From the NCBI GenBank assembly GCA_002011125.2, contig MTMF02000009.1:808989-872988 (forward strand): 64,000 bases of DNA, read 5' to 3'. Below are positions 1-64,000 of the stretch, in pieces. Under the pieces are notes generated by a model, which was not told the DNA's origin, did no database searches, and worked only from the letters and a program-made list of their open reading frames with translations. The position numbers and the translations under genes are program-made. The first letter of the stretch is position 1, and each line of letters begins with the position of its first letter. Source of the stretch: Candidatus Hydrothermarchaeum profundi. Its GTDB lineage: Archaea; Hydrothermarchaeota; Hydrothermarchaeia; Hydrothermarchaeales; Hydrothermarchaeaceae.

Positions 1-435
1 GGAGCCAACTATGTAAGAAGTTTTGAAATGATAAGTAAGTTTAACAAGCCATTATATCACTTGGTCTATGGTACCCAGCACTGGAAAGGTTTGAAAGCTA
101 TAAAAGAAGCGATGTACCGGGTTGATAAAACTGGCAATTACAGATTTTCAGACAGGACTACTCCTTCTCAAACTACAATGCTGGACTATGGTGTTGAAGC
201 AGTATGGGTCGCTAAAGCTGCAGAACTAATTTTTAAGGCATATAGGAGAGCCCCTAGTCCGATCCCCGTTACTATCATTGAAAAATTTGTCATCACTAGA
301 ACCCCATATGTTTTTAGAAAATCTATTCTAAGACATCTTGAAGAAAAAGAGAAGATAGTGGATGTAAAAATACCGAAGAGGAAAAGAAGAACGGGATATT
401 TTCCAGACGACGCTGTAGTAACCTTCGGTGAATGA
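1..435 (+). CDS. C-terminal part of a three-Cys-motif partner (TcmP-like) protein, 5'-truncated by the window
   Basis: Frame is open from base 1 (GANYVRSFEMISK...). YHLVYGTQHWKGLKAIKEAMYRVDKTGNYRFSD...Q resembles the TcmP C-terminal pattern Y-L-F-T-H-xx-G-xxx-MKxAMWxxD. Confidence 0.65.
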   Translation, partial: GANYVRSFEMISKFNKPLYHLVYGTQHWKGLKAIKEAMYRVDKTGNYRFSDRTTPSQTTMLDYGVEAVWVAKAAELIFKAYRRAPSPIPVTIIEKFVITRTPYVFRKSILRHLEEKEKIVDVKIPKRKRRTGYFPDDAVVTFGE

Positions 436-440
436 GGTTA

Positions 441-1412
441 TCAGAGCACGCAGTTACACTTTGGATTCTTATAATCGGTTCCCAGTGCTCGATGCATTTC
501 TATGGTTTCCTTGCAGATCCCTACTTCTGAATAACTGTAGTGATTTCTCAAGTAGCAGATCAAGGTAGAATATAATTTAAACCTATTTGGGAAGTCTATT
601 TTTTTACCCCAGCCGGAGGACTCGGTCATATAGGGCACCCAAGACTTGTCTTTGCAGTTATTTATCGTCGTGACAAGTCCTCTTAGCGATCCGAGGGTTA
701 TCCTCTCAGGTCTGAAGTTCGAGAAAATCATGTCGATTAAATTCTTATAGTGGACATCCCAATTCTTAATGGGAACGATTGGATCGATTCTTACCCTGAC
801 GGTATAGCCTGCATCATAGCATTTTTTGGCAGCACTGATCCGATGTTCTACTCTAGGAGCTCTTTTTTCCCATCTTTGGGCCACGGGCAAGGCATTAAGT
901 GTCCAGCTTAAAATCACTTGCCGTGGCATCCTCAACTCCAAGAGATTTTTAACGTTGCAGCCCTTCGTCAAAAAAAGGATCTTATGCTTATTCTGAGAAT
1001 TGAACAGGGGGATTATGAACCTGCTAAACGAATGCCCATTGCCCTCGTATAACAATGAGTCGGCAAGCTCGCCGCTGTTAAGCAACTCAGGTGGTGAACC
1101 ATTATTTAAGAACGCCTCGGTATGCCTCCTGATCACGTCGAAGTCTTTAATATTAGGCTTCCCATTCTTCCACTCGGGATGGAACCTGTAAGTACCCTGA
1201 AGATAACACCAAGCACAGTCATAAAAACACCCATTCGCCCACTTAAATTCGAGGAAATGTGGGCAAACAATGTCTCTAGGATTTTTAGGTGGGCCTGTTT
1301 TTTCAAATCTCTTTATTATGGATCCGTCACCAACCTGTTGGACTAACAGCTTTCTAGAACCATCTAAAGCCTCATATTCTTTCTTTTTAATTCTAATCTC
1401 TCTTACCCCCAT
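441..1412 (-). CDS. Spore-photoproduct-lyase-like radical SAM protein
   Basis: GCFYDCAWCYLQG (CxxxCxxC), GELADSL, LFLTK, R-IDPI, ITLGSLR, C-terminal CKE and CNC. Confidence 0.8.
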   Translation of the reverse strand: MGVREIRIKKKEYEALDGSRKLLVQQVGDGSIIKRFEKTGPPKNPRDIVCPHFLEFKWANGCFYDCAWCYLQGTYRFHPEWKNGKPNIKDFDVIRRHTEAFLNNGSPPELLNSGELADSLLYEGNGHSFSRFIIPLFNSQNKHKILFLTKGCNVKNLLELRMPRQVILSWTLNALPVAQRWEKRAPRVEHRISAAKKCYDAGYTVRVRIDPIVPIKNWDVHYKNLIDMIFSNFRPERITLGSLRGLVTTINNCKDKSWVPYMTESSGWGKKIDFPNRFKLYSTLICYLRNHYSYSEVGICKETIEMHRALGTDYKNPKCNCVL

Positions 1413-1515
1413 ATTGTTCCCTACCGTAAAAATATTTTGCCTAGAATATATATCTTACCAGTGCGCAGGAAAAGTAGGATAGTGAGATGCACCGGCGTGT
1501 CCTTTCCAGTACTTT

Positions 1516-1980
1516 TTATCTCCATGAAGATGGGTCGAACTCCGATATTGGTATAAACCTCTCGTCTATCTCGGCTAGCCCGTTCTTCAAAAGCTCGGCG
1601 TTAAGGTTCTTACCCTTGCAGTAGACGACGGCTACAACCCGGCCGTATTTATCTCTCGGCTGGCCGTCATCAACATCGATATACGCCGTTGAGCCAACAG
1701 AACATAGGGACGCTGTAAACTGAGCTGCCTCAAAGAAGCCTGACATACCTCTCTCCGGCGTATCCACCAACGCCAGCCTTACTCTTTCTCCATCAACCTC
1801 CAGAGTGTCTCCGTCTATAACCCTAGTGACCGTGCCAGAGTACTCGTAGGTAAAACCCTTCCCTACAATATGTCCCGTGACTCCTGTTTGTACAAAATAC
1901 TCATAGGTAAAGTAGATTCCGGAGATTCCTCCTAGAGCGAAGAAAGTCCCACATAGGAAAAGAGCATGCTTCAATCTCAT
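1516..1980 (-). CDS. Membrane-anchored thermonuclease (SNase family)
   Basis: N-terminal hydrophobic helix; VIDGDT, RLALVDTPE, DKYGR and NAELLKNGLA motifs. Confidence 0.9.
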   Translation of the reverse strand: MRLKHALFLCGTFFALGGISGIYFTYEYFVQTGVTGHIVGKGFTYEYSGTVTRVIDGDTLEVDGERVRLALVDTPERGMSGFFEAAQFTASLCSVGSTAYIDVDDGQPRDKYGRVVAVVYCKGKNLNAELLKNGLAEIDERFIPISEFDPSSWR

Positions 1981-2587
1981 ATAAAACTCCCTTTCTCCAA
2001 GAGAACTTTATATACGCAGAGGCAAGCGGGTTTTTCACTACTCTATATTGAATCCGAATAGCAGCTCTGAAGTCAATCTGGCATATAGCTCTGTAGCTGC
2101 AGCCATGCTAGGAGCAGAGTGTACTTGAGGTAGTTCCACATCCCGTGGAGGTAGTATCCTGAAAAGAACTCGCTTGTCCCTTCAAGACTCCTCAAATACC
2201 TGTATATTTCCTTCCTTTCTACATGGCTAGAAGCCATATCTCCCTAGGACCCTCCATGCTATTTTTTCCTAAATATGTTCGAAAATCTTTTCTTTAGCTA
2301 AATAAGTCATAATTTCTACATATTTAAATTTTTCTTATCGCACTACTACTTTCTTAATTTTATTTAGGCTTGTTTAGAGAGAAAAAATCCGGAAAGAAAA
2401 CATTATCACCGTAGTCCGACATTTATTATAAAACAAAAGGTGTTTTGAGAGAAATTCCTAGATTTTATTTTCTCTATGATATAAATTACATTAATGTATG
2501 CAAATTTTCATTGAAGAGCTTTATCTATCCTTATCTCAAACTCGGCTGTGGCTGTGATAAAGATTATAGTGAAACAGCTTGGCTCTT

Positions 2588-2917
2588 TTATCTGGGTTTT
2601 CGTATTTCTTTCCCTGTGATTTCTTCTTGGGCTATTTTTTCAGCCATGTAGTCCGCTGCTTCTAAGTCGAATTTAAGCAGCTTCTGAACTATTGGATTGT
2701 CGATGTTTAGGGTATATAGCGTCGCCCTTCCTATAGTTCGTGTCGCCTTAACGAGATTCCAACGCTCTAACTTTTCCCAATGCCTATTCAAAGTGCTCCA
2801 TCCTATACCGGCATGTTCTGCGATCTCTGTCTTCGTATAGTCAAATCCTTTATGATCTATAAGATGGTCTAGAATCTTTATTATAGGCGTCTCTCCAAAG
2901 ATGTCTTTTAATGCCAC
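2588..2917 (-). CDS. Small winged-helix DNA-binding protein
   Basis: DYTKTEIAEHAGIGWSTL HTH followed by the wing TRTIGRATLYTLN. Confidence 0.8.
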   Translation of the reverse strand: MALKDIFGETPIIKILDHLIDHKGFDYTKTEIAEHAGIGWSTLNRHWEKLERWNLVKATRTIGRATLYTLNIDNPIVQKLLKFDLEAADYMAEKIAQEEITGKEIRKPR

Positions 2918-3021
2918 TACATTCCACCAGCTATTAATTTATATATTGGTATATTTAAATCTTATGAATAGAAACTTTTAAATGTCGTCTTATGATATAA
3001 TATAATTTCGCTAGTGATATA

Positions 3022-3267
3022 ATGTTATCTAAGATCGAAAAACATATTCTGTTCAAGCTTTACCGTAATTTTTATATCGGTAGAAGGCACACGTCTGTGG
3101 ATAACATTGTTAAAGGTCTACCTAAACATACGCGTGGTGAAGCAAAAAAGGCGGTTCGATCCCTCATTAAGAGGGGCTATATTCTTTCTAAGCCCACCTC
3201 TTATGGTGCTCAGGTATCTCTTAACCCTAGGATGATTGCAAAAATAAAACAGGCTTTAGAAGATTAA
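3022..3267 (+). CDS. Small basic hypothetical protein (winged-helix-like)
   Basis: 81-aa ORF with IGRRHT..KGLP..LIKRGYI..KPTSYG..VSLNP, a pattern I associate with uncharacterised small archaeal proteins. Confidence 0.65.
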   Translation: MLSKIEKHILFKLYRNFYIGRRHTSVDNIVKGLPKHTRGEAKKAVRSLIKRGYILSKPTSYGAQVSLNPRMIAKIKQALED

Positions 3268-3399
3268 AGGCAACAAAAGGATGATAGGCCTAGGAAATAA
3301 ATCCGAAAGAGAGAATTAAGATAAAAACATCAAGAGTAACTTTTGGTTTCTTATTCGAAAATACTTATCTTGAGAAAAGACCTTAAATAAGGATTATCT

Positions 3400-5598
3400 A
3401 TGGAATTCGTTTCTCACCCTCTCATAAAAGAAGATACCTTGGAAGCAAGACTTTATCAGCAGGTTATAGTAGGCAGTGCGATCTCAGATAATACACTAGT
3501 CGTCGCTCCAACAGCATTGGGAAAGACTGTCATAGCTGTTTTGCTGGCCGCACACAGGCTAGAGAAATACCCCGATAGCATGGTACTGATGATTTCGTCC
3601 ACTAGGCCTCTCGTAAACCAGCATGCTGCCAGCTTCAAAAAATTCTTAAATATTAGCGAGGATGATATCAAGGTTTTCACAGGTCATACGCCACCAGAGG
3701 AAAGGAGAGAAATATGGAAAAGCGCAAAGGTGATCTGTGCTACGCCCCAGGTAATCAAGAATGACCTAATCTCGGGCAAGTATACCTTAGAGAATGTAAG
3801 CTTAATAATATTTGACGAAGCTCACAGAACAAGTGGCGATTACCCCTATGCCTTCATTGCAAAGCAGTATGTTAATACCTCTAAGAATCCTTTGATACTT
3901 GGGCTAACAGCATCCCCTGGGGCGGATGAGACTAGAATAAAGGAGGTCTGTGATAACTTATTCATTAAAAACATAGAAGTCAGGACCGAGTCAGATCCTG
4001 ATGTGAGACCCTATATCAAAGGGATGGATATAGAGTGGAGGATGCTTGACCTTCCAGAGGAGTTCTCAAGAATTAAAGAGGCGCTGGAGGAGGCTATGAA
4101 ACAGCGCTTAAAGAACCTGAAGGAAATAGGCCTTATTAGATCCACAGATGTCAGCATACCTAAAAAAGACCTGCTCGCTCTTAGGGGGAAGCTTCAAAAT
4201 GAACTTGCTAAGGGAGAAGCAGCTCCGGAGATATATATTGGAATCTCAAATGTCGCAGCATGTATAAATCTATCCCATGCCCTTGAGCTACTTGAAACCC
4301 AGGGACTAGAGACTCTTCAAAAATACTTTCATAGGCTTAGAAGCCAGTCAACTAAGGCAGCTAAAAATCTCATAAACGATGCGAAGGTAATGCGCGCCAT
4401 TAGGCTCACGGAAAACCTGTCATCGGAGTTACACCATCCTAAGCTCGACGCTCTGGTAGAGATTATAAAAAAGGAGAGGGGAAAGAGGATAATTGTTTTC
4501 ACTCAGTACCGGGACTCCGCTCAAAAGATAACAGAAAAGCTTGGAGAAATAAAGGGCATAAGGGCAGCTAGGTTCGTGGGTCAAGCCTCACGCTCTGAGG
4601 ATAAGGGCCTCACCCAAAAAGAACAGCTCGCCGTGCTAGAGAAATTCCGCTCAGGCGAGTACAATGTTCTTGTAAGTACCTCCGTTGGTGAAGAAGGCCT
4701 AGATATACCTAAAACCGATTTAGTTGTATTCTATGAGCCTATTCCAAGCGAGATCAGATCTATTCAAAGGAGAGGAAGAACAGGAAGGAGCAGAGCCGGA
4801 AAAGTAATCGTTCTTGTTACCAAGAATACCCGTGATGAGGGATTCTACTGGAGTAGCTTCCATAAGGAAAGGAAAATGAGAAAGGTATTAGACGGTCTAA
4901 AAGATAAATACTACAAGCCGAAGTTAGACGTTGCGCAGAAAGAGCTAAGGGATTTCTATGAAAGTTCTTTAGTTGTAGACTCAAGGGAGCTTTCTTCAAA
5001 TGTGCCGAAAGAGTTGCTCGAATTTGGGGTAATATCCAAGCCTAAGATGCTAGAAGTTGGGGACTATATTATAAGTGATAGAACCTGCGTAGAGAGAAAG
5101 ACCGCAGAGGACTTCCTAGGGAGTCTAGTAGATGGAAGGCTCATGCAGCAGATGAAAAGACTTAGAGAGGAATATTCAAGGCCGATTCTCATAATCGAGG
5201 GCGAGGGCATATACTCTAAGAGAGGAATACATCCTAACGCAGTTAGGGGGGCATTAGCAAGCATCGTTCTTGACTTTGGTATCCCTACTCTCTTCACAAG
5301 GGATGAAAAGGAGACAGCAGCCTTCCTAGCAGCCCTATTAAGGAGAGAGGAAAGAGAAAAAAGGGAAATACAGATCAGAGCAGATAAGAGGATATCCACC
5401 CTAAAAGAGCAGCAGGAGTCGGTGATAGCTGGACTTCCTAATATTAATATCATACTGGCAAGAAGGCTGCTTAAAGAGTTTGGATCTGTGTTAGGGGTAT
5501 TCACAGCAAGTGTAGAGGATTTAAAAAAAGTAAAAGGCATTGGAGACAAGACGGCTGAGGAGATACGGAGGGTTCTAACTCAGAGGTACGAGGAGTGA
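3400..5598 (+). CDS. hef: Hef helicase/nuclease (DEAH helicase + ERCC4/XPF nuclease + HhH)
   Basis: PTALGKT, DEAH, TASPG, QRRGRTGR, GDY..VERK nuclease motif, C-terminal GIG HhH. Confidence 0.95.
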   Translation: MEFVSHPLIKEDTLEARLYQQVIVGSAISDNTLVVAPTALGKTVIAVLLAAHRLEKYPDSMVLMISSTRPLVNQHAASFKKFLNISEDDIKVFTGHTPPEERREIWKSAKVICATPQVIKNDLISGKYTLENVSLIIFDEAHRTSGDYPYAFIAKQYVNTSKNPLILGLTASPGADETRIKEVCDNLFIKNIEVRTESDPDVRPYIKGMDIEWRMLDLPEEFSRIKEALEEAMKQRLKNLKEIGLIRSTDVSIPKKDLLALRGKLQNELAKGEAAPEIYIGISNVAACINLSHALELLETQGLETLQKYFHRLRSQSTKAAKNLINDAKVMRAIRLTENLSSELHHPKLDALVEIIKKERGKRIIVFTQYRDSAQKITEKLGEIKGIRAARFVGQASRSEDKGLTQKEQLAVLEKFRSGEYNVLVSTSVGEEGLDIPKTDLVVFYEPIPSEIRSIQRRGRTGRSRAGKVIVLVTKNTRDEGFYWSSFHKERKMRKVLDGLKDKYYKPKLDVAQKELRDFYESSLVVDSRELSSNVPKELLEFGVISKPKMLEVGDYIISDRTCVERKTAEDFLGSLVDGRLMQQMKRLREEYSRPILIIEGEGIYSKRGIHPNAVRGALASIVLDFGIPTLFTRDEKETAAFLAALLRREEREKREIQIRADKRISTLKEQQESVIAGLPNINIILARRLLKEFGSVLGVFTASVEDLKKVKGIGDKTAEEIRRVLTQRYEE

Positions 5599-5694
5599 TC
5601 ACTCCTTCAACATCTCTTTTAGACGTTTTTTTTCTAAATTTCGCGCTTTCTCCTCACCCTTCCTCTCCTTCTCCCTCTTGTTCGGTCTTCCCAT
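5599..5694 (-). CDS. Putative 31-aa charged microprotein MGRPNKREKERKGEEKARNLEKKRLKEMLKE
   Basis: Manually translated ATG(5694)-TGA(5599) ORF that fills the gap between hef and the divergent gene at 5734. Confidence 0.45.
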   Translation of the reverse strand: MGRPNKREKERKGEEKARNLEKKRLKEMLKE

Positions 5695-5733
5695 ACTTTA
5701 GTTTTATATCCTCTCCGATTGAAATAACTTTCC

Positions 5734-6216
5734 ATGCATTCAGTGAAAACCTTTGACAGGCCACTAGAGGATATTAAAGAAGCTGTTAAGGACATTTTTG
5801 AGATAATTGGGGACTGCACAATATCCGGTAATATAATCACATGCAAAGGGAAGAATAGGAAATATGTTGCTACATTAAGAGACTTGGGTGAGAGCACAGA
5901 CCTTCATCTCTCTCTAGAGGTAAGAAAAGGAATTTTTAGCATGTTTAGAAAAAAACAACCTTTTGAGGGAGCTGAAGAATTGGAAAGGATATGGAGATAT
6001 CTGGAGCTAAGACTTACAAGAGAAACTACTTCCCTCGACGGCTTTATTGATAAGTTGCTCTTCAGCAGGAGTTCCAAGGTACAAATACCCGGTGGGATAA
6101 AAGTGAACAGTGAGCCAGGCGGCATTATGAGGCTAAAGGGTAAGGACGGAGAAATAAGGGAGATATTACCTCCAAAGAAGTTCCGGGTAGAAAAAGGGTT
6201 TATAATCTTTGAATAA
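5734..6216 (+). CDS. Hypothetical protein
   Basis: 160-aa ORF with host-like codon usage; TTTATAT about 26 nt upstream of the ATG. Confidence 0.7.
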   Translation: MHSVKTFDRPLEDIKEAVKDIFEIIGDCTISGNIITCKGKNRKYVATLRDLGESTDLHLSLEVRKGIFSMFRKKQPFEGAEELERIWRYLELRLTRETTSLDGFIDKLLFSRSSKVQIPGGIKVNSEPGGIMRLKGKDGEIREILPPKKFRVEKGFIIFE

Positions 6217-6366
6217 AAGATTACGTACCATTGAGCATCAAAAATAATCCTTCAAACACACCCTATCAAACTCATATCCGATATTTTTCCATTAATAGCG
6301 TAATATAAAGATTTAATCCGGTTTTTATATGTTTTTTCTTATTTAATGGGCTTTTCTTAGTCTGCG

Positions 6367-6636
6367 ATGGAAATCAGGATTAAGTGGACTAGGAAGGCCG
6401 AGCAGCATATTGCCAAGCATGGGCTAACTAAGTCGCAAGTTGACAAGGCCATTGAAGGAAGATTTGTTATACTCCGAACACGGTATAACCGTTATAAGAT
6501 CCTGTGCAAATATGAAGGCAGGATAATAGCTGTGATCACTGAGCCGTACAAGAGCAGGGAGTTCAACATGAAGGGAATCACGGCAAGGGATGCCGATGAT
6601 AAAGAGAAAAGACTATATAAAAAGAAGGTGAAATAG
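6367..6636 (+). CDS. BrnT/DUF4258-like ribonuclease toxin
   Basis: W..KA..HIAKHG...RY....GRIIAVI...ITARDA...EKRLY matches the BrnT-type pattern. Confidence 0.75.
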   Translation: MEIRIKWTRKAEQHIAKHGLTKSQVDKAIEGRFVILRTRYNRYKILCKYEGRIIAVITEPYKSREFNMKGITARDADDKEKRLYKKKVK

Positions 6637-6642
6637 TCTACT

Positions 6643-6795
6643 ATGCCATGTAAAAAGAAAAAAATCACCTGGGAGGATATAGAAAAACTCAAGGTCGGAG
6701 AAAGCTTAGTAGGACCGGCTGGAACATTTGAAAACGTATGGCCTGAAGAAAGGCCTAAAAAGAAGAAGCCCCGGATAGGCATGTCAGATGTCTAA
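6643..6795 (+). CDS. Putative 50-aa antitoxin (not in the ORF track)
   Basis: MPCKKKKITWEDIEKLKVGESLVGPAGTFENVWPEERPKKKKPRIGMSDV; starts 6 nt after the toxin stop, with an AAGGTGA RBS-like site upstream. Confidence 0.5.
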   Translation: MPCKKKKITWEDIEKLKVGESLVGPAGTFENVWPEERPKKKKPRIGMSDV

Positions 6796-7000
6796 AAAAT
6801 TTTTTTGCGATAAGAACATGGCAAATTTCCCATTCATGTTAAAATCATTTTTTATACATTAAAAGGAGCAAGATTTAAGCTTATTTTTTTTATGTAACTA
6901 AAAAACATAGACCGAAAGAAGATGTAGAAAATAGGTAAAAAATGCCCTTTTTCTCTGATAAAAATTAATAAAGATTCTTTATTTAAGTTAAAAGAGCATA

Positions 7001-7144
7001 TTACTCCCCATACTCAGTTAGTAGGAACATCCACAGAGGTATTAGAAGTATAACATTCCCATAATTTTCTCTTTTTTGGAGTAGGTCTTTTGTTATAACA
7101 ATACCATCTGTTTTAAATTCTTTACAAAAATTAATTAAGCCTCC
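7001..7144 (-). pseudogene. 3' remnant of an AAA_14/DUF4143-type ATP-binding protein gene
   Basis: Start-less frame GGLINFCKEFKTDGIVITKDLLQKRENYGNVILLIPLWMFLLTEYGE*; GIVITKD...IPLWxFLL is the typical C-terminus of this family. Confidence 0.7.
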
Positions 7145-7161
7145 ATTATGTTGGAAAAAAA

Positions 7162-7746
7162 TTAACTCATATTTAAGGAGGCTATATAAAGCCTGTAAAT
7201 AGCGGTAGCATTTGATATTAGACCGAGAAATATTAGCCCAACATATACCTGATCTAAAAGAGTGAAAATTATAAGCAAAAGCAGGCGCTCAGATCTAGCT
7301 CCGAGACCAACATCAAGATCTAATCCTTCTTTCTCCGCTCTTGCCCTAGTATAGCTCACCATTACGAAGCCTGTAATTGTTAGCATAGCCAGTATATAGG
7401 GGGATATCGGTAAGACCTGTGTCGAGTAGATATCTAGGTATACGGCGGCCCCTAACACTATCGCAGCATCAGCATACCTATCCAAAATGCTATCCAGAAA
7501 AGCACCCCATTCTGACCGGCGTCCACTTATCCTCGCTAGTTCGCCGTCAACGCCGTCTATCAAGCCATTAAAGAAAATAGATAACGCAGCTGGAACTAAA
7601 CTGCCCTTATAGTAAAAGTAGATTGATGAAAAGGCAAAAAATAGAGCGATGAGAGATGCAGCATTAGGCCCTACTCCTATCCTATTTAAAAACAATGCAA
7701 TTAGCCTTACGACCGGATTAAATAGCCCTCTTAATCTAAATCTCAT
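7162..7746 (-). CDS. CDP-alcohol phosphatidyltransferase family protein
   Basis: DGVDGELAR-x8-GAFLDSILDRYAD signature; SYTRARAE; multiple TM segments. Confidence 0.92.
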   Translation of the reverse strand: MRFRLRGLFNPVVRLIALFLNRIGVGPNAASLIALFFAFSSIYFYYKGSLVPAALSIFFNGLIDGVDGELARISGRRSEWGAFLDSILDRYADAAIVLGAAVYLDIYSTQVLPISPYILAMLTITGFVMVSYTRARAEKEGLDLDVGLGARSERLLLLIIFTLLDQVYVGLIFLGLISNATAIYRLYIASLNMS

Positions 7747-8390
7747 AAACCGTCTCCAAAAATTCTCCTCGCGGCTTCAAGATCCTCAGGGGTATCCACA
7801 TCCACTATAGCGTAATCAGATAGCGACACCGCGTTAACCTCGATACCAGTTTTAATGCAATATTCAAGGAAGCCTTTCAGCGAGGAAGTATTTAAAGAAG
7901 CCCTCTTAGCAATATCAAATATCCTTGGATCTAGAACAGCTATGCCAGTAGAATAATATCCTCCACAGCCTATTTTTTTGACCCTGCTTTTATCTATGTC
8001 TACCTCTGTGGAGCTTTCTCTATCTATTACTCCGAGAGTAAAGATTCCCTCAGACTCTGATATCAACTTCTTAATCCCTTGGCTATCTATCAAAACATCA
8101 CATGGGTTAAAAACAAAGGGCTCCGAAATATATTTTTCAACACTTAGTAAGGAGTATAGACTACCTTTATCGTAGTGTGGATTACCGACAAATAATATCT
8201 CTCGACTATCGAGCCGTTTCTTAACATCCTCTGCCCTGAAGCCTACCACTACTGTAATTTTCTCTATTCCAGCTCTTTTAAGCCCTTTTATTACATGAGA
8301 AATCAAAGGCTCGCCTCCGATTTGTGCCAAGGCCTTAGGCGATACGGGTAATCTTCTACCATATCCGGCGGCAGGAATCACAGCTTCCAT
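7743..8390 (-). CDS. NTP transferase (IPCT/LicC-like cytidylyltransferase)
   Basis: AVIPAAGYGRR..PKAL, NPHYDKGS, DVDTPEDL; 4-bp overlap with the downstream gene. Confidence 0.85.
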   Translation of the reverse strand: MEAVIPAAGYGRRLPVSPKALAQIGGEPLISHVIKGLKRAGIEKITVVVGFRAEDVKKRLDSREILFVGNPHYDKGSLYSLLSVEKYISEPFVFNPCDVLIDSQGIKKLISESEGIFTLGVIDRESSTEVDIDKSRVKKIGCGGYYSTGIAVLDPRIFDIAKRASLNTSSLKGFLEYCIKTGIEVNAVSLSDYAIVDVDTPEDLEAARRIFGDGL

Positions 8391-8401
8391 GAGAATACAT
8401 A

Positions 8402-9184
8402 ATGATAAAATATTATAATCATTTTGGCCAACACTTAACTATGAAATTTAAATGCTTTATTTTAGATCTTGACGGAGTAGTCTACAAGGGTAATGAACTC
8501 ATAGAGGGGGCCGATGAGAGAATATCTAAGATAAAGAAAAAAGCTGAAGTCTACTTTCTAACCAACAATTCTACTCTCAGCAGTGAGGACTATGTCGCTA
8601 AGCTGAGGAAACTAGGAATATCTGCGGAAGAAAAAGAAATCATAACCTCGGGATATGCGGCGGCATGGTACATAAGGAAAAACATTCCAAATCCAAGGGC
8701 CTATGTGATTGGTGAAGAGGGACTAGTTAAAGAGTTGAGAAAACAGTGGATCGATGTTGGGCATAGAAACTGCAATGTCGTAGTAGTAGGTTTAGACAGA
8801 GGATTTACCTATGCAAAACTTGCTTGGGCCATGAAGCTAATATTAGATGGAGCAGAATTTATAGCCACCAACACAGATAGGAGACTTATAACTGAAAAAG
8901 CACTACTCCCTGGGGGAGGGGTCATTGTTAAAGCGGTTGAAGAAGCATCTGGTAAAAAGCCTATTGTCGTAGGTAAGCCCTCTGATATAATGGCTAAAAT
9001 TATTCTAGAAAAAGTTAAAGCAAAACCCGAGGAAGTACTTTTAATAGGCGATAGACTTGAAACTGATATCGCTATGGGTAAAAAGATGGGAATGAAAACA
9101 GCTCTAGTTCTCACCGGACATACTAGGCGAGAGGACGTAGAAAAAAGCAGTATTAAGCCAGACTATATACTTGATAAACTCTAG
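8402..9184 (+). CDS. HAD-IIA (NagD-like) phosphatase; start probably at 8441
   Basis: DLDGVV, LTNNS, GKPS, IGDRLETDI. Confidence 0.92.
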   Translation: MIKYYNHFGQHLTMKFKCFILDLDGVVYKGNELIEGADERISKIKKKAEVYFLTNNSTLSSEDYVAKLRKLGISAEEKEIITSGYAAAWYIRKNIPNPRAYVIGEEGLVKELRKQWIDVGHRNCNVVVVGLDRGFTYAKLAWAMKLILDGAEFIATNTDRRLITEKALLPGGGVIVKAVEEASGKKPIVVGKPSDIMAKIILEKVKAKPEEVLLIGDRLETDIAMGKKMGMKTALVLTGHTRREDVEKSSIKPDYILDKL

Positions 9185-10155
9185 ACCTTAAAGCATGCGA
9201 CATAATGCCCTGCTCCAACTTCAATCATCTCAGGTTCCTCTGTCCTGCATCTATCTGAGGCTTCACTACACTGCGCCCAGAAACGACATCCTTTTATAAC
9301 TCGCCTAGGAATCGCTGGAGGGAAAGTCCTCTTTTTTCTTCTCTGTGGATCTGGAATAGGAATAGCCTCAAGCAGCATCCTGGTGTAGGGATGTAAAGGA
9401 TTTCTAAAGATTTCCTCTGTATCCGTCATCTCCATTACCTTCCCCAGATACATAACGACTACTCTATCACAGGTATTCCTTATCACAGAGAGATTATGAG
9501 CTATAAAGAGATAGGAAAGGTTAAAGCTCTTCTGAAGTTTCATAAAAAGATTCAATACCTGTGCTTGAACAGAAATATCGAGGGCGGACACAGGCTCGTC
9601 AGCAATTATTAGCCTCGGCTTAACTGCCAATGCTCTTGCTATGCCTATCCTCTGCTTCTGTCCTCCACTGAACTCATGCGGATACCTCCTCATGTGCTCT
9701 CGCTCCAAGCCAACTGCATCGAAAAGCTCCTCTACCCGTCTTCTTCTTTCCTCAGGGTCTCTAACTCCATGGATAATCAAGGGCTCCTCAACGGCATCTC
9801 CAACCGTCATCCTAGGATCTAGAGAAGCATGAGGGTCCTGGAATATCATCTGAACTTCTTTTCTATATTCCCTCTCCTCATTTTTGCTCAGGGAGTTTAT
9901 GTCCCTACCACGGTAGATTACCCTGCCACCAGTTGGCTTCTCCAGCTTAACAATGGCCTTTGCAATAGTTGTCTTCCCGCATCCACTCTCACCTACTAGA
10001 CCAAGGCTCTCTCCGTCCATTATTTTAAAACATACTCCATCAACCGCCTTCACTTCTCCAATGCGCTTAGAAAGCAAACCAGAAGTAATCGGATAATACA
10101 CCCGTAGGTTAATGACTTCGAGAAGACTCATTTTCCCCCTCCATATAGATAGCAT
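9181..10155 (-). CDS. oppF: Oligopeptide/dipeptide ABC transporter ATPase
   Basis: GESGCGKTT, FSGGQKQR, ADEP, HPYT and C-terminal Cys cluster. Confidence 0.92.
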   Translation of the reverse strand: MLSIWRGKMSLLEVINLRVYYPITSGLLSKRIGEVKAVDGVCFKIMDGESLGLVGESGCGKTTIAKAIVKLEKPTGGRVIYRGRDINSLSKNEEREYRKEVQMIFQDPHASLDPRMTVGDAVEEPLIIHGVRDPEERRRRVEELFDAVGLEREHMRRYPHEFSGGQKQRIGIARALAVKPRLIIADEPVSALDISVQAQVLNLFMKLQKSFNLSYLFIAHNLSVIRNTCDRVVVMYLGKVMEMTDTEEIFRNPLHPYTRMLLEAIPIPDPQRRKKRTFPPAIPRRVIKGCRFWAQCSEASDRCRTEEPEMIEVGAGHYVACFKV

Positions 10156-11114
10156 GCCACGGTATGAGTATCCGACACAGGGTATTCTTTGGGTATATCC
10201 TTATCACAGGGCTCGAATTTATATCTACATCTAGGGTGAAATACGCAGCCCTTAGGAGGGTCTATCATGCTAGGAATAGTTCCTGGTATGTATGGGAACT
10301 CTTTTTTAGCTTTCATTGTAGTTGGAAGACACTCAAAAAGACCCCTCGTATAGGGATGCAAGGGCTTATCAAATATCTCGTTAACCACGCCTCTCTCCAT
10401 TATCTTTCCTGCATACATTACCACAACCTTATCTGCTATCTCAGCGACGATTCCGAGGTCATGAGTAATAAAAAGAATAGAGAGGCCCTTATCCTTTAAT
10501 TCTTTGAAAATCTCCAGTATCTGTGCCTGCACCGTAACATCTAGAGCAGAAGTAGGCTCATCTGCGATTATAATCTCAGGACCACAGGATAAAGCCATTG
10601 CTATCATCGCCCTCTGCCTCATTCCCCCTGAGAACTGGTGGGGATACTCGTTTACTCTCCTTTCAGCCTCCGGAATTCCGACATCGTTTAAAAGTTCAAT
10701 GGCTCTCTTCTTAGCCTCACTTTTCTTCATCTTCTTATGTTGGATTATTTGCTCGATAATTTGATCTCCTATTTTTAGCACAGGGTTCAAAGAAGACTGT
10801 GGGTCCTGGAATATCATAGCTATCCTGCCTCCCCTAATTTGTAAAAGCTCTTTCTCTGGTAGGGTTAGCAGGTTTTTTCCATTGAATAATATCTCGCCAT
10901 CAACTATTCTAGCTGGAGGGCTATCCAACAGTCTCAATATGGATAAAGCAACTGTAGATTTTCCAGACCCAGATTCCCCTACTAGGCAGAGACATTCTCC
11001 CCTATCTAGCGTGAAACTAACCCCATCAACTGCCCTAACAATACCGCTCTCCGTATAGAAATAGGCTTTAAGCCCCCTCACGCTAAGCAGCTCATTTGGT
11101 AGGGTCAAAGGCAT
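10128..11114 (-). CDS. oppD: Oligopeptide/dipeptide ABC transporter ATPase
   Basis: GESGSGKST, FSGGMRQR, ADEPT, HPYT, GCxFHPRC. Confidence 0.92.
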   Translation of the reverse strand: MPLTLPNELLSVRGLKAYFYTESGIVRAVDGVSFTLDRGECLCLVGESGSGKSTVALSILRLLDSPPARIVDGEILFNGKNLLTLPEKELLQIRGGRIAMIFQDPQSSLNPVLKIGDQIIEQIIQHKKMKKSEAKKRAIELLNDVGIPEAERRVNEYPHQFSGGMRQRAMIAMALSCGPEIIIADEPTSALDVTVQAQILEIFKELKDKGLSILFITHDLGIVAEIADKVVVMYAGKIMERGVVNEIFDKPLHPYTRGLFECLPTTMKAKKEFPYIPGTIPSMIDPPKGCVFHPRCRYKFEPCDKDIPKEYPVSDTHTVACYLYGGGK

Positions 11115-11994
11115 CCCTCAAACCATCTCCTAAAAAGTTAAAGGCCAGCACCGTTAGAAATAACAGTATACCCGGCTCAACAGCCACCCACCACGTAGTA
11201 TCAAGAGAATCCTGACCAGCATTAAGAATTCTGCCCCAGCTAGCAACCGATGGGTCACCTAGTCCTATAAAGCTTAGTGCCGCCTCTGCAAGTATTACTC
11301 CTGGAATGGATATCGTAGCGGTAACGATAATAATACTCAGAACATTCGGTATTAAATGCCTGAAAATTATACGCTTATTACTACTTCCAAGAACAATTAG
11401 AGCTTGAATAAATTCTCTTGTCCTCAATGAAAGAGCCTCGCTCCTAACCATCCTCGCTGTACCCGTCCACCCGGTTAACCCTATTACCACTATTATGAGA
11501 TTCAAGCTAGGACCGAAAATGAAGACTATTAGAACTAAAAGAAGGAAAAAGGGAAAAGTCATCATAATATCTGTGAACCTCATTAGAGCGTTGTCTACGA
11601 CTCCGCCAAAATATGCTGAAGTGACACCTATCACCGAGCCGATGATCAATGCCAGTCCAGTAGCAAGAATACCTACATAGAGAGAGACTCTAGCACCGCT
11701 CACAAGCATCGCAAGGAGGTCTCTGCCCTTGTCATCAGTACCAAGCGGATGCTTAAGTGAGCCTTTCACAACTACCGTAGTAAACTCGCCGCTTTTAATA
11801 TCGTAAACTGAATGTTCTATAGAAAATCCTACGGGAGGAAGGTTTTTCTCTGCAAAGTTAACAGCGTTAGGGTCTCCCGTGAAAAAAGGTCCGAAAATGG
11901 CTACAATAACGAGAATAATTATATAAACTAGCCCGAAAGCCGCCAGCCTGCTTCTCATGGTTCTTTTCCAATAATATTTCACAAGCCTATTCAT
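11092..11994 (-). CDS. oppC: Oligopeptide ABC transporter permease
   Basis: HPLGTDDKGRD, EAA-like loop, EAALSFIGLG, GDGLRDAFDP. Confidence 0.93.
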   Translation of the reverse strand: MNRLVKYYWKRTMRSRLAAFGLVYIIILVIVAIFGPFFTGDPNAVNFAEKNLPPVGFSIEHSVYDIKSGEFTTVVVKGSLKHPLGTDDKGRDLLAMLVSGARVSLYVGILATGLALIIGSVIGVTSAYFGGVVDNALMRFTDIMMTFPFFLLLVLIVFIFGPSLNLIIVVIGLTGWTGTARMVRSEALSLRTREFIQALIVLGSSNKRIIFRHLIPNVLSIIIVTATISIPGVILAEAALSFIGLGDPSVASWGRILNAGQDSLDTTWWVAVEPGILLFLTVLAFNFLGDGLRDAFDPTK

Positions 11995-12967
11995 ACCTAA
12001 TCCTCGGGTCGAGATAGGTGTATGCGATATCAGTTATCAGGTTAAAGAATAAGGTAACCAATGCGCCAATAAGGGTCACAGCAACAACGACCCCATAGTC
12101 ATCAGCGAATATAGCGTTAAAAGATATCTGGCCTAGACCAGGAATACCAAATATTATCTCAGTAAGGTATGCACCTCCGAAGACTACGCCGCTGAGGTCG
12201 AACATTATTATCGTAACCACAGGTAGCATAGCGTTCCTCAACACATGTTTTCCAATAACAACCCTATCTGGCAGCCCTTTGGCTCTGGCGGTTCTGACAA
12301 AATCCTTTCTAAGATTTTCTAGAGTAGAGGCCCTCACATACCTAGTGTAGGCCGCCATAGAACCTGTGCCCAAGGTAATCACTGGCAATACTAACGCCTT
12401 CAAATTTGCCAATGAGAACATGGGTAAAGAGGTGTCATAATAGGTCTTGAACACCCCTAGCTTAACCGAGAACACAAGGATCAGCATTATACCCAGCCAA
12501 AAGTTTGGTATAGAGATTCCGATGAATGAGAAAAACGTGGCTATGTAATCTGCCTTAGTGTATTGTTTAACTGCAGAGTATACCCCTATTAATATACCAA
12601 GAAAAACAGCGAAAAGCATGCTGAGAAGAATAAGCTGAAAAGAATACTTCCAATGGATCTTTATCAGCTCCATCACCGGCATAGAAGTAGAGAAAGACCA
12701 CCCCCAATCTCCATGAAGTAGGCTATTAATATAATCAAGATACTGGATATAAAGAGGCTTATCAAGTCCCTGCCGTGCTTCAACCGCAGCTATAAGCTCC
12801 TCAACGTTTTCCCCCTTCGCAACTAACGTAGCTAAATACTTATCAGCAGGAGAGCTGGGTCCAATGCGAAGTAAAAAAAAGGTAAGGGTGAAGACCCCCC
12901 ATGCTATGAAAATGGCATATATAACTCTTCTAAGAATATATTCCCGCATTGAAGCCTTTCTCGGCAT
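11987..12967 (-). CDS. oppB: Oligopeptide ABC transporter permease
   Basis: GLDKPLYIQY, RTARAKGL, HVLRNA, LDPRIR. Confidence 0.93.
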   Translation of the reverse strand: MPRKASMREYILRRVIYAIFIAWGVFTLTFFLLRIGPSSPADKYLATLVAKGENVEELIAAVEARQGLDKPLYIQYLDYINSLLHGDWGWSFSTSMPVMELIKIHWKYSFQLILLSMLFAVFLGILIGVYSAVKQYTKADYIATFFSFIGISIPNFWLGIMLILVFSVKLGVFKTYYDTSLPMFSLANLKALVLPVITLGTGSMAAYTRYVRASTLENLRKDFVRTARAKGLPDRVVIGKHVLRNAMLPVVTIIMFDLSGVVFGGAYLTEIIFGIPGLGQISFNAIFADDYGVVVAVTLIGALVTLFFNLITDIAYTYLDPRIRYE

Positions 12968-12998
12968 AGTAGAATGATAGAATATTAACTAATGAAGT

Positions 12999-14750
12999 CT
13001 ATGCGAAGAACCACTCATGATAGTTATAACCCATACTTATACCCGGCTCGATACCCATAACATTTTTCTGAAAGCCTACATTGCTAGCTGGGAAGGCCAG
13101 GAAGTCCCCAGGAAGTTCCTCAGACAACAGCCTAGAAAGCTCGCCATAAATCCTTCTCCTCTCCGCCTCATCTAAAGCTTCCCTAGTTTTGACTTTCTGG
13201 AATAAAGAATCCACTTCAGGGTTAAAGTAGCCTTCTATATTCAGGCCTCCCTCAGAGCTGAAGAAGGTGCTACTGCCTGAAGGAGCTAAGGGATCGGTAC
13301 TAAAGCCTATAACCAGCAAGTCCCATGGCTTTTCTGAAACTGCGTCTGGGCCGTTATTAAAGGCAGGGGGCTGATCGCTCCCAGGTACCTTATTTCGTAG
13401 GTACTGATTCAACTCGGTAGCCCAAGGCAAAAATTTCAGCTCTACGTCAATACCGATATCAGATAATTCTTGTTTTACTAAGAAACATATAGACTCTCTA
13501 ACTTTGTTCCCAGAGTTAGTGATAATAGTAAGCTTCAGAGGTTCCCCATTCTTGTCCAAGATCCTACCCCCCTCTTGCTCATAGCCTTCTTCAGCAAGAA
13601 TCTCACTGGCTTTTTCCTTATCATACAAGCCACCTACACCATACATGGAGAGTCCCTCTTCCACATACCATGGCGATGGCTTAGGTATGAAGCTAAAGGC
13701 GGGATCAGCGAATCCAAGGTAGATGGATTGTATTAAGGCATCCTTGCTTATTGACATAGCGAGTGCTTGCCTTATCCTCTTATTCTTAAATCCTTCCCAT
13801 CCATTATTCCTAAGATTCCATAGCAACATAGTATAGCTTGCCGTTGGATTAGTGTACACTTTAATATGCTCCATCTCCTTGAATTTCTTCACTTGCAGAG
13901 GATCAATCACTGTGCTGGTTATATCTCCAGCTTCGAGAGCAGCGTGCCTCGCTGCTGGCGTACCAAGTATCTTTACTATGTACTTCTCAAAGTATGGTGC
14001 TCCTGTCTCCTTTCCTAAATAGTAATCAGGATTTCTTTCTAAGACGAATTTATCGTTTCTAACCCATTCTACAAATCTGTAGGGTCCAAGGTTCCCAGTA
14101 TAAGACAGGTTATTTAACTCTTCAGCCTGAGTGAAAGCCTTAAGGTCCCCCTCATATTTCTTCACAATGTGCTTAGGATACGCCCAGAAATCTGTGATAG
14201 TATACAAAAACTCGGGATCAACCGTCTGCCTAATAAACTGATAGGTCGTTTTATTAACAGCTCTAACCTCGACGAATTCCCTCTTACCATCTACATCCTC
14301 CCTATAGTCATCTTTATAGTTAAAAGGCATCCAGTCTGCAAACATGAGGTTCTTATAAGTATAAACAAAGTCCTCCGCAGTAACCTGCTTACCACCAGTC
14401 CAGTACAAGTCGTCTCTCAAGGTTAAAGTGTACACCAGGCCATCATCAGAGACCTCTATAGGCTTAGCAAGCCAGCGTAGAACTATATTTAGGTCATTAT
14501 CATATGCAATAAGGCCATCCATCGTGTAGCCGACATAGCTGAATGAAGCCTGATCAGCAGCGAAGATCCAATTCAAAGTCTCGGCATCCCCTGCAGACGT
14601 ACCTTCTATAAAGGTTCCCTTAACCTGAGGTATAGCAGGCTTCTCAGTTGAAGGCACAGTCTCCTTCTGTAAGCAGCCTAAACTACCAACCATCGCTAAA
14701 GCTCCCGCCTTAGCGCAAAGACGCAAAAATCTACGTCTCGACAATCTCAT
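12999..14750 (-). CDS. oppA: Family-5 ABC substrate-binding lipoprotein with Tat signal
   Basis: SRRRFL twin-arginine motif, LGC lipobox, SDDGLVYTLTLRDDLYW, GPYRFVEW. Confidence 0.9.
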   Translation of the reverse strand: MRLSRRRFLRLCAKAGALAMVGSLGCLQKETVPSTEKPAIPQVKGTFIEGTSAGDAETLNWIFAADQASFSYVGYTMDGLIAYDNDLNIVLRWLAKPIEVSDDGLVYTLTLRDDLYWTGGKQVTAEDFVYTYKNLMFADWMPFNYKDDYREDVDGKREFVEVRAVNKTTYQFIRQTVDPEFLYTITDFWAYPKHIVKKYEGDLKAFTQAEELNNLSYTGNLGPYRFVEWVRNDKFVLERNPDYYLGKETGAPYFEKYIVKILGTPAARHAALEAGDITSTVIDPLQVKKFKEMEHIKVYTNPTASYTMLLWNLRNNGWEGFKNKRIRQALAMSISKDALIQSIYLGFADPAFSFIPKPSPWYVEEGLSMYGVGGLYDKEKASEILAEEGYEQEGGRILDKNGEPLKLTIITNSGNKVRESICFLVKQELSDIGIDVELKFLPWATELNQYLRNKVPGSDQPPAFNNGPDAVSEKPWDLLVIGFSTDPLAPSGSSTFFSSEGGLNIEGYFNPEVDSLFQKVKTREALDEAERRRIYGELSRLLSEELPGDFLAFPASNVGFQKNVMGIEPGISMGYNYHEWFFA

Positions 14751-14754
14751 TTTC

Positions 14755-15627
14755 TCACCTTACTATCTTAGCAATATCTATCTCCAATATATCCTCCGCA
14801 CCCGCATTTTTCAAGCTCGGGATTAATATATTCACATCTTTTTTTGGCACTACTGTTTCTAAGGCATAGTACCCCGAGTTCCATAGTTTCGAGATAGTAG
14901 GTGTTTTCATCGCTGGGAGCATAGATATAACATCTTCTAATTTATCTTCAGGAACATTCATGCTGAGTAAAACCTTTCCTCTAGCCTCAATTACCCCTAG
15001 AAGAAGGGTTCTTATCTCTTCTATAGCTTTTCTCTTCTCCGGATTAGCCCAGGATTCTTTATTCGCAAGCAACTTCGTAGAAGATTCAAGTATAGTCCCT
15101 ATTATCTTAAGCCTATTCTTCCGCAGAGTTGTACCCGTCTCTGTTAGATCTATCACCACATCCATAAGCTCAGGAACTTTAGCCTCAGATGCACCATAAG
15201 AGTAGTATATCTTAACGGGTATCCCTAGCTCCTCGAAATACTTTTTTGTAAGATTAGGAAACTCAGTTGTAATCCTACTGCCAGGCTTAATATCCTTAGG
15301 GCTATCAATGCTCGAGTCTTCTGGGACAGCAACCACTAATCTAACTACTCCTTCGCCAGTCTTACTATACGGGAGGTCAGCGATTACTTCTACATCTGCG
15401 CCGCTTTCCTGCACCCAGTCCCACCCGGAGATACCTAAATCAAAGTATCCCTCCTCCACGTACTTCGGTATTTCCTGCGGCCTCAGAATCTTCACCTTCG
15501 AAATCCTAGGATCATCTATACTGGGATTATAATCCCTAAACCCAACTTTTACTTCAAGATCTGCTTGCTTAAAAAGTAATAATGTCTGCTCCTCAAGGCT
15601 TCCTTTTGGTAGAGCGATACTCAACAT
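14755..15627 (-). CDS. hisG: ATP phosphoribosyltransferase (long form)
   Basis: IALPKGSL, RPQEIP, DLGISGWD, ETGTTLRKN and C-terminal regulatory domain. Confidence 0.95.
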   Translation of the reverse strand: MLSIALPKGSLEEQTLLLFKQADLEVKVGFRDYNPSIDDPRISKVKILRPQEIPKYVEEGYFDLGISGWDWVQESGADVEVIADLPYSKTGEGVVRLVVAVPEDSSIDSPKDIKPGSRITTEFPNLTKKYFEELGIPVKIYYSYGASEAKVPELMDVVIDLTETGTTLRKNRLKIIGTILESSTKLLANKESWANPEKRKAIEEIRTLLLGVIEARGKVLLSMNVPEDKLEDVISMLPAMKTPTISKLWNSGYYALETVVPKKDVNILIPSLKNAGAEDILEIDIAKIVR

Positions 15628-15669
15628 CGATTCTTACTTCAAATCCCAAATATAAAAAAGCTTTCCGAT

Positions 15670-16584
15670 TTAGAACCACGCAAACCACTCAGGTATCCCC
15701 TCTAATATGATCTTATCTCTCCAGAAAGTTATCCCCTTAACCTTCTCGCTTCTTTTCCATTCATAGGCGTAAATAATATCCTTTACCTTATCCACCTTCC
15801 ACACAGGAGTAAGCTGAGGCTCGGCCTCTTCTATACTGCTTAAATATTTCATCTCGACAGGCACAACGGAGCGTTTAGAAAATATAGGAGCCAAAGAGTT
15901 CCGGAAAGTAAACCACTCATCCCAGTCAGGTACCTCAAGATCAGTTTCTTTCTTATAGTCCTCATAATATAACTTCTCCTTACCCAGCTCAGATGAATAT
16001 GGAGCCGGAGAAGCCTCGATAAGAGCAGCACCTTCAACAACCCACGGGGCGGTAATAAACCCTGGAGAAGATAATTCTAAAGTGAATTCTTGATACCATC
16101 TCACCACTTTAATGCTTGGATTCTCTTTTTCAATTTTCTGAGGGTCTATAGTCCCGCTCCCTCCTATATCATTAACCGTAACCTTGATGATCGCCCCCTC
16201 ATTAGGCTTCAGCCACCATCCATACCTATCCCCTATCTTAATCACATGCTTTATAGGATTACCCGCTTCCGCTGCTCCTCGGCCAGTAAAAACTTCTCCT
16301 CTTCCAAGTAATGATTGCTTATCGTAGGGTAAGCCATAGATCCTCCAAAGGCCAAATTCTCTTACAGCATAGGACTGAGCAAAAGTACCAGAGGCCTCAG
16401 GAGTCCAGCCAGAGGGCAATGCAATGAAAATCTTATTATATCCCCAGTTTTCGATCTTTGCCTCTATCCTTGTGTTAATTTTGCTAATAGATCCATCAGG
16501 CACTTCCAGCATTTCAAATCCAGATTCTGCAGTAACTATCGAGAAACTTAACAACAACGTTAGGGCGAGAATAATCCATTTCAA
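15670..16584 (-). CDS. Secreted Trp-rich hypothetical protein, probably pilus-associated
   Basis: Sec-type signal peptide; lies 16 bp downstream of the DUF515-like gene on the same strand. Confidence 0.7.
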   Translation of the reverse strand: MKWIILALTLLLSFSIVTAESGFEMLEVPDGSISKINTRIEAKIENWGYNKIFIALPSGWTPEASGTFAQSYAVREFGLWRIYGLPYDKQSLLGRGEVFTGRGAAEAGNPIKHVIKIGDRYGWWLKPNEGAIIKVTVNDIGGSGTIDPQKIEKENPSIKVVRWYQEFTLELSSPGFITAPWVVEGAALIEASPAPYSSELGKEKLYYEDYKKETDLEVPDWDEWFTFRNSLAPIFSKRSVVPVEMKYLSSIEEAEPQLTPVWKVDKVKDIIYAYEWKRSEKVKGITFWRDKIILEGIPEWFAWF

Positions 16585-16600
16585 TTCTACCGCCTTAGCC

Positions 16601-17764
16601 CTATTTTTTGGATATAGTCACAAAAATATTCTCCCGCTCAGGTGAAGTAGGAGAAGCCTTCAACACTAGGTCCGGGACTTCGTCTTCACTCACCTCAAAT
16701 AAGATAAGGTACTCTGCCTCGAGGTCACCTATCCCCATTTCGCTTTCTATCCTATTCAATTCGTACCCAAAGTTTCTTAGGCTTTCATCCAAGTCTTCTT
16801 CAGAGACCTTCCCAGCAGCTATAACTTTTTGAATCTCAGAAACATCTACGCTGAAGATTGTTTCAGTTTGCATACTTCTTCCCCCCGCGCTCCCTGCAAA
16901 GCTCCCTGGAAGGGTTCCCCAGCCTCCTGAAGATAATGGTGGTAAAGGAAATGTACTCATTGTCCCTTTTCCTTCTGCTCCTCCACCCGCCTCGGCTTTA
17001 GATTCTCTTTCCGTGAGAGATATCACCCCACTCTCCTTTCCCCTCATAATAGCAGTTACTACAGCATCTTTTGCTAATAAAGTAACATTCTCATCTTCTT
17101 TAAGCCAAATATTCACGATGTTCCCTGGCTCAGCCCATCCTCCAGCTTGTTCTCTGGTTAACCTAATTGGGAAATACTCTCTATAAAACTTGCCCACAGA
17201 TGCATCTTTAAGCTGTATATAGGATAACCGATCTATTGTCTCCAAAACCGTGGTATATCCTCTATAAATCTGTCCCTCGACTTCTATCTTTATATTCTCT
17301 GCGGGCATCAGCTCTTCAACTTTATCTTTCAAATATGACCGCCAAGCCTCTGTGGCAGGAGTGGCGACATCTATTGCACTAATCTGGGCAGTGGTTTTCG
17401 CTTTGTTCAGTTCATCAAGTAAAGACGCTTTTGCGGTAATATATACGGATGGTAAACCCAAGAAGGCGTTATTTATTTCTTTCAGTTTTTCAGACTTAGC
17501 CTGTAAAAAAGCTTGTTCGGCCGCTTTTTTAGCCGCTAGCTCAGCTTCTTTCCCCTCTTGCATTGGCTTATAGAGGAAGGTGTATCCTGCTAGAAACACA
17601 ACTCCTATTATGATAACTATGACTAATATTCCAACCCCCCTCGCCAATCTCCTTCTCCTCTCATCTTCAGGCGACGGTTCTTCGGGAGGAGGCTTTTCTT
17701 CTGGTGCACGCTTCCGTAGGGCCTCTAGTCTACCTACTATATCTTCTGGTTCCTTTTCGGCCAT
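16601..17764 (-). CDS. DUF515-like (CpaB/SAF-like) pilus accessory membrane protein
   Basis: Charged/Pro-rich N-terminus, single TM, coiled coil, PIRLTREQAGG..PGNIVNI SAF-like segment. Confidence 0.7.
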   Translation of the reverse strand: MAEKEPEDIVGRLEALRKRAPEEKPPPEEPSPEDERRRRLARGVGILVIVIIIGVVFLAGYTFLYKPMQEGKEAELAAKKAAEQAFLQAKSEKLKEINNAFLGLPSVYITAKASLLDELNKAKTTAQISAIDVATPATEAWRSYLKDKVEELMPAENIKIEVEGQIYRGYTTVLETIDRLSYIQLKDASVGKFYREYFPIRLTREQAGGWAEPGNIVNIWLKEDENVTLLAKDAVVTAIMRGKESGVISLTERESKAEAGGGAEGKGTMSTFPLPPLSSGGWGTLPGSFAGSAGGRSMQTETIFSVDVSEIQKVIAAGKVSEEDLDESLRNFGYELNRIESEMGIGDLEAEYLILFEVSEDEVPDLVLKASPTSPERENIFVTISKK

Positions 17765-17892
17765 CTTTTCCTCCCTACTTCATCAAGGCGATTCTTATTT
17801 CACGCATATATATACTTTGCCCCGGTAATAACATTTTGAGAAACTCTATGGGCAGGTAGGTTATATGAATTATGTACGTAGTATATATATCC

Positions 17893-18648
17893 TTATATAC
17901 TGAAGATTTCTTTGAAACGTGATAATAGAGAATATTTTGGAGAATATCTTTTACCTATAAGGCCTGCAGCCAGCTTCATTACTTCTTGGGAGGACTTGGA
18001 TCTAGGGTATTTTATAACGAAGGGAGTCTCATAATGCAGTGCTTTTTTGACATTCTTATCATAGGGAATCTTACAAATCACATTGACATCCAAGGTAGCT
18101 TCGACTTCATGAACTTTTACCTCTTGGGGTGTATTCTCAACCATGTTCATAACTCCCCCTATAACTTTAGCTCCCATTCTCTCAGCCAGAATTTTCATCT
18201 TTAAAGCATCAGACACTGAACTCACTTCTGGAGATGTTACAATTAAGACCTCTTGTCCAGCGTCCATTACCATAGCGGCATCTCTCCCCGCGGGAGCATC
18301 TACTACAAGTATCTCTATATCCCGTGGAACTTCTTTTAATGCCGCCTTAAGCATTTCCATATTCTCTTCGTTAAACCCATTCAGAGTGATACCGGCCGGT
18401 ATCAGCTTAACCCCTCGCGGACCCTCAAACATAACGTCCTCTATGCTCAACTTATTCTGTAAAACATCTATCAATGCTACAGGAGGATTTTTAAGCCCCA
18501 TTATAATCTCTAAGTTCGCCATCACGATGTCTGCATCAAGCACAGCAACCCTCTTCCCTAGCATCGCTAATGCAACCGCTATATTCGCAGCCAAGGTAGT
18601 TTTCCCAACGCCGCCTTTCCCGCTGGCGACTACTATCACCCTGGTCAT
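17893..18648 (-). CDS. MinD/TadZ-like P-loop ATPase
   Basis: SGKGGVGKTT, DADIVMANL, DAPAG. Confidence 0.88.
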   Translation of the reverse strand: MTRVIVVASGKGGVGKTTLAANIAVALAMLGKRVAVLDADIVMANLEIIMGLKNPPVALIDVLQNKLSIEDVMFEGPRGVKLIPAGITLNGFNEENMEMLKAALKEVPRDIEILVVDAPAGRDAAMVMDAGQEVLIVTSPEVSSVSDALKMKILAERMGAKVIGGVMNMVENTPQEVKVHEVEATLDVNVICKIPYDKNVKKALHYETPFVIKYPRSKSSQEVMKLAAGLIGKRYSPKYSLLSRFKEIFSI

Positions 18649-19856
18649 TTTCTGCGCCTCAATGCCTCTATTCCGGGAAGCTTTTCCCCGGCCAGAAAAG
18701 ATAAGGTAGCTTTTCCTCCCGTGCTAATGTAGGATATATCATTAATTAGCTTTAATTTCTTTGCTACTGCAGAGAGGTGGCCTCCTCCTAAGACTGAGAA
18801 ACAACGAGACTTCGCAACAGCCTTAACAAGCTCTTCTGTACCTAGAGCAAAGTCGCTTACTTCGAACATACCGCTTGGGCCATTCAATACAGCTATCTTA
18901 GCTTTTTTTATTATAGTTGAATATCTAGCAATAGTCTCAATACCTATATCCATTATTTTAAGGTCTGGAAGCTTATCCATTGGAGCCTCAAACCTCGCTC
19001 CATTTTTTAATAAAGCAAGGTCGACAGGTATCTCTATTTTCTCTCCATACTTTTCTAAAAGTTTTCTAGCTTCATCTACCAGCTCTAATAGACCCTTTTC
19101 CTCCAATATTTTCTTATTTTTACTGCCTATAGTGTATCCCTTTGCTGCTAAGAAAACCGTAGCCACCAGCCCTGCGGTTAATATCTTCTCTACTTTCCCG
19201 TTGTCAAGTAATCTTTCCATCACCTTCAAAGAATCTTTTACCTTTGCTCCCCCAAAGATAAAGACCGGATTTTCACGGTTGTTTAAAATTCTTGAGAGGG
19301 TTTTAACTTCTTTTTCCATGAGCTTTCCAGCGCAGCTAGGAAGGACATATGGGAAAGCAACAATGCTTGGCTGATTGCGGTGGGATACTGCAAAGGCATC
19401 ATTGATATAGAAATCAACATATGAGGAAAGTTTTCTAACCATTAATGTCTTACTTTGCTCCTTAGGGCTTTTTTTTATCACTGTGTCGCTTACTTCTTCA
19501 GAACATAGTCGAACATTCTCGAGCATCAGGACTTCGCCATTTTCTAGTTCAGAGATCGCTTTTCTAGCAGCTGACCCGAAGATATCATCTACGTATCTAA
19601 CTTTTAGTCTACTTATCTCCTGCAGTCTCCTAGCATGAGCCTCAAGAGTAGTAAAATCCTCTAGTCCGGGTCTACTTTGATGTGCAATTAGAATTGTTTT
19701 TCCAATACTCAGGCTTTTTATAGTAGGAATATGACTTCGGATCCTAGTATCGTCCAGTATCTCACTCGTTTTCGGATCGATTGGCGAATTTATATCTACC
19801 CTCACCAGTATTTTTTTATCCTCAAGATCTTGTTCATCAATAGTAGCGAACTCCAA
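18645..19856 (-). CDS. pgk: Phosphoglycerate kinase (archaeal type)
   Basis: VRVDINSP, AHQSRPG, LENVR, NDAFAVSHR, GGGH, STGG. Confidence 0.96.
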   Translation of the reverse strand: MEFATIDEQDLEDKKILVRVDINSPIDPKTSEILDDTRIRSHIPTIKSLSIGKTILIAHQSRPGLEDFTTLEAHARRLQEISRLKVRYVDDIFGSAARKAISELENGEVLMLENVRLCSEEVSDTVIKKSPKEQSKTLMVRKLSSYVDFYINDAFAVSHRNQPSIVAFPYVLPSCAGKLMEKEVKTLSRILNNRENPVFIFGGAKVKDSLKVMERLLDNGKVEKILTAGLVATVFLAAKGYTIGSKNKKILEEKGLLELVDEARKLLEKYGEKIEIPVDLALLKNGARFEAPMDKLPDLKIMDIGIETIARYSTIIKKAKIAVLNGPSGMFEVSDFALGTEELVKAVAKSRCFSVLGGGHLSAVAKKLKLINDISYISTGGKATLSFLAGEKLPGIEALRRRK

Positions 19857-19958
19857 GGTTTTCCACCGGAATCGTTTATTTTTTTCCTCTATATTATATT
19901 TTCCTAATAGAGAAGCGAATAATTTAATATATTTTAAGGTTTAATAATAGGGATAGAA

Positions 19959-22900
19959 ATGAATTACGACTTTTTAAGAAAAAAAGGTAAAAACGTCTAC
20001 ACTAATGGTGGAGAAGAAAAGATTGGCGGCCTTCTAGGCAAGCTCATGAAGAGGAGGATGAGGGAAGAAGACACTTTAAGCTCCATAGATATGGAGCTGG
20101 AAACCGAGATAGAGGGCGAGGTCATCGAGAGAGGAAAGGGATATAGTATTGTAAAAAAAGAAGGAGAAAAGACACTTTATTATATAGTCTACTTGCCTGA
20201 AATGGATGAGGAACGTAGAAGAGCTTTGAAAGAGATAGAGAGGCGAGCTATTAGCGAGATAGACATAGAGCCCGAGAGTATAGAGGATCCTTTGGAGAGG
20301 AAAGAGATTTTTACTAGGGAGGTGCGGTCTCTTATCGAAAAAGAATTCTCAGAGTTGCCTGAACATGAAAAAAAGGTCTATGCTAGGCTAATAGTCCAGG
20401 ACATGGTTGGCTACGGCTTGCTAGAGCCCCTGCTTGAAGACGACAATCTAGAAGAGGTGATGATTGTTGGCACGAAGAAGAGGGTTTATGTTTATCACAG
20501 GAAGCACGGTATGTGCAAGACGAACATTATATTCCAAGAAGATAGAGAAATAACCAGTATTATAGAGAGGATAGCTAGATCTGTAGGCAGAAGAATAGAT
20601 TTGAGTGCACCCTTATTAGATGCTAGGCTTCCTGATGGTAGCAGGGTCAACGCAACAATACCTCCTGTTTCTCTCACAGGCCCTTCTCTAACTATCAGAA
20701 AATTTAAAGCAGACCCCTTTACTGTTATTGATATAATGAATTTTAGAACAATGACACCTGAGCTGGCCGCCTTTCTTTGGTTGGTTGTAGAGGGATTTGG
20801 AGTGAAGCCGGCGAATATTTTGGTGTCAGGCGGTACTGGATCAGGAAAAACTACGACTCTGAATTGTTTAGGTTCTTTTATACCTCCTACGGATCGTGTT
20901 ATAAGCATAGAAGATACGGCTGAACTCCAGCTTCCCGTTGCGCATTGGGTAAGGTTGGAGACGAGGCCACCTAATATAGAGGGGAGAGGCGAAGTCAGCA
21001 TGGATATGCTCCTTAAGAATACTTTGAGGATGAGGCCTGATAGGATTATAGTTGGCGAGGTAAGGGGTAGTGAAGCATTAACACTTCTTGCGGCTATGAA
21101 TACAGGCCAGAGCGGGTGTCTAGGTACTCTCCACGCTAATACTGCGAGAGAAACTATTACTCGACTTACGAGTGCTCCTATGAATGTCCCCCTTGTGATG
21201 ATACCTTCTCTAAACTTAATTCTCATGCAAAATAGGTTTACTTACAAGGGAAAGGTAGTTAGGAGAATAACGGAAATCGCAGAAATTTCCGGTATTGAAA
21301 GAGATAGAGTTCAGCTAAACATAATATATGAGTGGGACCCTGTAGATGATACAGTGAAGCCGACAGGTTCTCCAAGCATAATGTTAAGAAAGATTGCTGA
21401 GCTGAGAGGCATTGAAGTAAGCGATGTGATTGAGGAAATAAAGAGAAGAGAAAAAGTATTAAGATATCTAATGAAGGAAGGCATAAGAAGCATTACTGAT
21501 GTTGGAAAATTAGTAAATGAGTATTATATTTCACCAGAGAGACTAATGGCTAAAGTAGAGGGGAGGGAAACAAAAGATAAAGCAAAGCGTAAGAGTAATA
21601 AAGGCTATGAGTTCCTAAGAGAAGTTCTTGAGGAAGAGGAAGAAATTAAGGAAATTGTAGAAGAGGGGGAAACCTATAGGATTGTTAGAGAGGAGGGAGA
21701 AAAAAATCCGAAATATATTGTGCCACTGCCTCACCTTACTTCAAGAGATAGGAGGATACTGGCCGAGATTGAAAAGAAAGCGATTAACGAGATAAAGGAA
21801 GATCCTTCTAATCTCGATAAAGAAGAAGCTCGAGTACTTTTCAGGAATAAGGTACTAGAGGTAATGAAAAGAGAATATCCGGGTATAGGTTCTTCTCGAA
21901 GGAAGGAACTTGCTGAACTTATTGTACAGAACATGGTTGGCTACGGCTTGCTGGAACCACTACTGGAGGAGGATGCTTTGGAGGAGATAATGGTTATTTC
22001 TCCAAACAGACCGGTTTATGTAAACCATAGAAAATATGGAACATGTAAGACTAATGTTTCCTTTAGCAATGATGAAGAAATAATGAGAATAATTGAGAAG
22101 ATAGCTAGCTCTGTGGGTAGAAGAATAGATAAAGCGACTCCCCTCCTGGACGCTAGGCTTCCTGATGGTAGCAGGGTCAACGCAACAATACCTCCAATAT
22201 CCATTATGGGGCCGACATTGACTATAAGAAAATTCAGGAAAAACCCACTAACAGTAGTTGACTTAGTGAAATTTAGAACTATAACATTAGAAGTTGCCAC
22301 TTACCTATGGATTATTGTAGAAGGCCTTGGAATAAAACCTGGAAATATACTTGTTGTTGGTGGGAGTGGTTGCGGTAAAACAACAACTCTAAATGTTCTT
22401 TGCTCATTTGTTCCAGATACAGATCGTGTTATAACCATAGAAGATACAGCCGAGCTTAACTTGCCGATTGAGCATTGTATAAAGCTTGAGACTAGACCAC
22501 CAAATGTAGAGGGGCAGGGTGAGGTTACTATGGATGATCTGGTCAAGAATACTTTGAGGATGAGGCCTGATAGGATTATAGTTGGAGAGGTAAGGGGGCC
22601 AGAAGCTAGAACTCTGTTTACTGCAATGAACACAGGCCATGATGGCTGTATGGGCACTCTTCACGCTAACTCTGCAGAAGAGACGATAATTAGGCTAACT
22701 AATCCCCCAATGAGTGTACCAGAGATTATGCTTCCTGCCCTCGATTTAATCTTGATGCAGAGCAAGATTTACCAAGAAGGCAAAACAATTAGAAGGATTA
22801 CAGAGGTCGCCGAGGTGTCGGGTGGAGAAGAGGGGAAAATATCCTTAAATAATGTGTTTAAATGGGATCCGAAAGCAGACTCTTTAAAAGCTACGGGATT

Positions 22901-23117
22901 GCCTAGCATTATAAAGCAAAGGCTTGCGAAGCTTAAGGGAATAAGTCTAGACGAATTAGAAAAAGAAGTTGAAAATAGAAAGAAAGTTTTGACGTGGATA
23001 GTGGAGAATAATATCAGAGAGGACTCAAAGATATATAACAAATATTACTCTGATCCAGAAGGTTTACTAAAAGAAATAGCAATAAAAGCCACAGCAGATG
23101 GAGGAGAGAATGCCTGA
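19959..23117 (+). CDS. Type IV pilus/Tad secretion ATPase with two tandem VirB11/CpaF modules
   Basis: Two full motif sets: Walker A GGTGSGKTT / GGSGCGKTT, Asp box IEDTAEL twice, Walker B RMRPDRIIVGEVRG twice, His box TGQSGCLGTLH / TGHDGCMGTLH. Confidence 0.93.
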   Translation: MNYDFLRKKGKNVYTNGGEEKIGGLLGKLMKRRMREEDTLSSIDMELETEIEGEVIERGKGYSIVKKEGEKTLYYIVYLPEMDEERRRALKEIERRAISEIDIEPESIEDPLERKEIFTREVRSLIEKEFSELPEHEKKVYARLIVQDMVGYGLLEPLLEDDNLEEVMIVGTKKRVYVYHRKHGMCKTNIIFQEDREITSIIERIARSVGRRIDLSAPLLDARLPDGSRVNATIPPVSLTGPSLTIRKFKADPFTVIDIMNFRTMTPELAAFLWLVVEGFGVKPANILVSGGTGSGKTTTLNCLGSFIPPTDRVISIEDTAELQLPVAHWVRLETRPPNIEGRGEVSMDMLLKNTLRMRPDRIIVGEVRGSEALTLLAAMNTGQSGCLGTLHANTARETITRLTSAPMNVPLVMIPSLNLILMQNRFTYKGKVVRRITEIAEISGIERDRVQLNIIYEWDPVDDTVKPTGSPSIMLRKIAELRGIEVSDVIEEIKRREKVLRYLMKEGIRSITDVGKLVNEYYISPERLMAKVEGRETKDKAKRKSNKGYEFLREVLEEEEEIKEIVEEGETYRIVREEGEKNPKYIVPLPHLTSRDRRILAEIEKKAINEIKEDPSNLDKEEARVLFRNKVLEVMKREYPGIGSSRRKELAELIVQNMVGYGLLEPLLEEDALEEIMVISPNRPVYVNHRKYGTCKTNVSFSNDEEIMRIIEKIASSVGRRIDKATPLLDARLPDGSRVNATIPPISIMGPTLTIRKFRKNPLTVVDLVKFRTITLEVATYLWIIVEGLGIKPGNILVVGGSGCGKTTTLNVLCSFVPDTDRVITIEDTAELNLPIEHCIKLETRPPNVEGQGEVTMDDLVKNTLRMRPDRIIVGEVRGPEARTLFTAMNTGHDGCMGTLHANSAEETIIRLTNPPMSVPEIMLPALDLILMQSKIYQEGKTIRRITEVAEVSGGEEGKISLNNVFKWDPKADSLKATGLPSIIKQRLAKLKGISLDELEKEVENRKKVLTWIVENNIREDSKIYNKYYSDPEGLLKEIAIKATADGGENA
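20401..22585 (+). repeat. Direct-repeat blocks of the internal ATPase duplication, offset 1530 bp
   Basis: Identical blocks 20401-20422=21931-21952 (22 nt), 20622-20665=22152-22195 (44 nt), 21015-21055=22545-22585 (41 nt). Confidence 0.9.
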
Positions 23118-24243
23118 AAATATATTACTAAAGATAATTGACAGGCTTGGCGAGAAAACCTTGACCGAAGCTGAAAGAGCATATAGAAGAGCAGCCGAGC
23201 TTTCTTTAGTCTTTAGGGAGCAAGATGAGGCTGCTAAAACACTATTAGAGAAAAGAAAAAAAGAGGAGGAAGAAAGGAAAAAAGCACTCGAGGATAGATT
23301 GTCAAAGATAAAAGATGCCGTGATTTTTGAAACGGAGGAAGAGGAACCTGAACTTCTGATTGAAAGAGAAGAACTTAAGGTTCCATTTTCAGCAAGGCTG
23401 GTGAACGTGATATCCGATATATTCTCCAAGTACTCAAAAGCACCAGCGTCCTTCTTTAAAGACATTCAAGAAGACCTATATAAGGCAAACATAATTATGC
23501 CGGCATCCAAATACATAGCTTTCTCTTTTGGAATAAGTATCATAGTAGGAATTGGTAGCGCTGTTTTATTCTCAATTTTATTAGGTAGTATAATAGGGAA
23601 TATCTCCGGCTGGCTGTTAGGACTCGTGCTTGGGTTTCCAACTTTTTTGTTCGTTCTTATGTTCTGCAAAATATATCCTCGTTCAAAGGTAAAATCGAGA
23701 TCGGATGCATTTAGCAGAGAATTACCCTTTGCTCTACGACATATGGCAACTCAACTGACATCGGGTTCTGGACTGCTGGAAACAATGCGCTCTGTTTCCC
23801 AAAGTGATTATGGAGTATTAAGCGAGGAATTCAGAAGGGCTATAATGGAAATAGAGAGAGGAGCCACGGTAGAAGAGGCCTATGAGAGAATGAATCTGCG
23901 TATTGACTCACCAGGGCTGAAAAAAGCTTCAAGGCAGATAATTTCTACTCTTAGAACCGGAGGAAACCTTGCGAATACGCTTAAGATCATAGCAGAGGAA
24001 GTGGCGACTGAGATGAGAATGAAACTTAAGGACTTTATTCAGATGCTTAACACTTTTTCGATGATGTATATGTTTATTGTAGTTGTTGCCCCGGTATTGA
24101 TTACAACTCTGATTATCGCAATGGGCATCGCGATGGGTGGGTTACCTATGCCTCCTCAAATGATGTGGCTACTATATATTGTATTTTTTGGCATCTCCCT
24201 CTACATGTCATTTATGGTTAAAAGATTCGAGCCTAAGGTGTAA
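23098..24243 (+). CDS. TadB/TadC-like (T2SSF) pilus platform protein with charged N-terminal extension
   Basis: ELPFALRHMATQLTSGSGL, YGVLSEEF, TGGNLA; TM segments. Confidence 0.9.
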   Translation: MEERMPENILLKIIDRLGEKTLTEAERAYRRAAELSLVFREQDEAAKTLLEKRKKEEEERKKALEDRLSKIKDAVIFETEEEEPELLIEREELKVPFSARLVNVISDIFSKYSKAPASFFKDIQEDLYKANIIMPASKYIAFSFGISIIVGIGSAVLFSILLGSIIGNISGWLLGLVLGFPTFLFVLMFCKIYPRSKVKSRSDAFSRELPFALRHMATQLTSGSGLLETMRSVSQSDYGVLSEEFRRAIMEIERGATVEEAYERMNLRIDSPGLKKASRQIISTLRTGGNLANTLKIIAEEVATEMRMKLKDFIQMLNTFSMMYMFIVVVAPVLITTLIIAMGIAMGGLPMPPQMMWLLYIVFFGISLYMSFMVKRFEPKV

Positions 24244-24248
24244 AAAAT

Positions 24249-25190
24249 ATGGCTAAAAAGCTTTCAAACATGCTGAAGAAGATAAGGGTTCCGAAGTTCC
24301 TAGTGCCTGCAAGGTTTGTTAGACGTATGGATATACTCTTACTTAACGCTAAGATATCTTTCTCAGCTCGGGAGTGGATGGGGATATTCGCATTAACATC
24401 TTTTATATTATTCGTTCTAGGGTCATTGCTAGCGTCTCTTTTAGTTGGTGTCATTCTCTTCGGTGTGGGTATGGGGCTTATGATAATCATCCCCAGACTA
24501 CAAGCTGATAAAAGGAAGGGGCAAATAGAAGAATCATTACCAGACGCTCTACATCATATGTCTGTTGCAATAAGGACAGGATTAGTGCTTGAGAGCGTGA
24601 TACAAGAAATATCTGAGGCCGAGTATGGAGCGTTATCTGATGAGTTCTCTCAGATAGTACTGGAGATGCGTAGAGGAAGGCCCTTAAAGGATGCTCTTCT
24701 AGCATTTTCAAAGAGGACGGGTTCTAAAGAAGTTGAGAGGGCGGTTAGGCTTTTATTGGAAGGAGTGGAGTCCGGGGGTCCAATTTCTGAGGTGTTGGAT
24801 GAGGTATCAGAGGATATGAGAGCAGTTAGGATGGTTCAAAGGGAAAGGAAAACAGCAACTTCGCAGCAAGTGTCATTCCTTGCTATGGCATCGCTTATGG
24901 CGGGTCCCTTCGTGATGGGGGTCGTAGCTTCTCTACCGGATATTATGGTTCAATCGACTGCAGGAATAGGAGTTGGATTGAGTCTCCCTATAGATGAGGT
25001 AAATACTGTGGTTAATGCACTATCATTTTATGTGGTGGCGCAGGCTTGCAGTGCTGCAATAATGATGGGTGTAGTTATGTATGGCGACTTTAAGAAGGGC
25101 TTTAAGTTCATGATACCGATGGGGGCAGCAGCGTTTATTGTTTATAACCTTATAAAATTCATAATGCCTGGCATGGTTGCAGCATTTTAA
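24249..25190 (+). CDS. TadC-like (T2SSF) pilus platform protein
   Basis: LPDALHHMSVAIRTG, YGALSDEF, SGGPISEVL. Confidence 0.9.
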   Translation: MAKKLSNMLKKIRVPKFLVPARFVRRMDILLLNAKISFSAREWMGIFALTSFILFVLGSLLASLLVGVILFGVGMGLMIIIPRLQADKRKGQIEESLPDALHHMSVAIRTGLVLESVIQEISEAEYGALSDEFSQIVLEMRRGRPLKDALLAFSKRTGSKEVERAVRLLLEGVESGGPISEVLDEVSEDMRAVRMVQRERKTATSQQVSFLAMASLMAGPFVMGVVASLPDIMVQSTAGIGVGLSLPIDEVNTVVNALSFYVVAQACSAAIMMGVVMYGDFKKGFKFMIPMGAAAFIVYNLIKFIMPGMVAAF

Positions 25191-25218
25191 GGACCAAAAC
25201 AAATATGTCTATCTTTTA

Positions 25219-25234
25219 TTAACAATTTTGTTAA
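25219..25234. promoter_or_regulatory. Palindrome TTAACAA-TT-TTGTTAA upstream of the pilin promoter
   Basis: 7-bp inverted arms immediately 5' of a TTTTTATTA TATA-like box at about 25242. Confidence 0.4.
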
Positions 25235-25304
25235 CAACACCTTTTTATTATAGTTACATCCTAATATATTAAGTCCTCAAAATAAGGGGAAAGGAGGCTG
25301 ATAA

Positions 25305-25511
25305 ATGTTTAGAAAATTTTTAAGAGAGGAGAAAGCTCAAGGAGCCATTGAATACATTCTGCTTGCCGGTGGTATCATTGTGGCTGCGGTAGTTATATTC
25401 GCTATATACTCAAGCATGACGAAAAGCGCAGCTACTAAATTAAATCAGTCTGTTGGAGCCAAAGCTGAAGAAATGGCTAATATAATTAATCAACAGAATT
25501 TAACTGGGTAA
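25305..25511 (+). CDS. Class III signal peptide pilin (DUF361 type)
   Basis: KA|QGAIEY gives +1 Gln and +5 Glu, followed by a hydrophobic helix; GGAGG RBS; sequons NQS and NLT. Confidence 0.9.
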   Translation: MFRKFLREEKAQGAIEYILLAGGIIVAAVVIFAIYSSMTKSAATKLNQSVGAKAEEMANIINQQNLTG

Positions 25512-25515
25512 TTAA

Positions 25516-26982
25516 TTACCCAGTTTTCCATTTTATTTTAAGCAGAGTTGCAGTTGCGTTGTTTTGCATAGATATTTTAATGATTTCTAATTCGCTACAA
25601 TTTATAAAAGGAAACATTCTTTCTCCTGTGCTATTCACGATTAGTAAGTAGTTTATGTTATTGTTTAACATTATTTTTTTAGCATTTGTGAAGTTGCTTT
25701 CCTTCATAAGTTTATTAAACAAATCTTTGTTTTGAGTCCATTTTTTTGTATCAGTCAAATCGCTAAGAAAAGTGCTTGCGTTTGAGTAATAAGCTATCGC
25801 ATGGCCTATGTTGGGGTTATTAGTTAGAATTAGATCCTTATCTGTTAATTCAGCGCCTAAAAGGACTTCTTGAACCACAGAGACGTATTTATCAACCTTT
25901 TCTCCATGCATCTCATACGTCATGAGGAGATTTAAAGAGATTAAAGATAAAAAAATAAAGAGGGATAGAGGCATCCCATAACTTATACCTTGTTTGGTTT
26001 TTAATTTATAGATAGAGTATAATGACGTGGCGATCAAAATACAAATCATAAAAACGAAAAGTACAAATAAATTAGCTTTGAAAAAAATCAGACTCAGAGA
26101 AAGAGACGAAAATAGAGCTAGTTGAGTGTTTTTTTTGAAGAAAATGTAAATGCCGTGGAGTATTAATGGAAAATTTGTTAGGTTGAATACGGAGAAATAA
26201 AATAGTAGCACGGAAAAAGCCCACCAAATGTCTACTGATGGGACTTCTCTAAGGGGGGAGATTAGCGGTTTATATTCGGAAGTATATCCGAGGGAAAAGT
26301 TGAGGTAGGGTATAAACCGGGAGTAATATAACGCTGCTATAATAATCGGAATAATTAGGGTTATGAGTATATTCTTTAAATATTTCTTGTCTTTTACACT
26401 TAGAGAGGATACTATGATAAAAACTAAAACTATTATCACAGAGCTATGAGCAAGAAAGTATATAATTTCTATAATCGACGCTACGATTCCCCATTTTATA
26501 TTATCTTTCAGCTTATACAGGGAGTATACAAGGGCAATTGCTAATAGTATCGATAATCCTATCGGTCGAGCCCAAAGTCCTGCTCGTAGTAGAATTACTG
26601 GAGTAACCGAAAATATGGTAGCCGAAATAATGCCAATGTGTCTATTTAGCGTACGACCTAGGCAATACACGAATAAGAGTGCTATAATACCAAATAAGAC
26701 GTTTAATAGACTTCCTATTGTAATATAATCAAACGTAGGGAAAATAAACTTCCCTATCGCAATCCATATGTGGTAAGCAGGAGGATAATAATATGGGATA
26801 CCCCCCAGCTCCTGAGTATCCCATTCGGGAATATTGTAATCCTCATATATACCCTTAGCTATTCTTGCGTGATAAAAGGCATCATAGTCTAAGAGGATAG
26901 GAGAAAAATTTGAGAGCCATATCCTCATAAAAAGAGATATTAAAATTATAAGTAGGAGTGCGAAGCAATTGATTCGCTTCAT
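25516..26982 (-). CDS. STT3/AglB-like GT-C membrane glycosyltransferase
   Basis: LLDYDAFYHARIA (DxD-like), WD..GG..YYYPP, about 12 TM segments, small soluble C-terminal domain; noticeably AT-rich. Confidence 0.7.
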   Translation of the reverse strand: MKRINCFALLLIILISLFMRIWLSNFSPILLDYDAFYHARIAKGIYEDYNIPEWDTQELGGIPYYYPPAYHIWIAIGKFIFPTFDYITIGSLLNVLFGIIALLFVYCLGRTLNRHIGIISATIFSVTPVILLRAGLWARPIGLSILLAIALVYSLYKLKDNIKWGIVASIIEIIYFLAHSSVIIVLVFIIVSSLSVKDKKYLKNILITLIIPIIIAALYYSRFIPYLNFSLGYTSEYKPLISPLREVPSVDIWWAFSVLLFYFSVFNLTNFPLILHGIYIFFKKNTQLALFSSLSLSLIFFKANLFVLFVFMICILIATSLYSIYKLKTKQGISYGMPLSLFIFLSLISLNLLMTYEMHGEKVDKYVSVVQEVLLGAELTDKDLILTNNPNIGHAIAYYSNASTFLSDLTDTKKWTQNKDLFNKLMKESNFTNAKKIMLNNNINYLLIVNSTGERMFPFINCSELEIIKISMQNNATATLLKIKWKTG

Positions 26983-27087
26983 ACTACTTTATTTTTAAAA
27001 AGATTATATAAAATGGTCTATACTTCTTTTACAAAAAATATTTTTTCTTATCTTAACCGCATTTATAAAAGCTTTTCATATTTTCAT

Positions 27088-27792
27088 TTATGCCAGTATC
27101 CTTTCTCTGACTTCTCTGTAAAATTCGAGCACATTACCTAGATCCTTCCTGAACCTATCTTTATCTAGTATCTCTTTTGTTGTAGCATCCCAAAATCGGC
27201 ATGTATCTGGGGAGATTTCATCTGCTAGAAGGAGATTTCCTTCTTTATCCTTCCCGAATTCCAGTTTGAAGTCTACTAGTATTATCCCCTTGTCTTTAAG
27301 AAATTCTGTTAGTATATCATTAACTTTTAGAGTTATCTCTCTCATTTTATCTAACTCTTCTTTTTTTTCTACGGCGCCAAGGGCAATTGCTATCTCGTCG
27401 TTAACCATAGGGTCATGGTACTTGTCATCTTTATATCCAAACTCCACTATCGGTGGCGAGAGTTCTTGCCCTTCTTTAAAAGGATACCTCCTTATCAGAC
27501 TGCCAGTAGCAATGTTTCGACAGATTACTTCTAAGGGTATTATCCTAACTTTCTTTACAAGATGTTTATTTGGAGGTTGAAATTCGATGAAGTGAGTATC
27601 AATACCTTTTTCTTTTAGGATTTCAAAAAACTTAGCTGAGATCTCTGCGTTTAGGGCTCCTTTACCTGCTTTTGTATCTTTCTTTGCCCCATCCCCAGCA
27701 GTTAGGTCATCTCTAAATTCTATCAAATATGTATCCTCGTCTCTCTCATAAACACTTTTTGCTTTCCCCTTGTATAAGAGCTTCATGTTCAA
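27088..27792 (-). CDS. purC: SAICAR synthetase
   Basis: LYKGKAK, IPLEVICRN, VDFKLEFG, ADEISPDTCRFWD, DKDRFR. Confidence 0.97.
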   Translation of the reverse strand: MNMKLLYKGKAKSVYERDEDTYLIEFRDDLTAGDGAKKDTKAGKGALNAEISAKFFEILKEKGIDTHFIEFQPPNKHLVKKVRIIPLEVICRNIATGSLIRRYPFKEGQELSPPIVEFGYKDDKYHDPMVNDEIAIALGAVEKKEELDKMREITLKVNDILTEFLKDKGIILVDFKLEFGKDKEGNLLLADEISPDTCRFWDATTKEILDKDRFRKDLGNVLEFYREVRERILA

Positions 27793-27845
27793 TGGTTTAT
27801 TGGAATCTAATAAATATTTTTCTAGTTTAATACAATAATTTTTTA

Positions 27846-27873
27846 TTAGGTTATCCTAATTAGGTAAACCTAA
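27846..27873. promoter_or_regulatory. Tandem DtxR/MntR-family operator: TTAGGTTATCCTAA + TTAGGTAAACCTAA
   Basis: Two abutting TTAGG-N4-CCTAA palindromes overlapping the TATA-like box of an iron-uptake operon that encodes two DtxR proteins. Confidence 0.8.
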
Positions 27874-27890
27874 TAATGAGGTGATGATAA

Positions 27891-28742
27891 GTGATTGCAA
27901 GTTTCATAATAACACTTAGAGAAGGACTTGAAGCTGCTTTAATAATAGGAGTATTGGCCGCTTACTTAGCGAAAATTGGTCGAAGAGACCTTAACAAGTA
28001 CATATACATGGGTACGGGATTAGCGGTCATGGCGAGTATAGTAGTAGCAGGGATATTTGCACTGGTTTATGGAGGATTAAGCGGGGAAGCTGGGGAACTC
28101 TTTGAAGGAATAGCAACTCTTTCAGCTTCTGCGGTTCTAACATACATGATTTTTTGGATGGCTAAACATTCAAAAGAAATAAAAGGAGAATTACAGAGAA
28201 AAGTTGACATAGCTATTTCCACAGGAGCTGTTGCGGGACTAGTCGGAGTAGCATTCATATCAGTGTTCAGAGAAGGAGTTGAAACCGTTTTATTCCTTGG
28301 TGCGATAGCTTTCCAAGACCCTATAGGGACTTTTACAGGATTAATTCTTGGAGTAGCTGTGGCGGTAGGCTTTGCTGTCATGATGTTTAAGGGAGTCTAT
28401 AGGCTCGATATAAGAAAGTTCTTCAAGTATACCAGCATTATATTAATAGTATTTGCAGCAGGACTTACGGCATATGGTGTGCACGAGCTTAATGAAGCAG
28501 GGGTCATCCCCCCAGTGATTGAACATGTTTGGGATATAAATCCCCCTATAAATCCTGATGGAACCTATCCACTGCTACATGAAAAAGGAGCTATTGGTTC
28601 GATTTTAAAATCTCTCTTTGGGTACAATGGGAATCCCTCTCTGACAGAAGTACTTGCCTACCTAGGATACTGGCTCATCATCGGTACTTATGTGATGCGC
28701 TCGTACAAGTATAGTGAAAAAGAAGCTCTAGCTCCGGCATAA
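27891..28742 (+). CDS. FTR1/EfeU family iron permease
   Basis: Two REGxE motifs (REGLE, REGVE); GAGGTGA RBS. Confidence 0.93.
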   Translation: MIASFIITLREGLEAALIIGVLAAYLAKIGRRDLNKYIYMGTGLAVMASIVVAGIFALVYGGLSGEAGELFEGIATLSASAVLTYMIFWMAKHSKEIKGELQRKVDIAISTGAVAGLVGVAFISVFREGVETVLFLGAIAFQDPIGTFTGLILGVAVAVGFAVMMFKGVYRLDIRKFFKYTSIILIVFAAGLTAYGVHELNEAGVIPPVIEHVWDINPPINPDGTYPLLHEKGAIGSILKSLFGYNGNPSLTEVLAYLGYWLIIGTYVMRSYKYSEKEALAPA

Positions 28743-28819
28743 TAAAACTAGAAAGAGGAGTCTCCTAAGGCTCCTCAAAGCTTCTATTACATATAGGTTA
28801 ATGGAGAGGAGAGATATTC

Positions 28820-30784
28820 GTGCATCAACACCATAAAGAAGTCATTAAGATAGGGAAAAAAATAGTGCTAGTTGGAAACCCAAATGTTGGTAAAAGCGTG
28901 ATTTTCAGTCTTCTCACTGGAAGATATGTTACTGTTTCTAATTACCCTGGCACCACAGTAGAGCTGGCCCAGGGGTATGCGAAATTTGATAGAGAGATTT
29001 TGATTATTGATACTCCTGGAGTAAATAACCTAATACCGATGTCTGAGGATGAGAAGGTCACGAGGGATATATTACTTAATGAGGAGATTGAAGGGGTTGT
29101 CCAGGTCATAGATGCTAAGAATCTTAGGCGCGGACTTCTAATAACTCTCCAACTATCTGAGATGGGTTTACCTTTTATAATAAACTTGAATATGGAGGAT
29201 GAAGCGAGGAGTAGGGGTATTTTTATTGATTACAAGAAGCTCGAAGAAATCCTTGGAGTAAAAGTAGTTCCAACTATAGCTACCCAGAGAAAAGGGATTA
29301 GTAGCCTTATAAGCGGCATATCTTATTTAAAAAAATCAAAAGTAAAACCTGAATATAGTGCAGATATTGAAGATGCTATCTCTGAGATTGAGGAAATATT
29401 ACCTGAAACTAGAATCTCCAAGAGAAGTTTAGCTGTGATGCTATTAGCAGGTGATGAAAGTCTCCGCAGCTGGCTTCATAGGAATCTGGATTCAAAGGAA
29501 ATAAGTAAGATAGAGGAGATTAGGAATAAGACTCAGAGGGTGTATCCAGATCCTCTGGGTCATTTAATCAATACCCAGCGTATAAGCCAAGCTGACAAAA
29601 TCCTTAAGAGAGTAGTCACAACGACTAAAGTAAAAAGAGAGACATTTTCTCAAAGGATTGGAAACGCCTGTATGCATCCCCTCTGGGGCATACCAATCTT
29701 GTTTATAGTATTGTTTTTGATGTATAAGTTTGTTGGTGAATTTGGAGCTGGTGTATTAGTTGATTTTCTAGAGTCCGTAGTTTTCGGGAGATATCTTAAC
29801 CCGATCTCAATTAGCGTTGTGGAGAAACTAATACCGGTTAAAATAATACAGGAAGTTCTTGTTGGAGAGTACGGGATCATCACCATGGCTTTAACTTATT
29901 CCATAGCCATAGTTCTTCCAATTGTTGGGACCTTTTTTTTGGCGTTTGGAGTATTGGAGGACTCAGGATATTTGCCTAGGCTTGCTATCATGGTAAATAA
30001 AATTTTCAAGTTAATGGGCTTGAATGGTAAAGCTGTTCTCCCAATGGTTTTAGGCCTGGGATGTGATACGATGGCAACCCTGACAACTAGGATTTTGGAA
30101 ACAAGAAAAGAGAGAATAATTGTTACACTTTTACTAGCGCTGGGGGTACCCTGCTCTGCGCAGCTTGGTGTAATCCTAGGAATGCTTTCAAGCCTTTCAG
30201 GAGCCGCTGCGCTAATATGGGGAGGAGTAGTGATAAGTGTAATATTCTTTGTGGGAATGCTAGCGAGCTACATTGTTCCAGGAGAGAGGTCGGATTTTAT
30301 TCTTGAACTTCCTCCTATAAGAGTTCCTCAGTTTTCTAACATAATGGTTAAGACATTGGCGAGAATAGAATGGTATCTTAGAGAAGCTGTCCCGCTTTTT
30401 GTATTGGGCACTTTGGTACTATTTGTTTCTGATAAGATGGGCCTACTAGGATTGCTAGAGGAAGTTGCGTCTCCGGTGGTGGTAGGATTTCTTGGGTTGC
30501 CGGTTAAGGCTACTGAGGCATTCCTAGTGGGATTTTTAAGAAGGGATTATGGTGCGGCAGGGCTCTTTGCTTTAGCAAGAGAAGGCGCTCTGGACCCGAT
30601 TCAAATGGTCGTTAGTTTGGTAGTTATAACGCTATTTGTCCCGTGTATAGCTAACTTTTTGATTATTATAAAAGAAAGAGGATTAAAGACAGCACTAGCC
30701 ATCGTTTCCTTCATATTTCCCTTTGCATTCATAGTCGGAGGGATATTGAATTTCATACTCCGCTATCTCGGAGTAAAATTATAG
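28820..30784 (+). CDS. feoB: Ferrous iron transporter B
   Basis: GNPNVGKS, NYPGTTV, DTPG, LEDSGYLPR, PCSAQ, FILELPP, PCIA. Confidence 0.96.
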   Translation: MHQHHKEVIKIGKKIVLVGNPNVGKSVIFSLLTGRYVTVSNYPGTTVELAQGYAKFDREILIIDTPGVNNLIPMSEDEKVTRDILLNEEIEGVVQVIDAKNLRRGLLITLQLSEMGLPFIINLNMEDEARSRGIFIDYKKLEEILGVKVVPTIATQRKGISSLISGISYLKKSKVKPEYSADIEDAISEIEEILPETRISKRSLAVMLLAGDESLRSWLHRNLDSKEISKIEEIRNKTQRVYPDPLGHLINTQRISQADKILKRVVTTTKVKRETFSQRIGNACMHPLWGIPILFIVLFLMYKFVGEFGAGVLVDFLESVVFGRYLNPISISVVEKLIPVKIIQEVLVGEYGIITMALTYSIAIVLPIVGTFFLAFGVLEDSGYLPRLAIMVNKIFKLMGLNGKAVLPMVLGLGCDTMATLTTRILETRKERIIVTLLLALGVPCSAQLGVILGMLSSLSGAAALIWGGVVISVIFFVGMLASYIVPGERSDFILELPPIRVPQFSNIMVKTLARIEWYLREAVPLFVLGTLVLFVSDKMGLLGLLEEVASPVVVGFLGLPVKATEAFLVGFLRRDYGAAGLFALAREGALDPIQMVVSLVVITLFVPCIANFLIIIKERGLKTALAIVSFIFPFAFIVGGILNFILRYLGVKL

Positions 30785-30797
30785 GTAGGGATGTAAA

Positions 30798-30962
30798 ATG
30801 AAGTGTGAACTATGCGGTAATGAATTTGATGAGAATAAAGTCACCTATTGCAAGGGGTGCATGTATTCGAATTGTAGAATGATTTGTTGCCCTTACTGCA
30901 GGTATCAATACGTAGGAGAATCTAAAATTGTAAGTATAATAAGGAGGATATTAAAGTGGTGA
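30798..30962 (+). CDS. 54-aa Cys-rich microprotein, FeoC-like position (not in the ORF track)
   Basis: MKCELCGNEFDENKVTYCKGCMYSNCRMICCPYCRYQYVGESKIVSIIRRILKW; 8 Cys; fills the gap between feoB and the DtxR gene. Confidence 0.8.
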   Translation: MKCELCGNEFDENKVTYCKGCMYSNCRMICCPYCRYQYVGESKIVSIIRRILKW

Positions 30963-31639
30963 GGATGAAGAGCAGGGAAATTGATGAAACTCGGATCGAG
31001 GAAATATTAGAACTCTTATGGACGATGAGGGAGAAAGGAACAGTACTCTTAGAGGATATTATAAAGGCATCTGATGAAGAATGTCCTGAAGATATTTTAG
31101 AAGAAATAGAGAAAAAAGGCTTAATAGTAGTAAGAGAGGGCAGAGTTAGACTTGTTGATGAAGGTGAAAAGAAAGCTGAGGAAATAGTAAGACGGCATCG
31201 TCTTGCAGAAGTACTTCTCTCAGAGGTATTTGAGCTTGAGGAAAAATATGCTCATTCAGAGGCTTGTAAGTTTGAGCACATTTTAAGCCCGGAGGTAACT
31301 GATAGTGTTTGTACTTTTTTAGGACATCCACCTGCATGTCCTCATGGAAATCCAATACCTAGGGGTAACTGTTGCAGTAAGTTTGAAAGAGAGGTTAAGC
31401 CTCTCGTAGTGCCTCTTAGAGAATTAAGCCCAGGGGATGAGGGAAGAATAGTGTTTATTGTACCTAAGGATCATACTAGATTGGATAAGCTAGGCACATT
31501 AGGAGTGACTCCCGGTAGCATTATAAAGTTACATCAGAAGAGGCCGTCATATGTTATAAAAATTGGAGAAACAGAGTTGGCTGTAGAAGATGATATAGCA
31601 AAGGATATATACGTAAAAAAGATTGAAGGTCAAAAATGA
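30956..31639 (+). CDS. DtxR-family metal-binding domain fused to a C-terminal FeoA domain (start perhaps 30965)
   Basis: RRHRLAEVLL, ACKFEH, CPHGNPIP; FeoA-like LRELSPGDEG..LGTLGVTPGS..IKIGETELAV. Confidence 0.9.
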   Translation: MVRMKSREIDETRIEEILELLWTMREKGTVLLEDIIKASDEECPEDILEEIEKKGLIVVREGRVRLVDEGEKKAEEIVRRHRLAEVLLSEVFELEEKYAHSEACKFEHILSPEVTDSVCTFLGHPPACPHGNPIPRGNCCSKFEREVKPLVVPLRELSPGDEGRIVFIVPKDHTRLDKLGTLGVTPGSIIKLHQKRPSYVIKIGETELAVEDDIAKDIYVKKIEGQK

Positions 31640-32055
31640 AGGTTTCCGAAAACATCCAAGAGTATCTTGAGATTTTATGGATATTTGAAGAGGAGGGAAA
31701 AAAACCCGCAAAGATAAACGAGATAGCTAATGGCTTAAATATTGCTGCACCTAGTGCCGTTGAGATGCTGAGAAAGATGGCGGATGAGGGATTTGTTGTT
31801 TATGAAGCTAGAAAAGGTATCACCTTAACTAAAAAAGGAAGAGAAATCGCAAGGCAGATAATTAGAAACCATAGGCTTTCTGAGCTTCTGCTTACGAAGG
31901 TTATCAGGACCAAGATAGACGAGGACGCTGTATGCGGATTTGAACATCATATTTCAGAGGAGATCGCTGATGCCGTGTGCACTATCCTAAATCATCCTAA
32001 AGAATGTCCGCATGGAAAGTCGATTCCGCGAGGAAAATGTTGCCCTAAGGCTTAG
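31636..32055 (+). CDS. DtxR/MntR-family metal-dependent repressor (short)
   Basis: QEYLE, intact HTH EIANGLNIAAPSAVEML, RNHRLSE, CGFEH, CPHG. Confidence 0.92.
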   Translation: MKVSENIQEYLEILWIFEEEGKKPAKINEIANGLNIAAPSAVEMLRKMADEGFVVYEARKGITLTKKGREIARQIIRNHRLSELLLTKVIRTKIDEDAVCGFEHHISEEIADAVCTILNHPKECPHGKSIPRGKCCPKA

Positions 32056-32062
32056 AGCGATT

Positions 32063-32470
32063 TTAAAGTGAAAACATATATTGAGTTGTTGTTGGAAGCT
32101 CTCTACGCAATTTCCTTAGATCGGGTCTGTATATGAATGTCTCGTCTTCTCTATAACTTTCTCTCCCGAGAATTTTCGCTACGACCATGCATTCTATCTT
32201 ACCACTTATTCTAGCTGTTCCACGGCCGTATTTCCCAGAACTCAATTCTATGTAGATAGGCAGGAAAAGCTTACTGTGATACTCTTTAGGGATAAGTTCT
32301 GCAAGCTTTTCTAACTCTTTGATATCAATAGAATGTGCAGTCTCGTCTCTAAGAACAATTTTAGGCTTTTCCTCCTTCAAAAGACTTTTTAGGTCTATCT
32401 TCTTTTTTGCCAAGTGCCTATTCATCAAGTCAAGCTGCTTGGCTAAGATTCTACTCGTCCTATCCATCAC
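32063..32470 (-). CDS. DUF61 (UPF0216) family protein
   Basis: [29 protein letters not shown]; overlaps the atpD stop. Confidence 0.8.
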
Positions 32471-33099
32471 TTCATTTTAGCTTTTATTCTTTTGAGTTTA
32501 AAGAAATTCTCCCTCTCCATTTCGTCAAGTCGCATTTCTATATATTTTACTGTTCCATTAACCCTAGGAATAACAATATTCTCAAGAGCATTGACTCTCC
32601 TCTTAGTACTCTCAATTTCTTCAGCGAGGAGCATTATGGACTTCTCTTCTTCTGCCAGCTCAGCTATCACGTTAAGAGCCCTTTCAAATCTCCTAGCGGC
32701 TTCATCTAACTGAGAAGAAGTATCGGTCAGTCCATATCCCCTTTCGAGAAGGATCCTTTTTGTTTCTCCAAGCTTTAGTACTGGTACCTTTACTCCCATT
32801 ATACTTCTCGTTTCTGTCTCGATTTCTTCAGCCGGTTTAACTGCTAAGGAGGCCTCATTAACTTTTGTTGCCCCAAGTGTAGCCTGTGCTAGTATTAGTG
32901 CTCTAAAAGCCTGTGCCAGTTCTCTTTCAGTTCTCTTTCGAATCCCTCTAGCCTCTTCTAATATTGCGAAGAACTCCATTATCAGGGCATCTCTTTTTTC
33001 TTTGAGGAGACGGTGGCCTTTTTTTGCCAGCTTGAGTTTATTCTTGAGCTTTAGGAGCTCCATCCTGGTAGGGTTTACACCCTCAATCTTCTCAACCAT
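32467..33099 (-). CDS. atpD: A/V-type ATP synthase subunit D
   Basis: [32 protein letters not shown]. Confidence 0.96.
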
Positions 33100-33117
33100 T
33101 CTAATCCTCTACGCAGT

Positions 33118-34515
33118 TCAGCTTGACCTATACTTGGGATGATACTTCTTGATGTAGTCTTCCTTTATCCTCTTGAGTTCTCTCTCAGGTAGAATGCTAA
33201 GAAGGTCCCAGCCTATATCAAGCGTGGTTTCTATTGATCTGTCTTCGTCTTTTCCTTGGTTGACGAATTCCCGTTCAAAGCGGTCAGCAAACTCTAAGTA
33301 TTTCTTATCCTTCTCGGTAAGAGCCTCTTCACCAACAACTGCTACAAGGTCTCTCAAGTCTCTACCTTCTGCGTATGCTGAGTATAGCTGATCGCTCACG
33401 TTCGCATGGTCTTCCCTTGTTCTGCCCTCCCCGATTCCTCCTTTCATTAGCCTTGATAGTGATGGAAGTACATCCACTGGAGGATAAATACCCTTTCTAT
33501 GAAGCTCCCTTGATAGAACGAACTGTCCCTCAGTTATATAACCAGTCAAGTCCGGTATAGGGTGTGTTATATCGTCGTCAGGCATTGTTAAAATCGGCAT
33601 TTGAGTGATAGATCCTTTTTTACCTACAACCCTGCCAGCTCTTTCATAAATTGTTGCCAAGTCTGTATACATGTATCCGGGATATCCTCTTCTACCTGGC
33701 ACTTCACTCCTAGCAGCTGCTATCTCCCTTAGAGCTTCACAGTAATTAGTGAGATCGGTTGTTATTACTAGTACGTGCATGTCATGTTCAAATGCGAGAT
33801 ACTCAGCGGTCGTTAAGGCCATTCTTGGAGTAATTATTCTCTCTATCGCAGGATCGTCGGCAAGATTAAGAAAGGCCGTTACCCTTTCAAGAGCTCCAGT
33901 TTTTTCAAAATCCCGCATGAAAAATGAAGCTTCTTCATAAGTTATACCCATGGCCGCAAAAACTACTGCAAATTCTTCTTCCTTTCCCAAAACTTTTGCT
34001 TGTCTTGCTATCTGTGCAGCCAGCTCGTTATGTGGGAGTCCTGAACCAGAAAAGATTGGCAGCTTCTGACCTCTAACCAGAGTATTCATGCAGTCTATTG
34101 TCGAAATACCTGTTTGAATAAAGTCTCTCGGAAACTCCCTCGCAGTAGGGTTCATGGGGTTACCATGTATGTCATACTTATCCTCTGCAATTATCTCTGG
34201 GCCTTTATCGATAGGCCTACCTGTGCCATCGAATATCCTGCCAACCATTTCTATTGAAACAGGCAATTTAACGGTTTCTCCAGTAAACCTTACTTTAGTG
34301 CTTGAGGTGTCTATACCTCTAGTTCCCTCAAATACCTGGACAACAGCCATATTCTCAGCTGCCTCGAGGACTTGTCCTCGGCGTTTCTCGCCTGAAGGAG
34401 TTTCAATCTCTACCACTTCACCATAGCTTACGCCTTCAACCCCTTCCACAATCATCAGGGGCCCGGCTACCTCGCTAACAGATGTATACTCTTTGATCTT
34501 AAGTTCAGGAATCAC
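33118..34515 (-). CDS. atpB: A/V-type ATP synthase subunit B
   Basis: [48 protein letters not shown]. Confidence 0.98.
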
Positions 34516-34520
34516 TTATA

Positions 34521-36287
<1,767 letters not shown>

Positions 36288-36300
36288 TCTTTCACTCCCG

Positions 36301-36618
36301 CTAGAATTTTATCTCAACACCTACAGCTCTTTTGATAAGTTCTTTAATCGGATCAACTTTCTTTTCAATGGGACCTCCTTTGTCTGGTATCTCGACTAGG
36401 AGGGGCATAGTTCGACATTCGAATATAGATTTTGTTTCACTCCTTATTTCATCTGCAATTTTTTCAGTTATGATTATCAAGCCCACGTTTTTATCTTTTA
36501 CTAGCTCTTTTAAAATTGGAACAGCATCTTTGGGCTCTACTACTTCATGTGCGTCTTTTATGCCAGCTAACCTGAAACCTACTATCGTGTCAAAATCTCC
36601 AATTACGCTGATTCTCAT
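36301..36618 (-). CDS. atpF: A/V-type ATP synthase subunit F
   Basis: [29 protein letters not shown]. Confidence 0.95.
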
Positions 36619-36783
36619 TGTCTCACAACTATATGGATAGCCTTATAAATTTTTTGCAGAGTCATCTGGGTTTTTTAATAAAAGCTATTAAGCTTAATGT
36701 GAGATTTCAAATATAAAAATTATTCTTACATATGCGCATCCATTAAGGTAAAAAATTTAAGGCAAAAGAGAAGACAAAATACT

Positions 36784-37068
36784 ATGTATAAAGACGAGCT
36801 TATTCACCTTCATCAGTTACTGGAGTTCATTATGAAGTTTATGACCCGGGAAGGGGTTTCCGAAGAGTATTTCAAAAAATACTTAGAAGCTGGAATATTT
36901 TCTCATCATATATATAAGACGAAAGAAGAACATGAATATGCCGTATTACTTCTTTCAAGTGAACTCTCCAATCTCCTAGCTAAAACTTATGATGACATCC
37001 CGGAAAGCGTTTCCCAGAGATTTGAAAAGCTTGCAGAGAGGGCAAAAAATAGGCGGAGTAAAGGGTAA
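36784..37068 (+). CDS. UPF0058-like protein
   Basis: MYKDELIHLHQLL...HIYKTKEEHEYAVLLL. Confidence 0.75.
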   Translation: MYKDELIHLHQLLEFIMKFMTREGVSEEYFKKYLEAGIFSHHIYKTKEEHEYAVLLLSSELSNLLAKTYDDIPESVSQRFEKLAERAKNRRSKG

Positions 37069-37075
37069 TGAGAGA

Positions 37076-37603
37076 ATGCGCCTTTTACTACACGTATGTT
37101 GCGCTCCGGATTTAACGCATCCGTTCACTTTATTAAGGGAGGATTATAGTGTTTCTGCTTTCTTCTATAATCCGAATATCCATCCAGAGGAAGAGTATTA
37201 TAAAAGGATAGGTGAAACAAGAAAATTATCTAAGCTTTGGGGGATTCCATTATTGGAAGGGGAGTATAACGCGGAGGACTGGTTTAACATCACTGCTCAG
37301 TATAAAAACGAGCCAGAAGGCGGCAAAAGGTGTGAGCTTTGTTTCAAGTTTCGTTTGGAAAAAACCGCTCAACTTGCTAAAGAAAAAGGATACTCCATTT
37401 TCTGCACTACTCTCACAATAAGCCCCCATAAGAATAGCAATATAATAAACAGGTTAGGTAAAGAAATAGGTGAAAAGTATGGTATCCACTACTTGGAGAG
37501 TGATTTTAAAAAGAAAGACGGATTTAAAAAGAGTGTAGAAATTAGTAAAAAACTAGGATTATATAGGCAAAAATACTGTGGCTGCATTTATTCAATGAAA
37601 TAA
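37076..37603 (+). CDS. queH: Epoxyqueuosine reductase QueH (DUF208); start corrected to ATG 37076
   Basis: LLHVCCAPD, FYNPNIHP, EPEGGKRCELC, TTLTISPHK, YRQKYCGC. Confidence 0.88.
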   Translation: MRLLLHVCCAPDLTHPFTLLREDYSVSAFFYNPNIHPEEEYYKRIGETRKLSKLWGIPLLEGEYNAEDWFNITAQYKNEPEGGKRCELCFKFRLEKTAQLAKEKGYSIFCTTLTISPHKNSNIINRLGKEIGEKYGIHYLESDFKKKDGFKKSVEISKKLGLYRQKYCGCIYSMK

Positions 37604-37653
37604 TGAAATCACTAAACTTTAAGTATAAATAATAATAAAAAAAGCAGGGGAAA

Positions 37654-38583
37654 ATGGAAACATATGATGTTATAGTTATAGGAGCAGGACCTGCAGGGCT
37701 TAGTGCAGCAATTTATACTGCAAGAGCAGGGTTAAAAACCTTGATATTGGAGCGAGAGTTCCCTGGTGGGAGACTCGCAAAGGCTCCTAAAATAGAAAAT
37801 TATCCTGGCGTTATGAAAACTTCTGGCCCGGAGCTTGTTGCGACTATGAAACAGCAAGCTGAAAGATTTGGAGCTGAGATCCGGTCTGGTGAAGATGTAG
37901 TTCAGTTGGAATTGGCTGGAGATGAAAAAATTGTCCGCACCCATAGTGGCAATGCCTTTAAGGCTTTGGCAGTTATAGTCGCAATCGGAACTAATAAGAA
38001 AAAGCTGGTAGTACCTGGTGAAGAGAAGTTCTTAGGTTCGGGGGTTTCTTACTGTGCTATATGTGATGCCCCGTTTTACAGGGATAAAGTTGTAGTGATA
38101 GTTGGAAATGGGCAGGAGGCGGGTGAAGAAGCTATCATCCTATCGGAGTTTGCAAAAGAGGTAATTATTATTCCTAACGGGGAACTTGAAATGGAACATG
38201 CGTTATTGGAGGACTTAAAGAATAAGAGTAACGTGAGTATCTTGGAGGATACAAGGGTAAGAGAAATCAAGGGAGATTCGATGGTTAGCAGTATTTTAGT
38301 AGAGGATTTAAATGGCGATAACGGTAGGGAAATACCCGTTGGAGGCGTTTTCATCTCGCTTGGAGGGGTTCCGATGTCCAATGTGATAAAAAATGCGGGA
38401 ATAAATGTAGATAATGGCGGGTGCATTATTGTTGATAGGAATCAGCGAACAAACATTGAGGGAGTTTTTGCCGCTGGAGAATGTACTTGTGGGGGTATGC
38501 AGGCTATAACATCAGCGGGTGAGGGGGCTATGGCGGGGATAAAAGCCTCAAGCTACGTTAAGAAAAAGAAAAGGGGAAAATGA
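37654..38583 (+). CDS. trxB: Thioredoxin reductase-like flavoprotein
   Basis: GAGPAG, ENYPG, GVSYCAICD, TNIEGVFAAG. Confidence 0.88.
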   Translation: METYDVIVIGAGPAGLSAAIYTARAGLKTLILEREFPGGRLAKAPKIENYPGVMKTSGPELVATMKQQAERFGAEIRSGEDVVQLELAGDEKIVRTHSGNAFKALAVIVAIGTNKKKLVVPGEEKFLGSGVSYCAICDAPFYRDKVVVIVGNGQEAGEEAIILSEFAKEVIIIPNGELEMEHALLEDLKNKSNVSILEDTRVREIKGDSMVSSILVEDLNGDNGREIPVGGVFISLGGVPMSNVIKNAGINVDNGGCIIVDRNQRTNIEGVFAAGECTCGGMQAITSAGEGAMAGIKASSYVKKKKRGK

Positions 38584-38725
38584 GGTTATCTTCCGTTCAT
38601 AAGTCCAAATTTTTGATGGATAAAATAATTGTAGTTGAAAATAACCTTAAAAAGATGGTAGCCCCTAATTATTGATTTTAGGGTATATAAAAAATAAAAA
38701 AAGAGCTTGGTTGAGGCAAAAATAA

Positions 38726-38938
38726 TTAGCAGGAGCTATGAACAATAGCTTCTTCAGGACAAGCTTCAACGCAGGCACAGCATTCTATACATTCTTCGAC
38801 ATTTGGGGCGGTAGATTTTCCGTCCACAAGCTCGTATACACTTACAGGACACACATCGACACAATCGCCATGTCCCTTGCATTTATCGTGGTCAATATTT
38901 ATCGTTACCACGTCTGACTTAAATGTTTTTACAACCAT
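38726..38938 (-). CDS. Dicluster-type ferredoxin
   Basis: CKGHGDCVDVCP and CIECCACVEACP; GGAGG RBS. Confidence 0.92.
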   Translation of the reverse strand: MVVKTFKSDVVTINIDHDKCKGHGDCVDVCPVSVYELVDGKSTAPNVEECIECCACVEACPEEAIVHSSC

Positions 38939-39097
38939 CGTTTACCTCCTTTTTTGGATTTTTTAAGGATAAATTAATCCGCATACAAAATGAGGCCGGA
39001 TTTTTAACTTCACTTCTTATTTTTTAAAGTCTTATTGTAATATATCGAAAGTCTTTTCTAAATCTTCTGAGTATACCTCCAACGTAGGTTGATTTAA

Positions 39098-40042
39098 ATG
39101 GACAAGGATACGATAATGGCAATTGCTGACGCATATAGGGAGTCTAAAATCCTCCTTGCTGCCAATGAGTATGATATCTTCACTATTCTATCAAAAAGAC
39201 CGTTAATGTCTGTAGAGCTGGCAGAGTTAGTTAACGCAGACACTAGGGCATTGGAATTGTTGATGAACTCTCTTGTCGCCATGGGGTTTTTGAAAAAGAA
39301 TCGTGATAAATATTCAAACACTAAGGTTGCTGAAAAATACTTGGTTAAAAATACGCCTGATTATATTGGAGACTGGGTAAGACACGCAAATGATGGATAC
39401 CTTACTTGGGGCCGTCTTGAAGAGAGGGTATTTAAGAGCAAGCCTGTGAGAAAAGATTGGAAGGAGAGGTTTCTTAGGGCACTTGATAATACAGCTATTG
39501 AAAAGGCAGAAGAAATAATGGATAAGGTAGAATTAAAAGGGAAATGCCTACTAGATTTAGGCGGTGGTTCTGGAGCTTATTCCTGGGTTTTCGTTAAAAA
39601 ACGGGGAGGTAAGGCAACTATTGTTGAGACTCCAGAGATGGCTGATTTTACGAGGAAAATCCTTCAAGAAAAAAATGCGGAAAACATAGACGTTATTGAG
39701 GGGGATTTTTTAAAAGACCCTATTGGAGAAAGCTATGATATTGCTCTTATTTCTAACATAATCCACTTTCAAAGCATCGAGGAGAATAAGCTATTAATAA
39801 AGCGAGCATACCAAGCGCTTGTTAGGGGAGGTGCGGTGGTTATACATGATTATCTCCTTAATGATGATATGACAAGTCCTAGATTTGCAACGATATTTGC
39901 TATACATATGCTTTTAAATTCTGATGAAGGGAGGACCTATTCTTGGAGTGAGGTAGAGGGTTGGCTTAGAGAAGCAGGCTTCAGGGATCTACGCAGGTAT
40001 CAGCTTAAAGAGAGCAGGATTATAACCGGGGTGAAGCATTGA
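39098..40042 (+). CDS. Class II O-methyltransferase (dimerisation + SAM domain)
   Basis: LLDLGGGSG, GDFL, SNIIH, GRTYS. Confidence 0.88.
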   Translation: MDKDTIMAIADAYRESKILLAANEYDIFTILSKRPLMSVELAELVNADTRALELLMNSLVAMGFLKKNRDKYSNTKVAEKYLVKNTPDYIGDWVRHANDGYLTWGRLEERVFKSKPVRKDWKERFLRALDNTAIEKAEEIMDKVELKGKCLLDLGGGSGAYSWVFVKKRGGKATIVETPEMADFTRKILQEKNAENIDVIEGDFLKDPIGESYDIALISNIIHFQSIEENKLLIKRAYQALVRGGAVVIHDYLLNDDMTSPRFATIFAIHMLLNSDEGRTYSWSEVEGWLREAGFRDLRRYQLKESRIITGVKH

Positions 40043-40671
40043 AGGAGGATGAGAGGGCAGTAGAAATAATAAAGCGCCTTAAAAAGGAATATTCGAATGC
40101 TAGGACTTCCCTAAAGTTTTCAAACAATTTCGAGATACTTGTTGCGACTATGCTTTCTGCTCAGAGCACAGACAAGCAGGTAAATAAAGTAACTCAAGAG
40201 CTTTTCAAAAAATACCGTAAGCCTGAGGACTACGTAAATGCTCCTCTAAGTGAACTTGAAGAAGACATTAAATCGTTGGGTATTTACCGGAACAAAGCTA
40301 GGAACATTAAAGAGACGGCTAGGATGATAGTTGAAAAGTATGGTTCTAAAGTACCAAAAACTATGGCTGAACTCCTTACTTTGCCCGGAGTTGCACGAAA
40401 AACCGCGAATATAGTTTTAGGGAACGCATATGGTATTGTAGAGGGGATAGCAGTAGACACCCATGTCACAAGGCTCTCTAGAAGGTTAGGTTTGACAAAA
40501 CACAGAGACCAGAACAAGATAGAGAGAGACCTTATGAAAATAATACCTAAAGAAGAATGGTTTAATATAACAAATCTTATGATAGCGCATGGTAGAGCGG
40601 TTTGCGTTGCAAGGAATCCGGCTCATGATAAATGCGTTTTATATGACTTATGTCCCTCTAGGGATACGTAG
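40039..40671 (+). CDS. nth: Endonuclease III
   Basis: LSAQSTD, LPGVARKTAN HhH, AVDTHV; Fe-S motif variant C-X6-H-X2-C-X5-C. Confidence 0.95.
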   Translation: MKEDERAVEIIKRLKKEYSNARTSLKFSNNFEILVATMLSAQSTDKQVNKVTQELFKKYRKPEDYVNAPLSELEEDIKSLGIYRNKARNIKETARMIVEKYGSKVPKTMAELLTLPGVARKTANIVLGNAYGIVEGIAVDTHVTRLSRRLGLTKHRDQNKIERDLMKIIPKEEWFNITNLMIAHGRAVCVARNPAHDKCVLYDLCPSRDT

Positions 40672-40672
40672 G

Positions 40673-41431
40673 CTACTTCTTTATTGCTTTGTATATCTTC
40701 CACTCCCGATACGCTCTATACGAGTCAGATTTCGAAAATGAGCGCAATCCGGCCTTCACGAATAATAGAGGCAGTACTTCGAAAGGCGTATTAAACGCAA
40801 GGAAACCGCCCAGTACTATAAGAGTCCAGCTAGGGGCTCCCAATAAATATGCCATAGCAAGGAAAAGCAAAAAGACAAGAGTGCTTATTATAGGTCCGGT
40901 CGCATGCATTATAGCTCTGTGGAGAGGATCAGCCCTCAGATAGGTCGAGTAATCTGTTTTTAGAGTAGGCTCTATTAAGGCAGGTCCGTCTGGAAAATAG
41001 TATAGGAACCGTATTCCGAATATTCTTCCTACTAGATAGTGCACCAAAGGATGTAGTGTTGTCATTAAGGCAAACGCTCCTATTACTAGGCCAATACCCG
41101 GGATATTTCCTGGGGTTTTGGCTGTATAAAAAACTAGAGTAATAGAAGCTAATGTGGCCGCTATTTCAATTGCATGACCAATATTTAGTGGCATAGTAAT
41201 TTTTGCCCATTTTCGGAAAATCGCCGCGTCTATCCTGCCTATCTGGTCCGCAAACTCCTCGATTAATTCTGGGTTTCTCTTGACTAAGGATACTACCCTA
41301 TAGAAACCCATCTCCTTTACTTGGTAGTTACCTCTCTTGACCTCGCCCTCGATATAATCTAATTTTTTCTTTATCTCATGTTTCTCCATTGAAATAAGAG
41401 TATTATCTCCGAAGCATATAATCTTAACCAA
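40673..41431 (-). CDS. Hypothetical membrane protein (start probably at MEKHE)
   Basis: Several TM segments, HPLVH, HATGP. Confidence 0.7.
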   Translation of the reverse strand: MVKIICFGDNTLISMEKHEIKKKLDYIEGEVKRGNYQVKEMGFYRVVSLVKRNPELIEEFADQIGRIDAAIFRKWAKITMPLNIGHAIEIAATLASITLVFYTAKTPGNIPGIGLVIGAFALMTTLHPLVHYLVGRIFGIRFLYYFPDGPALIEPTLKTDYSTYLRADPLHRAIMHATGPIISTLVFLLFLAMAYLLGAPSWTLIVLGGFLAFNTPFEVLPLLFVKAGLRSFSKSDSYRAYREWKIYKAIKK

Positions 41432-41477
41432 GAAGAGGTGGAACCGTAAGGTGTCGCTTTAGAGCTACCGCAGGATT

Positions 41478-42668
41478 TTAAGGTCTTTTCTTCAAAAGAA
41501 GTTTCATAAACTCTTCTCCTACCAGAGAACCAGCTCTCCCGCTCTTAGCAGCTATTTCATTGAATTCAGTAACACTATCCTTCTCATTAATAGAAGAGTA
41601 TATAGAGAAAGGAACTGGGGTTTTAATATGAGTTCTAACCTTGATAGGCGTGAAATGATCAGGTAAAACCGCTATCTTATATTCTCCTTCTAGCTTATCA
41701 AGTACCCTGCCTAATAGTCTGCGATCAAAATCTTCAATTGTCTTGATTTTCATCTCTAAGTCCCCTGCGTGAGCCGCTTCATCAATGGCTTCAACATGAA
41801 CGTATACGTAATCATGATCTTCAAGGGCTTTGAGGGCGTAGTCCGCTTTTCCCTCATAGTTTGTATCGTAGTATCCTGTTGCACCGGGAACATTTATTAC
41901 ACTCATGCCTGCGTAGACGCCTATCCCCTTGATAAGGTCCACGGCCGAAACTATGGCTCCCTTCACACCATACTTTTGAAATAGGGTTTCCATCTGGGGT
42001 CTTTTTCCCTGTCCCCACAGCCATATCATATTCGCAGGGTTTTTACCTTTCTCCTCCCTTTCAATATTAATAGGGTGCTTAGATAGTATGTTCTTTGAAT
42101 CTAGAATCATATCATTTAGTTTTTCAGCGATGGGGTTATCTCTTGGTTTTATGAGATGATCGGAAATCGTTCCTCCAATTACATCGTGTGGAGGCGTACA
42201 TATTAGATCCTCATCAGCCTCTCTCAATAAAAAGAGATGTCTATAGCTTACACCTGCGTAGAATTCTCCAATCTCACTATAAGATTCGTTGAGTGTATCG
42301 ATTAGTTTTTTAGCCTCCTCAGTGGAGATATGGTCAGCACAGTAGTCTGCTAGTTTTCCGTCTTTCTCGGTTATAAGATTACACCTAAAAGCAATATCCT
42401 TTGAACCCATCTTTACCCCTATACTCGCAGCCTCTAAAGGGCCTCGCCCAGTATAATATTTTCGAGGATCGTAACCAAGAATTGAAAGATTAGCTACATC
42501 AGAGCCTGCGCCCATCTCCTCAGGTATAGTCTTAAGGGTGCCGCTTACACCTCTTGCAGCGACCTCGTCCATATTTGGTGTATTAGCTACTTGAAGCGGG
42601 GTTTTACCTCCAAGCTCTTTTATCGGGTAGTCTGCCATCCCGTCTCCAACTACAACAAGGTATTTCAT
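41478..42668 (-). CDS. apgM: Cofactor-independent phosphoglycerate mutase, AP superfamily (hom-linked subtype)
   Basis: GDGMAD, GSDVAN, GRGPLEA, HVEAIDEAAH, PDHFTP. Confidence 0.9.
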   Translation of the reverse strand: MKYLVVVGDGMADYPIKELGGKTPLQVANTPNMDEVAARGVSGTLKTIPEEMGAGSDVANLSILGYDPRKYYTGRGPLEAASIGVKMGSKDIAFRCNLITEKDGKLADYCADHISTEEAKKLIDTLNESYSEIGEFYAGVSYRHLFLLREADEDLICTPPHDVIGGTISDHLIKPRDNPIAEKLNDMILDSKNILSKHPINIEREEKGKNPANMIWLWGQGKRPQMETLFQKYGVKGAIVSAVDLIKGIGVYAGMSVINVPGATGYYDTNYEGKADYALKALEDHDYVYVHVEAIDEAAHAGDLEMKIKTIEDFDRRLLGRVLDKLEGEYKIAVLPDHFTPIKVRTHIKTPVPFSIYSSINEKDSVTEFNEIAAKSGRAGSLVGEEFMKLLLKKRP

Positions 42669-42722
42669 GGCTCAAGAACTGAAAAGATTGACGTTAAAAA
42701 TTTTTTCTTGGGCGATAGAAAT

Positions 42723-43730
42723 CTAGCTCCTTTTTCTCCATATGCTGATTATATCGCTAAGCAATGCACTGTTGGTCTCAATCGCCCCTGCGCCTTTCCC
42801 GACTATAGTGATCTCTCCTGCTATGTCTGTTTCGAACATTGCTACGTTAAGGGCACCATCTACATTTAACGGATGATTGACAGGAACTAGCCTAGGAGAG
42901 ACCTCTAACCTGCTGTTTCTAACTTCCCCTATAAGTTTTATTACATATCCCTCTTCTTTAGCGAGTTTGACGGCCTCCAAAGTCACCCTTCTTATCCCCT
43001 TCACTCGGACATCCTTATACGAGACATCCATACCCATTAATGCATTCGCTAGGATAACGAGCTTGCTAGCCGTATCAATGCCATCAATGTCGTAAGATGG
43101 GTCTGCCTCAGCAATTCCTAGCTCCTGAGACTCCCTTAGGACTATATCAAAAGGGCTTTCTTTCCTGTGCATTCCCGTCAAAATGTAGTTTGTGGTACCG
43201 TTAAGAATTCCTTCGATAGCGATTATGTCATCCCCGGATAAGCATTCTCTGGCGAGATTTATTATAGGCATGGCTCCTCCGGCAGTGGCTTCATATTTGA
43301 ATTCTACCCCGGTTTTAGATGCAGCCTCTTTCAATTTTTTAAAGCTAAGTGCGAGGGGGCCCTTATTTGAGGTCACGACATGCTTTCCAATCTCAAAGGC
43401 TTTTAGCATATGGCTCATTCCAGGTTCTCCGGTTTCTATGTTGGAGGGAGTCGCTTCTACCACAACATCTGCGGGTACTTCTTCTATTGCCTCAAGACCC
43501 GAAATCTTCTTAGCTCCTGGATAGTCTATTATTTTGCCTGTTTTTTCCATAGTTGCAAGCGCTTTCTGTAAGTTTAGTCCTTTCTCGTCTATTGCGGTGC
43601 CGCTTATATCGGATATCGAAACGACTTGTAGATCTATACCATACCTCTCCCTAAGGCTCCTTGTTTTCTTCAGTAATACCTGAGCAAAGCCTTGGCCGAT
43701 GTTGCCAAACCCTACAAGTTGAACCTTCAT
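42723..43730 (-). CDS. hom: Homoserine dehydrogenase
   Basis: [43 protein letters not shown]. Confidence 0.96.
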
Positions 43731-44233
43731 TGTCTACCTCCCCATAGAGACTTTATAATAAACAGGTCTTTTTCTTCTGCGATTTCCTCTAGCCTCTCTA
43801 AGGCTTTTTTTACCTTCGCATGTCCGGAAACCTCTATCTCCATCCTAGCAGATGACTCTTTTTCTGGATCCGGCATAGCTAGAGCTACATCCGCAACCAT
43901 AACGCCTTCGATTTCGTTTAACCGATCTATTGTATCTCTTAAGTCTGTGTCGACAATATGTCCAGTAATTACTACGACTATCTTCTCCTTTCTTTTTACC
44001 TCACCAAGCTTGGAAACCCAAATATCTCTTTTTTCAAGCTCGTTTACTATCTTGTTCAATCTATCAGGGTCTTTAACCTCAAAGGTTATATGTACAGGTA
44101 CTCTACCCCCTTTTATGGCTTCCCGCAGATGAACGATGCTTATGATATTCCCGCCGTATTCTGAAATAGGCTCTAGGGCTTTAACTAGCTGCCCTGGAAT
44201 ATCCTTTAGGACCATGTCGAGACTTACTTTCAT
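43727..44233 (-). CDS. Double ACT-domain protein (homoserine dehydrogenase regulator)
   Basis: [20 protein letters not shown]; 4-bp overlap with hom. Confidence 0.85.
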
Positions 44234-44309
44234 GGTTTCTTGTTACCCGGATTTCTTTTTAATTCTTTCGCAAATAGAATTATAATATCCTAGGGAGAAA
44301 TAGATACCG

Positions 44310-45275
44310 ATGGATTTGGTTTCCTTAGCCCAAGAATTAAGGAATTACATTGGGGTAGTAAGAAAGAGGAGAATAGGAACCCTAGTAAAGGAGATCGAAA
44401 AAGTCGATAGCCCCGCGGTATTAGCAAGCTTTGGAGAAGATACAGGGGTAATAGAGCTTGGGGATAGGGCTATACTATTTTCCGCTGAGGGAATATGGGA
44501 TAAGATAGTTAAAAAGAACCCTTATTGGGCTGGTTATTGTTCTGTTATAGTTAATGTTAATGATACACTGGCTATGGGAGGAAAGCCCTTAGCAATAGTT
44601 GATGTGATAGCGTCAAGTAAAGAAGAAGTCTACTTAAAAATGGCGAGAGGATTAAAAGACGCATCAGAAAAATATGGAGTACCCATCGTGAGCGGGCACT
44701 TTCATCCAGACACAGAGTATGACATGATATCAGCAGCTATCATTGGAGAGACAGATAAGGACAGCGTGATTTACAGCCACACTGCTAGGGAGGGTGATTA
44801 TATCATAATGGCTATAGATTTGAGAGGAAAATTGCACCCTGATTTTGAGTTTAACTGGGATAGCATCACAGATAAGAGGAAGGATGAAATAAAGGGACTA
44901 ATTAGGTTGATGGAAAAGCTCGGAGAAGCTAGGCTTGTAAGCGCAGGTAAAGATATTAGCAATCCAGGAATCATAGGCACTCTAGCAATGCTTTGTGAAA
45001 CAAGCGGAGTTGGAGCAATAGTGAACATCAACAGGGTCCCTCGCCCCTTTACAATAGATATTCCTCATTGGCTAAAGGTTTACCCTGGATACGGATTCAT
45101 TTTGACAGCTAGTGAAGAAAATATTAGCCATTGTTTGAAGCTTTTCAGAGAGGAAGGAATAAATGCGGAGGTAGTAGGTAGAGTAGAAAGAGAGATGAAA
45201 GTTATAATATCCGATGGACGAAAAAAGGAGGTTGTTTTTGACCTCGAAAAGGACCGGATCACTGGGACTGTTTAA
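44310..45275 (+). CDS. AIR-synthase/SelD-related protein (methanogenesis marker 2 / sll0787-like)
   Basis: FGEDTGVI, EGIW, PYWAGYCSV.VNVND..AMGG.P, GHFHPD, AGKDISNPG..GTL.ML.E.S. Confidence 0.82.
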   Translation: MDLVSLAQELRNYIGVVRKRRIGTLVKEIEKVDSPAVLASFGEDTGVIELGDRAILFSAEGIWDKIVKKNPYWAGYCSVIVNVNDTLAMGGKPLAIVDVIASSKEEVYLKMARGLKDASEKYGVPIVSGHFHPDTEYDMISAAIIGETDKDSVIYSHTAREGDYIIMAIDLRGKLHPDFEFNWDSITDKRKDEIKGLIRLMEKLGEARLVSAGKDISNPGIIGTLAMLCETSGVGAIVNINRVPRPFTIDIPHWLKVYPGYGFILTASEENISHCLKLFREEGINAEVVGRVEREMKVIISDGRKKEVVFDLEKDRITGTV

Positions 45276-45344
45276 TGGAGGAGGATAGCATATAGGATGC
45301 GAGTACAAAGTCTTAGAAGTGATAATGAGTAATGGATAGGTTTT

Positions 45345-46664
45345 TCAGCGCTCTATTACTGCGAGGAAGGTTGCTAATGGTATTATTAAAGGCTTTGTAG
45401 AGAATTTGTTTTTCGAGATTATGATAAACTCTTTCAAATTTTTAGGGCGAGAGGCTGTGAATTTATCACTCCACTTGACTTCAAATCCCTTTAAACCGTC
45501 TTCATCGTTTATGACGACATCTACTTCGCTGGAATTCCTCCAGTAGAATATGTTCTCTACAATTCCACTTAAATGCGTGGCGACTGAGGACTCTGCGAGT
45601 ATGCTTTCTCGGTTTTTCAATCTTACCATACACCACTCTTCAAATATTTCTAATAAGAGGGGGTCTATGAAATGTATTTTCTTGTTTTTTCCAAATTTTA
45701 TAGTTCTAGCGCTAATGTCTACGTGATAAAGGACGATAAGTGCGAACATAGATCGAAGCAACTCTACATATTTAGCAACAGTCTTCGGTGATTTTATCTC
45801 TATTTCCTTGGATATGCCCTCCCAGCTTACTGGTGTCTGCAATTTTTCAAGAAGGGATTTTAGGATTTCTCTTGCGATGATGTCACTTCTCCCTGATTTA
45901 AGAATCCCAGTTTTTATCCAGCTTAGATATGCTTTCTTCGCTTCCTCTTTTTCTTCTAAAGCCAAAGGAAAGCCGCCATAGTTGAAGTATTTCTCAAGAA
46001 GAGAATTAAGCTCCTTAATAAAAACCATGGCTTGGATCGATTTTTCCTCTAATTCTTCAGTTGTTATTCTTTCAACAGGGGATATCTTCTCATAAAGCTG
46101 AGGGCTCATAACTTTAATGAACTCTCTAAAGGATAAAGGGAGAAGGAGATAGTCACGTCCCTTACCTCTTCTTCCAGGAAAAAGCTCTGTCTGCCTCTTT
46201 ACACTAATACTGGTCGAGCCGGTTAAAACTACAACATCATCTTTTAGTCTCCCTCTGTCTACTAAAGATTTTATTGCCCGATACCATTCAGCAGGAGAGG
46301 TTATCTCGTCTAAGAAAATACATGAGCTTTTTATTTTTGATTTATCTTTTAGTTCTAGATAAGTCTCCAATACTTCGAGAAGTTCCTTATAATCGGCAAG
46401 CTCTTCACAGTTAAAATAAAACAGGCTTCTAGGATCTCTATCTTCAAGAAGCTTCCTAATTAACAATTTTAATGTCGTTGTTTTTCCAACTTGTCTTGGA
46501 CCAAGCAGGATATGAAGTGAAAAAGGTTCTAGCGTAATACTTCCTACTAATTCAGGTGTCCAATGATATTTCCTCTCCTTCCATTTGACAATATCGTAGT
46601 CCTCTTCTATTAATCTCTTATCCTTCCACCAGGCATTCTGTTCAACTAAGATACCTATATCCAT
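45345..46664 (-). CDS. AAA_14 + DUF4143 ATP-binding protein (start corrected to ATG 46664)
   Basis: QNAWW, GPRQVGKTT, FLDEI, TGS, PGRR, GGFP, KIHFIDP, EVD..FEVKW. Confidence 0.9.
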   Translation of the reverse strand: MDIGILVEQNAWWKDKRLIEEDYDIVKWKERKYHWTPELVGSITLEPFSLHILLGPRQVGKTTTLKLLIRKLLEDRDPRSLFYFNCEELADYKELLEVLETYLELKDKSKIKSSCIFLDEITSPAEWYRAIKSLVDRGRLKDDVVVLTGSTSISVKRQTELFPGRRGKGRDYLLLPLSFREFIKVMSPQLYEKISPVERITTEELEEKSIQAMVFIKELNSLLEKYFNYGGFPLALEEKEEAKKAYLSWIKTGILKSGRSDIIAREILKSLLEKLQTPVSWEGISKEIEIKSPKTVAKYVELLRSMFALIVLYHVDISARTIKFGKNKKIHFIDPLLLEIFEEWCMVRLKNRESILAESSVATHLSGIVENIFYWRNSSEVDVVINDEDGLKGFEVKWSDKFTASRPKNLKEFIIISKNKFSTKPLIIPLATFLAVIER

Positions 46665-46665
46665 A

Positions 46666-46717
46666 TCAGTATTTAGAATACCGGTAATTAAATGTTTTTC
46701 GGTATTTAGAATACCGA
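46666..46717. promoter_or_regulatory. Two palindromic operators (TCGGTATT-TAG-AATACCGA) flanking a TATA-like element
   Basis: 46699-46717 is a perfect inverted repeat; 46666-46684 is a 2-mismatch copy; 33-bp period; directly upstream of ATG 46664. Confidence 0.7.
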
Positions 46718-46720
46718 TAA

Positions 46721-47635
46721 TCACCACATCAACTGTAACTGATACTTTGGATGAGGCTTGAATTTCTTCTCAATGATTTCACAGGATATCTCAATATCCT
46801 CGGAAGAGGGAGCCTTCAAATAGTAAAGGTATCCTACCTTTCTAGGATTAAAACCCATTAATTTAGTACAAATAACATCACATTCTACAGGATCGCCTGC
46901 TAGCGCCATATCCCACGGCACAGGGTCTCCTCCAGTAGGACCGGCTCCTTCCATGCCCACGTAGCCGTCTATAACCCCAAGAGCCGGCTTAGAGTATTCT
47001 ATGAGGGTTACGAGGTTCTTATGGATGACTTTTGCTCCCAGTATGTACCTCTCTTTTTCTACTTCTGTTGAAGAGTACAGTTTCCTTAAGACCTTAAACT
47101 TTGATAAATGGGAGGCTACTTTCCTTATGGGTTTTATCGCCATTGCCTTTGAAAAGAGGGATACATAGCCGTGAACCTTGGTTCGATCCCTAGGATGCAC
47201 AAATCCCAGCATGTTCTTAAGGGTCAGAGTTACAATAGCATGGTCATGGGTTTTAGGCAGAGCTAATGATATAATCTGCTCTTTGGCTAGCCTTGATATT
47301 CTTACTTTCTGTGGTTGCCCATATATGTCCAGAAATTCAATTTCATTCCAATCAGAAGTATGATTAATATCCACTAAATCTATTCCATACTCCTTAGCAA
47401 TTGCTTTGTAACCTAGAGAGGAGAAGAGTTCTCCGGTATCCACTGCGCTACCCTCTGCTATAATATCTATATCTATCGAATCAACCACAGCTCTTACTGC
47501 ATCTATATGAGTAGCGGCAAGTCCCCCAGTTACCAGATTAGGCTTCAAAATAGTCTTTCGTTTAGGGAGCCTTATATTTTCAAGAACCGCTTTTATGTTT
47601 TTGTATCTTCCTAACCCTTGGCTTGCGTATATCAT
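46721..47635 (-). CDS. DUF362 family protein
   Basis: LKPNLV, THIDAV, AEGS, PKTH..VTLTLKN, IDG..GMEG.GP. Confidence 0.85.
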
Positions 47636-47913
47636 CTGAAGTATCTTATCTCGAAGCTATCAAATTCTCCCTTGTATTCCTCCCACTTAACGTCAACACG
47701 GTCAACCCTGGCATATGAGGGGCCCTTATGGCACCATTTTATTATCTCATCTACCTTTTCTTTCTCTCCCTCAAATACTGCTTCCACTCTACCATCAGGC
47801 AGGTTCCTAACCCAGCCTTTAACTCCTAATCTCACAGCCTCCTCTTTTGTATAAGCCCTGAAAAAAACTCCTTGCACTCGACCGGAGATGTATACATGAG
47901 CCCTGGTCTTCAT
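47632..47913 (-). CDS. acyP: Acylphosphatase
   Basis: [28 protein letters not shown]. Confidence 0.96.
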
Positions 47914-47958
47914 ATAAGAAACAGTTTATATTTTTTAGATAAATAAAAGTTATCTACG

Positions 47959-48990
47959 ATGCAGTACTCCACTGTAGTTGAATCCCCGTTATATGAGAAG
48001 AAGGGGGACAGGGTCAAATGTGGCATTTGTGAGAGAAGGTGCATAATCCCTCCAGAGAAAAAAGGTTTTTGCAATACTAGAGTAAATATCTCAGGAAGAT
48101 TATATACCTTAGCCTATGGGGATATCAGTGCAGTAGAAAGCAGACCCATAGAGATAAAGCCTTTCTTTCATTTTTATCCAGGCTCAACTGCGCTGACCTT
48201 CTCAACTTGGGGGTGCAACTTCAGGTGCCCTTGGTGTCAGAACTGGCATTTATCTAGAGAGGAGCCAGATCCCAAGAGAGCAAACTATATCCCCCCAGAA
48301 AGGATGATAGAAATGACTGTCCAGTATGGCGATTCCGGTTTATGCGTAAGCTTTCAGGAGCCAACTATGCTTTTTGAATATTCCGTAAGCATATTCCCAA
48401 TGGCAAAATCTAGGGGGTTATACAACTGCTACGTTTCAAATGGATACCTTTCCTCCGAAGCTCTCTCAATGCTACGAAATGCAGGCATGGATGCTATTAA
48501 TATCGATATAAAAGGAGATAGAGAGGTCTACACCAAATACTGTGGGGGAATTGATGTAAACGTGGTCTGGAGGAATGCTGCTGAAGCCAAAAAAATGGGA
48601 ATGCACGTAGAGATGGTAAACCTCATAGTAACCGATGTAAACGATGACGAGGAATGCATCAACTGGATAATCAATTCACATCTTAGAAATCTCGGACCAG
48701 AGATACCACTACATTTCACTAGATATCATCCAGCTTACAAGTTTACTAAGCCCAGCACTAGTGTAGAGATTCTAGAAAATGCCTACAGCTTGGCTAAAGA
48801 TGCTGGTATTATGTACCCTTATTTGGGTAATGTTCCTGGTCATGATTTTGAAAACACGTACTGCCCTAATTGTGGAAAATTGCTGATAAAAAGAATGAGT
48901 TATACTGTGCTACGCTACGAGATAACAGAGAAGAAGAAATGCCCGAAGTGTGGTGAGAGTATACCAATCTACGGTTCTTATAGGAGGTGA
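47959..48990 (+). CDS. amrS: AmmeMemoRadiSam-type radical SAM enzyme
   Basis: C..C.R.C N-terminal cluster, PIEIKPFFHFYPG, GCNFRCPWCQNW, PLHFTRYHP, GNVPGH..ENTYCP.C. Confidence 0.88.
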   Translation: MQYSTVVESPLYEKKGDRVKCGICERRCIIPPEKKGFCNTRVNISGRLYTLAYGDISAVESRPIEIKPFFHFYPGSTALTFSTWGCNFRCPWCQNWHLSREEPDPKRANYIPPERMIEMTVQYGDSGLCVSFQEPTMLFEYSVSIFPMAKSRGLYNCYVSNGYLSSEALSMLRNAGMDAINIDIKGDREVYTKYCGGIDVNVVWRNAAEAKKMGMHVEMVNLIVTDVNDDEECINWIINSHLRNLGPEIPLHFTRYHPAYKFTKPSTSVEILENAYSLAKDAGIMYPYLGNVPGHDFENTYCPNCGKLLIKRMSYTVLRYEITEKKKCPKCGESIPIYGSYRR

Positions 48991-48995
48991 TAGGT

Positions 48996-50126
48996 TTAAG
49001 AGAGCAAGTGAATATTACCTACCCTCACTCTCTTAAGGTATCTCCTCGCTACTTTTAGACATTCCTCTGCTTGCTTGCGGCTCGTAGTAGGCATATCAAC
49101 CATCATATAATGAGGATAAAATGCCAGCAGGGAATAGGGTATCTCCTCGTCTAAACCAGCTATAAATTTAGCTAGCGCTCTAACCTCCTCTACGTCAACA
49201 TAACCAGGTACAAGGAGAGTGCTTGCCACTAGAAAAGGAGGGTCTCTCCTATCCCCAAATCCAGCTAGCCATTCAAAGTTTTTCAGGGTTTGAATATTAC
49301 TTGTTCCAGTGAGTGCTATATTTAAGTTCTCATTCCATGCTTTCAAATCGAATTTTATGCAGCCCCCGCTTTCTAAGGAAAGCTCTGCAGCTTTTTTTAA
49401 CATACCATGTGACATAGACCCGTTGCTTTCGAAACATATTCTTAGTATTCTACCCTCAGCTTCTCTAAGAGCTAACTCACTAGTTTTTATAGCATGAGGC
49501 ATCTGCGGAGTAGGGTCTCCACCAAAATAGCAGATACATGAGGTTTTTTCATCTACTTTGCTCGCTAGATCCCTTGCAGTAATTATAGGGCTCATCCTCT
49601 TAGTGTTCTCTCTAAAATGCCAGTTTTGGCAGAATAGACAGTCATAAGAGCATGCACCATAAAACACCGCTAGATTCTTGTACCCGTATTCTGGGCCATC
49701 TTTTGCATGTGAGTATTTAGGATACCCAGCTCCTGTGCCACCTGGACAGCACCACTCTGCGACACAGTTAGTAGGCAGGGGATCGTGGTACCATTCAGCT
49801 ATTCCTCTTTCAGGAGTTCTAGCAAGGTGTACTAGCTTGCCATTTACATTTTCTCTTAGACCGCAGTAGCCTCTGCTCCCTTCGGGTATCCTACAATCAT
49901 TAACACATAGCCCGCATCTAACGCCGTTAAAGTCTTTAGGCGGCTTAGGCGGCAAAGAGTGTCTTTTTCTACTCTCTGCGTGAATCTCTTCAACTATTGA
50001 CATTCCTCTGCCCTTTTTTATACATTGGCCGCAAACTCTTAAATGCTTAGAGATAAGGGGCGATCTACTGCCGCACTCAACACAAGTGCCCTCTTCGACA
50101 CCTAGTTTCTCCAGAAATCTAAACAT
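48996..50126 (-). CDS. Radical SAM protein (PFL-activase/AmrS-related, Cys-rich N-terminus)
   Basis: CSYDCLFCQNW, DPLPTNC, GGDP, LLAFYP, GNIHLL. Confidence 0.85.
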   Translation of the reverse strand: MFRFLEKLGVEEGTCVECGSRSPLISKHLRVCGQCIKKGRGMSIVEEIHAESRKRHSLPPKPPKDFNGVRCGLCVNDCRIPEGSRGYCGLRENVNGKLVHLARTPERGIAEWYHDPLPTNCVAEWCCPGGTGAGYPKYSHAKDGPEYGYKNLAVFYGACSYDCLFCQNWHFRENTKRMSPIITARDLASKVDEKTSCICYFGGDPTPQMPHAIKTSELALREAEGRILRICFESNGSMSHGMLKKAAELSLESGGCIKFDLKAWNENLNIALTGTSNIQTLKNFEWLAGFGDRRDPPFLVASTLLVPGYVDVEEVRALAKFIAGLDEEIPYSLLAFYPHYMMVDMPTTSRKQAEECLKVARRYLKRVRVGNIHLLS

Positions 50127-50159
50127 AGTATATATAGTAAAAATAACAAAAAAAGGAGT

Positions 50160-50324
50160 ATGGGGAAACCTATTAAGGACATGTTCCTTCGAATAGTTGA
50201 AGAGTGGGAGAGGAAATGGAGAGACGAGATAGGGTTTTATGATTTTCTCACCGATTACGTTGAGATCAATGACGATCAGAGAACCTTCGTTATTAAAAAG
50301 AAAAGAAGAAGGCCAGAATTCTAA
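50160..50324 (+). CDS. Putative 54-aa small protein (not in the ORF track)
   Basis: MGKPIKDMFLRIVEEWERKWRDEIGFYDFLTDYVEINDDQRTFVIKKKRRRPEF; fills the gap between 50126 and 50321; AGGAG just upstream. Confidence 0.55.
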   Translation: MGKPIKDMFLRIVEEWERKWRDEIGFYDFLTDYVEINDDQRTFVIKKKRRRPEF

Positions 50325-50932
50325 TGCTTCTTATGTCCGATAGGCATGATATATATAGGCTTATGATCGTTCGGGATCTCTAGTACATGCTGGACTTCTT
50401 TATCATAGAAGGCTCCTACCGCTACTGTCGAAAGCCCCAGAGACTCGCACTCGAGGTAGACATTTTGAGAAACATGCCCCGCTTCTGCATACACGTATCT
50501 ATGCCCTCTGTCCCCATACTTAGCCATAGTCCTCTCAAAGACAGCTGTTATTACCAACACCAGCGGCGCTTCCTCTATGAAAGATTGACCGAGAGCAGCC
50601 CTAGCCAGGCTTCTCCTCACGTCATTATCTGATATTTTTATAAGCTTATGCGGCTCTGGGAGATAGTGAAATATACCATCTTTTGTAGCTAAGTATATTT
50701 CAATAGGGTATAACGCTCCTGCAGACGGAACGGACCTTAGCTTATACCCCCATTCCTCACCGGTTATCCCCTGGGCAGCCCAGAGGATCATAGATATTTC
50801 TCCGAGGGTAATCGGTTCTTTCTTGAAACTCCTAATCGACCTTCTTCTCGAGATCGCTTCTTCTACAGCGATACCTTTAAACTTTGGAAGTGGTAGGCTA
50901 ACACTATTCAAGGATTTTTCCACTCCCACCAC
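50321..50932 (-). CDS. SagB/ThcOx-like nitroreductase family protein
   Basis: RRRSIRSF, LWAAQG, PSAGALYP, KYGDRG, EAGH. Confidence 0.9.
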   Translation of the reverse strand: MVGVEKSLNSVSLPLPKFKGIAVEEAISRRRSIRSFKKEPITLGEISMILWAAQGITGEEWGYKLRSVPSAGALYPIEIYLATKDGIFHYLPEPHKLIKISDNDVRRSLARAALGQSFIEEAPLVLVITAVFERTMAKYGDRGHRYVYAEAGHVSQNVYLECESLGLSTVAVGAFYDKEVQHVLEIPNDHKPIYIMPIGHKKH

Positions 50933-51554
50933 AAAACCTCGTTATAATTTCTACCGCTACCTGAGCAGAATCTTTGAGATAATCCAGTGGAATACCCTTT
51001 ACTCCAGCGAGAACGAGCATAGCGTTCTCAGTGTCCTCTGTGATCTTAGTTAGCTCAGAGTCCCTGTAAGGATATATGTTCAATATTTTATCTTTGTCTG
51101 CCATTACTATCTCGCCGTTCGTTACTAGCTCTTTTCCTCCAATTCCAGTAAATTTTTCGCCTCGGGAGGTTCGAATTCTAAGTTCCCCGTTTATCTTGCT
51201 TAGATCATAGGCGCCCATAGAGATAAGCGTCAAAATGGATGCGAGATTGTAGGAATCGACGACGTTATTTATTCTCGGTATCTTCTTACCGCTGAGCACC
51301 CTTCTTAGGAGTGCCTCTGAGGAGGGTCTAATCTTAGTCGGGTCTATACCTATTCTCCAATAGAAGTCTCTATAGCTCCGTATAATGGGATTATCTTTCA
51401 AATTCTCTAAATCGAATTTCTTTTTAATTTCCTCTATTTTCTGGGACTCAAATAACTCGAATTCCTCACTAGATTTTTCTATCTTGACTCCTTCTATCTC
51501 AGCAGATACTACTCTTATGTCATATTTCTCCTTAAGTTCATCATCAACGATCAT
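50904..51554 (-). CDS. Stand-alone B3/B4 (PheT-type editing) domain protein
   Basis: YRDFYWRIGIDPTKIRPSSEALLRR, INNVVD.YN, GAYD. Confidence 0.88.
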   Translation of the reverse strand: MIVDDELKEKYDIRVVSAEIEGVKIEKSSEEFELFESQKIEEIKKKFDLENLKDNPIIRSYRDFYWRIGIDPTKIRPSSEALLRRVLSGKKIPRINNVVDSYNLASILTLISMGAYDLSKINGELRIRTSRGEKFTGIGGKELVTNGEIVMADKDKILNIYPYRDSELTKITEDTENAMLVLAGVKGIPLDYLKDSAQVAVEIITRFCGGSGKILE

Positions 51555-51556
51555 TT

Positions 51557-52021
51557 TCAGCTAACAAAGAAGAGCTTATTTGCGAACTCAATCAAGTCTA
51601 CACCCAGATAGAGTTTTAAGATTAAGCCGGTAACAATCTGCGCTAGTAGTGCAAGTCCCCATACTTTCCAGGCTTGTAGCCAGGTGGTATTGAGATATAT
51701 CTTCAAGACGTAGATCATGGCACAAATTCCTAGAATGAATCCAAGGATACCACCCACTACAGGTATAACTGATAAAACCAAAACCACAATCCATTGGACA
51801 GCCATCACAGCTGTGGCAGTTAATAATACTTTAGTAAATGTTACTTCATAAATACCTGCGGCAGTAGCCCCGAAAAGTAGGAATAAGGTAAACAAAACTA
51901 TCATTAAAGCAAGGGTAGAAAAAAACATTAACGGATTCTCCCTCATTAGAATCAAGGGATATAAGGGCTGCATAATTATTTTTGATTTCACAATATTTAT
52001 ATTATTTTCGTGAAAATCCAA
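51557..52021 (-). CDS. Hypothetical membrane protein (start uncertain)
   Basis: About 4 hydrophobic segments. Confidence 0.65.
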   Translation of the reverse strand: MDFHENNINIVKSKIIMQPLYPLILMRENPLMFFSTLALMIVLFTLFLLFGATAAGIYEVTFTKVLLTATAVMAVQWIVVLVLSVIPVVGGILGFILGICAMIYVLKIYLNTTWLQAWKVWGLALLAQIVTGLILKLYLGVDLIEFANKLFFVS

Positions 52022-52052
52022 GTCTAAAGGTTATTAATCGGAGGATAAAGTC

Positions 52053-53294
52053 TTGAAAATCGGAATAATCGGAGCAGGATTAGGTGGACTCCTTGCTGGA
52101 GTAGCGCTTCAAAAAAAAGGATTTGATGTGGTGATCTTTGAAAGACTCTCACAACCTGGGGGAAGATTCACAAACTATGAATGCAAGGGATTCCAGCTCT
52201 CTACTGGAGCACTCCATATGATACCACACGGTGAAAATGGGCCACTTGGAAGAATGCTAAAGAGTTTAGATGCAGATGTTGAAATAATACCCTCTAAGCC
52301 GGAAGGATACTTCCGGATTAATGGAGAAGACTATCTATTTACCGAGCTGAAGAGTTTGCTTTCTCTGCCTGATAGAATAAGAACGAGCCTAATTTTCACG
52401 CTCCTAAAATTTAGTAGAGGAGGAAAAGAGAGTTATCGGGAATGGTTAGAGAATAAAATTAATAACCCTCTGGTATTTCAAATAGCAGATTCTTTCTGCG
52501 GCTGGTCATTAAGCTTGTCAGCTTCAGATGTTTCTTCGAGGGAGCTTATATCTATAGCTAAGAACATTTATCGCCGGGGGGGACCTGGTATACCGCTAGG
52601 AGGATGCGGAGGAGTAACAAATGCTCTGGTTCAAGAGTTTGAGAATTTAGGTGGTAGGATAAGATATAAAGAAACGGTTAAAGGAATAATCACAGAGTCA
52701 AGAGAAGCTAAGGGTATTATCGCGAGTGAAAAGCATCAGTACGATATAATTATAAGCAATATAGGCCCAAAGGCGACGATAAGGCTTTGCGACAAAGGAT
52801 GCTTCGATGAGCTGTATATTAAAAAGATTGAGGGTATAAGAGAGGCAGCAGGTATCAAGATATCGATAGCATGTGAGAAGCCCATGCTTGGACATTCTGG
52901 TGTCCTTTTCACGCCCCAAGCTAAACGTATTGATGGGCTGAATGAAGTAACAAACGTAGATCCCTCGCTTGCACCAGAGGGTAAGCATCTACTAATGTCT
53001 CACCAATCCTTAAAGCCAGGTAAAAACATTAAAGAAGAGGTTAGACTAGCAAAAGAGGATCTTAGGAACCTATTTCCCGACTTTGATTCAGTCTGCAAAA
53101 TTTTAGCTGTGCAAGTTTATAGGGGAGGTTGGCCTGTTAATAGGGCGCCCTCTGGGGTCTATGTAGACCCAGTATCTCCTCTAAGAGGCCTATACTATGT
53201 TGGGGACGCTATCAAACCAGAAGGCTGGATGGAAACTGATGGAGTGGCAGCAGGGGCGTTAGAGGTGCTAAGAGCTATCGAAGATCAGTGGTAA
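52053..53294 (+). CDS. Phytoene-dehydrogenase-like FAD oxidoreductase
   Basis: IIGAGLGGL, GGR, STGALH..PHG, PSLAPEGKHL, YYVGD. Confidence 0.85.
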   Translation: MKIGIIGAGLGGLLAGVALQKKGFDVVIFERLSQPGGRFTNYECKGFQLSTGALHMIPHGENGPLGRMLKSLDADVEIIPSKPEGYFRINGEDYLFTELKSLLSLPDRIRTSLIFTLLKFSRGGKESYREWLENKINNPLVFQIADSFCGWSLSLSASDVSSRELISIAKNIYRRGGPGIPLGGCGGVTNALVQEFENLGGRIRYKETVKGIITESREAKGIIASEKHQYDIIISNIGPKATIRLCDKGCFDELYIKKIEGIREAAGIKISIACEKPMLGHSGVLFTPQAKRIDGLNEVTNVDPSLAPEGKHLLMSHQSLKPGKNIKEEVRLAKEDLRNLFPDFDSVCKILAVQVYRGGWPVNRAPSGVYVDPVSPLRGLYYVGDAIKPEGWMETDGVAAGALEVLRAIEDQW

Positions 53295-54019
53295 ATAATT
53301 CTGGAAAATCTTTTGGCATCTTCATCCATATATACATTGTTAAAAAGCACGTAAATCTCTTCGCTTCTAATTTCTTTACATATTTTTGATAGTCTTTGAA
53401 GTTCCTCATCGGTGTATTGGTGCTTATAGTTTATTCTATTATTTTTATATGCACCATGAAGCCTAAAGTATAAGATATTTGTCTTTATTGATGGAAGATT
53501 TAGGAGTGGGTCAACGCAGTGTACTAGTTCTAATTTATCGCACAGTTCTCTGACTATATCAGAGTTCCACTCTCCCCTAGGCTCCCACGCTAGTATCAGA
53601 TTATCTCTATCTATTGATTGGAAAAAAGTAATCATATTTTGAATATTCCTTTCGATTGGTTTAAAGCTCTTGGGGCATTGGAAAACTACGACTCTAGTGT
53701 TTAATGCTTTGCATATCTTTCTGGTCTCATCCCATGCGTTTAATACTTCATCGGTGAGTTTAAAGAATCCATATCGTTCCTTATCTTCATTATCGACCTT
53801 TATTCTTGCTTTTTTATAGGTAGGGCTTGTTGGGGGATGGGTAATAAGTTGCCATGCTTTCAATGAAAACTCAAAATCTTCAGGCGCCTTCTTCCTCCAT
53901 TTTTCTGCGGTTTCTAGTTTTGGCAAATCATAAAAAGTCTTTTGAACCTCTACCAAGTTGAAACTCTTGAAATAGGATTCCATACCCTTGGTAAATCCGC
54001 AGCAACCAACTTTTATCAT
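53285..54019 (-). CDS. DUF72 family protein
   Basis: VGCCGF, VEVQKTFY, KAWQLITH, FQCP, WEPRG, YFRLHG, FNN. Confidence 0.9.
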   Translation of the reverse strand: MIKVGCCGFTKGMESYFKSFNLVEVQKTFYDLPKLETAEKWRKKAPEDFEFSLKAWQLITHPPTSPTYKKARIKVDNEDKERYGFFKLTDEVLNAWDETRKICKALNTRVVVFQCPKSFKPIERNIQNMITFFQSIDRDNLILAWEPRGEWNSDIVRELCDKLELVHCVDPLLNLPSIKTNILYFRLHGAYKNNRINYKHQYTDEELQRLSKICKEIRSEEIYVLFNNVYMDEDAKRFSRIIYH

Positions 54020-54084
54020 ATTATTTTTTAGTAAGACTTCATGGATAGTAAATTTTATCTATTCACATAGTATATTAAAAGCGG

Positions 54085-54846
54085 ATGGTCTACCTCTATT
54101 TCATGGGCACAGCTGGGAGTGGGAAGACAACTCTAACCTACGCTTTTCAGCTTTGGATGAATCAGGCAGGATATGACAGCATAACCGTCAACTTAGATCC
54201 AGGGGCAGAGAGGATACCTTACCCTGCTGACGTGGATGTGAGAGACTGGGTGTCACTGCCTGAAGTGATGGATCGCTATAGCTTAGGACCGAATGGAGCG
54301 CAGATAATATGCGCTGATATGCTGGCTTTGAACGCCGTCAAAATAAAGGAAGCGATGGATGAGTTCAAGGCAGATTATTTCCTCATAGATACCCCTGGGC
54401 AGGTTGAGTTATTTGCGTACCGTGACGCATCAAAGACGGTGATAGAGACCTTCGGCGAAAGGGACTCAATGATAGCGTTCCTAATAGACCCGGCCTTGGC
54501 TAAAACTCCGACCGGATTTATTTCCCTTGCATTGCTGAGTTGCTCAATCCAGTTCAGACTAGAGTTGCCCACGGTTAACGTATTGAGTAAAGTAGACTTA
54601 CTTGATGAAGACGAGAAGGAAAAGATAATAAGATGGAGCCAAGAGGGCGAGGAACTCCAACGTGCACTCATGGAATCCCCAACTACAATGCAAACACAGA
54701 TGAGCTATGAACTTTTCAAAGTATTAGAATCAAGCGGGGCTTTCAGAGGATTGACGCCCGTATCGAGTGAATCTCTTTTCGGCATGGAGGATCTCTATAA
54801 CGCGGTGCAACAGATATTCTTCGGTGGAGAGGACTTAGAGAAATAG
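54085..54846 (+). CDS. GPN-loop GTPase
   Basis: GTAGSGKTT, NLDPG, LGPNG, DTPGQVELF, SKVD. Confidence 0.93.
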   Translation: MVYLYFMGTAGSGKTTLTYAFQLWMNQAGYDSITVNLDPGAERIPYPADVDVRDWVSLPEVMDRYSLGPNGAQIICADMLALNAVKIKEAMDEFKADYFLIDTPGQVELFAYRDASKTVIETFGERDSMIAFLIDPALAKTPTGFISLALLSCSIQFRLELPTVNVLSKVDLLDEDEKEKIIRWSQEGEELQRALMESPTTMQTQMSYELFKVLESSGAFRGLTPVSSESLFGMEDLYNAVQQIFFGGEDLEK

Positions 54847-54962
54847 TTGCATGCTTGCTTATCCCTCATACTACTTTGGTTCGCAGCATAAATTTACCCT
54901 CGACTATCGTATGACGTCAAAGCAACTGCAATCGTTCCGTTACTATGTTCCCTCTTCCCGTC

Positions 54963-55478
54963 TCACCCTAGTTTATACCCTATATCTCGCAAGAACTTCT
55001 TTCTAGCTTGAGTGTCTTCCTCCCCTTCAATGCCCTTTGATTTATGCCCATCTATAACCCCTAAAATACCCCGGCCTTGCTCGGTTTCTCCAATGATAAC
55101 TTCCACATCATTTGCAGTAGCACAGTATATTCGGCAGACTTCAGGTACATCCTTTACAGCATTTAGGACATTTATAGGATATGCGTTTTCCAATATTATA
55201 ATAAAACTATGACCTGCAGACAGCGCTAGCGCATTTTTCCCTGCCAGTTTCTCCAATTTTTCATCATTACCTTCCACCCGAACTAAACAGGGTCCTGAGG
55301 ATTCACAAAATGCAAGACCAAACTTTATACCTGGAACAGAGTTAATCAGCACTTCATATAGGTCTTCCACGGTTTTAATAAAGTGGGCTTGCCCGAGAAT
55401 TATATTAGCTTCTTTAGGTTTTTCTATTCTAACGGTTTTTAATTCCATCTCCAGGCACCTTTGTAAGTAGTTTAGCAA
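54963..55478 (-). CDS. Adenosine-specific kinase family (DUF355) protein
   Basis: GQAHFIKTVEDL, AFCESSG, CATAN, GRGILGVIDG, IGYK. Confidence 0.88.
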   Translation of the reverse strand: MLNYLQRCLEMELKTVRIEKPKEANIILGQAHFIKTVEDLYEVLINSVPGIKFGLAFCESSGPCLVRVEGNDEKLEKLAGKNALALSAGHSFIIILENAYPINVLNAVKDVPEVCRIYCATANDVEVIIGETEQGRGILGVIDGHKSKGIEGEEDTQARKKFLRDIGYKLG

Positions 55479-56928
55479 ATTTTCGTTCTACAGATTGCCT
55501 ATGAATAGTGTTATAGGTGCAGAACGGTATAACTCTCCCATCAGGAACAGCATAGTGTATAACACATCTTTGAATCCTTTCTCTATCAAGGTTATATGGA
55601 TCCATAAAGTGCATGCAACCAATAAATATCGAGTTCTTAAATAATTCTGCCAGAGCTTCCCTTTTCCCCTCTTTCAAAAGATTAGTGACAAGATGTGGGA
55701 TGTTACTTGACTTTGGCATTTGTTTAAGGTCAACTAGCTTTAGAATCTCTTTGGAAAGCTTAGCAAGCGAGGTGATCTTACCTATCTTGCCTTTATTTTT
55801 TATCTCACCTGTGAGTTCGTCTAAGAGTTCGAATAACCCTTCAACGTCTATGAAGCGGGTTATAGGTATAAGCTTACCATCCTCTACAAATACAAATGTA
55901 GCTGCTCCACATGCGGGATGGCAGGTGGGAAATCCTACCGGCTCATTCTTCCAAGCCTCGATGAAGTTAGCTATGGAACCTACGCAAGGTACTGGATAAA
56001 AATCTTCTTTTCTTATTTGACCATCTGTTTGTTCTTCAACTAATTGGAGAAAATCAGGAATGGTTATCCTTTTTTCTTTAAGTTCTCTTTTTGAAATCCT
56101 TCCAGTAAAGGACACCGGTTGAACATTTAGAGATCTAACTACGTCTCTATTTTCAACTACAAACCTAATCATATCACCAATTTGATGGTCGTTAACACCT
56201 CTCACAAGAGTGGGTACAAGGGTTATACTATCGAAGCCTATCTTTCTACAGTTTTCTATGACCTTAAGTTTCTTAGGAAGAGCATTATACCCGCGTGCTT
56301 CTATATAAGGCGCTTCTGTTATGCCATCGAACTGGAGGTATATTGTATTAAGACCTGCGTCCTTGAGTTTCTTTAGGTATTCTATGTCTTCAGCGATTCT
56401 CACTCCATTGGTGGCGACTTGTATTTGTGAGAAGCCCATCTCCTTAGCCATTCTAATTAAGTCTGGTAGGTCCTCCCTCACGGTAGGTTCTCCCCCAGAG
56501 AATTGAATAACAGAGCAGGGCACGGGCTTTTGGTTTCTAAGCACCTCAAACATTTTTTTTATCTGCTCTTTTGAAGGTTCGAAGACATAACCTTGAACAG
56601 CGGCATTAGCAAAGCAAATCGGACATCGCTGATTGCACCTATTTGTTATATCAATATTGCATAAGATTGTAGACGATTTATGCTCAGGACAGATGCCACA
56701 GTCATAGGGACATCCCTCTTCTGTTTTAGTTAGAGGGTTTTTCAGGGGGAATATATAATGGTCGTATTTCATAAAGCGTTTCAAAAGTTTGGAGTCGCTC
56801 CAGTAAACGTCTTCGAATTCTCCATGTTCTGGACATATCTTTCTCATCATTACTTTGCCATTTTCTTCATAGACCTCAGCATCTATTCGACTAAGGCATT
56901 CAGGACACAAAGATACGGTCTTACTCAT
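55429..56928 (-). CDS. tes: Tetraether lipid synthase-type radical SAM (MJ0619/Tes family)
   Basis: N-terminal CPEC...CPEH, CPYDCGICPEH, CNQRCPIC, C-terminal CVIHYAVPDGRVIPFC. Confidence 0.85.
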   Translation of the reverse strand: MSKTVSLCPECLSRIDAEVYEENGKVMMRKICPEHGEFEDVYWSDSKLLKRFMKYDHYIFPLKNPLTKTEEGCPYDCGICPEHKSSTILCNIDITNRCNQRCPICFANAAVQGYVFEPSKEQIKKMFEVLRNQKPVPCSVIQFSGGEPTVREDLPDLIRMAKEMGFSQIQVATNGVRIAEDIEYLKKLKDAGLNTIYLQFDGITEAPYIEARGYNALPKKLKVIENCRKIGFDSITLVPTLVRGVNDHQIGDMIRFVVENRDVVRSLNVQPVSFTGRISKRELKEKRITIPDFLQLVEEQTDGQIRKEDFYPVPCVGSIANFIEAWKNEPVGFPTCHPACGAATFVFVEDGKLIPITRFIDVEGLFELLDELTGEIKNKGKIGKITSLAKLSKEILKLVDLKQMPKSSNIPHLVTNLLKEGKREALAELFKNSIFIGCMHFMDPYNLDRERIQRCVIHYAVPDGRVIPFCTYNTIHRQSVERKFAKLLTKVPGDGIKNR

Positions 56929-56970
56929 TTCACCACCTTTTCCCTAAGTGAGAATTCCCCACTCAATAAA

Positions 56971-57522
56971 TTATTGTTTTCTTACATTTATAAGATTTTT
57001 TAGAATTTCCAATCCCGTTCCATTTTTAGCAGAAAATGGAACAATTATGCTATCCCATTTACACCATGGCGGGGAGAGCCCGAGAAGGCTGCTTATCTTA
57101 TTAAGAGTTTCGTCCTTATTCTTAACTTTATCGATTTTGTTAGCTACGACTATAGGATTAAGCTTCATTTCATTAAGAAAATAAAACATCTCTATCTCTA
57201 CCGGGATTTCCCCTCTGTTATACCATCTCTCTGCAATTTCAATAAAAGAGTTCGCATCAATAACTTGTATAGCGAAAAGAATTTCCTCATTTTCTATAAA
57301 CTTAACTATAAAGTCTTTTATTTTTTCCTGCTTATAACTGCTAACCCCCGGCATATATCCAAACCCTGGCATGTCTACGAGTATTATATCTCCATATGGG
57401 ATAAAGTAGGGCTTTAGCGTCACTCCAGGCCTTTTTCCAGTTTTTATTTTTTCCCCAGTAAGCAATTTTAAAACACTGCTCTTCCCAACATTTGACCTGC
57501 CCACAACTACTACTTTATTCAT
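56971..57522 (-). CDS. engB: EngB/YihA family GTPase
   Basis: GRSNVGKSS, GKRPGVT, DMPGFG, NKID, SAK. Confidence 0.92.
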   Translation of the reverse strand: MNKVVVVGRSNVGKSSVLKLLTGEKIKTGKRPGVTLKPYFIPYGDIILVDMPGFGYMPGVSSYKQEKIKDFIVKFIENEEILFAIQVIDANSFIEIAERWYNRGEIPVEIEMFYFLNEMKLNPIVVANKIDKVKNKDETLNKISSLLGLSPPWCKWDSIIVPFSAKNGTGLEILKNLINVRKQ

Positions 57523-57597
57523 CTTATTCTAAGATTGTTTTAAAGCTAATAACATTTTTCTTCATATTTTTAAAGGAAAAGTTGCAAAAAGGATACT

Positions 57598-58113
57598 ATG
57601 AAAATATTGGTTACAGGGCCTCCAGGATGCGGTAAAACAACTTTAGTAAAAAACGTAATAGCATCTTCTAAAAAAAAAGTAGGCGGAATTATTACTGAGG
57701 AAATCCGATGCGGGGGGGTGAGAGTAGGTTTTAAGTTGATTGATTTATCTACTAATAGTGAGGGGATATTATCCCATGTAGAACAAAAAAAGGGGCCTAG
57801 AGTAGGTAAGTATCGAGTAAATCTGCCTGATTTAGATGATATAGGCATAAAAGCAATAGAAAATGCGATAGAAGAAGGGGAAGTAATTGTAATAGATGAA
57901 ATAGGCCCTATGGAATTGCATAGCGAAAAATTTATTAAGACCGTTGAAAAAGCATTTGACTCTGGAAAAGATATTATAGCAACGATTCATTTCAAGTCTA
58001 AGCATCCATTCATTGAAGATTTAAAGAAAAAAAGCGATGTTTTGTATATCTTGAATGAGAATAATAGGAACACTATAAGGAAAGAAATAGTGAGGTATCT
58101 AAATGAAGATTAA
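57598..58113 (+). CDS. THEP1/HCR-type NTPase
   Basis: TGPPGCGKTT, RVGF, RVGKY.V, IDEIGPME. Confidence 0.92.
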   Translation: MKILVTGPPGCGKTTLVKNVIASSKKKVGGIITEEIRCGGVRVGFKLIDLSTNSEGILSHVEQKKGPRVGKYRVNLPDLDDIGIKAIENAIEEGEVIVIDEIGPMELHSEKFIKTVEKAFDSGKDIIATIHFKSKHPFIEDLKKKSDVLYILNENNRNTIRKEIVRYLNED

Positions 58114-58555
58114 GCTTGTAGGCTTTAGAGGCTCCCGGAGAGGGGTATATAATGATTATGGAATTTTAGAAGTTGAAAATGAAAATCCAGTAGATCTCAT
58201 TGGAGAAAAGGTGGTTTGGACCACACCTACCGGGAAAACTATAATCGGAAAAATATTACGGCAACATGGCTCTCGCAATCTCTTAGCAAAATTTAGAAAA
58301 GGCTTGCCTGGAAATGCTTTAGGAGACGAACTCAAACTTTCAAAGCTATCTAAAGCAAAAGAGAAAATTGAAAAAGCCCCTGAGAAACCTCTTAAAGTAA
58401 AAAAATCTAAAGTAAAAGAAGAAAAAGCTCCAAAACCTAAGAAAGAAGAAAAAGCTAAAAAGAAAAAGACGGCACCAAAAAAAGGTAAAAAAAGTAAGGA
58501 GACCGCAAAGAAAAAACCCGCTTCGAAGAAAAAATCTACTTCAAAGAAAAAGTAG
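58103..58555 (+). CDS. rpl35ae: 50S ribosomal protein L35Ae with long Lys-rich C-terminal tail
   Basis: LIGEKVVW..PTGK.I.GKI.R.HG....AKF.KGLPG.ALG; about 70-aa K/E/A/P tail. Confidence 0.8.
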   Translation: MKIKLVGFRGSRRGVYNDYGILEVENENPVDLIGEKVVWTTPTGKTIIGKILRQHGSRNLLAKFRKGLPGNALGDELKLSKLSKAKEKIEKAPEKPLKVKKSKVKEEKAPKPKKEEKAKKKKTAPKKGKKSKETAKKKPASKKKSTSKKK

Positions 58556-58557
58556 GT

Positions 58558-58965
58558 TCATGTAACCTTAAGTTCCTCCTCGATGAACTTTCCCTTTCTT
58601 TCATCCCATATCCAAGACGAGATCGTTCCGCTGGGGACTGATATTATAATATAAGATGCTCCACTCCAGCTGGCTCTCTCAGAGTCGATTATAGAAGGGT
58701 AGCTACCTCCCGATGGATGTGAATGAAAAAAGCCTACAATTTCAAGAGCTTTTTCATTTGCATGATCCATGATTTTAAGAATCTCTTTTGGGTCGATTGT
58801 GTATCTCGCTATTGGGTAAGCATCAACATTAGTGCACAGGTGGACTTCTTTAACAATCTTGACATCTCCCCATTCCCCCACCAATATACCACAGGACTCC
58901 TTAGGCGCCTCACTGCGTGCATGTTGAAGTATTTTCTTGACGTGATCTTGTTTTAGAATAATCAT
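58558..58965 (-). CDS. JAMM/MPN+ metalloprotease (M67)
   Basis: ESCGIL, FHSHP....PS..D. Confidence 0.92.
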   Translation of the reverse strand: MIILKQDHVKKILQHARSEAPKESCGILVGEWGDVKIVKEVHLCTNVDAYPIARYTIDPKEILKIMDHANEKALEIVGFFHSHPSGGSYPSIIDSERASWSGASYIIISVPSGTISSWIWDERKGKFIEEELKVT

Positions 58966-59038
58966 TTACTCCTCACAGAGAAAGTTATTATACAAGTTCC
59001 TTTTATCGCAAGTCTTATTTATTCTGTTATTTATCAAT

Positions 59039-59704
59039 GTGAGTATGAACCTTTTGGATTTTTCTTGGACGGAGATTGAGGAGTATTTAAAATATAAAAC
59101 TGCGATTTTTTTGCCAATAGGATCTGTAGAAGAGCACGGTTATCATCTGCCCTTATCGACAGATGGCGATATTGCACTAGCAGTTTGCAATACTCTAAGC
59201 CAGAAAACAGGCATACTGGTAGCTCCCATAATTTGGTATGGTTATTCTAATTCCACTAGAGGTTATCCAGGCACGATAATGGTAGGAATTCAGGAGCTGA
59301 AAAATTATATTTTTGGAGTACTCCTCGGGCTAAAGGAGAGCGGTTTTAAGACGGTTTATATAGTTTCAGGGCATTATAGCAATGAGCACATCACGGCGTT
59401 AGTTGAAGCAGGAAAAAATATCAGAGGTATCAGGGTTAAGCTACTCGATTTTTCTAAAATCGATTTTTCTGATATATTAGAAACCAAGCCAATGCATGCT
59501 TGCGAGGCAGAGACTTCTTTGATGTTATACCTATTCCCTCAGAAGGTTAAATTAGAAAAGGCAGTAAATGAGGATATAGCTTTTGAGGGGGATAAGCTGA
59601 AAAAAACGAAAAGCGGGGTTTTTGGAACCCCTACTAAGGCTTCAAAAGAAAAAGGGAAACTTCTCTTTGAACGAATAATTGGAGAGCTGGAGAAGCTTTT
59701 ATGA
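59039..59704 (+). CDS. Creatininase family amidohydrolase
   Basis: PIGSVEEHGYHLP..TD, YPGT, SGH, HACEAETS. Confidence 0.9.
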   Translation: MSMNLLDFSWTEIEEYLKYKTAIFLPIGSVEEHGYHLPLSTDGDIALAVCNTLSQKTGILVAPIIWYGYSNSTRGYPGTIMVGIQELKNYIFGVLLGLKESGFKTVYIVSGHYSNEHITALVEAGKNIRGIRVKLLDFSKIDFSDILETKPMHACEAETSLMLYLFPQKVKLEKAVNEDIAFEGDKLKKTKSGVFGTPTKASKEKGKLLFERIIGELEKLL

Positions 59705-60852
59705 GGAATTTGAATTTTGTAATGGCGTGTTTTTTAACATTCATAACATATGTAGGGATTTTCATGAGGATCCCTATAATCCCTCTTTATGCGAAGTCTA
59801 TAGGAGCATCAACGATGGAGGTGGGGTTAATTGCCTTTTCGTTTATGATCATCGCTTCGTCTCTGGCTATCCCTCTAGGTTCTCTCTCTGATAACCTAGG
59901 TAGAAGGCGTTTAATCTCAATAGGCGTTATCTTAACTGCGGCAGCCTCGTTCCTCTTACCTTTAACTAATACCCCTCTTCAAATCATGATAATTTATGGA
60001 TTAGCCGGACTAGGTGCATCTTCCTTTGCACCGGCAATGGCATCCTTTGTAGGGGATATAACTTCAATGCAACGTATGGGGCGATCGTATGGGTGGTATA
60101 CAGCTTCGATGCAACTTGGCATGGCCTCCGGCCCTAGTATTGGAGGATTTATCGCTGGATATGCAGGGTATAAGGCTGTATTCTTATTCTCCGGATTAAT
60201 CGCATTATTAGGGTTAATCGTTGTTACCAGATTACCTAAGTTATCGGTTCAGAGCAGTGTTTATAATTTACATCAAATTAGTAGAGGTATTCTCGAGCTA
60301 AGTAAAAACAGTAAAATAATTGCTGCATGGCTTGCTACTTTCTTTGTAGCATTTGCCTTTGGAGTATTTCAACCTTTTTTTCCTTTATATGCGAAAGATA
60401 TAGGGATCACCGAGTTCTTTATCGGTATAATATTCGGGGTTAATGCGGTCTTTAGTGCTTTTGGTAGAATTCCAGCAGGCTATTTATCTGATAAGATAGG
60501 TAGAAGGTATCCATTTATCCTAGCTGGGATGATAATTTTTGCGTTCTGCATTTCTATTATTGGTTTGCTGGAAACTATATATCCTATACTGGTTACAGTA
60601 GGCATAGCCGGGCTAGCTATGGGGGTTACAACAATGGCTGTTACTACTTCTCTCGCAGTGACCGCAGAGAAGGAAAATAGAGGCATCGCTCTCGGGGGAT
60701 TCAGCACCTCGCTGTATGGGGGATTCGCACTAAGTGGTATCATAGGTGGGAAAATAATATCAAGCTATGGCTTCACCACGGGTTTTGCTACCGCTGGCAT
60801 AGTTTGCGGAGTAGGAGCGGTAATTTTCTATATAATAAGATACTTGACATAA
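59701..60852 (+). CDS. MFS transporter
   Basis: GSLSDNLGRR and GYLSDKIGRR motif-A repeats; about 12 TM segments. Confidence 0.93.
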   Translation: MRNLNFVMACFLTFITYVGIFMRIPIIPLYAKSIGASTMEVGLIAFSFMIIASSLAIPLGSLSDNLGRRRLISIGVILTAAASFLLPLTNTPLQIMIIYGLAGLGASSFAPAMASFVGDITSMQRMGRSYGWYTASMQLGMASGPSIGGFIAGYAGYKAVFLFSGLIALLGLIVVTRLPKLSVQSSVYNLHQISRGILELSKNSKIIAAWLATFFVAFAFGVFQPFFPLYAKDIGITEFFIGIIFGVNAVFSAFGRIPAGYLSDKIGRRYPFILAGMIIFAFCISIIGLLETIYPILVTVGIAGLAMGVTTMAVTTSLAVTAEKENRGIALGGFSTSLYGGFALSGIIGGKIISSYGFTTGFATAGIVCGVGAVIFYIIRYLT

Positions 60853-60906
60853 CAAATCTTATATTCTATCTTTACATATTTTCTATAAAACTGGGGGATT
60901 CTAAAT

Positions 60907-61209
60907 ATGGAGTCTTTAAAAAAGCTCGGACTATTGGGTATTGGTCTTGCAGCTCTAACGCAAGAAAAGCTTCAAGAGTTGATAAAAGAACTAGAAGAAA
61001 AAGGAGAGTTAACTAAAGAGGAAGGTAAAAAGATTGCAGAGGAAGCTATAGCAGAAAGAGAGAAGAAAGCACAGGAAATACAAAAAAAGGTAGCAGCTGA
61101 AGTGACAAAAGCTTTAGAAAAGTTAGATGTAGCGACTAAGAAAGACTTGGAGAAATTGAACAGAAGGATAGCTAAGCTTGAAAAAGCTCTTGAAAAATTA
61201 TCAAAGTGA
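60907..61209 (+). CDS. Phasin/PhaF-like coiled-coil protein
   Basis: LLGIGLAALT.EK....EL.EKGELT.EEGK, ATKKDL..L..RI..LE. Confidence 0.8.
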   Translation: MESLKKLGLLGIGLAALTQEKLQELIKELEEKGELTKEEGKKIAEEAIAEREKKAQEIQKKVAAEVTKALEKLDVATKKDLEKLNRRIAKLEKALEKLSK

Positions 61210-61210
61210 T

Positions 61211-62878
61211 ATGCGAATTGGTTTGCTGAGGAGATATGAAGAGATACAGAGGCTCCATCAGATAGTGGATGTCCTGATAAAACACGGTCTGGGTTATCTC
61301 GCAAAAAGGATAGAGCTACATTCACTTATACCCTTCAGGAAAAGAATTTTTGGGCCGAAACAGGTAGAAGTCGAGCCGTTGCCAGTTACGGCTAGAAAAA
61401 TACTAGAAGAGTTAGGTCCAACCTTCATTAAATTTGGGCAAATTTTAAGCAGTAGACCAGACCTTATACCTAGAGAATATGTGGTCGAATTTAGCAAACT
61501 TTTGGACAGGGTACCCCCTTTCAGTTATGAAGAGGTAGAGAAACAGATAGAAAATGAACTCGGCGCCCCTATAAGCGAGTTATTTGATTTCTTTGATAAA
61601 AAACCCTTTGCGTCGGCCTCAATAGGACAAGTACATGTAGCATGTTTAAAGACTGGAGAAAAAGTTGTAGTAAAAATACAACGTCCCGGAATAGAGGATA
61701 TCATAGAGTCGGATATTAATGTCCTTTATACTCTGGCGAAACTAGTTGAAAGACATCTGCCAGAAACGAGGCCATATGATCCTACTGGCATAGTAAGGGA
61801 ATTCGCAAAAACCATCCGGAAGGAGTTAGATTACACACGTGAAGCAAGAAATGCAGAGAAATTTCAAAGGAATTTTAAAGAAATAGAATACATACGAATT
61901 CCGAAAGTTTATAGGGAGTATACTAGCAGAAGGGTCCTAACCCTTGAGTATCTAGAAGGGATAAAATTAGGAGACATTGAAGAGTTAGAGCGTAGGGGCT
62001 ATGATAGAAAAAGGATAGCAGAAAATCTTGCAAAATCGTTTTTAAAGCAGGTTTATGTTGACGGATTCTTCCAGGGAGATCCCCACCCGGCGAATATACT
62101 GGTACTCGAAGATGAGTCCTTAGGGTTCATTGATTTTGGGATGATAGGGAGGCTGGATAAAGACTTAATGAACAAACTTGCTGATATATTCATAGCTGTA
62201 GTTAGAAAGGATATAGATAAGGTAGTTAAGGGATATTTGGAGATTGGCATAATAGACGTTAGCACAGATATACAAGATTTCAAGTTAGATGCGCAAGAAC
62301 TCATAGAACATTATTATGGAGTTCCTATTAAGGAAATAGACACGACAGCTCTGATGAAGGAAATCATGGATATGGCGATGGAGTATCGGATTAGAATACC
62401 CTCTAATTTTTCACTATTTATAAAAAGTCTTGCTACTGTAGAGTCGGTTGCCAGACAACTTGACCCCGAGTTTAACCTTTCAGTAGTGGCTGAACCATTC
62501 GTAAAAGAGATGGTAAAAAGTAGGATTCATCCAAAAGTCATTGCGTCTGAATTTCTTAAAAGCGTTTCGGAGCTTGGCGAGAGTGCAATCACTATCCCTA
62601 AGAAAGTGGAACGCGTTCTTGAAAAGGTAGAGAAAGATCAGCTCGTATTAGAGCATAGAGGATTTGACAGATTTATTTCTGAGTTAAATGCAACAGGCAA
62701 TAGGATATCTTTAGCTCTCATAGTTTCGGCCATAATTGTTTCATCAGCGCTAATAATGCAGACCGGTAAGGGCCCATTATTCTTAGGTCTTCCATTTTTT
62801 AGTCTCTTAGGCTTTACTATCGCAGGAATACTTGGGGCAATATTAGTTATAACGATTGTTCGCTCTGGAAGATTATGA
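61211..62878 (+). CDS. UbiB/AarF/ABC1 atypical kinase with C-terminal TMs (start corrected to 61211)
   Basis: LGPTFIKFGQ, ASASIGQVH, VKIQRP, GDPHPAN, IDFGM. Confidence 0.93.
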   Translation: MRIGLLRRYEEIQRLHQIVDVLIKHGLGYLAKRIELHSLIPFRKRIFGPKQVEVEPLPVTARKILEELGPTFIKFGQILSSRPDLIPREYVVEFSKLLDRVPPFSYEEVEKQIENELGAPISELFDFFDKKPFASASIGQVHVACLKTGEKVVVKIQRPGIEDIIESDINVLYTLAKLVERHLPETRPYDPTGIVREFAKTIRKELDYTREARNAEKFQRNFKEIEYIRIPKVYREYTSRRVLTLEYLEGIKLGDIEELERRGYDRKRIAENLAKSFLKQVYVDGFFQGDPHPANILVLEDESLGFIDFGMIGRLDKDLMNKLADIFIAVVRKDIDKVVKGYLEIGIIDVSTDIQDFKLDAQELIEHYYGVPIKEIDTTALMKEIMDMAMEYRIRIPSNFSLFIKSLATVESVARQLDPEFNLSVVAEPFVKEMVKSRIHPKVIASEFLKSVSELGESAITIPKKVERVLEKVEKDQLVLEHRGFDRFISELNATGNRISLALIVSAIIVSSALIMQTGKGPLFLGLPFFSLLGFTIAGILGAILVITIVRSGRL

Positions 62879-63054
62879 TTTATCTTCTTAGCGCCCCCTT
62901 ATTTAGTATCTTATAACGATATTTCTCTGCAGAGCGCTGAAATTTTTTTTAGTTATGGGGTATTCTTTAAAATAATAAATTTTGGCTAGATATAGTACTT
63001 TAGAGATGAAAAGTGTAAATATGCTGTCACTTTAATATATAAGGGGGTGATATC

Positions 63055-63240
63055 TTGCCAGTAGTTAAGATAGAAATGTGGGAAGGTAGAACAAAAGAGC
63101 AAAAAGCGGAATTAGCAAGGGTAATAACAGAGGCTTTAGTAAGGATAGCAAAAACCTCGCCTGAGCATGTCCACATAATTTTCGAAGATGTAAAAAAGGA
63201 GAATTGGGCTATCGGCGGAGTTCTTTCATCAGATCTCTAG
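63055..63240 (+). CDS. 4-oxalocrotonate tautomerase family protein
   Basis: Catalytic Pro-1 after Met, GRTKEQK, NWAIGG; GGGGGTGA RBS. Confidence 0.92.
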   Translation: MPVVKIEMWEGRTKEQKAELARVITEALVRIAKTSPEHVHIIFEDVKKENWAIGGVLSSDL

Positions 63241-63243
63241 TTT

Positions 63244-63317
63244 GCCCCTGTGGTCCAGTTTGGATAAGACAGGAGCCTCCGGAGCTCCTAACCCGGGTTC
63301 GAATCCCGGCAGGGGCA
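63244..63317 (+). tRNA. tRNA-Arg(CCG), intronless, CCA not encoded
   Basis: Acceptor GCCCCTG/CAGGGGC, anticodon arm GGAGC-CT CCG GA-GCTCC, T arm CCGGG-TTCGAAT-CCCGG. Confidence 0.95.
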
Positions 63318-63766
63318 TTAAACCATAAGTAATAAATATATTTCTAAATTATTGTTTTTTATGATGCCTAGGATACATATCTACGGCTATAGTGGGAGTC
63401 TGAGGGTAGTAGAGGAGGGACTGAAGAAGACCAACCCCGTCCCTAGACGGGACCCAAGTTCAGGTGCTTCCTCGCCAGAAGCTTGGGAGCTGGCTGGGGG
63501 AGGTAGAAAGGGGAGATAAAAACCCGGAAGAATCGGAAGTGAATCTGTATTCAAGAAAAGACTAGAAATGCCATTTGAAGAGGCGGGGAGAGAAGAAAGG
63601 GAAGAAACGGAAGAAATAAAAGAGAAAATAAAAAAAGGATAAGAATGGAGGGGAGGAGATCGAGCTTCCTTCCTATGGAGGCAGGGGAACTCTTCGCAGG
63701 CATATGGTCCAGAAGGGGTATACTGTCCTGGGAAGTAAGAATGAATTACCATGCTAGGGTAATATA

Positions 63767-64000
63767 TTAAGAAAAGGTTTTGATTTTCTCAAATCCTTCC
63801 TGCGGCACTAAATTAGTTGGAATAACCGACCAAACGTAAAAGTAGATGAGCATTATTAACAAAGGCGATATCAGTTTGAACTCTTTGGAGTCTAGAATGT
63901 CTTCAAAGGCTATTAGTGCAAATGGGGAAAGCGGTATCAAATATCTGCTGAGATCAGGGTGAACTACGAAAAGTAGGGGGAGGTAGAGAGAGAAGGTAAT
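63767..64000 (-). CDS. C-terminal end of a membrane protein (possibly GT-C-like), truncated by the window
   Basis: Open frame ITFSLYLPLLFVVHPDLSRYLIPLSPFALIAF...KIKTFS*; hydrophobic, with an RY-x-x-P motif. Confidence 0.6.
   Translation of the reverse strand: MTFSLYLPLLFVVHPDLSRYLIPLSPFALIAFEDILDSKEFKLISPLLIMLIYFYVWSVIPTNLVPQEGFEKIKTFS

What the first reader, a model, noticed from the sequence alone, without database searches (positions are those of the whole stretch)
19959..23117. Pilus motor built as one polypeptide with two non-identical VirB11/CpaF ATPase modules
Seen: a single uninterrupted 1052-aa ORF contains two complete secretion-ATPase modules 510 codons apart, each with N-domain, Walker A, Asp box, Walker B and His box. 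Module 1 has Gln at the first His-box histidine (TGQSG, codon 21108) whereas module 2 keeps His (TGHDG, codon 22638). The Walker A motifs also differ (GTGSGKT vs GSGCGKT). Known: PilB/CpaF/ArlI ATPases are normally single-module homohexamers, and archaeal/Tad pili lack a dedicated PilT retraction motor. Inference: three chains would give a pseudo-hexamer with enforced alternating active sites. This could pair with the two different TadB/TadC platform proteins or separate extension from retraction. I cannot verify whether this architecture has been described.
Basis: partly seen in the sequence, partly recalled or inferred. Interest (0 to 1): 0.75.

Follow-up and report, generated by a model that had tools for sequence, protein, structure and literature searches.

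The report
Fused double-module archaeal pilus motor ATPase
An uncultured heat-vent archaeon builds the motor of a Tad/Epd-type pilus from one long protein that carries two complete, slightly different ATPase units, a conserved natural "linked-subunit" version of a ring motor that is normally made of six separate identical subunits.

Summary
Window 19959-23117 (+) is one uninterrupted 1052-aa ORF with two complete T2SSE/CpaF-like ATPase modules exactly 510 codons apart and 57% identical. It is not an assembly artefact. Contigs from three studies cross the linker. The fused ORF is intact in 26 of 34 genomes of the same order (probably Hydrothermarchaeales) and in one genome of a sister order.

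It heads an operon: tandem ATPase, two split platform genes (TadB/TadC-like), then a 68-aa Flp-like pilin. This is a clade-1/Epd/Tad-type pilus, not an archaellum.

Every catalytic residue is invariant in both modules. The only radical module-specific difference is the first His-box histidine: Gln in module 1 (62 of 66 orthologues), His in module 2 (66 of 66).

Multi-module fusions (2, 3 or 4 modules) arose independently at least four times in this ATPase branch, including in Chloroflexota. I found no paper describing them, and a 2026 census of archaeal type IV filament systems states there is no ATPase fusion.

The most likely assembly is three chains forming an alternating six-module ring. 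This is inferred, not shown.

This scan earlier noted analogous tandem PilB proteins in Patescibacteria, on other DNA.

The parts
19959..23117 (+). Tandem two-module T2SSE/CpaF-like ATPase gene (1052 aa, P0001)
   Evidence: conserved as one ORF in relatives
20142..21563 (+). Module 1 (about residues 62-535): N-terminal part, NTD2, catalytic domain, C-terminal PilB3_C-like helical domain
   Evidence: phmmer domain 62-533; Pfam PilB3_C 473-537; AF2 secondary structure
20832..20852 (+). Walker A of module 1 (GTGSGKT, K297)
   Evidence: G296, K297 and T298 invariant in 62 orthologues
21102..21134 (+). His box of module 1 (T382-G-Q384 ... H392). The first His is replaced by Gln (codon 21108-21110). 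The second His is kept
21570..21641 (+). Inter-module linker, residues 538-561, charged and predicted disordered
   Evidence: pLDDT below 50 for 538-561; crossed by contigs of three runs
21642..23093 (+). Module 2 (about residues 562-1045), same domain series as module 1
22362..22382 (+). Walker A of module 2 (GSGCGKT, K807)
   Evidence: the Cys is variable among orthologues
22632..22664 (+). His box of module 2 (T892-G-H894 ... H902), canonical
23098..24243 (+). Platform protein 1 (TadB-like, one T2SSF domain, 381 aa). Its start overlaps the ATPase stop by 20 nt
   Evidence: Pfam T2SSF E 2e-21; follows the ATPase in 8 of 8 relatives examined
24249..25190 (+). Platform protein 2 (TadC-like, one T2SSF domain, 313 aa)
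   Evidence: Pfam T2SSF E 1e-18; 8 of 8 relatives
25305..25511 (+). Small Flp-like / class III signal-peptide pilin (68 aa; ...KAQG|AIEYILLAGGIIVAAVVIF...)
   Evidence: Pfam Class_IIIsignal 23.6 bits against a cut-off of 23.7, plus weak Flp_Fap; sequence; one or two homologues at the same place in 4 of 8 relatives
17893..18648 (-). MinD/FleN-type ATPase in the divergent neighbouring gene string; possible TadZ/CpaE-like accessory (inferred)
   Evidence: NCBIfam minD_arch 259 bits; close homologue (70-76% identity) next to the locus in 4 of 8 relatives; the FleN/MinD link to clade-1 pili is stated in PMC4858521
15670..17764 (-). DUF515 membrane protein (16601-17764) and a 304-aa protein with no family match (15670-16584); conserved neighbours of unknown role
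   Evidence: found beside the locus in 3 of 8 relatives (L103, L105, L108)

Best explanation
This is the motor ATPase of an archaeal clade-1 (Epd/Tad-type) type IV pilus. An ancient duplication left two complete ATPase units fused in one roughly 120-kDa chain.

Shown by computation:
- The ORF is intact and conserved as a fusion across an archaeal order.
- Both modules keep every residue known to bind or hydrolyse ATP in CpaF or PilB, and both are equally conserved.
- The only radical module-specific change is the first His-box histidine (Gln, or Leu in a sister order) in module 1.
- The gene is translationally coupled to two split platform genes and is followed by a Flp-like pilin.

Inferred:
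- Three chains assemble into one six-module ring in which module 1 and module 2 alternate.
- The catalytic domain of one module and the NTD2 of the next form the usual rigid packing units, one kind within a chain and one kind between chains.
- In PilB the two His-box histidines clamp a threonine at the closed interface between packing units. The Gln in module 1 would therefore make every second interface different, giving a built-in two-fold alternation of coupling around the ring.
- In a C2-type cycle, opposite positions would always be one module 1 and one module 2.
- Three fused pairs would match three TadB/TadC heterodimers.
For: - ORF and modules.
- Not an artefact: in run X1 a 1156-nt contig spans 21026-22181 with no differences. 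X2, from another study, tiles most of the linker with no differences. X3, from a third study, is a 95-98% identical strain that crosses 21363-22001 with 11 substitutions, no indel and no stop.
- Conservation as one open frame: 26 of 34 same-order genomes. 3 more are cut at contig ends, and 5 have none. Also 1 of 3 other genomes of the class. No stops inside any match. 8 of 8 fetched loci have an intact ORF of 1018-1132 aa.
- Database: 72 two-module proteins of this type among 121 examined, counting the query. Where named, they are Hydrothermarchaeales/-aceae/-ota.
- Catalytic residues were mapped from CpaF numbering (K287, T288, E312, E357, R217, R223, R347, D215; passages of PMC12019362). They correspond to K297, T298, E322, E367, R223, R229, R357, D221 in module 1 and to the residues at +510 in module 2. 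All are invariant or at least 90% conserved in 62 orthologues.
- Module comparison in 66 orthologues: of 143 columns at least 90% conserved in both modules, 138 are the same and 5 differ. Only Q384/H894 lies in a motif. Mean entropy is 0.97 against 1.07.
- His-box role: passages of PMC5424180 and PMC11300603.
- Operon and pilin.
- Closest solved proteins: CpaF at E 1e-85, A. fulgidus GspE2 over the full length, and FlaI.
- AF2: pTM 0.76 for the whole two-module chain despite a disordered linker. This suggests a defined module-module packing.
- A platform heterodimer spanning two neighbouring ATPase subunits, possibly three per hexamer: PMC11300603 passages.
Against: - No tool result shows the oligomeric state or the inter-module geometry. 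I could not read coordinates of the model, so pTM 0.76 does not say which packing was predicted.
- A four-module relative exists (P0004, 1680 aa, on 5 contigs; 84% identical to a two-module relative over its first two modules). Four is not a divisor of six, which fits stacked rings or mixed assemblies better than a simple in-plane rule.
- Tandem RecA-type ATPases that I recall (KaiC, EccC) stack their rings rather than alternate in plane.
- The C-terminus of CpaF lies on the face opposite the N-domains (preprint passages). A head-to-tail stack would therefore also suit short linkers.
- Deep nodes of the module tree are unresolved under the better model. Whether modules 1 and 2 arose by in-place duplication or by fusion of older paralogues is open.
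- No expression data.
Confidence: 0.6

Rival explanations
1. Six chains form two stacked hexameric rings, one of module 1 and one of module 2, as in other tandem ring ATPases. One ring engages the platform. The other acts as a second motor, a regulator, or the face used for retraction.
For: Module numbers 2, 3 and 4 all occur, and stacking accommodates any number. The four-module P0004 is real in the sense that it is on 5 contigs and is not a collapsed copy of P0084. CpaF's C-terminus is on the face opposite the N-domains (preprint passages), so a short C-to-N linker suits head-to-tail stacking. The precedents KaiC, p97 and EccC are recalled, not tested here.
Against: No PilT/VirB11-like ATPase is described as a stacked double hexamer in the papers I read. 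Both modules keep the N-terminal domains and the surface that in CpaF meets the platform, and both are equally conserved; this would be unexpected if one ring never touches the membrane complex. The NTD2(n)/CTD(n+1) domain swap (PMC11300603) offers a ready-made in-plane contact between neighbouring modules.
Confidence: 0.22
2. Module 1 is a non-catalytic or weakly catalytic nucleotide-sensing unit and module 2 is the only motor site. This would be an alpha3-beta3-like division of labour within an in-plane ring.
For: Module 1 alone has lost the first His-box histidine: Gln in 62 of 66 orthologues, and Leu in the sister-order form. One-module His-box loss recurs in the independent fusions. In the 818-900-aa lineage, His becomes Val in module 2 in 6 clusters and Ile in module 1 in one. 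Lys or Gln occurs in one module of three-module proteins. PMC5424180 states that His-box mutations in this family disrupt ATPase activity and function (passage).
Against: The Walker A Lys/Thr, Asp-box Glu, catalytic Glu, all three Arg fingers and the gamma-phosphate-binding second His are invariant in module 1. Module 1 is, if anything, slightly more conserved than module 2. Three orthologue clusters keep His in module 1 (P0059-61).
Confidence: 0.15
3. The fusion is an assembly or gene-calling artefact, or a recent pseudogene-like read-through of two adjacent genes.
For: The two modules share identical stretches of 30-42 nt that break de Bruijn graphs. The 'joints' and loose ends arise from these repeats.
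Against: A contig spans the module 1 end, the linker and the module 2 start without difference. Three studies cover the linker. 26 of 34 related genomes and 72 database proteins carry the same uninterrupted fusion. Both modules and the register are conserved.
Confidence: 0.01
4. It is an archaellum motor (FlaI/ArlI), as JGI's automatic names say.
For: The NCBIfam FlaI model scores 653 bits against a cut-off of 550. Several sources name relatives 'FlaI'.
Against: The score is the sum of two matched stretches, so a single module falls well below the cut-off. No ArlH, ArlJ or archaellin gene lies beside it; instead there are two single-domain platform genes and a Flp-like pilin. True archaellum operons of relatives have their own ArlI genes, which score 707-711 bits each and are only 32-34% identical to this protein.
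Confidence: 0.02

Closest known systems
CpaF/TadA, the bifunctional Tad pilus motor of Caulobacter crescentus (PDB 8RKD, 8RJF, 9E24)
   Same: Best sequence match among solved structures (E 1e-85). Same catalytic residue set. Same operon logic: one ATPase, two split platform proteins (CpaG/CpaH against the TadB/TadC-like genes here), a Flp-type pilin and no PilT.
   Different: CpaF is one module per chain and forms a homohexamer with C2 symmetry. Here two diverged modules are covalently joined and one has Gln at the first His-box position. The host is an archaeon with no outer-membrane parts.
Clade-1 archaeal T4P (Epd pili of Methanococcus maripaludis; Thermococcus loci) as defined in PMC4858521
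   Same: Nearest single-module relatives are Thermococcus ATPases (54-58% identity). The listed components (ATPase, two TadC-type genes, major pilins of about 70 aa, a FleN/MinD ATPase) all have counterparts here.
   Different: The described systems have a single-module ATPase. The locus here is minimal (four genes), without the large adhesin or minor-pilin sets. EppA-type peptidase membership was not tested beyond finding two A24 peptidase genes elsewhere in the genome.
A. fulgidus GspE2 (2OAP) and S. acidocaldarius FlaI (4II7)
   Same: Each module superposes on the whole chain, N-domain included (TM on target 0.83). 2OAP aligns to residues 29-534 at sequence level.
   Different: Single-module chains. 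FlaI belongs to the archaellum.
Tandem two-module PilB-type ATPases of Patescibacteria
   Same: The same idea: two complete secretion-ATPase modules in one chain, conserved and unstudied.
   Different: A different branch (PilB/GspE type, bacterial), on other DNA, and by those notes sitting outside pilus clusters. I did not test those notes. The protein here is CpaF/Epd type, archaeal, at the head of its pilus operon, with a conserved His-box asymmetry.
Other multi-module CpaF-like proteins found here: an 818-900-aa two-module lineage, Chloroflexota two- and three-module forms, long bacterial three-module forms, and one four-module protein
   Same: Same ATPase branch. Fusion of whole modules.
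   Different: Independent duplications by the module trees. Linkers are much shorter and N-domains are reduced in the later modules. Where His-box losses occur, they affect other modules.

Membership tests
PilT/VirB11-like secretion ATPases (Pfam T2SSE, PF00437) | T2SSE domain above the curated cut-off | tested here: met
   332 bits against a cut-off of 24.9, two stretches. In the own-genome search each module scores 167-173 bits.
PilT/VirB11-like secretion ATPases (Pfam T2SSE, PF00437) | Walker A, Asp-box Glu, atypical Walker B followed by a catalytic Glu, and Arg fingers, in each module | tested here: met
   K297/K807, E322/E832, E367/E877, R223/R733, R229/R739 and R357/R867 are invariant or at least 90% conserved in 62 orthologues. 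The mapping follows CpaF residues quoted.
PilT/VirB11-like secretion ATPases (Pfam T2SSE, PF00437) | His box with both histidines | tested here: not met
   Met in module 2 (H894, H902). In module 1 the first position is Gln (Q384) and the second His (H392) is kept. This lowers 'canonical site' for module 1 only, not family membership of the protein.
Tad/Epd-type (split-platform) type IV filament system | Two separate single-T2SSF platform genes beside the ATPase | tested here: met
   23098-24243 and 24249-25190, one T2SSF domain each. 8 of 8 relatives.
Tad/Epd-type (split-platform) type IV filament system | Small Flp-like or class III signal-peptide pilin | tested here: inconclusive
   The 68-aa ORF 25305-25511 scores Class_IIIsignal 23.6 bits, just under the cut-off of 23.7, and Flp_Fap E 0.002. 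The motif KAQG|AIEY followed by a hydrophobic stretch is typical. It is conserved downstream in 4 of 8 relatives.
Tad/Epd-type (split-platform) type IV filament system | Prepilin peptidase (A24; EppA in clade 1) | tested here: inconclusive
   Two PF01478 matches elsewhere on the contig, in open frames of 218 and 407 aa. Not in the locus. EppA subtype not tested.
Tad/Epd-type (split-platform) type IV filament system | A filament is made and is dynamic | not testable with these tools
   Uncultured organism. No RNA run listed.
Archaellum motor FlaI/ArlI | FlaI equivalog score per protein unit and an ArlH-ArlI-ArlJ context | tested here: not met
   653 bits only as the sum of two modules. No ArlH, ArlJ or archaellins nearby. 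Genuine ArlI genes of relatives are distinct.
Homohexameric ring assembly of the family | Six identical chains per ring | not testable with these tools
   Three copies (3156 residues) exceed the 1000-residue limit of the complex predictor. Model coordinates are not readable.

The most novel reading that the evidence does not exclude
The fused module 1-module 2 unit is the cytoplasmic partner of one TadB/TadC heterodimer, giving a fixed 3:3 motor-platform complex. The platform would not rotate relative to the ring, and the two site classes would do different jobs, for example one class driving pilin insertion and the other driving removal or resetting. If so, the recurrent independent fusions (2, 3 and 4 modules) in the CpaF/Epd branch show that neighbour identity in these rings can be hard-wired. 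They would also provide a natural test of the rotary, gyratory and hexamer-inversion models of single-motor pili.
Probability: 0.2. Interest if true: 0.85.

Novelty: new variant of a known kind. Interest (0 to 1): 0.66.

Why it matters
How a single ring ATPase both extends and retracts Tad/Epd pili is unsettled. So are the working symmetry of the ring (C2, C3 or C6) and the number of platform heterodimers it drives (passages).

Answering these questions normally needs engineered concatemers, so that only some of the six sites can be mutated. This protein is a natural, conserved concatemer from a thermophile lineage. Every second site can be changed by one mutation, and nature has already altered one inter-subunit contact in every second site.

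[quoted passage not shown] In the fusion here, the C-terminus of module 1 is permanently tethered to another module. It therefore bears directly on the proposed hexamer-inversion mechanism.

It also corrects a statement in the newest census of archaeal type IV filament systems, that the ATPase shows no gene fusion (PMC13705601 passage).

Tried and rejected
- Expression. No RNA holder was listed for the stretch. All three runs laid were DNA contigs.
- The 'joints' and loose ends ('skips 199', 'goes back 1296'). I read them as graph breaks at stretches identical between the two modules: the loose-end sequences translate to the other module's sequence. They are not rearrangements.
- A Walker A Ser/Cys difference as a module signature. 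Rejected, because it is variable. I also looked for covariation between module 1's His-box state and module 2's Walker A, which could have favoured in-plane packing. I found none.
- My regular-expression search for class III signal peptides found nothing useful. The pilin was found by Pfam instead.
- Deep phylogeny. The FastTree tree gave module 1 as one clade (support 87). The LG+C20 quick tree left P0066, P0069, P0072 and P0076 unresolved and paired P0069's two modules. I therefore do not claim a single origin for all orthologues, nor an order of events. I ran no AU test.
- 'Stretches' in the representative search overcount modules. 30 of 150 proteins are single modules split by large insertions.
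- Complex prediction was not used. The informative assemblies (three full chains, or the ring plus platform) exceed its 1000-residue limit. A module 1 + module 2 pair would pass merely by likeness to solved hexamers.
- Supplements of PMC4858521 and PMC13705601 were not read. They may list Hydrothermarchaeota loci or long ATPases.
Full report
**What is there.** Window 19959-23117 (+) is a single ATG-initiated ORF of 1052 codons without a stop.
- Pfam finds the secretion-ATPase domain T2SSE twice (E 4e-99) and a PilB3_C-like C-terminal domain.
- The two halves align over 462 residues at 57% identity.
Walker A lies at residues 292 and 802. TGQSG has Gln384 at codon 21108, and TGHDG has His894 at codon 22638. 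The offset is 510 codons.
- An AlphaFold2 model built on 62 orthologues has mean pLDDT 81.9 and pTM 0.76. It gives each module the same order of elements: an N-terminal beta/helical part, NTD2, the catalytic domain and a C-terminal helical domain. Only residues 1-46, 538-561 (the linker) and the last four are disordered.
- By Foldseek, each module matches whole chains of A. fulgidus GspE2 and FlaI (TM on target 0.83) and CpaF (0.75-0.77).
- By sequence, the nearest solved proteins are CpaF (E 1e-85), GspE2 and FlaI.

**It is not an artefact.** The window lies on a contig of more than 1.4 Mb in a 2.19-Mb genome that is 97.65% complete. Three public runs from three studies hold the stretch.
- In X1 one 1156-nt contig covers 21026-22181 with no difference. 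That span takes in the end of module 1, the linker and the start of module 2.
- X2 tiles most of the same region with no difference.
- X3 is a related strain that crosses 21363-22001 with 11 substitutions and no indel. Applying its substitutions gives no stop and three conservative residue changes.
- X1 may be the sample of origin, so it is not independent.
- The odd joints are graph breaks at stretches that are identical in the two modules.

**Conservation.**
- In 34 genomes of the same order, 26 carry both modules in one open frame of about 990-1190 aa. Three more have the gene cut by contig ends, and five have no close match. One of three other genomes of the class has it. No match contains a stop.
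- Eight loci that I fetched all have an intact ORF of 1018-1132 aa.
- In the protein database, 72 of the 121 proteins examined (counting the query) are two-module proteins of this type. Where a source names them, they come from Candidatus Hydrothermarchaeales/-aceae/-ota. On that basis I call the host a probable member of that order. The genome itself carries no name here.

**The system.**
- The ATPase stop overlaps the start of a 381-aa protein with one T2SSF domain. Six bases further on, a 313-aa protein with one T2SSF domain follows.
- 115 bases after that lies a 68-aa ORF...KAQG|AIEYILLAGGIIVAAVVIF.... It scores just under the Pfam cut-off for class III signal peptides and weakly for Flp pilins.
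- The ATPase-platform-platform order is present in 8 of 8 relatives. One or two such pilin genes follow in 4 of 8.
- Divergently transcribed are PGK, an archaeal MinD-type ATPase, a DUF515 protein and a 304-aa protein with no family match. PGK with the close MinD homologue recurs beside the locus in 4 of 8 relatives (L101, L104, L105, L108); DUF515 with the 304-aa protein recurs in 3 of 8 (L103, L105, L108), and 5 of the 8 loci carry at least one of these pairs.
- This component list matches the clade-1 archaeal pilus of Makarova et al. (PMC4858521, passages): an ATPase, two TadC-type proteins, major pilins of about 70 aa and a FleN/MinD ATPase. Denise et al. (PMC6668835, passages) relate that pilus to bacterial Tad.
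- The nearest single-module relatives are Thermococcus ATPases.
- It is not an archaellum motor. The NCBIfam FlaI score passes only as the sum of two modules. Relatives have separate, genuine ArlH-ArlI-ArlJ operons.
- Two A24 prepilin peptidase genes lie elsewhere in the genome.

**Are both modules active sites?** I mapped the residues that the CpaF structures name:

| CpaF residue | Role | Module 1 | Module 2 |
|---|---|---|---|
| K287 / T288 | Walker A | K297 / T298 | K807 / T808 |
| E312 | Asp box | E322 | E832 |
| E357 | Walker B, catalytic | E367 | E877 |
| R217, R223 | NTD arginine fingers | R223, R229 | R733, R739 |
| R347 | trans arginine | R357 | R867 |
| D215 | — | D221 | D731 |

- All of these are invariant or at least 90% conserved in 62 orthologues.
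- Across 66 full-length orthologues, 143 columns are at least 90% conserved in both modules. Of these, 138 hold the same residue and 5 differ: S243/T753, F272/Y782, S290/A800, L352/V862 and Q384/H894.
- The two modules are about equally constrained. Mean entropy is 0.97 against 1.07. Mean identity among orthologues is 66% against 64%.
- The only radical, motif-level difference is therefore the first His-box residue. It is Gln in module 1 in 94% of orthologues, Leu in the sister-order form and His in three clusters. Module 2 always has His.
- In PilB the two His-box histidines sandwich a threonine at the closed interface between packing units, and the second one binds the gamma-phosphate (PMC5424180 passages). 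CpaF H382 plays the second role (PMC11300603).
- Module 1 keeps the second His. I therefore read both modules as competent ATPases, with module 1 altered in inter-subunit coupling rather than in chemistry. This is inference.
- The Walker A Ser/Cys difference is not conserved.

**A wider pattern.**
- Of the 121 proteins from the first search (counting the query), 87 have two modules, 14 have three, one has four, and 19 are single or partial.
- Among the 150 best representatives at 50% clustering, 8 have two modules and 2 have three. Thirty others are single modules split by large insertions.
- The module trees (FastTree with 107 rows; IQ-TREE LG+C20 quick with 57 rows) support at least four independent fusions:
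  1. The form here, in which the core module-1 and module-2 clades have parallel branching.
  2. An 818-900-aa two-module lineage. Its modules are sisters inside a clade with support 99. The four-module P0004 is a doubled version of it.
  3. Chloroflexota two- and three-module proteins. Modules 2 and 3 are recent duplicates, and organism names come.
  4. Long bacterial three-module proteins.
- One-module His-box loss recurs in these lineages.
- The deep nodes are unresolved. I make no claim about whether modules 1 and 2 arose by in-place duplication or by fusion of older paralogues. Their mutual identity (51-65%) is no higher than that to single-module relatives.

**How it probably works.**
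- The family forms rings of six. NTD2 of subunit n packs on the catalytic domain of subunit n+1.
- The simplest assembly is three chains giving an alternating ring. One packing unit would form within a chain and one between chains.
- Two and three modules are divisors of six, which fits. So does the defined module-module packing implied by pTM 0.76.
- I could not read the predicted geometry, and the trimer is too large for the complex predictor.
- The four-module relative, and the position of the C-terminus on the face opposite the N-domains, keep stacked rings alive as a rival.
- In an alternating ring, positions opposite each other are always one module 1 and one module 2. Every second closed interface would carry Gln instead of His.
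- Hohl et al. model each CpaG/CpaH heterodimer across two neighbouring subunits and discuss three heterodimers per hexamer. Three fused pairs would match that stoichiometry.

**Literature.** I searched for tandem or fused secretion ATPases.
- No listed paper describes the fusion.
- Term searches inside PMC4858521 and PMC6668835 found none.
- I read passages only, not whole papers or supplements. Subscription journals are not covered.
- Earlier notes of this scan report tandem PilB-type proteins in Patescibacteria on other DNA. I did not test them.

**Verdict.**
- This is a new variant of a known kind of motor: conserved, unstudied, and useful for open questions about single-motor pili.

Noticed in passing
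L111:1569-7319 (G026:C6); also L109, L110, L112: In four relatives the archaellum operon carries two adjacent ArlI/FlaI genes (541 and 564 aa in L111). Each scores above the NCBIfam FlaI cut-off (707 and 711 bits against 550), and they lie between ArlH and ArlJ. One relative (L114) has a single ArlI. A duplicated archaellum motor gene contradicts the 'single copy per subsystem' statement of PMC13705601.
   Followed up: partly
L117:2847-6336 (G012:C12); L113:2582-5398 (G020:C8): A further locus in same-order genomes has two adjacent, unfused single-module ATPase genes, about 48-52% identical to the window's protein. In G012 they are 696 and 464 aa, 4 nt apart. In G020 they are 470, 100 and 366 aa in a row, possibly a broken fusion. 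These may be unfused counterparts of a two-module motor.
   Followed up: partly
G000:C9:425046-426545 (-) and C9:22641-24044 (+), outside the window: The same genome has two orphan single-module paralogues (499 and 467 aa; 53% and 50% identical to the tandem protein). No platform gene lies within about 8 kb; one sits beside a MinD-like gene. A third, distant ATPase (747 aa) sits beside a 620-aa platform gene at C9:1275962-1280057.
   Followed up: partly
proteins P0132-P0275: 30 of the 150 closest representatives are single modules interrupted by insertions of roughly 170-560 aa. The insertions fall at a few recurrent sites, mainly near query positions 238-246 (around the Walker A), 261 and 328 (in the His box). 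Their size and position suggest inteins. The KlbA intein of this family is known from memory. I did not verify this.
   Followed up: no
P0004 (1680 aa): A four-module ATPase on 5 contigs. Its first two modules are 84% identical, and its last two 73% identical, to the two-module P0084. Four modules do not divide six.
   Followed up: partly
window 27891-32052: An iron-uptake cluster directly downstream of the pilus operon's neighbours: an FTR1 permease, FeoB, and two DtxR-type iron repressors, one of them fused to FeoA. Ordinary.
   Followed up: no
window 3400-5595 (+): A 732-aa helicase with a C-terminal ERCC4 nuclease and HhH motifs, the domain order of archaeal Hef. Ordinary.
   Followed up: no
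window 25516-26982 (-): A 488-aa membrane protein (weak DUF6541 match) lies convergent to the pilin gene. A homologue is present at the same place in one of 8 relatives (L105, 36% identity). Role unknown.
   Followed up: no
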